Notes: generated by a model not told the origin, from the sequence alone. 64,000 bases of DNA from Basidiobolus meristosporus CBS 931.73 (GCA_002104905.1 MCFE01000484.1:1-64000); one strand, 5' to 3'; positions 1-64,000 are shown, counted from the stretch's first letter. A program made the numbers and translations.

Positions 1-587
1 TTATATTTCATTGGCATTTTTGTATGTCAGAGTCTGTCTTACGTACATTTTGGGTGCGTAATAGCGTGTCATGGATTTAGTTTTATTTTAGCAGCACATG
101 GGCCAAGTTTATTCAATGAAGCATTTTATACCAAGAGTCTCTATAATCCAGAAGCCGAGAACTTTCCTTACAGTTGATCCCAAAGAGAATTGTTTCCAAC
201 ACTTGGCCAAATCCCCACTCTTTGCTTGGCCTAACCTGAATTTATTCAAAGTATTCGCATCACGTTCTGTAATTTCTACAATTTAATCATCATCGGTCTC
301 GCAGCGCTGCTCTACTCATCTAGCGTGTTTTACTCTGTTCCATCTGTATCGTTTATAAACTGTTGAAATTTCGGCTGCTTTGTATGTGTTCAGCAGATTG
401 AGCAGGTTTATTGATTTCTGATTCGTAGTGCATAATCCTATGTATGGGCGAGTGCATGTATTTTGAGTAAACATTTCTGGTTGAGAATATACTGCTTATT
501 TTATTATTTCTTGCATGCTGGGATCCTGTGAATTCGTTTCTATTCTTTGCGATCTCGCTCTGTATTGCTGGTGTATTGGTATTTGAT

Positions 588-631
588 GGGTATTAATGGG
601 TATTAATGGGTATTAAGGGTATTAAGGGTAT
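588..631. repeat. Short tandem repeat (GGGTATTAAT/GGGTATTAA) x ~5
   Basis: Seen directly: ggg tattaatggg tattaatggg tattaagggt attaagggta, just 3' of the CAP gene. Confidence 0.85.
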
Positions 632-663
632 GCATTTCTGTAGGATTACATAGATGTTTCACT

Positions 664-1134
664 TCATTGCTTTCTTCCTACAAATTTCGGTGCCCTTTTG
701 CGCATCATCATAGGCCGGCCGAAGTCCTGAGTCCAGTAGCTCCCTTGTGGATCGTAGGCAATGCCAGTCTGGGTGAAGATGGGATCCAATATGTTGCGGC
801 GATGCTCTGGCGAGTTCATCCAGGCATTCATCACCGACACTGCATCCCCATACCCCGCTGCAACATTCTCCCCAATGTTGCTCCAGGGATAGCCTGTGGC
901 GCTGATTCTCTGGCCCAGAGTTGTGTTGGGCTCGTCATGAGTCATTTCATGCACGGTGGCCTGATACAGAGTGTGTCGTTCGGCAGCCAAGGTGAGTCTT
1001 GGGTCGATAGTGAGAGCTGGAGCGCCAACCAGGGCCCGTTGCTGATTCACGAGTGCGAGGAGTGTGTTCGGGTCAAAGGCGAGGGCTACCCCGGAGAATG
1101 TGAAGACAGTTGCGATCAGAGATAGAAGCTTCAT
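664..1134 (-). CDS. Secreted CAP/SCP-domain protein, bacterial (YkwD-like) type, 156 aa
   Basis: Signal peptide MKLLSLIATVFTFSGVALA; CAP motifs AAERH, MTH, RISATGYPW, IGENVAAGY, AWMNSPEHRRNIL, YWTQDF; intronless; TATA-like ATATAAAT upstream on the minus strand (~1183-1190). Confidence 0.92.
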   Translation of the reverse strand: MKLLSLIATVFTFSGVALAFDPNTLLALVNQQRALVGAPALTIDPRLTLAAERHTLYQATVHEMTHDEPNTTLGQRISATGYPWSNIGENVAAGYGDAVSVMNAWMNSPEHRRNILDPIFTQTGIAYDPQGSYWTQDFGRPMMMRKRAPKFVGRKQ

Positions 1135-1748
1135 TGCGGTAGAGTGCTGTATGGTTAGATATGGGGGAGGGGGCTCTGTGATATTTATATTTCATATGTC
1201 CTTGGGCTCTATGGTAACTTTACCAAGGAGTTGTTGGGATCGATTCCATCACGGAACTTACTCTCGGTCCAGACCTTTTGGCCCTGGAAGGTGAGGAACA
1301 TGGGAAAACCTCCTGGAATGATGAGAATGTTGAATCAGCACACTTAGCTCATGTCCTATAGTCGAAGGTGGATTAAAATGGGAATCTTTACGAGGGCTTT
1401 TCCATATCTGGCTGTTTCAGTTGTACACTCTTTCATTTGTTAGATCACTCCGAACCAATGGTATAGGAGTAATGTTGGGAAGTTAACAAGTGTCCCCTTT
1501 GGTACATCGTTATACCATTTAGAATATTCAGCACTCACATGGCTTTGTTTGAAATAAAGAGCCAAATATGCATCTACAGGCTGTAGTGCAGGAGCAACTG
1601 GATGTTGAACTTAGCTCTGATGGAATAGTAGATATCAACATTCCCCCCGATGTCGCTCCTGGATCAGTTTGTTGCACTGAGCCTCTAGCCCAGTATTGTA
1701 TTGGGCTTATTATGTGGCATTTGGCGAATGTATAATCATCAATGTTGT

Positions 1749-2990
1749 TTACTTGCCAGTGAAGGGCCAATCTCTATGTAAACTGTCATTGCATTGATCA
1801 CAAGCACTGATCCAAAGTCCGAATTCGGCTGCGGCTGAATTGTTGTTTCCTCGGTTGATGAACCTGCGTCTATCAGAATTGCAAAGCGCGCCACAGTACA
1901 TATTGAATGAAATTGGCACCAAGGCTGAGAATCACTTGGAGGTGATAGGCACCGAGATCAGACAGCTGACACATCTCTCAAACTCAACCATGTTTCTTCG
2001 AAGCAGATCTTCGCCTTGTGCAACACTGAGAGGAGGATGAATGTTGGCGCAACCAGTTGGGTCAGGGTGGCAGGCATACCCGTAGCCTACATTTTTGATG
2101 TCCACAGGGTCAATATAGAAATTGGGGAACCAGCCTTAAAAGCTCATCACTGAATCCAATCCTGCTTGGTTAATGTGCCCATTATTAAGCCCACCGTTTC
2201 CGCTGCCCTCGCCTTTGCACTTAGGGATCCCAGGCACATACTTACCGCCGGTCTCCACATATTTATTAAAGACCCAGTTGCCGTTGGTTAACTTGGCCGG
2301 TTCATTTGTTCCTTGGCACTCCATGGTCACTTTTCTCCATTACGGAGAGTTCCGATTTGGGGGTATCCAGTTCCCAGGCCTAAGCGGAAGCGTACACCAT
2401 TGTTGCTGATAGGAAAGGCGTTGTCACCGCTACTACCGCCATTATCGCATTTGGGTACTCCGGATACGAATTTGCTTCCAGACTCCGCATATTTGTCGAA
2501 TCCTCAGTTACCGCTGGTGAGTTTGTCCCAGACATTATACCCATTAACTGACTCCCCGGTTCCTTAACATTGGATGGTTACCCGGTCACCTTTTCTCAGG
2601 GTTCCTACTTGATAAAAGCTGGTTCCAGGACCTGATCGAACCCTCACGCCATCATCATTAATGTGGAAAGTGTTCCGGCCGTCACTTTTTCCGGTCTGGG
2701 AGCACTTGGGAATTCTGGCAACAAATTTGGTTCCAGTCTCTACATACTTATCGAAGACCCATTTACCATCTTAGAGCTTATCCCAATGTTTTATCCTCCA
2801 ATAGATTGACAAGCTTCTTGACATACAACGTCCACGTTACTTCCGGCTTACAATGATCCTACTACAGCATATTTGATTGCTGAGCCGACACGAGAATTCA
2901 CGCGATCATTAAGTGGGAAAGACTTGGCGGTTGCCGACGTAGCAGTGAGGAGTAGAGGAAGGATGACTCGACTCTCGCTGCGATGTTTAA
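1749..2990 (-). pseudogene. Pseudogene of a secreted 3x bacterial SH3b + GH24 (phage-type) lysozyme
   Basis: Manual minus-strand translation: hydrophobic leader (RVILPLLLTATSATA); three SH3b-like repeats (e.g. GVRVRSGPGTSFYQVGTLRKGDRVTIQC*GTGESVNGYNVWDKL...DKY); then HINQAGLDSVMSF*GWFPNFYIDPVDIKNVGYG...PPLSVAQGEDLLRR...FSALV..FN. Multiple stops and frameshifts. Ends are approximate. Confidence 0.85.
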
Positions 2991-3379
2991 CGAATATTCT
3001 CTTCAATATGGGTATTTGTACCTTCTCAAACGGAAATCGTAGCTGCTTTATCCGAAAATGTTGCAGCATTGGATCCTCATACTACTCAAGTCGGGTCACC
3101 AATTTGTGTTCTTGGGAAATGCGTACCAGGATTAGGGAATTCTAACCCTATGCAAATATCCGGAATACTGGTGAGTGGCACGGCATTTGATAACTGACAT
3201 TTCAGTTCCAGTAGGTATTTAACCGGGGTTACGCATGATTCTTTCGATACATTGTCTTTTTCTAGATACATTCAAGCTTATATACAACAGCCTGTTATAA
3301 AGCAAATGACATAATAAATGTATTGCATGCTGAATATTGCCGAAATGTGACACAAACTGCTATTTCAATCACTAAATAG

Positions 3380-3389
3380 TGTATATAAA
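3380..3389 (+). promoter_or_regulatory. TATA-like box upstream of the small Cys-rich peptide gene
   Basis: GTATATAAAG ~110 bp upstream of ATG 3491; a similar GTATATAAG on the minus strand at ~3277-3285 faces the lysozyme pseudogene. Confidence 0.45.
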
Positions 3390-3490
3390 GTCGAGCTTGG
3401 CGAAGACAGATCAGTACTTCAGTCGACCACTGCGTTCAAGGTACTGTTTGTTACCATTTTTCACAACTTCGCTACTAACTTGCGCTCTAG

Positions 3491-3712
3491 ATGAAATTCT
3501 CTCTCGTCAGTCTTTTTCTTGGTGTTTCTTTCCTTGCCGTTGCTCAAGCTGCCACCTGTCGCTGCTCTTACGGGGGTAGTGACTACACAAAGAGCTGCTG
3601 TGGCCCATCTGGTGGAAGCTACTCCAAGTCCAAATGCTCATTGAGCTCATCTAGCAAGGTCCAGAAGTTTGACAGATGTTGCCAAGGCTTTGGAGAATTT
3701 TCGGACTGTTAA
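3491..3712 (+). CDS. Small secreted cysteine-rich peptide (73 aa; ~53-aa mature, 8 Cys)
   Basis: Signal peptide MKFSLVSLFLGVSFLAVAQA; mature pattern C-x-C-x10-CC-x11-C-x13-CC-x8-C ending at the stop codon; intronless. Confidence 0.85.
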   Translation: MKFSLVSLFLGVSFLAVAQAATCRCSYGGSDYTKSCCGPSGGSYSKSKCSLSSSSKVQKFDRCCQGFGEFSDC

Positions 3713-6197
3713 TTTCGATCATCCACTTTCTTCCAAAATAAAAAGTTACTAAAACGCTCGCACACACGAAATTCTGGAATAATGATTTTATCAAAAAGCA
3801 TACCACATATTGCTACCAACTTCAAGGCCAACGTATCGACTGCTACTGGATCAGTCGCTTTCAAGCAATCACAGGTGATAGGAAAATGTATTTGGCATGC
3901 AAAATAATTAGTCAATCACTAGACTTGAACTTCATTTTAATTGGCTGCCGCTATGAGTAAGTATCCGCTGATTATCTCAATGAAATATTGGTTCATGCAA
4001 TACTTTTGATGATTTTTTATAGGTAAGGACTTAAGACGTTTTTATCTAGTACGTTGAGGACACTTGATTTACTCTCTTATCATCCAGCATTGCGTTGAAT
4101 GCTGTTTACTAGTATTCATCCAATAACAACAAGCGAAGATTTTTCACCCGACCGCATACATATTTTGATAGAATAGCTTGAATATTATAGGTTTATTTCA
4201 ACCACCAGTTGCTCTGGTTCAACACTTCAGCCCAGAAGTATCATATCTACAACCCATGTCCAAGCGTCTAAACATGTGCCTAAGTCTTGGGATTGTTACA
4301 TTCAATACATCCAATACCTGAATCTATTCGCTGAGAATCGCAATTGCAATCGCGCAAGATAGTGAGCATTTCAGGCCAATGTCCAACTGAGAAAAATTAT
4401 GCGCATGTTACACATGTGATGTGAAGTTTTCTTACGCCGCCATTTTCATACTCAAACTGACACACCAAAGTAAGAATACTATCTTACCTCAATGCTGAGA
4501 ACTAAACGACTAGTGTCACGCATTCGGATTCAAAGGTGGCACAAAGCACTTGATATAGCGATGAAGAATGCAATGTCGGGTAGAAAATCCAGTGATTAAA
4601 ATAGCAGGTTACATCGAACAATAGATATACTTCTCTCCGTTTACTGATTGATGTGATACAAACATTTACCCGAGACTAATGGGCCAATCTTGTCAGGACT
4701 GGTTGGTTATCTTGAAATAACAATTTTACATGCATTCAAATAGATTCAAATTTTATTTCTTCAATCGTGTATTGTATTTGAACTTTTCCATGGACCAAAT
4801 GGTTGGAGCATAGCGGGCATCCTCTTTGTCATTAGTAAACGAGACCAGACCTATCATTGGGTGGATGGTTGCTTTTAGAATAGAATGTTTATTTTCGGCA
4901 ATGCTCCCGTGAGTACAGATAAAAAAGCCTGCAGATTTTTCACCCTTAGATACCAAATGGCCTTGCCACGGATCTTACTTGCATCGATGTTCTAGCCAAA
5001 GCCTCGCACGACAACATCATTACATTCCATGTCAGCAAACAAGTAACACCAGCCTCCGTATTTGTCAAATTACGACAAAGGCTTGCCTTCTTAACCACCC
5101 ATTTAACAAGGTTTTGAGAATGTCACACCCGATAATATCCGGCTGGATTCACTGAGTGCCCATTTCAGGGCCTATACAATCCACAGCAAACCCGTCAACT
5201 CCTTTCGCACACACGCCGTACCAAGAGTTGAGATTCGTTCAATTGCACATTATACCAATGGGCGCCGTGCAGATCTCCTACAACATTAGGGGATTTGGCT
5301 ACTGAGTGAAAATTATCCCACCTTTTCTCTTGGAAATTGGTGCATCTACAGTTTGATGTTGTTACGACTGAACTTTGAAGAATTATGTATATAGAATGTT
5401 CCCGCTCTTTACTCCTAGGAAAGGCATAAATTATGAGATGTAGTGCACTGTTCGTATGTCCTTCGGGACCATAGGATCTGTCAAGTTTGTCATTCCAACA
5501 ACCCTGCAAGGACAGTTTGTACATTCTAACCGCTTGACTACTATTTACCAATTGAAACTAAAATGGAGTTTAACCCTAAGCGTCATTCCTCAACATCTCT
5601 ATCGCGTGTGCATGACTTGTGAATAGCTGCTACCAGACACTCTTATTACATAAGATTCCACAACAATGTGAACGCTGCTTGTCCCAGTATTGATAGAGGA
5701 CTCAATGCCAAGTACCATGTTGGTAATACAAGCACAACAGAGTAAACCAAACAGAAACAAGCTTGGCTAACTATTCTTACAGAATCAATATTGCCTTGTC
5801 TCTGTTTAACTAAAATTCAGAACTTTGTCCGTGGTGATAGTATGAAGTATTGAAGTAAAACATGGGATAGCCATCAAAGACACCAACGAACCTCAGATAA
5901 TTTGTATAATCTTTTTTCTCATTCGTACAATGGTTAAAAATATCTTCAAAAACTTTTTCGTCATCAGTGAAGATTCGGCAACCGACGGTCATATCCATGA
6001 AGATCTTACTGTCCTTACAGTCATGAAGTTACAAACATGCTTTAGCATGTAAGCCACCACTGAGTGAACAATATGGCGATGTCGAATAGTACAGCTATCA
6101 AGCGTAGAATATTCTTTGGATCGAAGAAACCAAAATACCTCTCCACGCTCAAAATTCTGTAGATCACTAAAGATGAACACATGTAACAGAAATACAT

Positions 6198-7249
6198 TGC
6201 CTAAATATGGCAATGGTCGACCCATGACACTATCTAGAAATAGAGTGCCGATCCACGACAAGATGACTTCTCCGTATATGGTAGGATCCTTGAAATCCCT
6301 CTCGATCTGAGAAGGTGAGCCAGATCCAAGTTGATTGGATTGAAAGTTGTGGAAGTCCCCTACCCAAGATTCCTTCACTTGTCGAGGATAGCGATCGAAT
6401 CCCAATCGCCATTTGGTTCGGCCACAGACTCTAGGCCTGAAATGGTAAGAGAGTTTGAATCCTTTGTAAATTGGTCTGCCCTTCCTCGGTTTTCCTCAGC
6501 TTTCCTCGGCTATATATTACGAGCCTCATGCCAAGGATCCAGCATCTTCATAACAGCTCAACAATCCAGTATGGTCAAGATCTCTTCTATCTTTGCTGGT
6601 GTCACTGTCGCTGCTGCTGGCCTTTTGGGCCTGGCTGTCCAGGCACTCCCTGCCTCAACCACGCCCAGCACTACCCCAAGTCAGACTAGCACTACAGAGG
6701 TGTCTGGACCCCATGTCAAGCTAGCCGCTCTGTCTGAGCTCGACAACGCCTGCTCACTACAGTTCCGCTTCGATAACGGTCAGTGCACAGACTGGGCTGA
6801 TGCCCGCTACTACCAACTTACTTGCCACCACACTCAGTGGTGGGGGAATGCCAAGACTTGGCCCGCAAGTGCTCGCAACACCGATGGCTGGGTTGTCTCC
6901 AACGAGCCACGAGTCCCCTCCATCATCGCCATCCAGCCTGGATACCAAGGGTGTGACTCCTATGGCCACGTCGCAGTCGTCGAGAGCATCAACGATGATG
7001 GAAGTGTTTACACCAGCAACTGGAACTACATTGAGAATGGACGCGGCGGTCCCTACATCACCACATACGTCAACTTCTGGCCCGGAGAAGGGGTCTCCTT
7101 CATCTGGTATGAATAGGAGAGATACCCAACAATGGAATATACCATTCAGCAATGCCGGCATATACCCAACAGAGTATTTACCCAGTAGTGTCATCAATTC
7201 CCCGATAAATAAATACTAAAATAGTAAAGTAATACGTTTTGCCAGTGTG
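6198..7249 (+). repeat. Segmental duplicate, copy 1 (~1.05 kb, contains CHAP gene)
   Basis: Matches 8218-9269 at a constant offset of 2020 bp; I counted about 7 substitutions, all transitions. Confidence 0.95.
6571..7116 (+). CDS. Secreted CHAP-domain peptidoglycan amidase/endopeptidase, copy 1 (181 aa)
   Basis: ATG 6571; signal peptide MVKISSIFAGVTVAAAGLLGLAVQA; Thr/Ser linker; CHAP motifs NGQCTDWA (catalytic Cys), WGNAKTW, YGHVAVVE (catalytic His), SNWN; intronless. Confidence 0.92.
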   Translation: MVKISSIFAGVTVAAAGLLGLAVQALPASTTPSTTPSQTSTTEVSGPHVKLAALSELDNACSLQFRFDNGQCTDWADARYYQLTCHHTQWWGNAKTWPASARNTDGWVVSNEPRVPSIIAIQPGYQGCDSYGHVAVVESINDDGSVYTSNWNYIENGRGGPYITTYVNFWPGEGVSFIWYE

Positions 7250-8217
7250 TTGTCAAAAAATGACTGCCTACATGATTACAGGCATCCAATAAGCAATTTC
7301 ACTAGAATTTGAGATTGAATGGTATGCTATCTGCAGCAGTGGGAAACGATAGGGGTAACCGTGATCTAGCATAACTGTTTGAGTGAAAGGGTGAGGTACT
7401 TGAAGGTAGGTAGGTAGATAGTGATCTACTTCTCTGCCAATCATGGTCAATAATCGTGGTGATGCGGAAGGGATAAGCGTAATTTATCAGGAATGCCGGT
7501 GTTCCATACCATTTGGTTCTGGTCTACACACGTTGAAAAGATATTCTGTTTAGAATCCAACTTGGCTATGCCTGCTTTGATCCTTTTTTGATGGTCATAT
7601 CACTCAGCAGCATGCGTTATGGTTTTAAACGTCAAAAGAATCGAGGTGGCAATGAGTGACTAGAGAAGTGTTCCCTCATCACTCATCAATCTATTGAGCT
7701 GATATTTTTCGTACTCTTCACTGAGGATTAATTGATTACGCCTTGACTTGGTGCGAACATCAACGTACGTATATGCTAACCACAAAATAAGTCACGACTT
7801 CATAATAATTTTCCCGTTTGAAGCTTACTTGTGTCGCTATTTTTGAACACTTCACCACTATGGGTAAGAGATAGTGATCGAAAGGCTCCGTCTTCGAATT
7901 CCACTCGGATGAAATGAACCACTTCTAATCTGTCAGTCATCATTCTCATAGCCTGATAGTAAGCCTGAGCTACCAATGAGAACTCCATACCCGAATTGCA
8001 TAGGGCTTTGGAGCCTCTATATTCATAGTCTAGACCTGAACCCAAGTTCCACAATGTAAGCTATTCGACTTGTTGAAATGCAGCTCTCAACAAGTATGAG
8101 GCTTGAGTAGTCTTCTATCAAGAATAGCAAGGACTGTGAGCTGCTTGGTGTGGGTGAGGGGAAAGGATGTTCCTTAATCGGAAGTACATATCTAGGTATG
8201 TACTATCTTGACTTCCG

Positions 8218-9269
8218 TGCCTAAATATGGCAATGGTCAACCCATGACACTATCTAGAAATAGAGTGCCGATCTACGACAAGATGACTTCTCCGTATATG
8301 GTAGGATCCTTGAAATCCCTCTCGATCTGAGAAGGTGAGCCAGATCCAAGTTGATTGGATTGAAAGTTGTGGAAGTCCCCTACCCAAGATTCCTTCACTT
8401 GTCGAGGATAGCGATCGAATCCCAATCGCCATTCGGTTCGGCCACAGACTCTAGGCCTGAAATGGTAAGAGAGTTTGAATCCTTTGTAAATTGGTCTGCC
8501 CTTCCTCGGTTTTCCTCAGCTTTCCTCGGCTATATATTACGAGCCTCATGCCAAGGATCCAGCATCTTCATAACAGCTCAACAATCCAGTATGGTCAAGA
8601 TCTCTTCTATCTTTGCTGGTGTCACTGTCGCTGCTGCTGGCCTTTTGGGCCTGGCTGTCCAGGCACTCCCTGCCTCAACCACGCCCAGCACTACCCCAAG
8701 TCAGACTAGCACTACAGAGGTGTCTGGACCCCATGTCAAGCTAGCCGCTCTGTCTGAGCTCGACAACGCCTGCTCACTACAGTTCCGCTTCGATAACGGT
8801 CAGTGCACAGACTGGGCTGATGCCCGCTACTACCAACTTACTTGCCACCACACTCAGTGGTGGGGGAATGCCAAGACTTGGCCCGCAAGTGCTCGCAACA
8901 CCGATGGCTGGGTTGTCTCCAACGAGCCACGAGTCCCCTCCATCATCGCCATCCAGCCTGGATACCAAGGGTGTGACTCCTATGGCCATGTCGCAGTCGT
9001 CGAGAGTATCAACGATGATGGAAGTGTTTACACCAGCAACTGGAACTACATTGAGAATGGACGCGGCGGTCCCTACATCACCACATACGTCAACTTCTGG
9101 CCCGGAGAAGGGGTCTCCTTCATCTGGTATGAATAGGAGAGATACCCAACAATGAAATATACCATTCAGCAATGCCGGCATATACCCAACAGAGTATTTA
9201 CCCAGTAGTGTCATCAATTCCCCGATAAATAAATACTAAAATAGCAAAGTAATACGTTTTGCCAGTGTG
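8218..9269 (+). repeat. Segmental duplicate, copy 2
   Basis: Near-identical to 6198-7249; separated from it by a unique ~970-bp spacer. Confidence 0.95.
8591..9136 (+). CDS. Secreted CHAP-domain peptidoglycan hydrolase, copy 2 (protein identical to copy 1)
   Basis: Same translation as 6571-7116; the two coding differences seen (CAC/CAT, AGC/AGT) are synonymous. Confidence 0.92.
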   Translation: MVKISSIFAGVTVAAAGLLGLAVQALPASTTPSTTPSQTSTTEVSGPHVKLAALSELDNACSLQFRFDNGQCTDWADARYYQLTCHHTQWWGNAKTWPASARNTDGWVVSNEPRVPSIIAIQPGYQGCDSYGHVAVVESINDDGSVYTSNWNYIENGRGGPYITTYVNFWPGEGVSFIWYE

Positions 9270-9546
9270 ATCCGTCTGACTTATTCAAATTAGAATATCA
9301 GTTTAGTGCTAAGATTTGCAGTTCTCATAAAAGATTCTCAAGGTGAATGAATACACATCTTCCACACCTTCCTCCAACGCTTTTTTTGACGTGAAATAGC
9401 CCGTTGCAAATCCCTAACCCTAAGTAGCACTGTATATGGCAATAGTCAACAAGAATGCGCATCTTGCTGTGAATGATTGGAAAACAAGTTGAAGGTGATG
9501 AATGTTTAATCGTAGTTGGCATGCAATATACTCTAGGCGAACCCTG

Positions 9547-10518
9547 CTAGTGAGATTGCCGAATTCCTTCCAGGGCCAATGCCTGTAAAGTCTGTGATAA
9601 GTTGTCCTGATCAACAGAGGAGTTTCCATTACTTGTAGAAGCAGCATCACTCTTGGGGATTAGAAGATCCCCTAATAGATCTGGTAATGCGGTTAGAAGG
9701 GGCGTCACATACAGAATATTCACCAAACTATATACCTTTAGATTTTTTGTCCTCCACCTTCTTGACTTCCGATAGCTCAAGCGCTGTTTCGGACAGCTTG
9801 ATTTTCAGCGTTGGATGCTTTTTGAAAGTGATTTGCCCACCCCATAGCCAGGTTGGAATTTCCTTCGGAATGCTGATTTCTGAAGTGAACCGCTCGATAA
9901 ATTCTGTTTCTTCCGAGCCTACCACTCCATCTCTCAGGTACCTGCACATGAAACGGTTGGTAGAAGCATCCAAGGCAGGTTTAAGCTATCTGTTTACCTC
10001 GCATATTCGGTCAAAGCTGATGGCACGCTGTAGAATTGCAGCTTGCGTAAACACATGACCACGACACCAGTAACCACTGAACCATCAATACAATGAAGAT
10101 AGAGAGGATGATATTCGGGGTTGATAATAATCTATAAGGCGATTCATGAGTAATTATCTATAGCCGTTCGAACCAAACCACTACCTCGAGGATTTGAACC
10201 ACCTTGGAGAAATTCAAGGGGACATTTTCTTTCGGCTTTTTGACGCGAATCATCATATTGATGATTCCGTGTTCTCTACAGAAGGTCACCAATTCCTGTG
10301 TTGGTTGATCCGGTATTAAAGATAGCACCGTCTTCAGTTTGAGTCTTGAGGAATGTTATCAAAAATACAAATACTACTGCTCAATAGGAGAGATGCACTC
10401 ACCGCTTTAAAAAACGCAGATTCCGCTCCTTAGGATAAGCTCCGCGAAATATGTTACTCTCAACTATACCATATCGAAAGGGGGGTACAATAGGTGGAAG
10501 AATACGATTTGCTTGCAT
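9547..10518 (-). CDS. OCA6: Siw14/Oca-family tyrosine phosphatase-like protein, Oca6-like (spliced)
   Basis: Reconstructed exons: MQANRILPPIVPPFRYGIVESNIFRGAYPKERNLRFLKR|LKLKTVLSLIP...|...HPLYLHCIDGSVVTGVVVMCLRKLQ...|YLRDG...; GT-AG introns. Confidence 0.8.
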
Positions 10519-10959
10519 AGGTGCACACAGAAGGAATATTCGCAGCAGTTAAACAGCTATCATGCACCACTAAGGCTAGCTAGCAAGCAAGCGGTGGTGA
10601 GAAAGTTAAGCAAATTTTATGGAAAACACACAATTCTGAATAAATTAGTATACAGGCTTTACTTGATTAGCAGAGAATTTTGAGGGACAAAAAAAGCTAG
10701 AAATAGGGGCACCACCGATCATCACAGAATAGAGGCCTCTCACCAATTTCCAACTCACCTTTACATTGCGAACTCCTGAGCTTCACGAAATACTCGTTGC
10801 TCTCAATTGCCCGCTTCTTCACACACAACCATTTGCCTTCTCGGTGTTTTTCGTGGGATTTTTCACTCGGCGGGGAAATTTAGAGTTTTGCAAGAGTCGA
10901 AATACGCCAGTTGTATTGTTTGACCGGAAATATTGATAATAAATAGCATAACAACCCCG

Positions 10960-13640
10960 ATGTCCTCTAACCCTACGTTTGGCACGCCTTTGATTCAAAC
11001 ACCCCTTGGATCTTCCGCGATACCTATCATCGCTCCTACCGAAGAGAACCAGGGCCAGAAAGAGGCAAAACGTCAGTGGTTACCTTTCAAATTGATTAGT
11101 GCTATTTGTTCGTGAATCTAACTCCCTTGATTAGCAAAGGCACCTTCCAGCACTCCTACCACTCCAAACACAAAGTCACGCACTTGTCGTAACGTGATTA
11201 TTCATGGGTACTGCAGATACGAAGGAAAAGGCTGCGAGTTTAATCATGATCTTAACGTATGTTTTCCAACAAACCGTATATAAACAACCGGTGTATTAAC
11301 CGCGGAACCTCCCCATCTAGTCCAATGCGCCGACTCCCGTTACCTCGCCCGAATCGTATAGCTCTTTCGTTGCCTTCTCACCAGGCTTCATCTGATCTAA
11401 CCAATGTTTTTGGTGATAGAAAGTCGAAACTTAGAATAACCTCACCGGCCTTCAATCCCACGGGAGCCCTTACCTCGGCCCTGAAATTTAACTCGCCAGT
11501 AGGTAGGGAATAGCTTGATGTTGCCGGCCATAGCGGTGACACACATCTAACCTAATATGTTGCACTCTACGTAGCCGTAGTTGAGAAGACACCAGTCAAC
11601 TAACGGACCCAGTGGCGTTGACTTTGAGACAGGGTATTGGACACCGTGGTCGATTTCACTTTCCAGTCATTAATTATCCATCTTCTCACGGAATAGAGCG
11701 CCTTACTATGCTCAGCCTGCCAATTCGGGCTATCATCCCTCAAACTCGAGTGTAAATCACCTGTCGGCCGACTTTGGCTCGATGGACCTGGACAACGGCA
11801 TGGTAAGTGCGCGTGCACCAATGTGAATCAACATCATCACCCAGCCAGCTTACCAACTACCATGCATGCAACGCTAGTCGGCGAACTACCCTCCGCTGGA
11901 GCTTCGATACCACCTGTACACCACACCACTTCCACACATCACCAATCTTCCGCCCAACCGCAAGACAATCCACTCGTTTTTCATGTCGGATAATTTACGC
12001 GAGGAGCTGCAGAGAAAGAACGAAGCGTCAATTCAATACTTGGATCGTATGTGTGGTTTATTTAGACTGACGGACTGCTCTCGCGTCTTGTTAATTCTCT
12101 CCAGCAGCACAAGACTCAGCACTACCTGCGGAGGTGCATGTGTACCATTCCCTGTATCCTCTAGACAGCCCCAATCAGGCCAAATCTACGCAGGCCTTTG
12201 GGTACCCTACCTCGGTGTACAAAGCAGCAAGCAGCATCGATGGGAAGCTCTACGTGCTTCGTCGAATCGAAGGTTCCTTTCTTTCCTGACCACCTTGATA
12301 GAGAGTGGCTAACCCCTTTCGGACGCTAGGCTACCGTTTGACGAATGAGGCAGCAATGTCGACCATCGAAAACTGGCGCAAGATAAGCCATCCGAACATC
12401 GTGTCTGTGCGCGAGGCGTTCACCACCAAAGCATTTGGCGATCACTGTACGTAGTTCCATCTAACCGACGGCCTTGCAGTAAACTGATTGATATGTTTAG
12501 CTTTGGTGTTTGTCTACGACTACCACCCGTGCTCCACCACACTGGCCGATCAGTACCTCCATCCCAACGCAATCCTCCCTTCAGCGAGGAACTCCCTCAG
12601 CGCGGACAACATCACCGAAGTCAAGTTTTGGAGCTTTGTTGTGCAGATAACCTCGGCACTCCGTACGCTACATGCAGGTGGCCTGGCAGCCTGTATCCTG
12701 GACCCAACCAAAATATTGATTACCGGAAAGAACAGGTACACTCCACCAAGTCTCCCGGGAAGCGCGTGCTAACTCAGTGTGTCCTTTAGGATTCGTCTCA
12801 ACTGTTGTGGGATCTACGACATGCTTTCATACGCCAGCACCAGAAACACCGCCCACTACCAGGTAGGTCAACCCCATGCCGACCCACCTCCCCACACGCT
12901 CACGTAGTCCACTTTCTAGCAAGAGGATTTGCTCCAGTTCGGCCAGCTGCTGACGTGCTTGGCATGCAACTCCTCCAGCGCGCTCGCCAACCTTCCCAAG
13001 TCCATCGACTTCATTGCCCGCCACTATTCTCCAGACGTCAAGAATCTGATCCTCTACCTCCTGAGCAAACCCTCCACGACCAAGAACATCGATGACATCA
13101 TCGGGATGCTGGGGCCCAAGATGCTGCTGGAGCTGAACCGCACCCACTAGTAAGCCAACCCTTGAATCGAGGCATCCCGATGCACGCATACTAACCCCGC
13201 AACCCGCTAGCTACAACGACTTTTTGGAAAACGAGCTGTCCACGGAGCTGGAGAACGGCCGGATTGCTCGACTGATGATGAAGTTGGGCTTCATCAATGA
13301 AAGGCCAGAGTACGTCATATCCGCGCATTGTATCGCCGCACATTAACTGAGAGAAACTTTGACATTGACTAGATTCGATCTGGATCCCAGTTGGTCCGAA
13401 ACCGGAGACCGCTATTTGATCAAGCTGTTCCGAGACTATGTCTTCCATCAGGTGGATGAGAACGGGAACCCGGTGTTGGATATCGCCCACGTTCTGTCCT
13501 GCCTGAACAAGCTGGATGCCGGTCTGGAGGAGAAGATCATGCTGATGTCGCGGGACGAGCAGTCTTGTTTGATTGTGAGCTACAAGGAGCTGAAGGATTG
13601 CGTCCAGCAGGCGTTCTCCGACCTCACCAGACGCCATTGA
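10960..13640 (+). CDS. PAN3: PAN2-PAN3 deadenylase subunit PAN3 (multi-exon)
   Basis: CCCH finger [21 protein letters not shown]; PAM2-like [10 protein letters not shown]; pseudokinase ([25 protein letters not shown]); C-terminal [10 protein letters not shown]...[25 protein letters not shown]...LNKLDAG. Confidence 0.96.
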
Positions 13641-15096
13641 AGATTTTTCCGTTCTAACCTTCATGTAATTAAGAAAACACGCCAACATTTCATGGAAATA
13701 TTTGGTAAAAACCCCCAAAAACATCAATAAATCTTCGGAAGATAGCAATTATCCGCACGGCCAGGAGTCCATCTCGGCTCTAGCGGCAAAGATGGCCCCC
13801 ACTCCTGTGGAATTCCTTGTTGGAGTGGTTTTGGTGGAATAAGACCCTTAAATGGGGGCGTCCACCAATGGCCGACCGCACCTGGAATGGGTTTGTTTGG
13901 ACCATCTCCAATTTGTTACTCCTTGTCGATGTCTAGGCCGGCATCGATTGCGTTATCGGAAGGCCATACCATTGTGTGGGATCGGTGAACGGTGATCCGT
14001 GGAATCTCCTCCCTGATCCCTGGTTGCTAACGTAAAATACGGAAACCTTTGAGGTAAATATGTGCTACGCATCTACTGACTAATCTTAAATAAGCTAGCA
14101 ACTTAATTCCCATTTACATTTACCTTGAACTTACACACCAGATCGACCCAAGAATGCACTTGTCATGTTAAATATCACCGGATCAACCAAGTGAAGAACA
14201 GTCGGAAGGCTTATGTGCTTCACATACCTCACCGACCATGAGCCTTCTCTAGTCGCCGGCTGCTCTCAGCAAGAAGCAAGGCGAATGTGCGCAAACTGGT
14301 TTTGCTTGTTATTACAACTCGTTGATACTCCACGTGGTTTCCTGGATTTGACTGGATTACAAATCCATTCTTTTAGGAAGCGCTGACAGATGAATTGCAT
14401 ATATGGCTAAACAAGCTTCCTAACCCAGCAACAACCCAAATCCACATTGATGGCTACGGATATGGCCAAGCATCCCCCAGAGATCAGAGTCAGTATACGG
14501 AAAGTTTACCCGCGGGTCAAAAATTACCAAATGCCCATCGAATTGGGAACAATGGTCGCTTTTGGCTATATTAAGGAGAGAAACAAGCATATCCAGAGGC
14601 CAAACCGGGCTAAACAATTAAAATGTGAGTGGTGGCCCAGGTTCGAGGCTATGGTGATGGTAAAACAATATAGTTGGGAATTCTCCTCATTTACCAGAAT
14701 TAGCAACTGGTGCAAAGCAAGAGCAAGCACAAGTAGCAGGGCAAGTGCAGGAGCAAGTGCAAGCGTAACTGAAAGCGTAACTGAAAGCGAAAGGGCCCGT
14801 GGAAATGCAAAGGTCTACACCGCACCGCTACGTCGCAAGGCCATCGTTCTTGGGCAACCAGTCCATGCGTATTGCGAATAAAGTTCGCATCAGCGTGGAT
14901 TCATATCTCGACCTGATCAGGCAATGATTCTTTAGGGCAGAAACTTCTAAGACCATTCGATAGCACATGATTTGCTAGGTGCGGCGGGCCAATGACCATC
15001 CGGCGGTGGCTCCTACATAAGGCGGGCGGCTGGCGATGAACGTCGCATTCCTTCACCTTCTGTACATTTATTCAAAGATTAGATTCATGAGCATTG

Positions 15097-16113
15097 ATGG
15101 CATTACTAATACATGACACCAACGATCTTGAGCAGATCGAACTCGCCATCACTCCATACTTTCGGATCATTTCGATGGGGATTTTAGTCATAGTGATCGT
15201 GTGTGCGATCATGATTTGGATTTGGCGAAGACAGCTCACCCATCGAACCTCCTACAACCTCGCCTTCTGGAGTCTCGTATGCATTCTTATTTACCACGCG
15301 ATGGGCTTTTTCAAGACCACGTCCACCCAGCTCTCCATCTGCACTGTAGTCCCCTTCTTCGAAAACGTCGCCAAGCTATCGGCCGTCTTCATCACTGGAT
15401 GCATTGCGTACAACCTCCGGCGAGTCTTCATCAAGAAAATGTCGGTGCCCCCCAAGCTGGTCCGTGGCTATATCCCTCTCTCCATCCTCTTCGCCGTCAT
15501 CGTCAGCATCCCCGGGCTGGTCTACTCGCTGGACCGGGACATCTGCTGGCTCAAGGACAAATCCAACATCTGGCCCATGATCTATTGGTGGATCACCTCC
15601 GAGGTGTGGATGCTCATTGTGCTGACCTACTGCCTGGTCATCGTGATTGTGGTCTTCAGAATCATTCATCAAGGCAATCGCGAAATCAAGCGACTGCTGA
15701 GGAGACCAGATGGAAGCGATGGCCAGCCGCCAGTGGTGCGCCAACGTAGCAGGCAACTCAATCAGGCTGCGGTGCGCATCATCATGTATCCTATAGTACC
15801 CATCCTCAGCTTCACCCCCAGCCTGGTCACCTTCACCATCCAGATGATCCAGTTGGTTGGCCACCACATGCACAGCGCGCGTTATCAGGAGATCATCCAA
15901 AACTGCACTCTGGCTGCCGATTTCATCAGCTCTTGGACCGGGATATTCGCCGGGATCGCGTTCATGTGGGACCCGGTCGTGACCACGGTTATTATGGAAA
16001 TCAGGGTCAAATATGGCTGGGCCGACGGTCCCGAGGCCAACAATCAAAAGCCGGAAATACAAATAGACGAAAGCGGTACCTTCCGGATTAGTAGCACCAT
16101 GCCTATTATGTAA
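15097..16113 (+). CDS. 7-TM G-protein-coupled receptor (Git3/cAMP-receptor-like)
   Basis: Intronless ~338-aa ORF with seven hydrophobic segments, IAYNL after TM3, basic third intracellular loop, RIIMYPIVPIL in TM6. Family assignment is inferred. Confidence 0.8.
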   Translation: MALLIHDTNDLEQIELAITPYFRIISMGILVIVIVCAIMIWIWRRQLTHRTSYNLAFWSLVCILIYHAMGFFKTTSTQLSICTVVPFFENVAKLSAVFITGCIAYNLRRVFIKKMSVPPKLVRGYIPLSILFAVIVSIPGLVYSLDRDICWLKDKSNIWPMIYWWITSEVWMLIVLTYCLVIVIVVFRIIHQGNREIKRLLRRPDGSDGQPPVVRQRSRQLNQAAVRIIMYPIVPILSFTPSLVTFTIQMIQLVGHHMHSARYQEIIQNCTLAADFISSWTGIFAGIAFMWDPVVTTVIMEIRVKYGWADGPEANNQKPEIQIDESGTFRISSTMPIM

Positions 16114-16287
16114 GTATGGAACTGCCTTCTTCCCTGTAAATATCATCACCCATCCCAACCCCAATATACATAAAACTGTACAATTAATAAATCGCTCGAG
16201 CTTTATTTGCTTAAGTTACGTAAGTTTATTGTATATATCGCCCTCGTCACGTAGATTAGCGTATTTACACACTTCTATTTACATTTT

Positions 16288-16763
16288 TCATGGCGCCGGC
16301 ACTGGATTCGGTTTGGTTACTGGTCGTTGTACGAACACCCTGACTTGTCTCTCCATGTGGACCTTTGCCAGCTGGTAATCTCTCGAATACTCGGCATCGC
16401 CGTAAGCGCGTAGTGTGTAGTGGTCCTCAGGGCTGTCGGCGGGGAAAGCCCATTGAAAGTCGCCAGCCCCCTGGCTGATCAATTGGGTGATGTTTTGAAA
16501 AAGGCTCGACCCATTCTTACGCAAGATATCCAATGCCACGCTGGAGCTATGAAGAGATCCCGAGATTTCTATTTCCAAGGAGATGTTAAAGGGCCGCCCG
16601 GCCACGATGACCGAGTAGGGCAGAGGCTTGGTTATCACGATTTGATCTACACATACGAAGTTAGATGGGCTCCCGCCAAAGAAGCTACCTGCAGGCTCGT
16701 ACCTCCGGTTACCCCAGCAATCACCGAGATGTAGGTCAGCGCGAGAACTCTGAGCCGATTCAT
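16288..16763 (-). CDS. Small secreted protein, possibly Kre9/KNH N-terminal Ig-like fold (2 exons)
   Basis: Signal MNRLRVLALTYISVIAGVTG; intron GTACGA...CTAAC...TAG restores frame to DQIVITKPLPYSVIVAGRPFNISL...DHYTLRAYG. The fold call is tentative. Confidence 0.65.
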
Positions 16764-17961
16764 TACGTTTAGGTTAGGGTAATCAGGTATTGGGACAATT
16801 TTAAGGTTAATAAACGTGGAATAAATCTCCGTGTCTGCCATAAACATGGAATCCCCGGCATTGTATGCCTTATACTATAACCATTGTCCCTGTACGTCTA
16901 TTCAAAATTGTGTTTAAAATTTTCACGAATTTCATTGTCTAGATTATTGAAAAAGTTTGCTTATCTTGATTTCCACGACCCATGAGATATCTTCGGAGAA
17001 AAAAATCCTTTATCAGGGGACATGATTGGTGGTATCTCCCCATCACCCATGTCTAAGAATAGCATAAAATGGATGCACCCAGTGTTCTGTCTCTCACCTT
17101 CAGTACATTGGTCTGCATATTGCATATGGTAAGTGACATTTCCTCAGTTCGTTGGTTCCTTTCCTTATGATGGTGTAATTTGCGTTTGAAAGGCAACACT
17201 CCGCGGTGTCTTGCCGGACACCACATGCGGGTTTGCTCACATGAGACTACTTTTTTGCTGAAGATCAACCTACAATTCCAATCCAGAATTTTCTATCCGC
17301 AACCTAACACTAACCGACTTATTTCAGTCTGTAGGACGCATGCAGCGAAAGTCCCTCATCTGTAAATATGAATGTAAGTACTGACTCCGACTTTCATACG
17401 AAGTCAAGCGTCCGTCCAGTGATTAAAAAAATTCGCTACCCTGAATTTCCATGTGGATCTCTTATTTATCACCAAGATCTCTGAGGACAGACCTTGACTT
17501 CCCATTCTCTATCTTTCAATTCATTTCACTTACCCACTATTTCCTAGGATTGCCAGGGGTTGTTTGTAAATAAAATAAATGAAATTCAACCATATCACGT
17601 GTCCTTTCGCTTTTGTACTCTGTAATTTAACAAACAAATCCATATTGGGAATGAGGCGAATGGTGTAGACGCCAAGAGACGGGATTGTTTTGTGGTTTTG
17701 AGGCGATTTCATGCAAATCCCACGAACTCGGAGTTCTAAATATTTAAGCTATTCAAACGTGATGGTGGACTGATGAGCAAGGGGAATGTAGGAGTGCTTG
17801 GGATGTATCAAATTAGTATGTAGGAGCGACATCCCACCGAGGGTATAAATAAATTGACTTGCACGCCGGACCAAGGGATCTACATCCGACACATTGAATC
17901 AAACCGTCCTATAAATATATTTCTCTTCGCCAGTATCCCTAATCTTGTACATTGTTGAGCC

Positions 17962-18870
17962 ATGGCATTTCGCTCGTATGATGATGAACAGCTATTCTAT
18001 TTCCCCTATGAGATTGGGAAGACAAAGCAGAACATGGATTCGGTGGTGTATTCAGGTGAATACTCCCCTCATCGTTGTGTTATATGAACATGATTTAATT
18101 GTGCCAACTTGTAGAACAATATTCCACCGAGGTTCCGGGATTCGCCTTTGATCCACTATCTCTACCAGCGGAATTCTTCCCTGCGGATATGGGCTATTCC
18201 TCACTGCCAGAAGCCTCTCCAGAGTCATCCACCGTGTCCGAGACATTCATGTCCGACTTCTCCGAATACACGCAAGAGATTTTGGACCAGCTGTCTACTG
18301 CTCCCACAAAAAGGAAGAGAAGCGAGCCTGAGGTTCTGAAAGAAACGCTGGAGGAGCTCTCGGGGAACGGCCCTTCCAGGTAAGCAGGATTGAAGATACC
18401 TGCTCCTCAACAGCACTAAAGCCCACTTTACCACAGCCCTAGCCCACCCGGGTCGCTATCAAACGCCGAGATCAGACGGCAGATCCACATACAATCGGAG
18501 CAAAAGCGCAGAGCCCAAATCAAGGACGGCTTCGAGGAGTTGAAGTGCCACCTCCCAAACTGTAGCAACAAGAAGATCAGCAAAGCCGCCATACTTTACA
18601 AAAGTAAGTCTCAGGCGTGTGCTGATGGCGCTCCAGCTGCTTGCTAACCTTGCACCACTCCACAGCCGTCCAGTATCTGCAGCACCTCAAGAACATCCAG
18701 ATCGCTTTGATCGGCCAGCTTGAGCATATGGGGGCCGAGAACGAACGTCTTAAACAGTAAGTGGCTTGATGATCGGCACGGCGTCAGTTACTAAGTCTCT
18801 TCGGAACAGGTTTTGTGACGCAGCCCTTCAGAAGCAGAGCTTAGAAAAGGTCTACTCGATCGGACTCTGA
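17962..18870 (+). CDS. bHLH-leucine zipper transcription factor (Max/Mlx-like, spliced)
   Basis: RRQIHIQSEQKRRAQIKDGFEELKCHLPNCSNKKISKAAILYK|TVQYLQHLK...ENERLKQ; canonical introns. Confidence 0.9.
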
Positions 18871-19123
18871 ACCCCCCCCTTCAACCACAGCACCGGGTCG
18901 CTTCCCAAGCCCGCCTCATTCAACTCTGCATATACCACGTTGACCGCACGTCTACGTACTTCCCATGAATATAACCTCATGTCCATCAGTACATAATCCA
19001 TGTCGAGCCCATGCATTTTGGTACCTATAGACCGCATTTCATAAATAAACAACTCATCCGATGAGGGGCAGGGGCTTTATTAATATATACATGAGATGCC
19101 TGGCCGGGGGATATACATTGGAG

Positions 19124-20342
19124 CTAGAGATCAGCAAGGCCTCTGGCAATCACCTCGTACGTCAATATGGTCAAAGCACTGGCCGGGATGGTGCGTAGCA
19201 GATTGGTGGGCATTCCTTTGTAGAAGGCCGACCACCCCTCCTCCAGGTAGATGGTCGTGATGGTGTGCCGAATTCCCGCATAGCGAAATGGCCGGGCGGT
19301 TTGGTTCTGAAGCCGGGTCCGGATGACCTCGTGCGGATACGTGGCGACGCTTGCGGCCATTTTGGAGGTGGCTGATGCAACGAGGATCGAGGAGGTGGGA
19401 AGATTGCCATCCTCTGGTTCTGGGAACCCGTTAGTTTGCTTGTTCGGCTCCAATGAGCATTGGGTAACACTTACTAAGGTAGATCTTCAGCTGCTCGTAC
19501 AGAGGGAATTGAACGGCCACATGCAGCAGGCCAAAGAGACTGGGGACGAGTCCCTTGTAAAAACCATGGATCCCCTCCTCCACCCAGATGGTCTTGAATG
19601 CGTGGAGAGTGTTGTTGTAATGATACGACGTGGCCGAGGATTGGGTCTAGGGGTGCAGCAGAATGTAAGTTTGCGTTCGCACGGTTGATCATTGCTGGTA
19701 CAGTACCATGAACCGAGTCTTAATCACCCACAACGGGTTGGTTGCCGTGGAGCTAACGGCACCAGCCCCCATCGCAGAGATCATATGAACCAGGGGCTGA
19801 CTGTCGCCGACTAGTGTAGAAGCAGATCAATTATTCGCAGTCCAAAGCAACAAAGGTGGCCTAGGCGGCTTACTTTTGAGAGGAAGCTCTTGCTTCAGAT
19901 AGTCGTAGACGGTGAAATAAATCGCCCACGTCGGTAGATAGCCGAATATCGTGGGCCCGAGGCCTCGGTACCAACCGCGGAGTCCGTTCTCCGCCCATAT
20001 TCTCTTCAGTGTACCTGGCAGCAGTTAAGGAGGCAAACATCAATACACTAGATTCCAAAGGTATTTAGAATTTTGGAATGTTCTACATATGCGTCAATAC
20101 TCACTAAAGGTTCCTCGGTAATGGCCTGCGTCGTAGCGACCCTGGTTCTGCAACTTCGTCTTGACCACATCCAGCGGACAGGTCACAATCGAAGCGACGC
20201 AACCTGCCCCAGCGCCTGCTAGCGAGTTTCTAAGATTGTCCGAACGCCTGCAACAAGTACAAGAGCCGTTTAGCAATGCAACGTACCCACCTGGACTCGT
20301 GAATTACCTCAGCTTATCGCGAACATTCTCCAAAGGACCCAT
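19124..20342 (-). CDS. YIA6: Mitochondrial carrier, NAD+ transporter (Ndt1/Yia6-like)
   Basis: Three carrier repeats: [36 protein letters not shown]; [17 protein letters not shown]. Substrate is inferred. Confidence 0.8.
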
Positions 20343-20774
20343 TCAAAATAGATTTGCTAGTTGGTGAGCTAAAGAGAGAGTGGTTGACTGACGTGGAAAA
20401 TTGGTCAGCAAACAATCTTGGTCACCAAGTTCCTGAGAAGAATCAGAATAAATGAGAATCATGCTGCTGATATCACGGAGGTGGGGTGGATGATCGTAGC
20501 TTCAGGTAATCAACCAACTCTGTTGACCTTTTTGGGGGTCAGTTTCCATATTGGTGCATCGATTAGCCCTCGCTGCTCGGCATATGATAGCTAACTATGC
20601 TAAACTACACACAATAGAGGCACCGAATGCACTAATTGCGCAAAGTGTAATCATTGAACAGGGTGAAGATCTCAAATACTTTTATTCATGAATGATTAAT
20701 AGCCTGAGATGGAGCGGATCATACTTAACTGTATGATAAGGAGAAAGCGTCTTGGCGGCAGATGGCCAGTTTGC

Positions 20775-21413
20775 TTAGTCTAGAGAGATGTTGCATCAGT
20801 ACACATGACCCAATATCAAGTATCGTCTTTGGAGCACTTACTCTTCTTCTTGGAGACACCAACGGTTCTTCCTCTACGGCCGGTGGTCTTGGTATGTTGA
20901 CCACGGACACGGAGACCCCAGTAGTGACGAAGACCACGATGGGCACGGATCTTCTTCATACGCTCCAAATCCTCACGGAACTTGTTGTCGAGTCCATTGG
21001 CAAGAACTTGGGTGTATTTACCATCAACGATATCCTTTTGTCTGTTAAGGAACCACTTGGGGATCTTGTACTGAAGGGGGTTTTGGATGATGGTGACAAT
21101 ACGTTCCAATTCTTCGTTGGTGAGTTCACCGGCGCGCTTGGTGAGGTCGATATCGGCCTTCTTGCAAACCATGGTGGAGTAACGTCTACCAACACCCTTG
21201 ATGGAGGTCAAGGCGAAGACGACCTTGGTTCTACCGTCAATGTTGGTATTGAGGAGACGAAGAATATGCTGGAATTGGTTCTTATCGGGAACGACGAGAG
21301 ACTAGCAATGGACAGCACGTTAGCTACGGTGAATATCATTTAGCCGACCACGATCCATCCATCGGAGTGGTCTCGCGGGGGCCTGCTTCACTTGTTGATT
21401 GATTTCTTACCAT
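20775..21413 (-). CDS. RPS18: 40S ribosomal protein S18 (uS13)
   Basis: ATG|intron|[20 protein letters not shown]...GVGRRYS...[35 protein letters not shown]; probable final intron just before the stop. Confidence 0.97.
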
Positions 21414-21805
21414 CTTGACCGTCTGCAACACCAAGTGGGAAAGGAGGGCTCAATTTGTTTAAGTCATCAGTTTTATTCAACCGTCAGGGCCATTCTTCTC
21501 CCCCGCTGATTGACCGCTACCCCGGGCTCGGGTCCAGATGTGGTTTTGGGAAATTTCTGGTTTAACAAAGCTGCTTAAACCCCTTGATTCTGGAAGGTTT
21601 GTTTGCCTCCGGTCATGTGATCCGGCCCGTGTTCCCTCCGCCAATCATAGGAGGAGGGGGAATTTTTTCGTTGAGAGTATAAGGAGAGTAGTTGGATTAG
21701 CAGGTCTTTCTCTTTCCCCCAACAAGGACAACAATAAAGGTCAGTGGATGAATTCATCGACTCGCGCTGATAATGGATTGCTAACGGATGCTTTCTTCTG
21801 TGTAG
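21414..21805. promoter_or_regulatory. Bidirectional promoter and 5' leaders of RPS18/RPS19, with a 66-nt 5'UTR intron of RPS19 (21740-21805)
   Basis: Head-to-head genes 392 bp apart; pyrimidine tracts before both leaders; GTCAGT...GCTAAC...TAG ends immediately before the RPS19 ATG. Confidence 0.65.
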
Positions 21806-22237
21806 ATGGCTGGTGGTATCACTGTAAAGGACGTCAACGCTCATGACTTCATTAAGGCCTACGCCGCTCACTTGAAGCGCAGTGGTAAGCTCGAGATCCC
21901 TAAGTGGGTCGATCTTGCCAAGACTGCCACCTACAAGGAATTGGGTCCCTACAACCAAGACTGGTTCTATGTTAGAGCTGCCTCCATTGCTCGTCACGTC
22001 TACCTCCACAAGAGCGTCGGTGTTGGTCACTTGAGACGTCTCCACGGTGGTCGCAAGAACCGTGGTACCAAGCCTTCTCACCACGCTGATGGCTCCGGCT
22101 CTGTTAACCGTAAGGCTCTCCAAGCTCTCGAGAAGCTCGGTATTGTCGAGCAAAACGCTACTGGCGGTCGTAGACTTACTGTTGATGGCCAACGTGATCT
22201 TGATCGTATTAGCTCCCAAGTCGCCAAGAGAGCTTAA
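21806..22237 (+). CDS. RPS19: 40S ribosomal protein S19 (eS19)
   Basis: [40 protein letters not shown]...[12 protein letters not shown]...GQRDLDRI. Confidence 0.98.
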
Positions 22238-22466
22238 TTCACCTCTTAGATTAAGAAACCCAACAATCGTTCTGACGAAATAAACAAAGCTTAAATTCAT
22301 CTTTCAGTTGCTGTGTTTCATCCATCACTAGTGTATGCAGCGTATATGGGGTCCGGATGCCACTGGATCGTCGTGAAGCAGTGGCCATCCAAATAAGCTC
22401 GATTTTCAAATTGATTTCCCAATCCTTGGTATAAGAGGTTGTGCTTATGCCGGTTGAACCTTGAAC

Positions 22467-24497
22467 ATGAGTGGAGTACATACATCACCCTCCTTGAGGT
22501 GGTTTCAATTCCTCGACGGACAAGGCCTACGCTCCTTGGGTGTTTTTGCCATATTGGTATTTGCTTTCTATCTGCGATGGACTGTTGGCTTGAATCCCTA
22601 TTCTGGTAAACCGTTTTCCTCCCCACTTCGCTACACTTGGATACTGATCACCGCGTTGCCGACTTCTTTCCACCCAACGCGCACTTCACAAAGGTTATAG
22701 CACGCCCCCTTTGTACGGCGATTACGAGGCTCAGCGACACTGGATGGAAATCACGCTTCATCTGCCCATCTCCCAATGGTATCGATACGATCTACAGTAC
22801 TGGGGGCTGGACTACCCTCCGCTTACCGCATACGTAAGCTGGATATGCGGATACGTGTAAGTATTTTCTTCCCGTAACTGGCACTTACAGAGGTGTATAC
22901 TCACGATTTCGCTTCCGTTAGAGGCCAGTATTTCAACCCCGAGTGGTTTCTGCTTGATAGCTCACGTGGCTACGAGTCAGTTGAAAGCAAGCTGTACATG
23001 CGTGCCACGGTGATATTCTTCGAGTATTTGATATATATCCCGGCAATGGTGTTCTTTTATAAGCACTGGGCCAAGAATACCAACTGGAGCACCAAGGTAA
23101 GTCGAGTTCTAGTTGAGCCCATACAGCGGTGAGCATGGTCGTCATACTTGTCCAATATCCAGAACGCCGCATTGTTGCTGGTGTTGTTGCAACCGGCTCT
23201 GATCCTGATCGACAACGGCCATTTTCAGTATCCTTTTTTACGTTTCGCATGGCCAAGAGCTTCTCAATTATGTGCGAATCCTTGACCCGAGAAATCAAGA
23301 TACAACTCTATCATGCTCGGGCTCACTGCATGGGCTGTCGTTTGCTTCTTGTGCGACCTGGATGTCATCGGAAGTGTTATGTTTTGCTTGGCCCTAAGTT
23401 TCAAACAGATGGCTCTCTACTATGCATTGCCAATCTTCGCATATCTGCTAGGAAAGTGTATCAAGAGAAGGACGGAGGGGTAACTAACTTGAGCGCACCT
23501 GATCTTGTGGCCAAATAGCTCATTCTGCTTCGACCATCAACCAGATTCTTCCTTCTGATCAAGCTTGGGATTACCGTGGTGCTAACACTCGGCGTCTGTC
23601 TTGCCCCCTTTCTAACGTCGACGAGCGATCTACTCCAAGTGGCTCACCGTGTTTTCCCGGTCGCTAGAGGCCTTTACGAAGACAAAGTGGCTAATGTCTG
23701 GTGTGCCATTAGTATATTTGTTAAGCTTCGATCGTTGTTCAACCTCGAGAAGTTGGTTCAAATCAGGTACCCATACGTTCACAACAAGCACCCCTCTTTG
23801 TAATACGATGGCTAACGCTTTTCTAACGCAGCGCGTTGACTACGCTGTTGTGCTCGGCACCTTCGTTTGTCAACCTTTTGTTGAACCCCACCAAGAAGCG
23901 ACTGATCTATTCCTTATGCGTCGTTTCCCTCTCATTTTTCTTGTTTTCATTCCAAGTTCACGAGAAGACCATCCTCTTGCCAATTCTACCTGTCAGTATG
24001 TTGATCCTCGAGGAGCCGGTGGCGGTCCCCTGGTTCATCAATGTTGCCACCTTTAGGTAAGAATCCCCAATATATAAGTGGGTAACCGTGATGATAAGCT
24101 CTAACCGTTGCTCGTATGTGTAGCATGTTCCCGCTACTTAAGCGCGATGGACTGATGATTCCCTATTTCATCATGCTTTGCTTATGGAACTGGTTGGGAA
24201 ACTTCCTGGAACGGCCGAAGAAGTACACTCTCGTTCTAAATCTGGTAAGGATCTGGCTACCTGCGCTCGAAGGGCCTCAGCGTATCTAATCATTTTCGAA
24301 CCTGTATTTAGCTAAGTTATGTGACGATGGTGGCCATCCATGCATTGGAATTTCTGGTCGTTCCTCCCGCCAAATACCCCGACATCTTTACAATGCTGAA
24401 TGTCATCTTTTCCTGCGGGATGTTCACTCTATTCTTTGTGTATTTCAACTACAGACAGCTCACGACATCCACGAAGTCCAAGAAGAAAACCCAGTAG
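22467..24497 (+). CDS. ALG6: Dolichyl-P-Glc:Man9GlcNAc2 alpha-1,3-glucosyltransferase (multi-exon)
   Basis: [68 protein letters not shown]; C-terminal di-lysine ER signal KKKTQ. Confidence 0.95.
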
Positions 24498-25266
24498 GCT
24501 ACATGTACCTGCATCCTGGGAGTTGGACTGTAGCAATGGATACGGGCCTCATTTCAGCAGGAATAAACCAGTCATACCATCCATCCCTTGATTTCATGTA
24601 GATCTCCAAGACTCGTATCCTCTTCTACCTTGCTGGAATGAGAAACAGGCACCACTGGGCGCCTGAGACTAGGTTCTCAGTAATCATTCAGCGCGATTGA
24701 CAATACATGTGCGAGTGCCAATGCAGGTGATGTCCATTATTGGGTACGATCTTCCGCGCGAATATCCAATCAGACGTTCCTGTCAAAGGTCGTTGAAATC
24801 GCATTAGGCAATTTGTGGGATCGAACAGTCTGGCTTGATGAACATACACACCAATTTATAGTGGAGAATTAGATTACAACCAGATCTTGCCTGAAGCATT
24901 CGGATATACTTGGCATATGTTGTAATACATGCTTTCATGATTGGCCACGCTTGCCAATCGTGAAATATGGATATCATCGACTGACCAACCCTCAAGAAGT
25001 CCATGGTTTCTCCTCTATCGTAATGTCGGTTCGATTTGTTGGCATATAGCCTAAGCCTCACTCTGCAGAAACTTCATATAAAACCACGTATAAAAAAGCA
25101 GTCAATGCTTAAACAATTGATCGTTATTTCAAGGGCAGGTGTGTTTCAATCGACGTTATATCCTTTCTTGTGCCTTGTACCTTTATCACTCCGAGAAGCC
25201 CCTTTGGTGAGAATACAAGCAGCATAGTCCATTTCCATTCCTTACATTTGTGACTTGAGGCTGAGT

Positions 25267-27494
25267 ATGGATACCAGATTAACGAAATACATCAATGACC
25301 CTATTCACGTAAGTCGACCCCCCCCACACTCTGGTCTATCTGTCTCGACCTAACAGCCTTACTGCTTCTTCTCAACACCATAACCAAAGGGGTATATAAA
25401 TATCGACGAACATTGCTTGGACATAATTGATACCGAGCAATTCCAACGTTTACGCGACCTCAAACAACTTGGTCCGGCATATTTCGTTTTTCCAGGCGCT
25501 AGCCACAATCGTTTCGAACATTCCATAGGTACTGTTGTTCCGCAAGTGTGTTATTCAGGCAACATTCCGCTCGTTGCTAACTCTCTCTACACGAAGGCGT
25601 CTCCCACCTTGCGGGAACTCTGATTGAGCGGCTCAAAGCTAGCCAGCCTGAATTAGAAATCGACGAGCAGGACATCAAATGCGTAAAGCTAGCAGGGCTG
25701 TGCCATGATCTAGGTAGGTGTGTACTTAGCTCCGCGGGTTGGGACAGATATTCAACACACTCCATTCCGCAGGACATGGCCCTTTCAGCCATATATTTGA
25801 CAACGAGTTTATCCCGCGATCCAGGCAAGTCGGCGGTTTCGGATGAAGAATCCTTCGCACAGTTCTGCAAACAGAAAATCCAACCAACCAACCTTTTGTT
25901 TAGGCCTGATATCGTCTGGTCTCACGAGCAAGCCTCTGAGATGATGCTGGAGAACTTGATCGAAGAGAATTACATCGATATCGATAAACAAGAGATCGAC
26001 TTCATCAAAGATCTTATCATTGGAGAGTCAAGATCAACCAGGTAATAAGTCATAATTGTATGGTGCTCTGGTCGACCGGGCGTGCTAACGGATTGACGAA
26101 CCCATCACAAGCCAGCAACATGAGAAACGGTTTCTCTTTGACATTGTCGCCAACAAAAGAAACTCGGTTGATGTCGACAAATTTGACTACATCGAGCGTG
26201 ATTGCTACAACCTTGGCATCAAGAGCAGTTACGACTCATCAAGGTGCGTAACAGATTGATCATGGACCTCCCCTTTCTCCATGAGCTAGACTAATGTTTT
26301 TCAGGCTGATGACATTCAGTAGAGTGATTGACAATCAGATTTGCTTCCACCATAAGGAGGTATACAATATGTACGAAATGTTCCATACTCGCTACAGCCT
26401 GTTTAAAAGAATATATACTCATCGTGTGGGTAATGATGCATCAAATGGACTCTCGTTAATTCGATCCATACTAACCAATTCCCCACCGTCCAAAGGCAAA
26501 TCAATCGAATACATGATCATCGATGCCATGCTTGCCGCTGACCCATACCTCAACATCTCGAAGGCGATCGAAAGTCCGCAGGATTACTTGCATCTCACAG
26601 ATGACATCCTGAAGCAAATAGAAAGATCAAAGTCAGAGGTAAAGCATTGGGTGTACCAGGCGTACTTGGTCTTGCTACGTCTATTCATGATTAACCGTGT
26701 CTGTAGGAGCTGCTGCCAGCAAGACAAATTATTAAGCGTATTCGACAGCGCCAGCTGTACAAATTTGTAGATGAGTTCATAATTCCAAGCGAACTTAAGC
26801 AGTACCTGACCAAAGTAAGCCGTCTCTTTTTGTGTTAACTGGCTCATCGTCTGACTGCCTTTTATCTGGGAACAGTCAATGGTTAATGAGGAGCAGATCG
26901 TTGCTCAGCAGAAGACCGGAGACAATATCAAGCTTGAGGATGTCATCGTGGAGTGGCTGTCCATCAATTATGGTAAAAGGAGTCAAAATCCTGTAGATTC
27001 TATCAAATTCTTCTCCAGGTTCAATGGAGATGGTAACGAACTTCTCAGCCCATTCATTGTTGGGCACACCTAGTATTAACGCCCATTGCATCTTCAGAAG
27101 CGTTCTCCGTCCCAAAGACCAAGGTCAGCTATCTGGTTCCTGAGCATTTCGAAGAGATTGTTATTCGGGTATTTGCAAGAGACGTTACCAAGGTAGCTAC
27201 CTAACCTGTGTACTTGTTGGTCCCCTATTCTGATCTAGTACTCGTTCCTAGATACAACAAATCCAACTGGCTTTCCGGAGACTCTTGAAACAATTCAAGG
27301 GACGAATTCCAGAATCTCCCGACATCAACCTTGAGCCCAACTACGCACATACCTATCCCAACAACTTCAAAAGCCCCTCCAAAAGGCGATATGAACAACC
27401 GGATTCTTTAAATTCTAGCCCCACCAGAGTATTCAGCAATCCTGAGACCCCGTGCAAGAATGGCAAGATCAGGCTGGAGTTTTCCAGTATTTAA
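25267..27494 (+). CDS. SAMHD1: HD-domain dNTP triphosphohydrolase, SAMHD1-like without SAM domain (multi-exon)
   Basis: INDPIH|G...[38 protein letters not shown]|[43 protein letters not shown]. Confidence 0.92.
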
Positions 27495-28010
27495 CCTATC
27501 GGCCACTTGATTTCTAGATACGCTACTTCTTCGCTTCTGACCAAGCCCCGTAAACCCGATATCCCCGGAAAGCTTTGTGAGCCGAGCATTGTATAGAAGC
27601 TAGGATATCCAACCCTATATGTGCACCAAGATCACTTCCTAAATAAACACATTGCATGCTGTGCATTCGTTTAAACACAGATGCCCTTCAGTTAAGCGTG
27701 ATTAAAAACCCTTGACCCTTAAGCGCCCGAAAATCGAGGGATGGAAATTGGGGAAAACTGGGCCTTTAATGTTGATTTGATGGCGAAAATTTCTTTCGCA
27801 TTATGACCCTCGGGAAGATTGATATTTCATTCCAACACTTCCAGTCCAAAAGGAATAGCGTTCTGTACTGAAAGGTAGGAATCCCCACCCCGCAAACCAC
27901 GAAGGTGTTCACCCCCGGCTGAAGACCTCCGTCTCTGTCTACCGTGTAGCGTAGATACCCTCCCACCTAACGAGCAGCCCACTAAACCTTTCCCAATTGT
28001 AACATCTAGC

Positions 28011-28389
28011 ATGGTCGTTCGTATTCGTCTCACCCGTCTTGGTCGTAAAAACCTTCCCTTCTACCACTTAGTGGTCGCCAACGCAAGATCCCCACGCGAC
28101 CGTAGACACTTGGAACATATCGGTACATATAACCCACTTCCTGACAACGAGGGCGTCAAGCACGTTAGCATGAACATGGAGCGAGTGAAATATTGGCTAT
28201 CGGTTGGTGCCCAGCCCTCCGACCCGGTCCAAAAGCTCCTTTCCAAGGTAAAGTAACTCTACCAGTCTCACACGAAGCTCGCAGAAACTCACCACTGTCC
28301 TGCCCTCCCCTCTGTAGGCCGGAATCATTCCCAGCAAGCCCAAGCCCACCCCCAAGAACTCCGGTACTTCCGGTAAAGTTCAACGCTAG
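28011..28389 (+). CDS. MRPS16: Mitochondrial ribosomal protein S16 (bS16m), 2 exons
   Basis: MVVRIRLTRLGRKNLPFYHLVVANARSPRD...IGTYNP...VKYWLSVGAQPSDPVQKLLSK|AGII. Confidence 0.93.
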
Positions 28390-28649
28390 ATTTGGAGAAG
28401 GTTCGTCGCCTCACCTCCACCTCCCCTTCCCCTTGACGAGCGAGTGGCGTCCCCCCTTTTCACCCTCACCGACCATACATCCCATTGCATCTTTCTTCAT
28501 AACTTCCCATGTCTTTGGTACCTTCGATTTGATCATTAAAACACTCTTGTTATGATGTATTCCAGAACTGGACTGGTTGTCGTTGGTGGAGCGAATGCCA
28601 GGCAGCACGGTTTACCTGGCTGTTGCCAGGAAAGCGAAGCGAAGGAAGG

Positions 28650-28677
28650 GAATTGGAATGGAATGGAATGGAATAGA
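28650..28677. repeat. (GGAAT)n microsatellite
   Basis: gaattggaatggaatggaatggaatag. Confidence 0.8.
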
Positions 28678-28959
28678 GAACAAGGGAGGGATTTTGCGGC
28701 TGGAGATGTACGATGTGTTCCGGATCGGGGAATGGGCCAACCCACCTCTCCGTCCCACGCCGGATCCATTTTCAGATGGTAACACTGTTGGTCGGTTTCA
28801 TATCGTGCCATTGGGTTTCTCTTCCGCCTGCTCTTCCTGGATGCTATCTCCGCTGAGGTCGTCTTACCTCCGTCCCAAGCCCCAAGATATTGATCAATTC
28901 ATCTCCCATCCGGACGGCCAATCTTAACTCGCTTTCATTTCCCCACAGTGTGGTCGGTA

Positions 28960-28971
28960 GGTCACGTGACC
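28960..28971. promoter_or_regulatory. Perfect palindromic E-box GGTCACGTGACC ~320 bp upstream of the globin
   Basis: Motif seen directly; a regulatory role is inference (bHLH/Cbf1/SREBP-type site). Confidence 0.35.
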
Positions 28972-29290
28972 AGGGGGATCCCATCGACCCGAGTAGTCAT
29001 AGTATCCCAGGACACAAGGTCCAGGCTTTAGTGTATCTCACGAGGTCACGGCTGATTGGAGGTTATGGGGTAACAGAAGCGGACGAACATTAGACTAGAG
29101 GATACCCAGCAAGCCCATCTCCATGTGACACCGTGGGGTGACCTTAAAATCTTGGTCGGACACCGGTTTGGAATCGACCAGGGAAACGCTTTAAAACGGG
29201 GTTGGGGGATGGAGGGGACTCGATATCGCCATTCACTTGGTCAGCCTGGAGGGTCGGAAATCCTCCTCCTCCCCGGAATCACCGCCTCCC

Positions 29291-29824
29291 ATGGAACTTT
29301 GCGGTAAAGATGGCCTGAAGCCGGACTCGACCGGGCATGAGCAACGCCCACGGATCAAATCCTTCGCCAGTCTACAGAGCGCCGACCTACCGGTCTCGGC
29401 GGACGATGAGCCGCTGCTCGAGACCCTAGGGGAGCATCGGGTGGAACAGATGGTGGAACTCTTCTACAACTACAACCTCAGGGATGAGGTCACCCGTGGC
29501 TTCTTCCAAGGGGTGAACATCGAGAGGTTGCAGCGGATGCAGACCCGCTTCCTGGTCCACATCCTGGGCGGCCACCCGATGAACACCGGAAAGATGCGTT
29601 CCGCGCACAAACGCTTGCTGGACCTCGGGGACGTCCATTTCGACGCCTTCCTCGCCAACATCCATCGCGCCTGTCACGAGCTGAAGTTCGCCCCCAAGGT
29701 GACCCACCGGATCATGACCTCCGCCGAGGCCACCCGGGCCGACGTCCTCGGCAAGAACCCCTACCTGAAGTTGAAAAGCTCCCGGCAATGCCTCAAAGAT
29801 CACGAATCCACCGTGTCCCGTTGA
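29291..29824 (+). CDS. Group I truncated (2/2) hemoglobin, trHbN/GlbN-like
   Basis: VELFY (B9-B10 Phe-Tyr), RGFF (CD1), RLQRMQTRFL, LGG motif, MRSAH (proximal F8 His), HFDAF; ~40-aa N-terminal extension; intronless. Start codon uncertain. Confidence 0.88.
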   Translation: MELCGKDGLKPDSTGHEQRPRIKSFASLQSADLPVSADDEPLLETLGEHRVEQMVELFYNYNLRDEVTRGFFQGVNIERLQRMQTRFLVHILGGHPMNTGKMRSAHKRLLDLGDVHFDAFLANIHRACHELKFAPKVTHRIMTSAEATRADVLGKNPYLKLKSSRQCLKDHESTVSR

Positions 29825-31109
29825 CCCTCGGCGGTCCCCTGCCCCACTTGACCCAACCCCCACCCCAACCGCCCCTTCTTTCCCCGCCCGCATCCTGCGT
29901 TGCCGTGTAGATTGCGAACACCCCCTCCCCACTCGCACCCGACCGTTTGATTCCTGGTGGCTCGTAGGAGCCCCTCGTTGCATCGAATCTCTTCCAGCTC
30001 TTCTTCCAGGTAACGCACCCAACCGGGCAAATCTCCCACGAACACCCTCCCCCAACCGGGATGCCCGAGCGGTCCCAGCCAGCCGAATCGGGGCCGGTGT
30101 CAGCGGCCGGGTCCGCGTCCCCACCCCCACCCTCACCCTCGTCCACGTTCACATCACCTTTGGCCAAACCAGGCTTCTAGTCTAGTCTCGGTCGAACGCA
30201 TTCAGTACACAACCCTACGGTTCGTAATAAAGTTCTTTGCCCCGTAAATTCTGTCCCTGATCTTTCACCAGGTGTTGCGGGAGGTCGATGGTCGTGTCGT
30301 GTCGTGGCGTGGTGGGTGCTTGCCCATATAGGTTATCGGGGGGGGGAGTTGAAGATTCGGGGAGATCCTCATCGGTGGTTCAAAAAGGAGAAGGAGGTAG
30401 TAGGGCGGAGACGGGGACGAGGGCGGGAGCGGGAGCGGGAGCGACAACAGGAGAAGCTGGTGGTACCGCGTGTGTCCATCCGAGAATCGTGCGCTGGAAA
30501 CCCGATCGGATCAAGGGGATCTGTTGGTGTCAGGTCGCCTTCCAGTCCATCTCCAGTGACTTCTCAAGTCTGAGCCTGTAGACGTCGGATTGCCCATTTT
30601 CCAAGCCCAAACTCCGGCCCAACCGGAAGCTCAAACCCAATCTCTCGGGATCCTGGTGCCGGATTAGGGGAGGCTGACGTCCGTGCGGTGGACCCGGGAA
30701 GGACGCTGGCCCAGACCCCATGGAGTCCATCGGGTGGACTGGTGGGTGCTCTGCAAAGTCGTGCCCCACCCACACCAGACGCGCTATCCCCATTGGTTTG
30801 GCGCTCAAGGTTTCACCGGGACTCGGTGGGTTCATGGTCGTCCTCATCCCCTCCAGCGGGAATGCTCATCCATTGGTTAAACGGCTTTGGCACAATCTTG
30901 GCATGTATTGAATGTTCCTATGATGGTGTCTTGACAAAGGTCCATGTACCACACCCCACACCCCATGCTTCATATACATTACATGCTACCAGCATCCTAG
31001 GAGCCCACCATCAAGCATAGCCCTGTTCACTAACATTGGGAGAACAGGTAGATTGTGTGGCTTTCACCCAACAATTCATTGAATGTCCAAGTGGTATTTG
31101 TGCTTTCAC

Positions 31110-32930
31110 ATGGTCCAGGCAAGGCAACCATGTAGAATATGTTCAGGAAGCTCCCAAGAGCATGCAAGCAAACCTTGGGGGCCTTTCAACAACTTTGAGG
31201 ATTTTCATGTCCAGTGTACCTGATATTCTGGTGAAAGGTTCAAGGTGAATCCCATTCCAGAATCAGGGCTATGTACTCAAAGGTTCCTAGGCCACAATCC
31301 AAGTGACTAAGCCAAGTGAATGTTTAGGAGTGATCACAAAATTTTCAACACCATGCCACTTGCAATTCCTGAATGGGGAGCTTCTTGAGGATGTGTATAT
31401 GGTTCAACCTTATGGGGTTGTTGACAAACATAGCCCCCATTTGGTCTGCAAGCTCCAAAAGTCCCTATGCAGCCTCAAACAATCCCCAAGACCTTGGAAT
31501 GCAGGAGAGACTCTTATTTGATGCCACCAAGTCTCCAGAGTTGCTCTCAACTGTTTCAATTTTGTAATCACACCTAAATATTCATTTGACTTATTCACTT
31601 AGATCATAGTCTGCAATGCTCAGAGAACTCTTGCCAAGCTCCTTTTTGGAACATGCCTAGAGTATATTACCAGAATATCAGGTACCCTGGAAATGAAGGA
31701 TTGCCAAGTTGTCCCAACTGCCCCAAACTTTGCACACATTTTTTGGGACATTTCAGGGCATGTTTGGTGTTAGTTGTGCCAAAGCCATGTAAAAGTGCAT
31801 GTGTTGCATTTGCATACAGTAAATTATCCAGTGAAAGCTCCCATAAGTACTGCGGAGATGTCAGAGGTGATCTTGAATCCAAGCAGATTATGTCGCTTTT
31901 GTTGTATGAGTTTTGGAGATATTAAGAGTATTTAGGAGAACCAGTAGATTATGCATTTATTACTTAATGACTTATTGAATGTAAAAGTGGTATTTATACT
32001 TTCATGTGATCTTGGCAGAATAAGCATGAGCAATATGCTTAGGAAGGTCCCAAGTGCTGCAATATTCTGAGGAGTATTGGAAGTGATGTGGAGAACTAGA
32101 GGATTTACATGTTATTCACTTTTAAATTTATTGATCAAAGGTATGGTATTTATACTTTTGATAACATAGAGCATGCAGATGAGTAAAGTTTGTTAAGGTA
32201 GGTCCCTAGAGTATGTGTGCAAAGTTTGGGGGCTTTTGGATAACTTTGAGAAAGATTATAATCTGTACCTGATAATCTGGTGTAAATATTCTAAGTAATA
32301 CTCAACAAGATATTTGTTCAGGACAGAATGCTAATCAAAGAATAAGATTTATGTGACCATGCTTGCATGAATATTTAGGTGACAACTGTTGTAAAAATTT
32401 GTATTTCCACCTAAATATTCACCTGACTTAGTCACTTAGATCATTACCTTCAAATCGTAGAGAATACTGACCAAATTCCTTGTTGGGATTTACTTAGAAT
32501 ATTTACCCAGAACATGAAAATTCTCAAAGTTGCCCAAACAGCCCCAAACTTTGCGCACATGCTCTTGGGACCTTCCTTAACCTATTCTACATGTTTGTAA
32601 TGCTAAGACCAGGTAAAAGTATAAATACTACTTTTACATTCAATAAATCATTAAGTGAAAACCACATAATCTACTTGTTCTCCCAATCACTTCCAATATC
32701 TCCAAAACTCTTACAACAACAACTTGTTAATTACAAGACCAAGAGCATGTGCGCAAAGCTTGAGTCTGTTTTGACAGCTTTGAGAAATTTCATGCTTTTG
32801 CGCATAATGTTTTGGTGAGAATATCCTAATTTAATCAAAACAAGGAGTTTGGTCAGAATTCTCAAATATTTGTAGGTAATGATCCAAGTGACTAAGTTAT
32901 GTGAGTATTTAGGTGCAATTACAAGTCTTT
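31110..32930. repeat. Cluster of fold-back-like repeats: at least 5 copies of a ~250-350-bp unit in alternating orientation
   Basis: Shared motifs CACCTAAATATTCA.C.GACTTAGTCACTTAGATCAT and CCCCAAACTTTGC.CACAT at ~31110-31345(-), 31560-31780(+), 32190-32385(-), 32405-32600(+), 32740-32930(-). Confidence 0.7.
31350..31500 (+). mobile_element. Ty1/Copia reverse transcriptase fragment lying between inverted arms
   Basis: [17 protein letters not shown]...[19 protein letters not shown]. Confidence 0.85.
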
Positions 32931-33099
32931 ACATCACTCCAACTCTACCAAATACCCAAATCAACTAGTCCTAATAGCTATCTGGGATATTCAGTTTTGT
33001 CTGCAGTCATTTCATCTGTATGACAGTTAACTACTCTAGCTAAGTGCTCTACTATAGCCTCACATGAAGTAATGTCTTATATCCATATGCCAAGTTCTA

Positions 33100-35780
33100 G
33101 CATAAAAAGCTGAATCTCTACCTTATGGCACTGCAAGGTATAGCACTTCATCTGCCAGTCTTTGTAATAAATCCTTGCAATATTCAAGCATATATTCTTG
33201 AGCACTGCTCTTGAAGAAGTTTTGCAATCTTATAGTATTCCTATTAATGCACCAAAATTCCACTGTAATCAATTCAATAGTCTTTTGAGTTCTTGATGTT
33301 GTTGCTTTGTCTCTCAGTGGAATCTCCACTCTGTCAACAATGGAGGACATGAAGGCTGTGGTAGACAAATTGCCTTTCTCTGCAGTTCATCTACCTCACT
33401 GGAGTGTAGCTCAACTGGCTGCATGTCCAAGTCTTGTGAGAATAGCAGATGCCTTCTCTGTATATTTTCTTTGCAATTATAGATCTCTGCAGAGCTGCAA
33501 ACTGACCACAATGCCCAGTCAAATACAAATGCAACAGATGCAGTACCTCCGGTGAAAGACCAGCAAATGACAATCATGACACCACCATCACTATTGTTAG
33601 CAGGTATTATGTTGGTTCCTATCAAAGTAGTGATGGGACAATTGGGTGCAGTTGCTGATAGGATATATGCAATGGCCCAGAGAAATTAGGAAATAGACCA
33701 GAAACAGGATGAGCAGACAAAAGGTGTAGAGCAATCAATAACTCAGGTAAAGAAAGCAGTATCTTTCCTGCAAAGAAGAAACTTGAGTAGCTCCATGTCA
33801 CAGCCAAGAATTGAGCCATTTCCCAGTGTAACAGTAGAGGAACACCATATAGTCTCTGAGGCACAACAACAGTGCCCAAAGATAAAGCACACAGAAATAC
33901 CTATCAAAGCATGGGAGAGAGAAAATGAAGTATTTATACCACAGCCTAAAAATCAAAAGACACTGAAGATCTGTGAAGCTGCTCAGTGCAATGCTAACAA
34001 GTGGGCTAATATTGAGAGGCTGTTAAAAGTCTGGCATGTCAACACCTTAGGGCCTGCATTTCCATGGGACTATCAGGAACTTAAGGCCAAGCAGAGTGTG
34101 CTTTAGTTGTTCCATGAGCATTATTCTGGATTCAGGCAAGAAAACTGATTTTAGGCTAGCATTGGTATGCTAAGAAAGTATCTCAAGAGTAGCAGAGACT
34201 ATCAGAGGCAGAATAACAACAGAGCAATGGCCAAAAACCAGTAGCTTCCTCAAGAGCCTGTTACAAGCAGTGCCAAAAGCTCCAAGCAAGCATCAAGGAG
34301 ATATCAGGTAGCTGGAAAGGTGCTGATAAGGGAAAAGCAGGCAGACACAGATGCACCTGCACATCATTTATCAAGGAAAAAGCATAGTTCCACTCAAGAG
34401 GTGCTCAGTCAAAGTAGCAGTGAAGGCCCTGGCAGTAATAAAAACCAGTGGCTACCCTAGGAGATCATCACACCATGAGCTGAGAGCTTGAAACAAGCAG
34501 GAAAAAAGCATTAGTGCTCCCACAGAGTGCCTGCAAGGGACAAGCAGGCCAAAAAGATGCATCAGAGCAGCATTTATCAAGGAGAAAATGTAGTTCAATA
34601 AAAGAAGTACTCAGATAGATTAGCAGTGAATGACCTGGCAGTGATGAAAGACAAGGAAAGGGAAAAAAGTCTACCCAAGCCAGAGATAGGGAAGCACAAG
34701 AAAGAAGCTGCAGTTCTTGCCAATTAATGCCAAAAGCTTGGAACTGACTGAATCCCATCATAGCCAAATTACCAACACAAAAACAGCTGCTTTCACAAGA
34801 GTTGGAAGCACCAACAGTTGAGCTAAACACTAGTGAGGTAGATGAGTTTGCAGAGAATGGCAGTTTGTCTACCACAGCCTCCACATCCTCCATTGTTGAC
34901 AGAGTGGAGATCCCACTGACAGAGAAAGCAACAATGTTAAGAACTCAAAAGGTTGTTGTAATGCCTTCAGTGGAGTTTTGGAACATTAATAGGCACACCT
35001 AGAGGTTGCAGAACTTCTTCAAGAGCAGTGCTCAAGGAAATGCACTTGAATATTGCATGGATTTATTGCAAAGACTAGCAGATGAGGTGCTAGACCTTGC
35101 AGTGCAAGCTGAAGACCATGATGTATGGAAACCAGTGAATGAACAGTGGTATAAAGCTGTGGGTTTCCTGCCAAAGTCATGGATACAGAGTATTACAGCA
35201 GAAATACTCACTGGGTGATGGATTTTAATGAAGTTACTTGTTGAGTGTGGGGTTGGGCTTAATATTAGTGTAGGGTATAGGGACTTGTATAGGCCAAAAC
35301 AATATGGCAATTGAGGTACAACTGAAGTTTCAAATCAAATAAATCAATTTGTATGCATGAAGAGTGAGAGAAATAATTGAGTCAGGAAGTAAGGAGAGTG
35401 AAAAGAGGCAATAGCCAGCCAATGCACACAAATGTTGGAGGTGCTAGAGTGTCCAGGAACAGAAAGTGAGAAAATTGGCAGCAAACCAATCAAAAGCCAC
35501 TTTTGTTTTGTTGTGATGAAAAATTTTGACCAAGTTTTTTGTGAAATCTGGGGAGCAATTATTTTTGGCAGTCTTTGCATGGTGTCCTGATACAGTCAAT
35601 ATCATTTAGTCTTGGGACTTTAAATTTGTGACAGCCTTTTGACAGGATTGTCACAATGATAATTCATAAGGATTTCTTATTGTGATGAATTATTTTGCTC
35701 AAGTTTCTTGTAAAATTTGGGGTGCAGTTTTTTAACTGACTTTGCCCAATGTCCTGACAGGATCAAGTCACTAGTCATGA
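33100..35780. mobile_element. Decayed fragments of the accessory ORF and subterminal region of the CMC/Tnp2-like DNA transposon family
   Basis: Peptides homologous to 37340-40120 (QPRIEPFPSVTVEEHH, NFFKSSAQ, LLQRLADEVLDLAVQAED) at 33100-33400(-) and 33480-35340(+); subterminal GTCCTGACAGGATC repeats at 35580-35780. Confidence 0.65.
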
Positions 35781-35789
35781 GATTCTAAT

Positions 35790-37020
35790 TTGGCAATTGC
35801 CTTTGGACAAGCTCATCACAGTTATTTTTCATAGGGCATGCTGGCTACTGATTATCATCAACCTGAATCTGCTGCCAATCTTGCAGTGTCAGAGCAGAAA
35901 TCTGATTGTAGTATCACTAATACATGGGCCTAAATCAGCATTCATTATGGATAGCTTCCTGTATGCATTGTGGGATGAATCTTGTGTGCTATTCAGCAGG
36001 GTACTAGTAAATAACTGCCATGTCAGATCACATAAAATTATCTGCATTGAAGATACCCTAGCCATCAGCAAGATAGCTGTTTTTTCTGGGCACAGCAAAG
36101 TGTAATGCTGTCAAATGCGCACAATCTAAGGGACTTACTCCATACCCCACTCATATTATTATTATCCAAATACCAATACAAAGTATATCATCTTCCCACA
36201 GAGAGAACATTCAGAAGTCAGCATGCAATTGCACCAAATCTGGCAAGATACAAGCACTAGCCAGAGTATGGATTTAATTAAGAATGGGAGATACTAAAGA
36301 CAGAGAGAACTGTGGGAGCAAATGCTTTCTGCTAAGAGAAATATATTTGATCTTCAATAATATCCCTATACTAGTGACCAAGGTTTGCATGAGGCACTTC
36401 AGGTTGAATGTGCTCTTTGAGATACCAGAGAAATTGAACAAACTGAAAAGATATTACAGAGTATTTACTACCCAAACTACTTCTCACAAGCTCCAATCTA
36501 TATTCTTACACATATGATACAATACAAACACAAGGACTGGAGTAATTGGATACATATTATTTCAAATGTCCTTCTGAAACAATCTCTACACAGAGTATAT
36601 TGAAAGCATTTGAAGTCACATGGCAACATTGTAGGAATACTTATTCAGAAGCAAATCACCAATGCCAATTTGGTATATTTATAGCTTTTACGCAAGGGAC
36701 TTGTGATGGGACCTGAGCAGCTATACTAAAAGCATAAAGCTGAATACAAATATCTCTGCCACTACTGTGTCCATTCTCTACTCAATCTTGCTTGGTGTGT
36801 GGAGAATATTGGACCTTGCTCCACCTTACAGGAGTTTTCATTGGCACAGAAGTGTAGGGGGACAGCAAGATAAGTCAAGTGATAAGTACTATTATATCTC
36901 AGTCTCATCAAAAATATAACCTTCAACTTTGTCTTGGATGTTGCAAGTTGACCTATGGAGGACAGCCAGAATGAGTTGGAAAATACTGAGTACAGATGTC
37001 CACAAGGAGACACATTTGCC
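35790..37020 (+). mobile_element. Decayed Tnp2/CMC-EnSpm-like transposase fragment
   Basis: CWLLIIINLNLLP...GPK...MDSFLYALWDE...CIEDTLAISKIAVFSGHS; collinear with 46080-47250. Confidence 0.7.
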
Positions 37021-40000
37021 CTATGAAATATTATTGAAATAATCCCATCAAAAGGCCATCACAAGGTTAAAGTCCTGTGATTAAGAGGTACTGATCCTGT
37101 CAGGACACTGTCCAGAGACTGTTGAAAAATAATTGCACCCATATTTCACAAAAAACTTGGTAAAAATTTTTCATCACAACAATACAAAAGCGGCTTGTGA
37201 TTGGTTCCCTGCCAATTTGCTCACTTTCTGATCCTGGACACACTATTGCCTCCTACATTTGTGTGCATTGATTGGCTATTGCCTCTTTTTCACACTCCTT
37301 ACTTCCTGATGCAACTGTTTCTCTTACTTTGCATGCATACAAATTGATTTATTTCTGTTAAAACTTCAGTTGTACCTCAATTGCTAATTGTATTGACCTA
37401 TACAAGTCCACATACCCTACACTAACATTAAGCCCAACCCCACACTTCACAAGTAACTCCATTATAACTTGCCACTCAACAAGTATTTCTGCTGTAACAC
37501 TCTGGTTCCACAACTTTGGCTGGAACCCAACAGCTTTATGCCACAGTTCATTCACTGGTTCCCACACATCCTGGTCTTCAGCTTGCACTGCAAGGTCCAG
37601 CATCTCATCTGCCAGTCTTTGCAATAAATCCTTTCAATATTCCAGTGCGTTTTCTTGAGCACTGCTCTTGAAGAAGTGCTGCAACCTCTTGGTGTGCCTA
37701 TTAATGTTCCAAAACTCCACTGGAGCCATTGTGATAGTCTTTTGAGCTAGGAATACTTGGGTTCTGTCTCTAATCAAATGTGATGGGGAATAAGGACAAA
37801 AGTTTGTCAAGGGAAAACTTTTGAGCTACAATCTCCAAATTAGTTGGCATTGTGACAAAAGTATGTGCTGGGTTCAGCATCCTTTGAGATGACAATGTAC
37901 TAAAGCTTCCAAAGTCAAAACAACTGGAAACTCCTCAAGCAGGGACTTGATAAGAATACAGCTGTGGTCAATAGTTGCAAAGACAGAAAAGTATCTTTGC
38001 CTGTGCAAGAACAAACTTGGCAAAGAATCAAATATAATAAAAGATACCTACTCTGAGTATTCCTCACAAGTAGCACCTCTAAGGTCAGTTGGCTGTCAGC
38101 GCAGTTTCCTGGGAGTGTCCTGTGGTCTGGGGTTGGAAGTTCAGGTGGCAGCAGGTAGCAGTGATTACACTAATCAACAGGTTGGTATATTGATAAAAGG
38201 GATGATGATTATTGTTGAGGGATTGCCTCCATTATATACTTTTCTTACTGACTAAGTCATTACTAATCATGGTGTTCCAGAAGGTTCCAGATATCAATAG
38301 AGATCTTAATGACATCAGAATGACCTAAGAATGCTCTAAGTATGTGCTGGAAGGTTCCAAGAGGCACAGCACACCCAAACAATCAGGAATTGGTATTATG
38401 AAACCTGTGTAACATAGGGATACCATATATGGTATGGAGATGGTAGGAATGGTGACACAGATTGGTCATCTGTCACAGGTGCTGGCGTGGGTACTTGCCT
38501 AATATAGAAGTACTTGTAGCTAGTAATCTTACATAAAGCAAGGGATAACTTATGCAATAAGGTACGCAGCTGTGATAGTTGGCCAGTTTATGGGATAGTA
38601 CTGATCAAGTAAGACAAATGGTATAACACTAAAATAAGAGTAGTAGAGAAATAGGGAAGTAGAAAATATAGGAATGAGCACATCTGTCAGTGGGTGTCAC
38701 TGTGACCCCACTACAGTGGCAGTTAATTGGCAAAAACTGCAGTGTTTTTTGCATGCCTCCCTGTCTCAGGCTTGGGTAGTCATTTTCCCTTTACCTTTTC
38801 CTTTATTACTGCCAGATCTTTCACTGCTACTTTGTCTGAGTGCTTCTTGTAAAGAACTACATTTTCTCCTTGATAAATTCTGCTCTGACCCATCTGTTTT
38901 GGCCTGCTTGTCCCTTGCTGGCACTCTTCTGGCAACCTGAAGTTTCTTTTCCGCTTATTTTGAGCTCTCAACTGTAGTTGTCACAGGTTCCTGTAAAAGC
39001 TGCTGGTTTATATCACTGCCAGGTCCTTCACTGTTACTTTGACTGGGTGCTTCTTGAGTGGTACTATGCTCTTTCCTTGATAAATGTGGTGCTGGTAAAT
39101 CCATGTCTGCCTGCTTGTCCCTAATTGACACTCTTCCAGCTACCTGATGTCTCTTTGATGCTTGTCTGGAGCTTTTGGCCCTTCTTGTAACAGGCTCTTG
39201 AGGAAGCTGCTAATTTTTAGCCATGGCACCCTTGTTCTTCTGCCTTTGATAGTTTCTGCTCTTCTTAAGATACTTTTTTAGCATACCAATGCTGGCCCAA
39301 AATCCACTTGCCCATTTGAATCCAGGATAATGCTCATGGAGACAGTCAAGTGCATTCTGCATGGCCTTGAGTTCCTGATGGTCCCATGGTATGCCAGCCT
39401 TGAGGTGATGGCATGCTAGACTTCTGACAACCTCTTGAATATTGGCCCACTTTTCATTATTGGACTCAATGGCTTCATGGATCTTTAAGGTCTTTTGACT
39501 TTTAGGCTGTGGCATAAACACCACATTGTTGCCCTCCCACACTCTGATAGCTTTTTCTGTGGGCTTTATCTTTGGGCACTGTTATTGTGCTTCAGAGATT
39601 ATATGGTGTTCCTCTGTTGTTACATTGGGAAATGACTCAATTCTTGGCTGCAACATTGAGCTACTTGAGTTCCTTCTGTGCAGCAAAGGTACTGCTTTCT
39701 CTACCTGAGATATTGATTGCTCTACATGTATTATCCACCTATCCTGTTTCTGCACTATTTCCTGCTTTCTCTGGGCCATTGCATCTATTCTATCAGCCAC
39801 TGCACCTAATTGCTTCATTAATGCTTTGGTATGAGCTGACAACATACTTGCTAATATGGGTGGTGGTGATGTTATGACAGCTGCTTGCTGCTCTTCAACT
39901 GAGGGTACTGCATTTGCTACATTCTCATTTGCCTGAGCATAACAGTCAGCTTGTGGCTCTACAGAGGTTCTCAAATGCCTACTTGACTGAGAGCCTGTGG

Positions 40001-43000
40001 AGTCTGCATTGTTACCTTTAATGGGCACACTTTCCACAGAATCTTTTTTGGATGTTTTGCCTGGCTTGTTGCACTGAATGTCAAAGCAAGCTGTTGTCCA
40101 ACTGTTCTTCTGTTGCCATCAATGTTGGGGTTGTTGAAATATTGGACTATTTGGTATTGTTCTGCTGCTAAAAATTTACTTAACAATTCTGGACTAGTCT
40201 TGGTCACTGTGGGACTAATTTACAGCTCTCGCTTTGCCTCTTTCTTCAGATCTATGATCTTACAATTATTCCCCTATAGTCAGGATCAAATTAGTACTAA
40301 TACTAACAATTATGTACTAACCATGAAACTGTTACAGAATGCTCCTGAATATTGAGAAACACTCCTTACTTAGTGTTACAACTGTATTACTTCTACAAAG
40401 GTATAAATACTGAGCTTCTTTATTAATAAGCAACAGTTCAACTATTATCACCATTTCTTGATAAGTTCCTTATATCCAAATCACTTCTTAAATTGCAACA
40501 GGTTATGAGCCCCAATTGCCTTAATCTATCCTAAAGATGACTTATACCAGCAAACAGAACAACACAAACATCTTCCCTGTAAAGGAGAGGTTTAATGAAA
40601 AGAACTACAGACTTTGGAGAATCAAGATGCAGATCCACCTTGAGGAAAGGAAGCTTTGGAATGTAGTAACAGGAAAAGAAGTTGAGCCCAAAGGAACAGC
40701 AGAAGAAGTGGGGAAGTTTCAAGAGAAGGAGAGAAAGGCCTTTAATGCCATATGTATCAATGTGCAAGATTCCTTCATTGGACAAATCCATGCCTCAAAT
40801 ACTGCCAAAGCAGCATGGGAATCCTTAGAGAAGATCTTTAGGGCAAAGTCAGTATCAAGCAAGCTTTATTTGAAACAAAAGTTCTTCAACATGAGGAAGA
40901 AGCCAGATGATGACATGCTACAACTTATTACCAAAATGAAGACACTTGCAGAATAACTTTACAGTATTAATACTGGTGTAGATGATGAAGAAAAGATACT
41001 CTGTCTGCTTTGCAGCCTACCAGACAAGTATGAGCCACTCATACTTTCTTTTGAAAGCAGAGAAGACAACTTGACTTTAGACTATGTCAAAGGAAGACTT
41101 CTCCATGAAGAACTCAGACGTAATTATCAAGCAGAGAAAATGAAGATAATGCTTTATTCAGTCCAGAAAGGCACTCAGAAAAGAAGGAAAAACAACAAAA
41201 CCAAAGAAAACCTGGTTGCAGCATCTATTGTAAAAAGCCAGGACACTGGGCAAGAGAATGCAAGAAGTAACAAGCAGACAAAAAACAGAAACTAGAGCAG
41301 GCCAGCCATATAACTACTGATGAACAGTTATTTGTAACCGTACAAGAGAGTGCAAGTAACCAAAGTAATGAATGGTATATTGACTCTGGAGTTTCACAGC
41401 ATATTTATGGTATAAAGGAGTGGTTCAGCAACTCAAAAACTATTCCAGTAAGAAAGGTTTATCTGTGAGATAACTCTGCTCTGGAAGCTACAGCAAGTGG
41501 GTCTATACAACTATATATGAGCAATAGCTCAGGGGCAACTACAGCAAGACTCACTGACATACTTTATGTACCTGGAATAGCTAAGAACTTACTCTCAGTC
41601 AGTAAAGCAACTGCTCAGGGACTGGAATTTGTTTTTACTAAGATGAGCTGCTCAATATTGAGTGAGAATGGACAAAAATTAGCTTTGGGAATCAGAGATC
41701 ACAATACACACAAGTTACAATGCAAGATCATTGTACCTGAGTATGTCAACATTGCTGAAACTGATGAAACTAACTGGGAGATGTGGCATAGGAGGCTAGG
41801 ACACATTGGGGAACAGAAAATGAGCCAATTGGTGAAAAATCAGCTTGTTTTGGGCCTAGAATACTCAATTCCAATCAAATCAAATGTTTGTAAGGGATGT
41901 TCATATGGCAAACAAGCTAGGCAACATTTCAAGAGCTCAGAAGGCATCAATACCACCAAGATATTGTCTATTGTACACTCAGACATATGTGGCCCCATGA
42001 GAACACTGTCCTCTGGAGCCAGGAGATACTCTATGACGTCTATTGATGCCAAAACAAGATATACATGGGTGTACTGCCTCAAAACAAAGGATGAAGCTTT
42101 AGAGACGTTTAAGCACTTCAAGAACATGGCAGAAATACAAACTGGGTGTAAATTGAAGGTACTACAAAGTGACAATGGAGGAGAATACAGCTCAAAGGAG
42201 TTTGCAAAATACTGCTTGTCTACTGGTATACTTCAACAGACCACTGTTCCTCATACTCCACAGCAAAATGGAGTAGCAGAACGTGCAAATAGAGCAATAG
42301 TAGAGATGGGAAGATCTATGCTACATGATAAGGGAATGGACTACAAGTTTTGGGCTGAATCTGTTGCTACCACTGTATACATCAAGAACAGATGCCCAAC
42401 AACAGCACTACGTGATTCTACACCCTTTGAAGCATATACAAGCAAAAAACCAGATCTCCAGCACCTCAAGATCTTGGGCAGTGATGTTTTTGATCACATC
42501 CGCAACAAAAAAAAAAAAAAAAACGCCAAAAGTTGGAAGCAAAGAGTAGGAAAGGGATCTTTCTTGGGTATTGTGAAGATACTAAAGGGTATAGAGTATA
42601 TGATGGCAAAATTCACAAGCTGATCAAGAGCAGGGACATTGTATTTGAGGAGAATTCAGATCAGAAAGCCACAGATATTATTGGCCAGCTGCCGGATGAT
42701 GCAATCAACACTAATGAAGAAGATACATACCAAATCCAGACAGATACAGAAGATACTTCTACCAGTTCCAGATCAGAATAGATTATCCCAGTTAGGAGAT
42801 CTACCAGAATAAGAAATCCTCCTGGATCCTGGTGGCAGACATCTAATGATCATGAAGAAGCTTATCTTGCCTTACGTGCCAAACCTCAGAATCTGGAACA
42901 GGCAATGCAAAGTCCAGATGCTACTAGGTGGCAACAAGCAATGCAGGAGGAGTACCAATCACTGATCAAGGCAAAAATGTGGGAACTGGTAGATTTACTA

Positions 43001-46000
43001 AATGGGACAAAGCCAATAGGATGTAGATGGGTCTACAAGATCAAGATAGCCTCAAATAGTGCTGTTGATAGGTACAAGGCTAGATTGGTGGCTAAAGGCT
43101 ATTTCCAGATCCAGCAACTAGACTTTAAGGAAACATTTACTCCGGTTGCCAAGTTTAACTCCATTAGAGCAGTTCTAGCCCTGGCAGCTGTACACAGTCT
43201 AGATCTACACCAAATGGACATCAAAACAGCCTTTCTAAATGGGGATTTGCAAGAAAACACATATATGGAGCAACCAGAGGCTTTACCAATCAAAAAGTAC
43301 CCCATAAGGTGTGCAAACTTAGAAAATCATTGTAAGGGCTTAAGCAGGCACCTAGAGCATGGTATAACAAGATTGACACATATTTAGAGGAAATTGGGTT
43401 CTCTTGTAGCACTGCATATCACAGTATATATGTGAAACAGCTCAAAAAGGGTGTGATCATCCTAGTTCTTTATGTGGACAACCTAATTATAGCTTCAAGT
43501 GACCAAGAGGTACTTATACAGACAAAATCAGATCTCTTCAGCAAGTTTGAGATGAAAGATCTTGGAAAATTGAGCTATTGTCTTGGAATTGAGGTCAAAT
43601 TTGACATACCTACTCAGAAAATTATGCTGCATCAGTCTAAGTACATCAGGGACACTCTTAGATGCTTCAAAATGGAAAATTGCAAACCTGCAGCTATTGC
43701 TATGGACAATAACCTGAAATTAAGCAAATCTCAGCCAGTTATAGATGAAAACGGCTCAAATATGGACCAAAACTTTCCCTATCAATCAGTGGTGGGTAGC
43801 CTAATGTACTTGATGGTGTCTACACGTCCTGATATTACAGTGGCAGCTGGAATAGTCAGTCAATTCATGCAGAATTATGGATCAGATCAAATTGCAGCAG
43901 TTAAGCGGATTTTCAGATATCTACAAGGTACCATAAATATGGTACTGGAATACTCTGGAGCAGCTAATAGGCAAAAATCTGATGGTTATAGTGATGCAGA
44001 TTGGGGTAGGGATCTGATAGAGAGATGCTCTACCACAGCCTAGGTATTTCTTTATGCTGGTGCTGCTATTACTAGCAATTGCAAGAAACAACCAACTGTG
44101 GCCCTATCTACAACTGAAGCCAAATATATGGCTGCATGTCAAGCATCTGAGGAGGCTGTATGGCTACAGAAATTATTCAAAGACTTGGGCTTTAATTCAG
44201 ATGAACCAACATGTATTTATAAGCATAATCAAAGTTGTATTTCATTAGCTAGAAATCCTACTAATCATGCCAGAACTAAGCACATTGATATACAGCATCA
44301 CTTTGGGAGGGAAGCTGTAGAAAATAACTTAGTAGAGTTAGTGTACTGCCCAACTAGCAAAATGGTGGCAGATATATTGACAAAACCACTAGCTAGGCCA
44401 CAATTTGAGAATCTCAGAGAGGAATTAGGATCAAGATATTATTTAGTTGAGGGGGAGTGTTGAAGTACTGGACTACTTGGTATCATTCTGCAGCTAAAAA
44501 CTTACTTAACAATTCTGGACTAGTCTTGGTCACTGTGGGACTTATTTACAGCTCTAACTTTGCCACTTTCTTCAGATGTATGATCTTATGATTATTCCCC
44601 CATAGTCAGGATCAAATTAGCACTAATACTAACTATTATGTACTAACCCTGAAACTGTTACAGAATGCTCCTGAATATTGAGAAACCCTCCTTACTTAGT
44701 GTTACAGCCGTATTACTTCTACAAAGGTATTAATACTGAGCTTCTTTATTAATGAACAATAGTTCAACTATTATCACTATTTCTTGATAAGGCCCTTATA
44801 TCCTAATCACTTCTTAAATTGCAACAGGGGTTTGGTTGGGAATCCGACAGCTTTGCTTTATTTTTGGGTGGCACATATATGGAAGTGAGCCAAACCAAAG
44901 GGGAAATAGTGTTACATATACATGTGTATGTGGTGCCAAAACTTTATTTATAATGCTTACTATGGCAGGTCATCATTGAATCTTACATACAAGTAGGTGC
45001 AATGTCTCAAATACAAGACTGTCTTAAGTTCACCTGAGTATTGAACAAAAAGTGATAAAATAGCATTATGTTGTTGAAGGTCAAACTGTTTGCCTCATGG
45101 ACAAGACCACTTTGACTCACTGCCATAAGAGAAGAGAAAAAAGACCATGTGGCTATTGTGGCAAGCCTCTCAGCCAAGAAGCATGCAGACAGCATAGGAG
45201 TTATTACAAGGATCACAGCCAGTGTTTTCCCACCCATGTCATATATGACCACTCATCAGTCACTACTGTACCAACATTATCTTGCCAGCCAGTTGATACT
45301 TCTATATTGGCACCTGGCCATCTTTGTCACCTTGCACAAACTGAGTTAGGTGAGTTTGTGACACCTTTAGGCTCACCTCAGCCTTCTGAATATGACATGT
45401 AGAGTGACAGCTCTGATAAATATGGTTCACTGATGGTTTTAGGGCCTATCTCCCCTTACAACAGAATGACGTATGAGCCCAGTCAAATCCCTATTTGCAA
45501 TGAGACAACACCTGTTGAAACAAATGCCAAGAATACTTTATGGAGCCAAGTGAGCCCAGCAATCCATCTACTGGTGAATGATGTAATGTTGTGGCTAGAG
45601 AAGTGGCGTGTTTCCACTAATATCAGTAATGGGGACTTTGAGGATTTATTATTACTTCCTGCTAAAATTGTACCAGGATGTAGCTTACCATGTACATGGT
45701 ACAAGTGGACAACTATCACGTGGCTGGCAACATATGATCCAGAGACTGTCTTGATTCCAGCATGTGTCAACAGTTGCATGGCATTCACATCCAAAAATGC
45801 TACCATTGCAACATGTCCAAATTGTCAGGAATCCACCACATTTGAGGGAAAACATTGTTCCAACTCCAGAAATATTCTGGTCATACCCTGTCTGAGGAAG
45901 CTGATACAGTCCAACAAATATTGCAAAGCTATACAGTACCACATTCAGCATCAATCAAGTGCAAACATATCCCATATATTTGATGGCAAACATTACAAAT

Positions 46001-47900
46001 AGCTAAGAAGCAAGGGCTACTTTGAAGGTATGTATGACCATGCCTTTGCTTTGGCACATGTCAGATTCTCATTAAACAAGTACTCTTCCAGCAAATCCTG
46101 CTGGCCACTGATTCTCATCAATCTGAAGCTGCCACCCATCTTACAGTAACAGAGCAATAATCTGATGGTAGTCTAACTGGTATCTGGGCCTAAATTACCA
46201 CCCAACCTGGACAGCTACCTGTATCCATTGCTGGATGAATTTTGTATGCTTTCAAGCAGGATAACAGTAAATGGCCATCAGGTAAAAGCGCATATGAATA
46301 CCTGCATTGGAGATACCCCAGCCATCAGCAAAATAGCAGGTTGCTCTGGGCACAATGGACAGTATTGCTGTTGAATGTGTGAGATCCAGGGGATTTACTC
46401 CATAACTGACACTCATTATTATTACCCAAACACCAGCACTAAGAACATCATCTTTCCTCAGAGAGAACTTACGGAGGTCAGCAAGCAATTGCAGCAAAGC
46501 TGGCAAGCTATAAGTCATTGGCCAGAATATGGAATCAATTGGAAACCAGAGATACTTAAGATATAGGGTATCTGTTGGGGCAAAAGCTTTCCACTGGGAG
46601 CAAAGCATTTGCCTTTAGCATTATCCCTATACTGATGATCAAGTTGTACATGGGGCATTTCAAGCTAAATGAGCCCTTTGAGATACCAGAGAAAATTGAA
46701 AGAATTGGCAAGATATTACAAGGTATCCACTACTGTAAGTACTTCTCACTGGCTCTAATTAATATTCATATGCATATGCATCAATACAAATGCAAGGACT
46801 GGATAAGCTGGATATGTATTTATTCAAGTGATGTTCTCAAGTTATTCCTACAAAGAGTACATTGGAAGCATTGGGTGTCTTTTGTGGACAATGTAGGAAT
46901 ATTTATCCAAAAGTGGATCACCAATGCCAACTTGGTGCATCTACAGCTGTTGTGTGAGGAGTTTGTGATGGTATTTGAGTGGCTATACTGCAAATATAAA
47001 GCTGAATGTGTAGATCTCTGCTGCTACTGTATCCATTCTCTACTCCATCTTGCCTTGTTTCACCTTTTGCAAGTTTCCTATGGAGCAAATGCGTGGGGAG
47101 ATAGGAAGACAAGTCAAGTTGCAGGTAATACCATATTCCAATCCCATCAAGAGTACTACCTTCAAGTCCATCATGGATGTGATGAGTTGGCACTTGGAGG
47201 ACAGCCAGGAGGAGTTGGAAAATACTGAGGACAAATGTGCACATGGAGACACCTATGCCTATGGCATTAAGAAGCTAAGCAGCCCCAATGTGTGGGTAAA
47301 CAGTTAAGTAATGTAAAGTTGGGTTGGGTGCAACAAGCAACTAATTTTTATCAGGAGAACTCTACCAAGGTATGCTGGATTTTGCTCAGTCACAAGCCAA
47401 CTTCTACACTTTTAAATATGAAATTCACAGAGACAAAAGCCAGAGTGCACCTATCAGGGGGACTAGAATCCAGCAGGGAGAAGGAATATATTGGCTAAAT
47501 ACCAAGAAGTTCTTTGCAGATATTCAGGAGGTATTCAAGGTAGAGGTGGCAGCAACTAAGCATATGTTTGCAAGATGTATATGTTACCAGCAGTACAAGG
47601 TATATGGCAACTTTTCAAGTATCACACTAAAAAGCTGTAAAGTTGAGGTGATAGAAGTATGTCATTTGTGGCAGGTGTGCATGTTTGTGAAGGTTAGTAA
47701 GCAGGGGGTCATATTTTTTTTGATTCAAGCTATATGTGGAATACCCAAGGTAGCAGTGGGTAAGCAAATAAAGAGGGGATATTCTGTAGTGGAATATATG
47801 CATTACACCACAGTAGGTAGAAAAAGGAAATACATTTTGTGAATTGGTATGGTGGCATTATTAAAAACCAATTGTAGGCCATCATACTGCCAATATAATG
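37020..47900. mobile_element. Decayed CMC/EnSpm (Tnp2-family) DNA transposon with divergent ORFs, interrupted by Copia A and a ~0.9-kb insert (37750-38680)
   Basis: Transposase (+) ~45090-47870: CGYCG, CPNC, IFDG, SCWPLILINL.LPP, GPK.P.NLDSYLYPLLDEF, CIGDTPAISKIAGCSGHNG. Accessory ORF (-) ~40120-37340. TIRs and exact ends not resolved. Confidence 0.7.
40132..44826 (+). mobile_element. Ty1/Copia element A, full-length but pseudogenised
   Basis: TG..CA LTRs 40132-40500 and 44458-44826; PBS GGTTATGAGCCC; PPT GAGGGGGAG; TSD GGGGT on both sides; gag-PR-INT-RT-RH remnants with stops and frameshifts. Confidence 0.95.
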
Positions 47901-50388
47901 CAATCAGAGTCTTGCTGTGAGGCCATCAAAATACTGTCAAGTTTCTTGCCATATAAGACAATTGGATGTCCTGGCTGGATGGATCCATTTTAAATAGTTG
48001 TAGAGCGCTAAAAGACTGCAACAATACCATGCAATATTGTAACAGCACCAATTAAATTTTTTCTAGTTTTATCTCATTATTCCATTGTAAAATTAGCAAA
48101 TTACCATTATGATCCTGTTGTAAGATCATTAGGAGGGTCACTAATTCCAAGCTGCTGGTATTGTGATGGTCTATTAACAGGATCCTGACAGCTGATTGAG
48201 ATTAGATCCACCCAGGACCAAACTATTTCTCAGAGGGATGCCCTTGTATTAAGAAGTTAAGCAGCCCCAATGAGGTGCAAGATAGTGCCATGATTTTCTG
48301 TGACATTTTACAAGCCACAGGGCACATTTTAAGAATACCTGGAATGTTCTGGTGTTACAAGTCTTGGAATAAGAGTTGTAGAGGAATAGGGAGTTTAGCT
48401 AGTATTGTATACACTAAAACTTGAACTGATCTTTATTGAGGTTCCAGCAGCTTCTTATATACATTTTGCCAGATCAATTGCTGACTAATTATATTTCCTA
48501 ATGTAGGTTGTGCCTGATGACTCATTTGATTGCATCATCATCACCCAATAATATCCCACTTAATATATCTATTTCTGTCTGATAAGGATCTGCTGATTCA
48601 TTTGCTGACTAATGTTACCAATATGATAGATAATACTAATATACTGATATCGTAAACATATAACTAATTGATTTGACTAAAAACTGATCTAACTTTAACA
48701 CTCAAGCAGCAGACCATAACATTCTCCCCCACTAAAGCTGAGAGGGTTCTCCTGAATCTCTTTTCTTGTAATACCAATATCTTGATGGTTCAGTATTGTC
48801 AGCAAGTCTTGCAAGCTTGAGTCTGTCTCTATGAACTAAATCTTCCCAGATATTCCCTTGTTTATCCACTAGTTGGTACGCTGCAAATGGACATTTTCTG
48901 ATGATCTTGATTGGTCCTGTCCATTGTGGCTCAAACTTCTTCCAAGTGTTGTTTCTTAACAATACAAAGTTCCCAACTGTCAATGCTTCTGGTGCTATAG
49001 TCTTATCAAATCTCTGCTTCATCTTTTCTGCACTTTGAGATACTTTGGCCTGTGCCTCTTGTCATCTTCCTTCCAATTGCTGGTGTCTACTGGGCTGATT
49101 AAGTTCATCTTCTAAGGCATCTGTGAGCTTGGGTTGTGTGAGATCTCCTGGAACCCTTGGTTCACATCCATACACTAAGTAAAATGGTGATTGTTGGGTA
49201 GTGTTGTGCACTCTAACTCTGCAGGCAAAAAGTGCTTGATCTTTATACGCATCCCATCTACTGACAGCTCCATTTGCATACTTGGTCAGCATTTTTCCAA
49301 ATAATCCATTAAAGCATTCAGTGATTCCATTAGTTCTGGGGTGATATGCCAAGGTTTTCAAGTGTTTAATCTGCTGCATTTCCAGGTAAGCCTCTAATGT
49401 CTTTGCCATGAAGTTTGCTCCTCTATCAGATAAGATCTCCACAGGGCATCCAAACTTCATCAGGATCTCATGGTAAATGAAACTTGCAACTTCTTGTTCA
49501 CCGGCTATTGGTACAGCTTTAGCAACTGGCCATTTAGTGGCATGATCAATTGCTACTATGATCCAACAATTGCATTTCCTGGTGGTTGGCAGTCTTCTAA
49601 TAGAGTCAATTCCCCATCTCTCAAATGGACTTACAGGCTCCAAAGGGAAGAGCTTGGCAATTCTTTGTGGCTGGCCTTGATTGATTTGGCAGTTTTGGCA
49701 TGTTTTCACTAGCTTCTCAATATCTTGTTTCATTCTGGGCCACCATGCTCTGGCTTTCACAAGGCTATAGGTTCCTTTAATTCCAAGATGTCCATATCCA
49801 TTGTGTAGCTTATGTATTAAATCCAGGCAAGCAACATAAGGACAATAGGCAATAGGGCTTCCATCAACAATTTGGTAGAGTGTTTCATCCTGTACAACAA
49901 ATTTGCTGGCTTCATCCCGGATTATCTTCTTTATCTCTTCATCCACCTTGTTAGGAATGGCTTGGTCCTCCAAGTATTGTGGTAATAAGCTAGGCCAATC
50001 TGATTCATGCACCAAGTTGAGTTGTGCCACTTATTCTAGTCTTGATAAGGCATCAGCAACCGTGTTGTTTTTCCCAGGGCAGTAGACAATCTCCAAGTCA
50101 AATTGCTGGATGTATTCACTCCATCTTGTCATTCTTCTAGAGAGTACCTTCTGAGTAAATTTATACTTGAGGGAGGCATGATCAGACTTTACAGTGCATT
50201 TGACTCCTTCAATATAGCATCTCCATGTCTTCAGGCAGTGTATTATAGCAAGCATCTCCTTCTCATGCAGAGTATAGTTTTGTTCTGCTAAGTTCAGTAT
50301 CTTGGACTCAAAGGCAAATGGATAGTCCTTTCCCTTGTGTTCTTGGCTTAGTACTCTACCAATTGCATAATCTGGAGCATCTGTGCAC

Positions 50389-50757
50389 TGTTGCAATTTA
50401 AGAAGTGATTTGGATATAAGGAACTTATCAAGAAATAGTGATAATAGTTGAACTGTTGTTTATTCATAAAGAAGCTCAGTATTTATACCTTTGTAGAAGT
50501 ATTACAGCTGCAACACTAAGTAGGGAGGGTTTCTCAATATTCAGGAGCATTCTGTAACAGTTTCAGGGTTAGTACATAATGTGTGGTAATAGTGCTAATT
50601 TGATCCTGACTATAGGGGAATAATCATAAGATCATATATCTGGAGAAGGTGGCGAAGTTAGGGCAGTAAATGAGTCCTACAGTGATTAAGACTAGCCTAG
50701 AATTGTTAAGTAAATTTTTAGCTGCTGAATGATACCAAATAGTCCAATATTTCAACA
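50389..50757 (-). mobile_element. Solo LTR of the Copia family within Gypsy 1 RNase H
   Basis: TG..CA, 369 bp, flanked by TSD TGCAC on both sides. Confidence 0.95.
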
Positions 50758-52730
50758 TGCACAGGGTAAACTCTTTTCTGAAGTCAGGTATTCTTAAGCT
50801 TGGCAGCTTAGCTAGTTCATTCCTGAGCGTCTGAAATGCAGTCTCACAGGCTATGTCTCACCTGTAAGTGTTGTCTTTCTTGAGGGTATCAGTTAAAGGG
50901 GCTGCAATGCTTGCAAAGGACTTGACAGATCTCCAATAATAGGATGCCATTCCAAGGAATGATCTGAGTTCTGATATGCTATGGGGCTGCTTCAAGTTCT
51001 TGATAACTTCAACCTTCTCAGGGTCTAAGGTCATTCCTGTGCTAGTCACTATGTGTCCCAGATATTCAATGTTTTCCTTGAAGAATTCACACTTGGCTAG
51101 CTTCCCATATAGCTTGTTCTCTCTTAGTTTCTTCAAGACCTTTTCAATGTGCACTACGTGATCCTCTTCTGTCTTGGTGTGTATCAATATGTCATCCAGA
51201 TAGATTATCACAAACTTGTCTAAGTACTCCTGAAAGACAGTCTGCATCAGCACATGAATGTTGCAGGGGTATTAGTGAGGGCAAAACTCATGACCAAGTA
51301 CTTGTAATGTCCATATCTGGTCCTGAATGCTGTCTTAGGGATATTGTCTGGTTTCACCCTAATCTGGTTGTATCCTGACATGAGGTCAATCTTGCTGAAA
51401 ATAGTGGCTCAATTAAGTTGGTCCAAAAGTACATCATTCCAAGGTATGGGGTACATATTCTTGGCGGTAACTGAGTTCAGGGCTCTGTAGTCAATGCACA
51501 TCCTAAGTGTTCCATCCTTCTTTTTCACAAAAAGCACTGGCGCTCCGCAGGGTGACTTGCTGGGCCTGATGTATCCTTGCTCCAATAGCTGATCGATTTG
51601 TCTCTTCATTTCCTCCAATTCCAATGGACTCATTCTGTAAGGTGTCTTGCTTACTGGAGGGCTATCTCCTGTGTCAATGGCATGATCCATGTCTCTGACT
51701 GGTGGTAGGCTTACAAGCTCATCTGGAAACACATCTGAATATTTCTTAAAGAGAGTCTGGACCTGCTGAGGTGCTGGGGTAGAGAAATCCTCCTGTAATA
51801 CCACCGTGAGGAACATATGAGTACCTTTTTTAAGTGCTCTACAGAACTGGGTCTTGCTAAGCTCACTTGTCTCACACATACTGGAATTGACCAAGTTGAA
51901 ATCCAGCCTGGCAGGTGATAGCTCATAGGTTTTGTTATCCTTTTGGATCTGAGAAACATGGGTTCTCCAGTTGATTGATGGATTACAACAAAACAGCCAG
52001 GTTTTTCCAAGTACAAGGTCAAACTTGCAGTTCCCAAATATATAAGCCTGTAGGTCTTCTTCATAGTCATTGATCTTCATTCTTACTGGCTGAGTAATAC
52101 GGTTGATTATGTGAGAGTTCCCATCAGCTGTGGAGACTGAAGTTGATTTGGTAGGTTCCAAGTTGATTCCAGCTTTCAGAGCAAATTGCTCTGACATGTA
52201 CTCATGTAATGCTCCTGAGTCAAATCATGATCTTGGCAGGTACTCCATTGATTACTCCATTCAAGCATAATAGCTTTCCTGAATTTGAGGTCATCTGGGA
52301 TAGGTATTCTTCTGCCATGTGGAAGGTGAGTTCTGAGTCTTCTTCAAGTTCATCCTCAATGTTACTATGCTCCATGGCCTCAATGCGGTTAAAGGTTCTT
52401 GATGGGTGGTGTCCATTTCTTCTCTGAGGGCAGTACTTTGGATTATGTCCTTGCTGGTGCCAATTGAAGCAATGTCCTTTCTTCCTGCATTCTTCTGAGG
52501 TGGGGTTATTCTGCATAGCATCTATTTCCATTGGTACTGCTTCTGACTGTCTTCTTTCATAAGGATTGTAGCCTTTTGGATTAGTCACTGTAGGCTTCCC
52601 AACTCCAAACATAGCTGAGTCATAGTCAATGGCAATCTTGATGGCTTCTTCAATAGTCTGAGGTCTTTGATAATTCACTTCCTTGCAAGTTCTTTCTTTC
52701 AACCCAACAATAAAGTATTCAACTTGATCC

Positions 52731-55700
52731 TGTTGCAATTTAAGAAGTGATTTGGATATAAGGAACTTATCAAGAAATAGTGATAATAGTTGAACTGTTG
52801 TTTATTCATAAAGAAGCTCAGTATTTATACCTTTGTAGAAGTAATACAGCTGCAACACTAAGTAGGGAGGGTTTCTCAATATTCAGGAGCATTCTGTAAC
52901 AGTTTCAGGGTTAGTACATAATGTTTGGGTAATAGTGCTAATTTGATCCTGACTATAGGGGAATAGTCATAAGATCATATATCTGGAGAAAGTGGCAAAG
53001 TTAAGGCAGTAAGTGAGTCCTACAGTGACTAAGACTAGCCTAGAATTGTTAAGTAAATTTTTAGCTGCTGAATGATACCAAATAGTCCAATATTTCAACA
53101 CTCCCCCTCAACTAAATAATTTCTTAATCCCAATTTGTCTCTAAGGATCTCAAACTGTGGCCTAGCTAGTGGTTTTGTCAATATGTCTGCCACCATTTTG
53201 TCAGTTGGGCAGTAAACCAGCTCTACTAAGTTATTTTCTACAGCTTCCCTCACAAAGTGATGCTGTATATCAATGTGCTTAGTTCTGGCATGATTAGTAG
53301 GATTTCTAGCTAATGAAATACAACTTTGATTATCCTTGTAAATACATGTTGGTTCACCTGAATTAAAACCTAAGTCTTTGAATAATTTTTGTAGCCATAT
53401 AGCCTCCTTAGTTGCTTGACATGCAGCCATATATTTGGCTTCAGTTGTAGATAGTGCCACAGTTGGTTGTTTCTTGCAATTCCAAGTAATAGCTGCACCA
53501 GCATAAAGAAATACATAGCCTGTGGTAGAGCGTCTGTCAATCAGATCTCTACCCCAATCTGAATCACTATAACCATCAGATTTTTGCCTATTAGCTGCTC
53601 CAGAGTATTCCAGTACCATATTTATGGTACCTTGTAGATATCTGAAAATCCGCTTAACTGCTGCAATTTGATCTGATCCATAATTCTGCATGAATTGACT
53701 GACTATTCCAACTGCCACTGCAATATCTGGACGTGTAGACACCATCAAGTACATTAGGCTACCGACCATTGATTGATAGGGAAAGTTTTGGTCCATATTT
53801 GAGCCGTTTTCATCTGTAACTGGCTGAGATTTGCTTAATTTCAGGTTATTGTCCATAGGGGTTGCTGCAGGCTTGCAATTTTCCATTTTGAAGCATCTAA
53901 GAGTGTCCCTGAGGTACTTAGACTGATTCAGCACAATTTTCTGCGTAGGTATTTCAAATTTGACCTCAATTCCAAGAAAATAGCTCAATTTTCCAAGATC
54001 TTTCATCTCAAACTTGCTGAAGAGATCTGATTTTGTCTGTTTAAGTGCCACTTGATCACTTGTAGCTATAATTAGGTCGTCCACATAAAGAACTAGGATG
54101 ATCACACCCTTTTTGAGCTGTTTCACATATAAACTGTGATCTGCAGTGCTACGAGAGAACCCAATTTCCTCTAGAAATGTGTCAATCTTGTTATACCATG
54201 CTCTGGGTGCCTGCTTAAGCCCATACAACAATTTTCTAAGTTTGCACACCTTATGGGGGCTTTTTGGATCGGTAAAACCTTCTGGTTGCTCCATATATAT
54301 AGTTTCTTGCAAATCCCCATTTAGAAAGGCTGTTCTGACGTCCATTTGGTGTAGATCTAGACTGTGTACAGCTGCCAGGGCTAGAACTGTCCTAATAGAG
54401 TTAAACTTGGCAACCAGAGCAAATGTTTCCTTAAAGTCTAGTCCCTGGATCTGGGAATAGCCTTTAGCTACCAATCTAGCCTTGTACTTATCAACGGCAC
54501 CATATGAGGTTATCTTGATCTTGTAGACCCATCTGCATCCTATTGGCTTTCTCCCATTTGGTAAATCTACCAGTTCCCACGTTTTTGCCTTGATCAGTGA
54601 TTGGTACTCCTCCTGCATGGCTTGTTGCCACTTAGTAGCATCTGGACCTTGCATTGCCTGTTCCAGATTCTGGGGTTCGGCACATAAGGCAAGATAAGCT
54701 TCTTCATGATCATTGGATGTCTGCCACCAGGATCCAGGGGCATTTCTTATTCTGGTAGATCTCCTAACTGGGATAATCTGTTCTGATCTGGAACTGGTAG
54801 AAGTATCTTCCATCTCTGGCTGGATTTGGTACATATCTTCTTCATTTGTGTTGATTACATCATCAGGCAGCTGGCCAATGATTTCTGTGGCTTTCTGATC
54901 TGAATTCTCCTCAAATACAACGTCCCTGCTCTTGATCAGCTTCTGAATTTTGCCATCATACACTCTATACCCTTTAGTATCCTCACAATACCCAAGAAAG
55001 ATCCCTTTTCTACTCTTTGGTTCCAACTTTGAGCGTTTTTTGTCAGGGATGTGATAAAAAACATCACTGCCAAAGATCCTGAGGTGCTGGAGATCTGGTT
55101 TTTTGCCTGTATATGCTTCAAAGGGTGTAGAATCACGTAGTGCTGTTGTTGGGCATCTGTTCTTGATGTATACAGCGGTAGCAACGGATTCAGCCCAAAA
55201 CTTGTAGTCCATTCCCTTATCATGTAGCATAGATCTTCCCATCTCTACTATTGTTCTATTTGCACGTTCTGCTACTCCATTTTGCTGTGGAGTATGAGGA
55301 ACTGTGGTCTGTTGAAGTATACCAGTAGACAAGCAGTATTTTGCAAACTCCTTTGAGCAGTATTCTCCTCCATTGTCACTTTGTAGTACCTTCAATTTAC
55401 ACCCAGTTTGTGTTTCTGCCATGTTCTTGAAGTGCTTAAACGTCTCTAAAGCTTCATCCTTTGTTTTGAGGAAGTACACCCATGTATATCTTGTCTTGTC
55501 ATCAATAAACGTCATAAAGTATCTCTTGGCTCCAAAGGACAGTGTTCTCATGGGGCCACATATGTCTGAGTGTACAATAGCCAATTTTTTGGTGGTATTG
55601 ATGCCTTCTGAGCTCTTGAAACGTTGCCTAGCTTGTTTGCCATATGAACATCCCTTACAAACATTCAATTTGATCAGAATTGAGTATTTCAGGCCCAAAA

Positions 55701-57418
55701 CAAGCTGATTTTTCACCAATTGGCTCATTTTCTGTTCCCCTATGTGTCCTAGCCGCCTATGCCACGTCTCCCAGTTGGTTTCATCAGTTTCAGCAATGTT
55801 GACATACTCAGGTACAATGATCTTGCATTGTAACTTGTGTGTATTGTGATCTCTGATTCCCAAAGCTAATTTTTGTCCATTTTCACTCAATATTGAGCAG
55901 CTCAGCTTAGTAAAAACGAATTTCAGTCCCTGAGTAGTTGCTTTACTGACTGAGAGTAGGTTCTTAGCTATTCCAGGTACATAGAGTACGTCAGTCAGTT
56001 TTGCTGTTGTTGCCCCTGAGTTATCACTCATTTTTAGTTGTATAGACCCACTAGTGGTAGCTTCCAATGCAGAGTTATCTCCCAGATAAACCTTTCTAAC
56101 GGGAATAGTCTTTAAGTTGCTGAACCAATCCTTTATACCACAAATATGCTGTGATGCTCCAGAGTCAATATACCATTCATTACTTTGGTTACTTGCACTC
56201 TCTTGTACAGTGACAAATAACTGTTCATCAGTAGTTATATGGTTTGCCTGCTCTAGTTTCTGTTTTTCGTCTGCTTGTTTCTTCTTGCATTCTCTTGCCC
56301 AGTGTCCTGGCTTCTTACAGTAGTTACAGCAGCCAGGTTTTCTTTGGTTTTGTTGCTTTCCCTTCTTTTCTGTATGCCTTTCTGAACTGAATAAAGCATT
56401 ATCTTCAATTTTCTCTGCTTGATCATTACATCTGAGTTCTTCATGGAGAAGTCTTCCTTTGACATAGTCTAAAGTCAAGTTGTCTTCTCTGCTTTCAAAA
56501 GAAAGTATGAGTGGCTCATACTCGTCTGGTAGGCTGCAAAGCAGACAGAGTATCTTTTCTTCATCATCTACACCAGCATTAATACTGTAAAGTTCTTCTG
56601 CAAGTGTCTCCATTCTGGTAATGAGTTGTAGCATGTAATCATCTGGCTTTTTTCTCATGTTGAAGAACTTTTGTTTCAAATAAAGCTTGCTTGATACTGA
56701 CTTTGCTCTAAAGATCTTCTCTAAGGATTCCCATGCTGCTTTGGCAGTATTTGAGGCATGGATTTGTCCAATGAAGGAGTCTTGCACATTGATGCATATT
56801 GCATTGCAGGCCTTTCTCTCCTTCTCTTGAAACTTCTCCACATCTTCTGCTGCTCCTTTGGGCTCAACTTCCTTTCCTGTTACTATGTTCCAAAGCTTTC
56901 TTTCCTCAAGGTGGATCTGCATCTTGATTCTCCAAAGTCTGTAGTTCTTCCCATCAAACCTCTCCTTTACAGGGAAGATGTTGGTATTGCTTTGTTTGCT
57001 GGTAGAAGTCATCTTTAGAATAGATTAAGGCAATCAGGGCTCATAACCTGTTGCAATTTAAGAAGTGATTTGGATATAAGGAACTTATCAAGAAATAGTG
57101 ATAATAGTTGAACTGTTGCTTATTAATAAAGAAGCTCAGTATTTATACCTTTGTAGAAGTAATACAGCTGCAACACTAAGTAGGGAGGGTTTCTCAATAT
57201 TCAGGAGCATTCTGTAACAGTTTCAGGGTTAGTACATAATGTTTGGGTAATAGTGCTAAATTGATCCTGACTATAGGGGAATAATCATAAGATCATATAT
57301 CTGGAGAAAGTGGCAAAGTTAAGGCAGTAAATGAGTCCTACAGTGACTAAGACTAGCCTAGAATTGTTAAGTAAATTTTTAGCTGCTGAATGATACCAAA
57401 TAGTCCAATATTTCAACA
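52731..57418 (-). mobile_element. Ty1/Copia element B, full-length with a single open gag-pol ORF
   Basis: LTRs 52731-53100 and 57049-57418 (5 differences counted in 370 bp); PBS GGTTATGAGCCC at 57037-57048; TSD GATCC; inserted in Gypsy 1 gag. Confidence 0.97.
53095..57012 (-). CDS. Copia gag-pol polyprotein (1305 aa)
   Basis: CNYCKKPGHWARECK zinc knuckle, WYIDSGAS protease, WHRRLGH...C..C, HSDICGP / SDNGGEY / NGVAER integrase, LYVDD RT, RNase H ending ADILTKPL. Confidence 0.95.
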   Translation of the reverse strand: MTSTSKQSNTNIFPVKERFDGKNYRLWRIKMQIHLEERKLWNIVTGKEVEPKGAAEDVEKFQEKERKACNAICINVQDSFIGQIHASNTAKAAWESLEKIFRAKSVSSKLYLKQKFFNMRKKPDDYMLQLITRMETLAEELYSINAGVDDEEKILCLLCSLPDEYEPLILSFESREDNLTLDYVKGRLLHEELRCNDQAEKIEDNALFSSERHTEKKGKQQNQRKPGCCNYCKKPGHWARECKKKQADEKQKLEQANHITTDEQLFVTVQESASNQSNEWYIDSGASQHICGIKDWFSNLKTIPVRKVYLGDNSALEATTSGSIQLKMSDNSGATTAKLTDVLYVPGIAKNLLSVSKATTQGLKFVFTKLSCSILSENGQKLALGIRDHNTHKLQCKIIVPEYVNIAETDETNWETWHRRLGHIGEQKMSQLVKNQLVLGLKYSILIKLNVCKGCSYGKQARQRFKSSEGINTTKKLAIVHSDICGPMRTLSFGAKRYFMTFIDDKTRYTWVYFLKTKDEALETFKHFKNMAETQTGCKLKVLQSDNGGEYCSKEFAKYCLSTGILQQTTVPHTPQQNGVAERANRTIVEMGRSMLHDKGMDYKFWAESVATAVYIKNRCPTTALRDSTPFEAYTGKKPDLQHLRIFGSDVFYHIPDKKRSKLEPKSRKGIFLGYCEDTKGYRVYDGKIQKLIKSRDVVFEENSDQKATEIIGQLPDDVINTNEEDMYQIQPEMEDTSTSSRSEQIIPVRRSTRIRNAPGSWWQTSNDHEEAYLALCAEPQNLEQAMQGPDATKWQQAMQEEYQSLIKAKTWELVDLPNGRKPIGCRWVYKIKITSYGAVDKYKARLVAKGYSQIQGLDFKETFALVAKFNSIRTVLALAAVHSLDLHQMDVRTAFLNGDLQETIYMEQPEGFTDPKSPHKVCKLRKLLYGLKQAPRAWYNKIDTFLEEIGFSRSTADHSLYVKQLKKGVIILVLYVDDLIIATSDQVALKQTKSDLFSKFEMKDLGKLSYFLGIEVKFEIPTQKIVLNQSKYLRDTLRCFKMENCKPAATPMDNNLKLSKSQPVTDENGSNMDQNFPYQSMVGSLMYLMVSTRPDIAVAVGIVSQFMQNYGSDQIAAVKRIFRYLQGTINMVLEYSGAANRQKSDGYSDSDWGRDLIDRRSTTGYVFLYAGAAITWNCKKQPTVALSTTEAKYMAACQATKEAIWLQKLFKDLGFNSGEPTCIYKDNQSCISLARNPTNHARTKHIDIQHHFVREAVENNLVELVYCPTDKMVADILTKPLARPQFEILRDKLGLRNYLVEGEC

Positions 57419-58201
57419 GATCCAGGGGGTCCATTCTTTCAATTTGTCCAAGTAGACATCTGTACTCATAGATGTACTCTTGAACCATTCCTTTCTGTGT
57501 GAGTGTCTTTAACTTCCTTCTTAGTAGTCTCTGCTGGTGTGGAGATTCAAAAGCATCCTGAATTTCCAACACAAATTCATCCCAGGTAGAGATTGTAGAC
57601 CATCCCATCATAGTGGCTGACCTGATCTTGTTGTGGTACCACTGTAAAGCTGCATCTGCCAGGTAAGAAGTTGCATAATGCAACTTGCTTTCTGGAGCAA
57701 TTTCTTTAGCCTTAAAAGCTTCCTCAATCTGAAAGAGCCAAGTTCCCAGGTTTTCATTGACTCTACCATGGTACTGGTTGATCTTCACACTAAAGTTGCT
57801 CTTGACAGGGCTTTGCTGGCTCTGGGCCATGGTAGTCATTCCTTGCTGCTGTTGGCTGAGGATCTGGAGTAACTGTTGCTGTCGGGCCAGGATTTGCTGC
57901 ATGGCATTCTTCCATTCTTGATTGTCAAACATCTTGAGGGTGGTTTCTTCTTTCTTCAGGAGGGAGGTTTCTGGTTATTGCTGCTACCAATGTTATAAGT
58001 CTTGGTATAAGAGTTGTAGAGGAATAGGGAGTTTAGCTAGTATTGTATTCCCTAAAACTTAAACTGATATTTATTGAGGCTCCAGCAGCTCCTTATATAC
58101 ATTTTGCCAGATCAATTGCTGATTAATTCTATTTCCTAATGTAGGTTGTAGCTGATGACTCATTTGACTGCATCATCATCACCCAGTAAGATCCTACTTA
58201 A

Positions 58202-58885
58202 TAGACTTGTTCTATTGGATAGTGCCACATTGAGCCATGAGTGCCAAATGATGCCATAGTGTGCCAGGGAGGCTAAGTGAGCCTATACTTGGCTGCAGAG
58301 TGTGAAACATAGATCTGCATCTTCATGCAAAGCAGTTCATGTGTTTCACCAGTTGTGTTGGAGAAAATCCATTTTTTGACCTTTTTTTTTAGGTCAATGT
58401 TGTGCAGGATGTGTTAAAGCACAAATGGATTGAAAATATGCATTTGGTACTCTATACCCATGGCACTCTGAATCTAGCTCCTGTGGCTTGTAACATGTCA
58501 CAACAATGCATGGCACTATCTTGGTCCACTGGTACTATCTGGCACTATAAGTGCTTTGTATAGATATTACTTTAGGGCTAATAATTAAATATGTTACAAG
58601 CCACAGGAGCTAGATTCAGAGTGCCATGGGTATTGAGTACCTGATGCATGTCTTCAGTTCTTCTGTGCTCTTACACATCCTGCATAACATTGATCCACAT
58701 AAAAACATCAAAAAATAGATTTTCTCCTGCATCATAGGTGAGACACAAGGGCTGCTTTGCATGTAGATGCAGATCCATGTTTCACACTCTTTGGCCAAGT
58801 ATAGGCCCACTTGGCCTCTCTGGCACACTATGGCATCATTTGGCACTCATGGCTCAATGTGGCACTATCCAATGGAACAAGTCTA
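58202..58885. mobile_element. Fold-back MITE with ~295-bp terminal inverted repeats, inserted in the Gypsy 1 5' LTR
   Basis: Arms 58202-58496 and 58591-58885 are reverse complements (TAGACTTGTTC.ATTGGATAGTGCCACATTGAG...); removing it restores collinearity with the 3' LTR. Confidence 0.9.
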
Positions 58886-59469
58886 ATATATCTATTTCTG
58901 TCTAATAAGGATCTGCTGATTCATTTGCTGACTAATGTTATCAATATGATAGTTAATATTGATATACTGATAACCTAAACATATAACTAATTGGTTTGAC
59001 TGAAAATCGATATAACTTAAACATTCAAGCAACAGTTCATGACACTATATTGACTATCTTGGTATTTCTATACATGAAACCAAGTCTTCATGTAGCAACT
59101 GAGCTCTCCTACATTAACATATTAAATCCCATAGATTTTGCATTATGTGGCACAATCTTGCACACTCTGGCACAATATGACACAATGAGGTTGGTACACA
59201 CAATTGCATTATGTGCATAATCAGATATCATTATTGAGGCTGGTAAAATCCATTACTTGGATATGTTTCTTTAATATGAGTGGAACTAAGTGCATATCAC
59301 AATATAAGCTACACTGATACTTACAATTGTGGTTACCATAACTCCAATTGGATGGTGTGTCCATGACTGATTGGTCTAAAAGTATCTAGAGGCTCTTGGC
59401 TCTCAATTAGCTCATTGACCAGCACACAAGCTGCGTGATTCACCACCAAATATCCCATTTTGCCTATTG

Positions 59470-62400
59470 GGAAAGTAAATCTAAGTGTATATTAAGTAGG
59501 ATCTAATTAGGTGATGATGATGCAGTTAAATGGGTCATCAACCAGATCCCACATTAGGAAATACAAGTAGTCAGCAATTGAACTGGCATAATGCATACAA
59601 AGAGCTGATGGAACCTCAAAAAAATCAGTTCCAGTTTTAGTGAATACAATACCAGCTAAACTCCATATTCCTCTACAACTCTTACACCAAAACTTGTAAC
59701 ATTGGTAGCTTTATTAATCAGAAACCCTCCCTCCTGAAGAAAGAAGAAGCCTCCCTCAAGACAACAGAAAATGAAGAATGGAAGAATGCCATGTAGCAAA
59801 TCCTGGCCTAACAGTAAAAATTACTCTAGAACCTTAGCCAGCAGCAACAAGGAATGACTACCATGGCCCACAGCCAGCAAGGCCCTGTCAACAGCAACTC
59901 TAGTGTGAAGGTCAACTGGTACCATGCTGGGGTCAATGAAAACCTGGTACCACAACAAGATCAGGTCAGCCACCATGATGGGAAGCTCTACAATCTCTAC
60001 CTGGGATAAGTTTGTATTGGATATTCAGGACGCTTTTGAACCCCCACACAAGCAGACACTATTGAGAAGGAAGCTCCAGACACTAAGACAGAAAGGAATG
60101 GTTCAAGAGTATATCTGTTAGTATAGATGCCTACTTTGACAAATTGAGCAAATGCACCCCCTGGATCAAGTAGAATACTATACTAATGGGCTGAAGGAGA
60201 GCACTTGCAAGGAAGTGAATTATTGGAGACCTGAGACTAATGAAGAAGTTATTAAGATTGTCATTGACTATGACTCAGTTATGCTTTGAGTTGGCAAGCC
60301 CACATTGACTAATCAGAGAGGCCATAATCACTTTGAAAGAAGACAATCAGAAGCAGAGCCAATGAAAATAGATGCTATACAGAAGAATCCCATCTCAGAA
60401 GAATGCAAAAAGAGAGGACTTTGCTTTAGTTGCCACCAGCAGCAACATACTACAAAGTAATGCTTTTGGAGAAGAAATGGGCACCAGCCATCAAGAACCT
60501 TCAGCCATATTGAAGCCCTTGAGCATAGTAACATGGAGGATGAACTTGAAGAAGACTAAGAACCCACCTTTGATATGACAGAAGAATACCTATGCCAGAT
60601 GACCTCAATATCAAGAAAGCTATTTTACTTGAATAGAGTAATCAATAGCGTACCTGCCAAAGTCATGATTGACTTAGGAGCATTGCATGAGTATATATCA
60701 GAGCAATTTTCTTTGAAAGCTGGAATCAACTCAGAACCCACCAAAGCAACTTCAGTCTCAACAGCAGATAGGAACTCTCACATAATCAACCGTAGTAATC
60801 AGCCAGTAAGAATGAAGACTAATGACCATGAAGAGGACCTACAGGCCTATACATTTGGGAACTGCAAGTTTGATCTTGCACCTGGGAAAACCTGGCTATA
60901 TTGTTGTAATCCATCAATCAACTGGAGAGCACATGCTACTCAGATCCAGAAGGATAACAAGACCTTTAAGCTATTACCCACCAGACTGGATATCAACTTG
61001 GTTTATTCTAGTATGTGTAAAACAGTGAGTTTAGCAAGACACAGTTTTGCAGGACACTTAATATAGGTACTCAGATGTTTTTCATGGCGGTATTACAGGA
61101 GGATTCCTCTACTCCAGCACGCTAAAAGGTCCAGACTCCTTTGAAGGAATATTCAGACATGTTTCTAGATGAACTTGTAAGCCTACCCCCAGTCACAGAT
61201 GTGGATCAAGCTATTGACACATGAGAGACCCCTCCAGTGAGTAAGACACCTTACAGAATAAGTCCATTGGATTTGGAAGAGATGAAGAGGCAAATAGATC
61301 AGTTATTGAAGCAAGGATATATTACACCCAGCAAGTCATTTGGGGTGCTCCAATAATCATTGTGAAGAAGAAGGATGGAGCTCTTAGGATGTCCATTAAC
61401 TACAGAGCCCATAACTTGGCTTCTGTTAAGAATAAGAACCCCATACCTTGGATTGATGAGTGTTTAGATCAACTCAATGGTGCTATCAATGCATATTTGT
61501 CCAGTCCTTTGCAAGTATTGCAGCCCCTTTAATGGATATTCTCAAGACAGATGACACCATGAAGTGGAACATAGCCCATGAGACTGCCTTTCAGATACTC
61601 AAGAAAGAACTTGCCAAGCTGCCAAGCTTGAAATTCCAGACTCCAGAAAAGAGTTTAGTTTGTGCTAAGATGCTTCAGACTATGCAATTGGTAGAGTACT
61701 GAGCCATGAATATGAGGGATAGAACTACCCAATTGCTTTTGAGTGCAAGAAGCTGAACTCAGCAGACCAAGACTATTCAGTGCATGAGCAGGAGATGCTT
61801 GCCATAATACACTGCTTGAAGACTGGGAAATGCTACACTGACGGAATCAAGTACACTGTCAAGACTGATCATGCCTCTCTTAAGTATATATTTACTCAGA
61901 TGGTACTCTCCAGCAGAATGACAAGATGGTGTGTATACATTCAGCAATTTGACTTGTAGACTTCTACCACCCTGGGAGAAACAACACAGTTGCCAATACC
62001 TTATCAAGACTAGACCAAGTTGCACAACTCAACTTGGTGCATGAGCCAGATTGCACTAGCCTTTTACCACAGCACTTGGAAGACCATGTTCAAATATTGG
62101 ACTATTTGGTATCATTCAGCAGCTAAAAACTTACTTAACAATTCTGGACTAGTATTTGTCACTGTAGGACTAGCTTAAAGCTCTGGATTTACCACTTTCT
62201 TCAGATCTATGATCTTATGATTATTCCCCTATAGTCAGGATCAAATCAGCACTATTACTAAACATTATGTACGAACTCTAAAACTGTTACATAATGCTCC
62301 TGAATATCGAGAAACCCGCCTTACTTAGTGTTACAGCTGTATTACATCTACAAAGGTATAAATACTGAGCTTCTTCATTGATAAACAACAGCTCAACTAT

Positions 62401-62584
62401 TATCACTATTTCTTGATAAGTTCCTTACATCCAAATCACTTCTTAAACTGCAACAGACCATGCCAATTGTAACCAGGTGGATGAAGATATCAAGAAGATC
62501 ATCCAGGATGAAACCAGCAAGTATGTAGTATGGGATGAAACACTCTAGGAAATTGCTGATAGAAGCCCTATTGCCTATTGCCCT
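59470..62584 (+). mobile_element. Ty3/Gypsy element 2 (same family), decayed and truncated
   Basis: Partial 5' LTR ending at 59701, PBS TGGTAGC, gag, protease, RT with internal deletion near 61490 (YLDD region missing), RNase H; cut by Gypsy 3 at 62585. Confidence 0.85.
62087..62455 (+). mobile_element. Solo LTR of the Copia family within Gypsy 2
   Basis: TG..CA, 369 bp, TSD GACCA on both sides. Confidence 0.95.
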
Positions 62585-64000
62585 TGTTACAAGTCTTGGT
62601 ATAAGAGTTGCAGAGGAATAGGGAGTTTAGCTAGTATTGTATTCACTAAAACTTGAACTGATTTTTATTGAGGTTCCAGCAGCTCCTTGTATTCATTTTG
62701 CCAGATCATTTGCAGAATAATTGTATTTCCAAATGTAGACTGTGGCTGATGACTCATTTGATTGCATCATCATCATCCAATTAGATCCTACTTAATATAT
62801 CTATTTCTGTCTGAAAAGGATCTGCTGATTCATTTGCTGACTAATGCTACTGATTTAATAGATAATACTGATATACTGATATCCTAAATATATAACTTAT
62901 TGGTTAGACTAAAAACTAATCTAACTTAAACATTCAAGCGGCTGATCATAACATTCACCCCCACTAAAGTTAAGAGGGTTCTCCTGAATCTCTTTTCTTG
63001 TGATACCAATATCTTGATGGTTCAGTATTATCAGCAAGCCTTGCAAGCTTGAGTCTGTCTCTATGAACTAAATTTTCCCGGATATTCCCTTTTTTATCCA
63101 CTTGTTAGTAAGCTGCAAATGGACATTCTCAGATGATCTTGAATGGTCCTGTCCATAGTGGCTCAAACTTCTTCCAAGTGTTGTTTCTTAGCAGTACAAA
63201 GTTGCCAACTGTCAAAGCTTGTGGCGCTATAGTCTTATCAAATCTCTGCTTCATCTTTTCTCTACTCTGAGATACTTTGGTCTGTACCTCTTAGCATCTT
63301 TGTTCCAGTTGCTGGTGTCTACTTGGCTGACTAAGCTCATCTTCTTAAGCATCTGTAAGCTTGGGTTGTGTGAGATCTCCTGAAATCCTTGGGTCACATC
63401 CATACACTAAGTAAAATGGTGATTGTTGGGTAGTGTTGTGCACTCTAACTCTGCAGGCAAAAAGTGCTGGATCTATATTCTCATCCCATCTACTGACAGC
63501 TCCATTTGCATACTTGGTCAGCATTTTTCCATATAATCCATTAAAGCACTCAGTGACTCCATTAGTTCTGGGGTGATATGCCAAGGTTTTCAAGTGATTA
63601 ATCTGCTGCATTTCCAGGTAAGCCTCTAATGTCTTTGCCATGAAGTTTGCTCCTCTATCAGATAACATCTCTACAAGTATCCAAACTTCATCAGGATCTC
63701 ATGGTAAATGAAACTTGCAACTTCTTGTTCACTAGCTATTGGTACAGCTTTAGCAACTGGCCATTTAGTGGCATGGTCAGTTGCTACTAGGATCCAACAG
63801 TTGCATTTCCTGGTGGCTGGCAGTCTTCCAATAAAGTCAATTCCCCATCTCTGAAATGGTCTTACAGGCTCCAAAGGGAAGAGCTTGGCAATTCTTTGTG
63901 GCTGGCCTTGAATGATTTGGCAGTTTGGGCATGCTTTCACTAGCTTCTCAATATCTTGTTTCATTCTGGGCCACCATGCTCTGGCTTTCACAGGGCTATA
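62585..64000 (-). mobile_element. Ty3/Gypsy element 3: 3' LTR and integrase, runs off the window
   Basis: LTR 62585-62953, PPT, integrase remnants (RWGIDFIGRLP, LSDRGANF, YHPRTNG). Confidence 0.9.

Follow-up and report, generated by a model that had tools for sequence, protein, structure and literature searches.

Whether fungal genes for secreted proteins with domains typical of bacteria or phages entered the genome together or met there later is the question raised by a locus in a 64,000-nucleotide stretch of Basidiobolus DNA (hereafter, the window). A first-pass annotation had described positions 664-9269 as a single, horizontally acquired antibacterial island. All of the features claimed for this segment, that is, bacterial- or phage-type secreted-protein genes together with a Cys-rich open reading frame, were found where they had been placed (Table 1). 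Their relatives, however, do not share one history. Four secreted-protein families of separate origin probably lie here side by side by chance, and one of them, the CHAP family, is predicted to cleave peptidoglycan.

Table 1. Features of the locus, with positions counted from the first nucleotide of the window
Feature	Position	Strand	Basis or remark
CAP/SCP gene, secreted bacterial-type (YkwD-like), intact, intronless, 156 aa	664-1134	-	Pfam CAP
CAP-like relic, decayed second copy	1625-1801	-	tblastn, CAP protein as query
Pseudogene of a secreted SH3b(x3)-GH24 muramidase	~1752-2990	-	Pfam SH3_3 and Phage_lysozyme pieces
Secreted peptide gene, intronless, 73 aa	3491-3712	+	8 Cys in the 53-aa mature part; Basidiobolus-specific
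CHAP repeat copy 1	6198-7249	+	CDS 6571-7116, preceded by 373 bp and followed by 133 bp
Spacer between the CHAP repeat copies	7250-8217		Unique, 968 bp
CHAP repeat copy 2	8218-9269	+	CDS 8591-9136, protein as in copy 1

Gene structure and surroundings

The genes of the locus had been called intronless, and all three types of intact gene (CAP, peptide, and CHAP) are indeed open frames from ATG to stop, which align over their full length with genes annotated as intronless in other Basidiobolus genomes. The signal peptides ascribed to them are likewise present, as judged by eye and not by a predictor, in the form of hydrophobic N-termini followed by small residues. On the right flank, the sole piece checked was an exon-sized one at 10158-10328; it corresponds to Y_phosphatase2 (profile positions 36-87 of 165), which fits its being part of an intron-split OCA6-like gene. 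The GC content of the locus (0.44-0.47) is not anomalous relative to the range across the window (0.37-0.56). Neither mobility genes nor flanking repeats were found at the locus, the only repeat being the CHAP duplication, and no telomere repeats occur within the window. The flanks show no synteny with the B. meristosporus loci fetched, apart from matches that look like transposons (31-33 and 52-60 kb). The locus is better read as a gene-poor, dynamic part of a Basidiobolus chromosome.

The CHAP family

Both CHAP copies match the Pfam CHAP family (PF05257, peptidase C51) with 60.8 bits (cut-off, 26; E 1.8e-16). Among 50 fungal and bacterial sequences, Cys72 and Asn152 are invariant, while His133 (at least 90%) and Glu138 are nearly so. 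The AF2 model, in which pLDDT exceeds 90 for most of residues 61-181, adopts a papain-like alpha+beta fold whose top Foldseek matches (5t1q, 2k3a, 9eum, and 4olk) reach a probability of 1.00; the best of these are the CHAP domain of a Staphylococcus aureus amidase (5t1q) and phage CHAP domains. To judge from its sequence, the CHAP enzyme probably cuts bacterial cell walls. Moreover, CHAP and CAP both appear to have retained their function, given a dN/dS of 0.06-0.16 (dS 0.27-1.0) in comparison with B. meristosporus and, for CHAP, intact catalytic residues and an intact predicted fold.

A word-based protein search with CHAP recovered only Basidiobolus and bacterial or metagenomic sequences. Bacterial relatives of CHAP numbered 317, and the best 80 of these 317 all belong to Ktedonobacteria or other Chloroflexota, with identities of 41-61% (mostly 50-58%). 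In the tree, the 36 Basidiobolus domains fall into a single clade (SH-aLRT 100), which lies within Ktedonobacteria as sister to Dictyobacter (91). This phylogeny, run as a check, upholds the proposal that the CHAP domain is of bacterial type and origin, and the nested position of the clade points to one old transfer, after which the family expanded. Two public genomes together contain at least 37 of its paralogs. In particular, B. meristosporus carries CHAP arrays of three to six copies that are 88-95% identical, and the rapid turnover that had been ascribed to the locus is thus high in this family.

The two CHAP copies in the window encode mutually identical proteins of 181 aa. They lie in direct repeats of 1052 bp that are 99.3% identical and differ at seven positions; only two of these fall in the CDS, and both are synonymous. 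The duplication had been taken as a case of gene birth, and the identities agree with a very recent duplication or conversion. A simple tandem duplication of a 2020-bp unit was ruled out, since the spacer shows no similarity to either flank at that offset; the order repeat-spacer-repeat fits either an older array whose copies were recently converted or a copy that arose by insertion. The spacer lies on short-read contigs and has a k-mer depth of about half that of its flanks. Logan contigs of 3.2 and 6.0 kb, which come from an independent read assembly, connect unique flanking sequence with the CHAP repeats at an equal depth of about 119; the longer one (6017 nt) extends from 9240 into the intron-bearing flank.

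These contigs also bear on the idea that bacterial contamination, or a chimeric join in the assembly, has placed bacterial-type domains next to intron-rich genes. Apart from that adjacency, the evidence speaks against such an artifact: in B. meristosporus and B. ranarum, the same families reside on contigs of 24-185 kb with eukaryotic genes around them, and eukaryotic-style signal peptides replace the N-terminal extension of the bacterial proteins. Since three assemblies place the families on large contigs together with eukaryotic genes and the joins are spanned by independent contigs, an artifact has next to no probability and was ruled out.

The CAP gene, the lysozyme pseudogene, and the peptide

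The CAP protein matches Pfam CAP with 70.3 bits (cut-off, 21.1; E 3.3e-19). Against the NCBIfam model for spore YkwD (TIGR02909), it aligns over profile positions 6-125 of 127 with 68 bits, below the cut-off of 171, and by this comparison it is a relative of that subfamily but not a member. Its CAP-domain matches in the PDB are bacterial SCP structures (4ifa, 4h0a, and 4d53), with no eukaryotic CAP protein of the PDB found at E<=0.01. B. meristosporus P0056 shares 95% of its amino acids, and matches outside Basidiobolus are all bacterial or metagenomic. Moreover, in the phylogenetic check, 14 Basidiobolus proteins grouped as a single clade (100), placed among YkwD-type CAPs from bacteria and metagenomes; the bacterial origin suggested for this domain is therefore borne out. 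The relic is 38.7% identical to the CAP protein over 62 aa (E 1.4e-5), and tandem CAP copies occur in B. meristosporus as well. The CAP gene and its relic would thus represent a second, separate bacterial acquisition that was likewise expanded.

The lysozyme is a different case. Its pieces exceed the Pfam cut-offs (SH3_3, 28.1 bits; Phage_lysozyme, PF00959, 25.9 and 25.7 bits with a cut-off of 22.3), and its best PDB match is 8b2s. Its identity with B. meristosporus P0117 is 72% according to the profile search and 60% over 120 aa according to tblastn, and it carries three SH3b-plus-linker repeats with a period of about 250 nt, whereas intact relatives from B. ranarum and Glomeromycota have one recognizable SH3_3. 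Compared with the intact homologs P0119, P0118, and P0117, it is interrupted by at least seven in-frame stops and two frameshifts, and a stop codon (2136-2138) occupies the place of the catalytic Glu in the F-E-G motif of the homologs. Gene death, as had been claimed, is therefore evident. The accompanying claim that the GH24 domain was acquired from bacteria or phages is not supported: of the top 20 relatives, 14 have a named source, which in every case is a eukaryote and mostly a fungus. The combination of SH3_3 and GH24 is also found in Glomeromycota, and a B. ranarum GH24 paralog contains one or more introns and has ordinary genes as neighbors. With all named near relatives eukaryotic and intron(s) in that paralog, a recent bacterial or phage origin of GH24 was ruled out. 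On the evidence of these relatives, the GH24-SH3b lysozymes are a widespread fungal family (Glomeromycota, chytrids, and Ascomycota) and not a recent transfer, of which the window would hold a dead copy.

The 8-Cys peptide would be the fourth family of the neighborhood. A single homolog was found, B. ranarum P0186 (E 2.5e-22; 63-66% identical), which retains all 8 Cys and resembles the peptide more closely in the mature part than in the signal peptide. The peptide matches no Pfam or NCBIfam family, its Atlas scores do not exceed 0.82, and its AF2 model (pLDDT 55) is unusable. By these searches, it is a Basidiobolus-only orphan.

One island or several arrivals

The best matches of CHAP, CAP, GH24, and the peptide were to Basidiobolus in all cases. 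In the synteny check, which covered loci fetched from B. meristosporus and B. ranarum, linkage of the four families was not seen, and CHAP never occurred there with CAP or GH24. Among these loci, the only recurring adjacencies were GH24-peptide and GH24-CAP, both in B. ranarum, where a GH24 remnant adjoins the peptide homolog at one locus (L082) and an intact SH3b-GH24 gene lies 7.2 kb from CAP at another (L081). Because these two adjacencies recur, part of the neighborhood may be ancestral and not a product of pure chance. The relative orientation of GH24 remnant and peptide is not the same between species. The CHAP arrays of B. meristosporus and B. ranarum have unrelated genes around them, for example those for trypsin, MAP65, an MFS transporter, a P450, and eEF3. 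The CHAP and CAP transfers are common to B. meristosporus, B. ranarum, and the analyzed genome; by this distribution, they are old.

A true island, that is, one block that came whole from a single bacterium or phage, would agree with the presence in three of the four families of domains common in bacteria and phages and with the lack of introns in all genes. It is nevertheless very improbable: the nearest relatives differ by family (Ktedonobacteria for CHAP, other bacteria for CAP, fungi at large for GH24), the orphan peptide lacks bacterial relatives, no linkage of the families is seen in the other Basidiobolus loci that were fetched, and neither compositional deviation nor mobility genes or flanking repeats set the locus apart. 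The claim of a single acquired island thus had to be abandoned. Since the families are unlinked in the loci fetched apart from two pairwise adjacencies, co-location is the better description, and since the arrivals were separate and old, the locus represents a neighborhood in which each family expanded on its own, rather than one transferred island.

Proposed function

According to the favored reading of chance co-location, the Basidiobolus lineage would have gained the CHAP family from a Ktedonobacteria-like soil bacterium on one occasion, with later multiplication in tandem arrays, and a very recent duplication or gene conversion would have produced the two copies in the window, which would share their promoter region. 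A fungal signal peptide, in place of the long N-terminal extension of the bacterial relatives, would direct secretion of the protein, in which a Ser/Thr/Pro-rich linker bears the Cys-His papain-like domain. The enzyme would cleave peptidoglycan at the MurNAc-L-Ala amide or at peptide bonds of the stem or cross-bridge, and bacteria in dung, gut, or soil would be weakened or lysed, for competition or for food. In this sense, we infer an antibacterial function of the locus.

Selection might instead have kept or brought the families together as a co-regulated antibacterial locus that is co-induced on meeting bacteria, as in Coprinopsis cinerea, in which bacteria-induced lysozyme and Cys-rich peptide genes form loose clusters (PMC6461984). 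Besides this precedent, such co-regulation is suggested by the fact that the intact genes all encode small secreted proteins and that B. ranarum shows two of the adjacencies again (GH24-peptide and GH24-CAP). However, CHAP arrays elsewhere in Basidiobolus lie amid unrelated genes, the lysozyme member is dead in the window, and the orientation of GH24 remnant and peptide differs between species; a search for RNA runs that contain the stretch found none. We consider co-regulation unlikely. Equally doubtful is the more specific proposal that a Ktedonobacteria-derived CHAP amidase, a bacterial-type CAP, and the 8-Cys peptide are co-induced by bacteria and act synergistically, with the CHAP copy number (1 or 2, possibly segregating within the isolate) tuned by unequal crossing-over.

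It has also been considered that CHAP and CAP are not antibacterial and act on the animal host or on immune sensing, e.g., by trimming peptidoglycan fragments, or on amides other than those of peptidoglycan. To our knowledge, no activity has been established for the YkwD-type CAP proteins of bacteria, which counts in favor of such a role, as do the glutathionylspermidine amidases (3a2z and 2io7) that Foldseek places in the CHAP fold and the habitat of Basidiobolus in amphibian and reptile guts (PMC7466969). On the other hand, among solved structures, cell-wall amidases and phage lytic CHAP domains come closest to CHAP in sequence and fold, and dozens of secreted paralogs fit a diverse external target. 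We therefore assign this alternative a low probability and retain peptidoglycan as the predicted substrate.

The composite-island claim itself adds little, as its components have separate histories and one of them is dead. The Ktedonobacteria-derived CHAP family with its dozens of secreted paralogs is of wider interest: it is a well-supported addition to a recurring theme, the use of wall-cutting enzymes borrowed from bacteria by eukaryotes that fight bacteria or feed on them (ticks, Trichomonas, and the fungal GH25 and GH24 lysozymes), in an early-diverging fungus that lives amid dense gut bacteria. Moreover, the Basidiobolus CHAP proteins could supply new lytic enzymes. The literature search yielded no paper that pairs Basidiobolus with CHAP and no Entomophthorales-related paper with the term "CHAP domain".

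Comparison with known systems

The remark that no such cluster had been described in fungi proved wrong in kind, because secreted SH3-like GH24 muramidases of fungi have been characterized (PMC10394673) and the Coprinopsis clusters are on record. Like the Trichophaea saccata SH3-like GH24 muramidase (8b2s) and C. cinerea LYS1-3 (PMC6461984), the Basidiobolus lysozymes combine a secreted wall-binding module with a GH24 catalytic domain; unlike them, the copy in the window is a pseudogene. According to Tabima et al. (2020), 2-5% of Basidiobolus genes are candidates for horizontal transfer from bacteria, and these are mostly intronless, host-like in GC content and codon usage, and located amid fungal genes (PMC7466969). 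The CHAP and CAP genes of the window match this description, although the main text of that study makes no mention of CHAP, lysozyme, or CAP.

With the bacterial and phage CHAP hydrolases (PF05257, MEROPS C51), such as the S. aureus amidase SAOUHSC_02979 (5t1q), CHAPK of the phage K endolysin LysK, and the CHAP domain of the phi812 hub, Basidiobolus CHAP shares the domain and its catalytic Cys and His, and its model superposes on their structures at 2.6-3.5 Å over 110-120 aligned columns. In contrast to these hydrolases, it is encoded in a fungal nucleus, carries a signal peptide and a Ser/Thr/Pro linker, lacks a recognizable wall-binding domain, and exists as dozens of paralogs in tandem arrays. 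The CHAP proteins of Ktedonobacteria (Thermogemmatispora, Dictyobacter, and Ktedonobacter) are its nearest relatives, mostly 50-61% identical over the 115-aa domain; they begin with an N-terminal extension of about 100-150 aa, in which a hydrophobic stretch may serve as a membrane anchor, where the Basidiobolus proteins have a cleavable-looking signal peptide.

The dae genes of ticks are bacterial peptidoglycan-hydrolase genes that were co-opted through transfer. Similar genes have been co-opted by Trichomonas (NlpC/P60; bioRxiv 10.1101/320382), and the transfers of GH25 lysozymes are a further instance of wall-hydrolase co-option (PMC4241558). As in these systems, Basidiobolus CHAP represents an acquired bacterial enzyme, predicted to cut the cell wall, to which a secretion signal was added and which was duplicated; it differs from them in the enzyme (CHAP), the donor (Ktedonobacteria), and the recipient, a zoopagomycete fungus.

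Gene content and host genome

A combination of ORF listing, Pfam scanning and a repeat search recovered every element that the first-pass annotation had listed at 664-9269 as a candidate horizontally acquired antibacterial island: a CAP gene, an SH3b-GH24 lysozyme (muramidase) gene, a Cys-rich peptide, and two genes with a wall-hydrolase-type CHAP domain. The observation is confirmed; the interpretation placed on it is partly supported.

Features of the window and of comparison loci in B. meristosporus (L001, L080) and B. ranarum (L081, L082)
Feature	Position	Strand	Remarks
CAP gene	664-1134	-	Intact, 156 aa; Pfam CAP, E 3.3e-19
CAP-like relic	1625-1801	-	Flanked by the CAP gene and the lysozyme pseudogene end
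SH3b-GH24 decayed gene	~2990 to 1752	-	Pfam SH3_3 and Phage_lysozyme pieces
Stop at catalytic Glu	2136-2138		Within the lysozyme pseudogene
8-Cys ORF	3491-3712	+	73 aa; hydrophobic N-terminus
CHAP genes	6571-7116; 8591-9136		181 aa each; proteins identical
CHAP direct repeat	6198-7249; 8218-9269		1052 bp
Spacer contigs	7220-8269		k-mer depth 56-58
Unique flanks	5000-6855; 9240-10999		k-mer depth ~119
Translated matches	31000-33000; 52000-60300		To unannotated parts of L002, L080
ORF	53095-57012	-	1305 aa
L001 segmental duplication	8028-12344; 13148-17463		4.3 kb
L080 lysozyme P0117	9703-10447		SH3b-like sequence directly 5' of the gene model
L081 SH3b-GH24 and CAP N-terminus	10001-10903, 18137-18271		CAP at contig end
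L081 alginate-lyase-domain gene	14491-15859		3.6 kb downstream of SH3b-GH24
L082 GH24 remnant and peptide homolog	1071-1220, 2008-2220		~800 bp apart

For all four families, B. meristosporus CBS 931.73 and B. ranarum supply the best matches. The B. meristosporus loci compared show 82-89% nucleotide identity (dS 0.27-1.0), in comparisons that are possibly paralogous. A contaminant or chimeric assembly, which the first-pass annotation had named as fatal to its proposal, was rejected. In two other assemblies the same families have ordinary eukaryotic genes around them, on contigs of 24-185 kb, and contigs of an independent read assembly, probably of the source sample, run at equal depth from unique flanking sequence into each of the two CHAP repeats. 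Farther along the window, the two regions with translated matches to B. meristosporus loci suggest a common repeat family or transposon.

Origin of the CHAP and CAP families

The closest CHAP matches come from B. meristosporus CBS 931.73 (86% amino acid identity) and B. ranarum (71%). A word-based search across 5.8 billion proteins gave the family 37 cluster representatives in Basidiobolus (20 from B. meristosporus, 17 from B. ranarum), which carry the public-proteome label "Peptidase C51 domain-containing"; the other matches were bacterial or unnamed metagenomic proteins, none of them named as another fungus. When one genome per bacterial or archaeal species was scanned, 317 relatives were found, and the best 80 of these 317 belong throughout to Ktedonobacteria or other Chloroflexota, with 41-61% (mostly 50-58%) identity in the 115-aa domain. 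Of 128 domains placed in a maximum-likelihood tree with a distant Macrococcus CHAP as root, the 36 from Basidiobolus form a single clade (SH-aLRT 100) nested inside Ktedonobacteria, with Dictyobacter as sister (SH-aLRT 91). The tree draws on only 118 columns, and its deep forks are therefore weak; a single origin and nesting in bacteria are clear. No mention of CHAP in Basidiobolus was found in the literature searched.

Bacterial CHAP relatives carry a long N-terminal extension that includes a hydrophobic stretch; the fungal proteins have a short start resembling a signal peptide, followed by a Ser/Thr/Pro-rich linker. Catalytic Cys72 and His133 are kept, as are Glu138/Asn152, and the predicted fold is confident (pLDDT >90 over most of residues 61-181), its nearest structures being staphylococcal cell-wall amidases and phage lytic domains. 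With dN/dS of 0.07-0.08 against B. meristosporus, the proteins are under strong purifying selection. Putatively, they are secreted, cut amide or peptide bonds in peptidoglycan, and are used in dung, gut or soil to fight or digest bacteria. No RNA run containing this stretch was found.

The CAP protein is 95% identical to its closest match in B. meristosporus CBS 931.73 and 81% in B. ranarum. It has 13 representatives in Basidiobolus and, outside the genus, only bacterial or metagenomic YkwD-type relatives, the bacterial ones being Chloroflexales, Pseudonocardia and Nocardioides (33-52% identity). Fourteen Basidiobolus rows, the window included, form a single clade (100) whose nearest rows are unnamed metagenomic proteins. 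Moreover, PDB matches across the domain are solely bacterial SCP proteins; the NCBIfam YkwD model matches over its full length with a score well under the cut-off. For CAP, dN/dS is 0.06-0.16 against B. meristosporus. The adjacent relic, 38.7% identical to the CAP protein over 62 aa (E 1.4e-5), is probably a decayed tandem copy.

The lysozyme pseudogene and the peptide

Death of the lysozyme gene, as proposed, is clear: comparison with intact homologs shows two frameshifts and at least seven in-frame stops, one of them in place of the catalytic Glu of the homologs' F-E-G motif. The same comparison reveals an SH3b-plus-linker unit repeated three times, with a period of ~250 nt, ahead of the lysozyme domain; pieces of both exceed Pfam thresholds (SH3_3, 28.1 bits; Phage_lysozyme, 25.9 and 25.7 bits). 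The 66-aa GH24 piece found 62 matches among 1.84 billion representatives, with 72% identity at best to Basidiobolus. Among the top 20 of the 62, all 14 named ones are eukaryotic: Basidiobolus, five Glomeromycota genera, the chytrid Rhizophlyctis, the lichen fungus Lobaria, two oribatid mites and the protist Platysulcus. The SH3_3 and GH24 architecture is common to B. ranarum and three Glomeromycota relatives, the Glomeromycota SH3_3 matches being under the Pfam cut-off. The top PDB match is 8b2s, "GH24 family muramidase", which we take to be the Trichophaea saccata muramidase with an SH3-like wall-binding domain (PMC10394673). An intact B. ranarum paralog, with Erv26, Cu/Zn-SOD, F-box and kelch genes as neighbours, has intron(s); since, in addition, the named relatives among the top 20 are eukaryotic and mostly fungi, a recent acquisition was rejected. 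GH24 is a long-resident fungal family.

P0117, a "partial" B. meristosporus lysozyme on L080 (MCFE01000608.1), departs from the GH24 consensus in mid-domain where the window copy still fits, and SH3b-like sequence precedes its gene model; it may be a wrong model or a decaying copy. Given this divergence and an in-frame stop in an uncalled GH24 remnant of B. ranarum (L082, JASJQH010008607.1), both related copies may be decaying. GH24 lysozymes of the mites Medioppia subpectinata and Oppiella nova (P0123, P0126, P0130, P0138) lie near the fungal clade, and one mite GH24 carries a fused RlpA-like DPBB domain; either a transfer into mites or contamination of the mite assemblies by fungi could account for them.

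The peptide ORF has no family match in Pfam or NCBIfam. Its one homolog, in B. ranarum (63% identity), keeps all eight cysteines, and the mature part is better conserved than the signal peptide. The gene is real and lineage-restricted.

Probable recent duplication or conversion of the CHAP gene

The two CHAP repeat copies differ at seven positions, two of them in the CDS and both synonymous, and extend 373 bp 5' and 133 bp 3' of the CDS. The 968-bp spacer matches neither flank, and a plain duplication in tandem, with a unit of 2020 bp, was rejected on that ground. The pair is 99.3% identical, compared with 88-95% for copies within B. meristosporus arrays, which points to very recent duplication or conversion and bears out the suggested gene birth. 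In both runs of one sample, k-mer depth of the spacer contigs is about half that of the unique flanks; thus, as a lead rather than a result, only one in two genome copies may carry the second copy and spacer, the two-copy form being either heterozygous or polymorphic among nuclei. The one-copy form would be the product of recombination between both repeats. Within a six-gene CHAP array on L001 (MCFE01000090.1), a segmental duplication of 92.6% identity holds two forward genes and one reverse gene in each copy.

Island or neighbourhood

A single transferred block is excluded, since the four families have four different histories. Bacterial origin stands for CHAP, within Ktedonobacteria, and for CAP, with its YkwD-type relatives; for the fungal GH24 family a recent bacterial origin was rejected, and the peptide has its one homolog within Basidiobolus. 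No GC anomaly, mobility gene or flanking repeat was found at the locus. In the other genomes, six CHAP genes occupy 9 kb of L001, adjoining a retroelement and an eEF3-like gene; three lie beside trypsin and MAP65 genes (L084), and one has an MFS transporter and a P450 nearby (L083). CAP genes occur as tandem or dispersed pairs beside choline kinase or peroxiredoxin genes.

Two of the window's adjacencies recur in B. ranarum, so that the CAP-GH24-peptide neighbourhood may in part be old. On L082, the GH24 remnant adjoins the peptide homolog as in the window, in opposite relative orientation; on L081 (JASJQH010006921.1), an SH3b-GH24 gene that is intact and contains introns is followed, 7.2 kb downstream, by a CAP N-terminus. 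An alginate-lyase-domain gene is also present on L081. The CHAP pair resembles a separate array lying beside this neighbourhood by chance.

Relation to known systems

According to Tabima et al., 2-5% of Basidiobolus genes are candidates for bacterial HGT, mostly intronless and host-like in composition (PMC7466969); given that density and a whole-genome scan, the meeting of several such families in one stretch is not surprising. The interest of the locus lies mainly in the CHAP family and not in an "island". Eukaryotes are already known to have co-opted bacterial wall hydrolases (bioRxiv 10.1101/320382; PMC4241558). The idea that such a cluster was undescribed in fungi has to be given up, since secreted SH3-like GH24 muramidases have been characterised in fungi (PMC10394673) and, in Coprinopsis, bacteria induce lysozyme and Cys-rich peptide genes that lie in loose clusters (PMC6461984).
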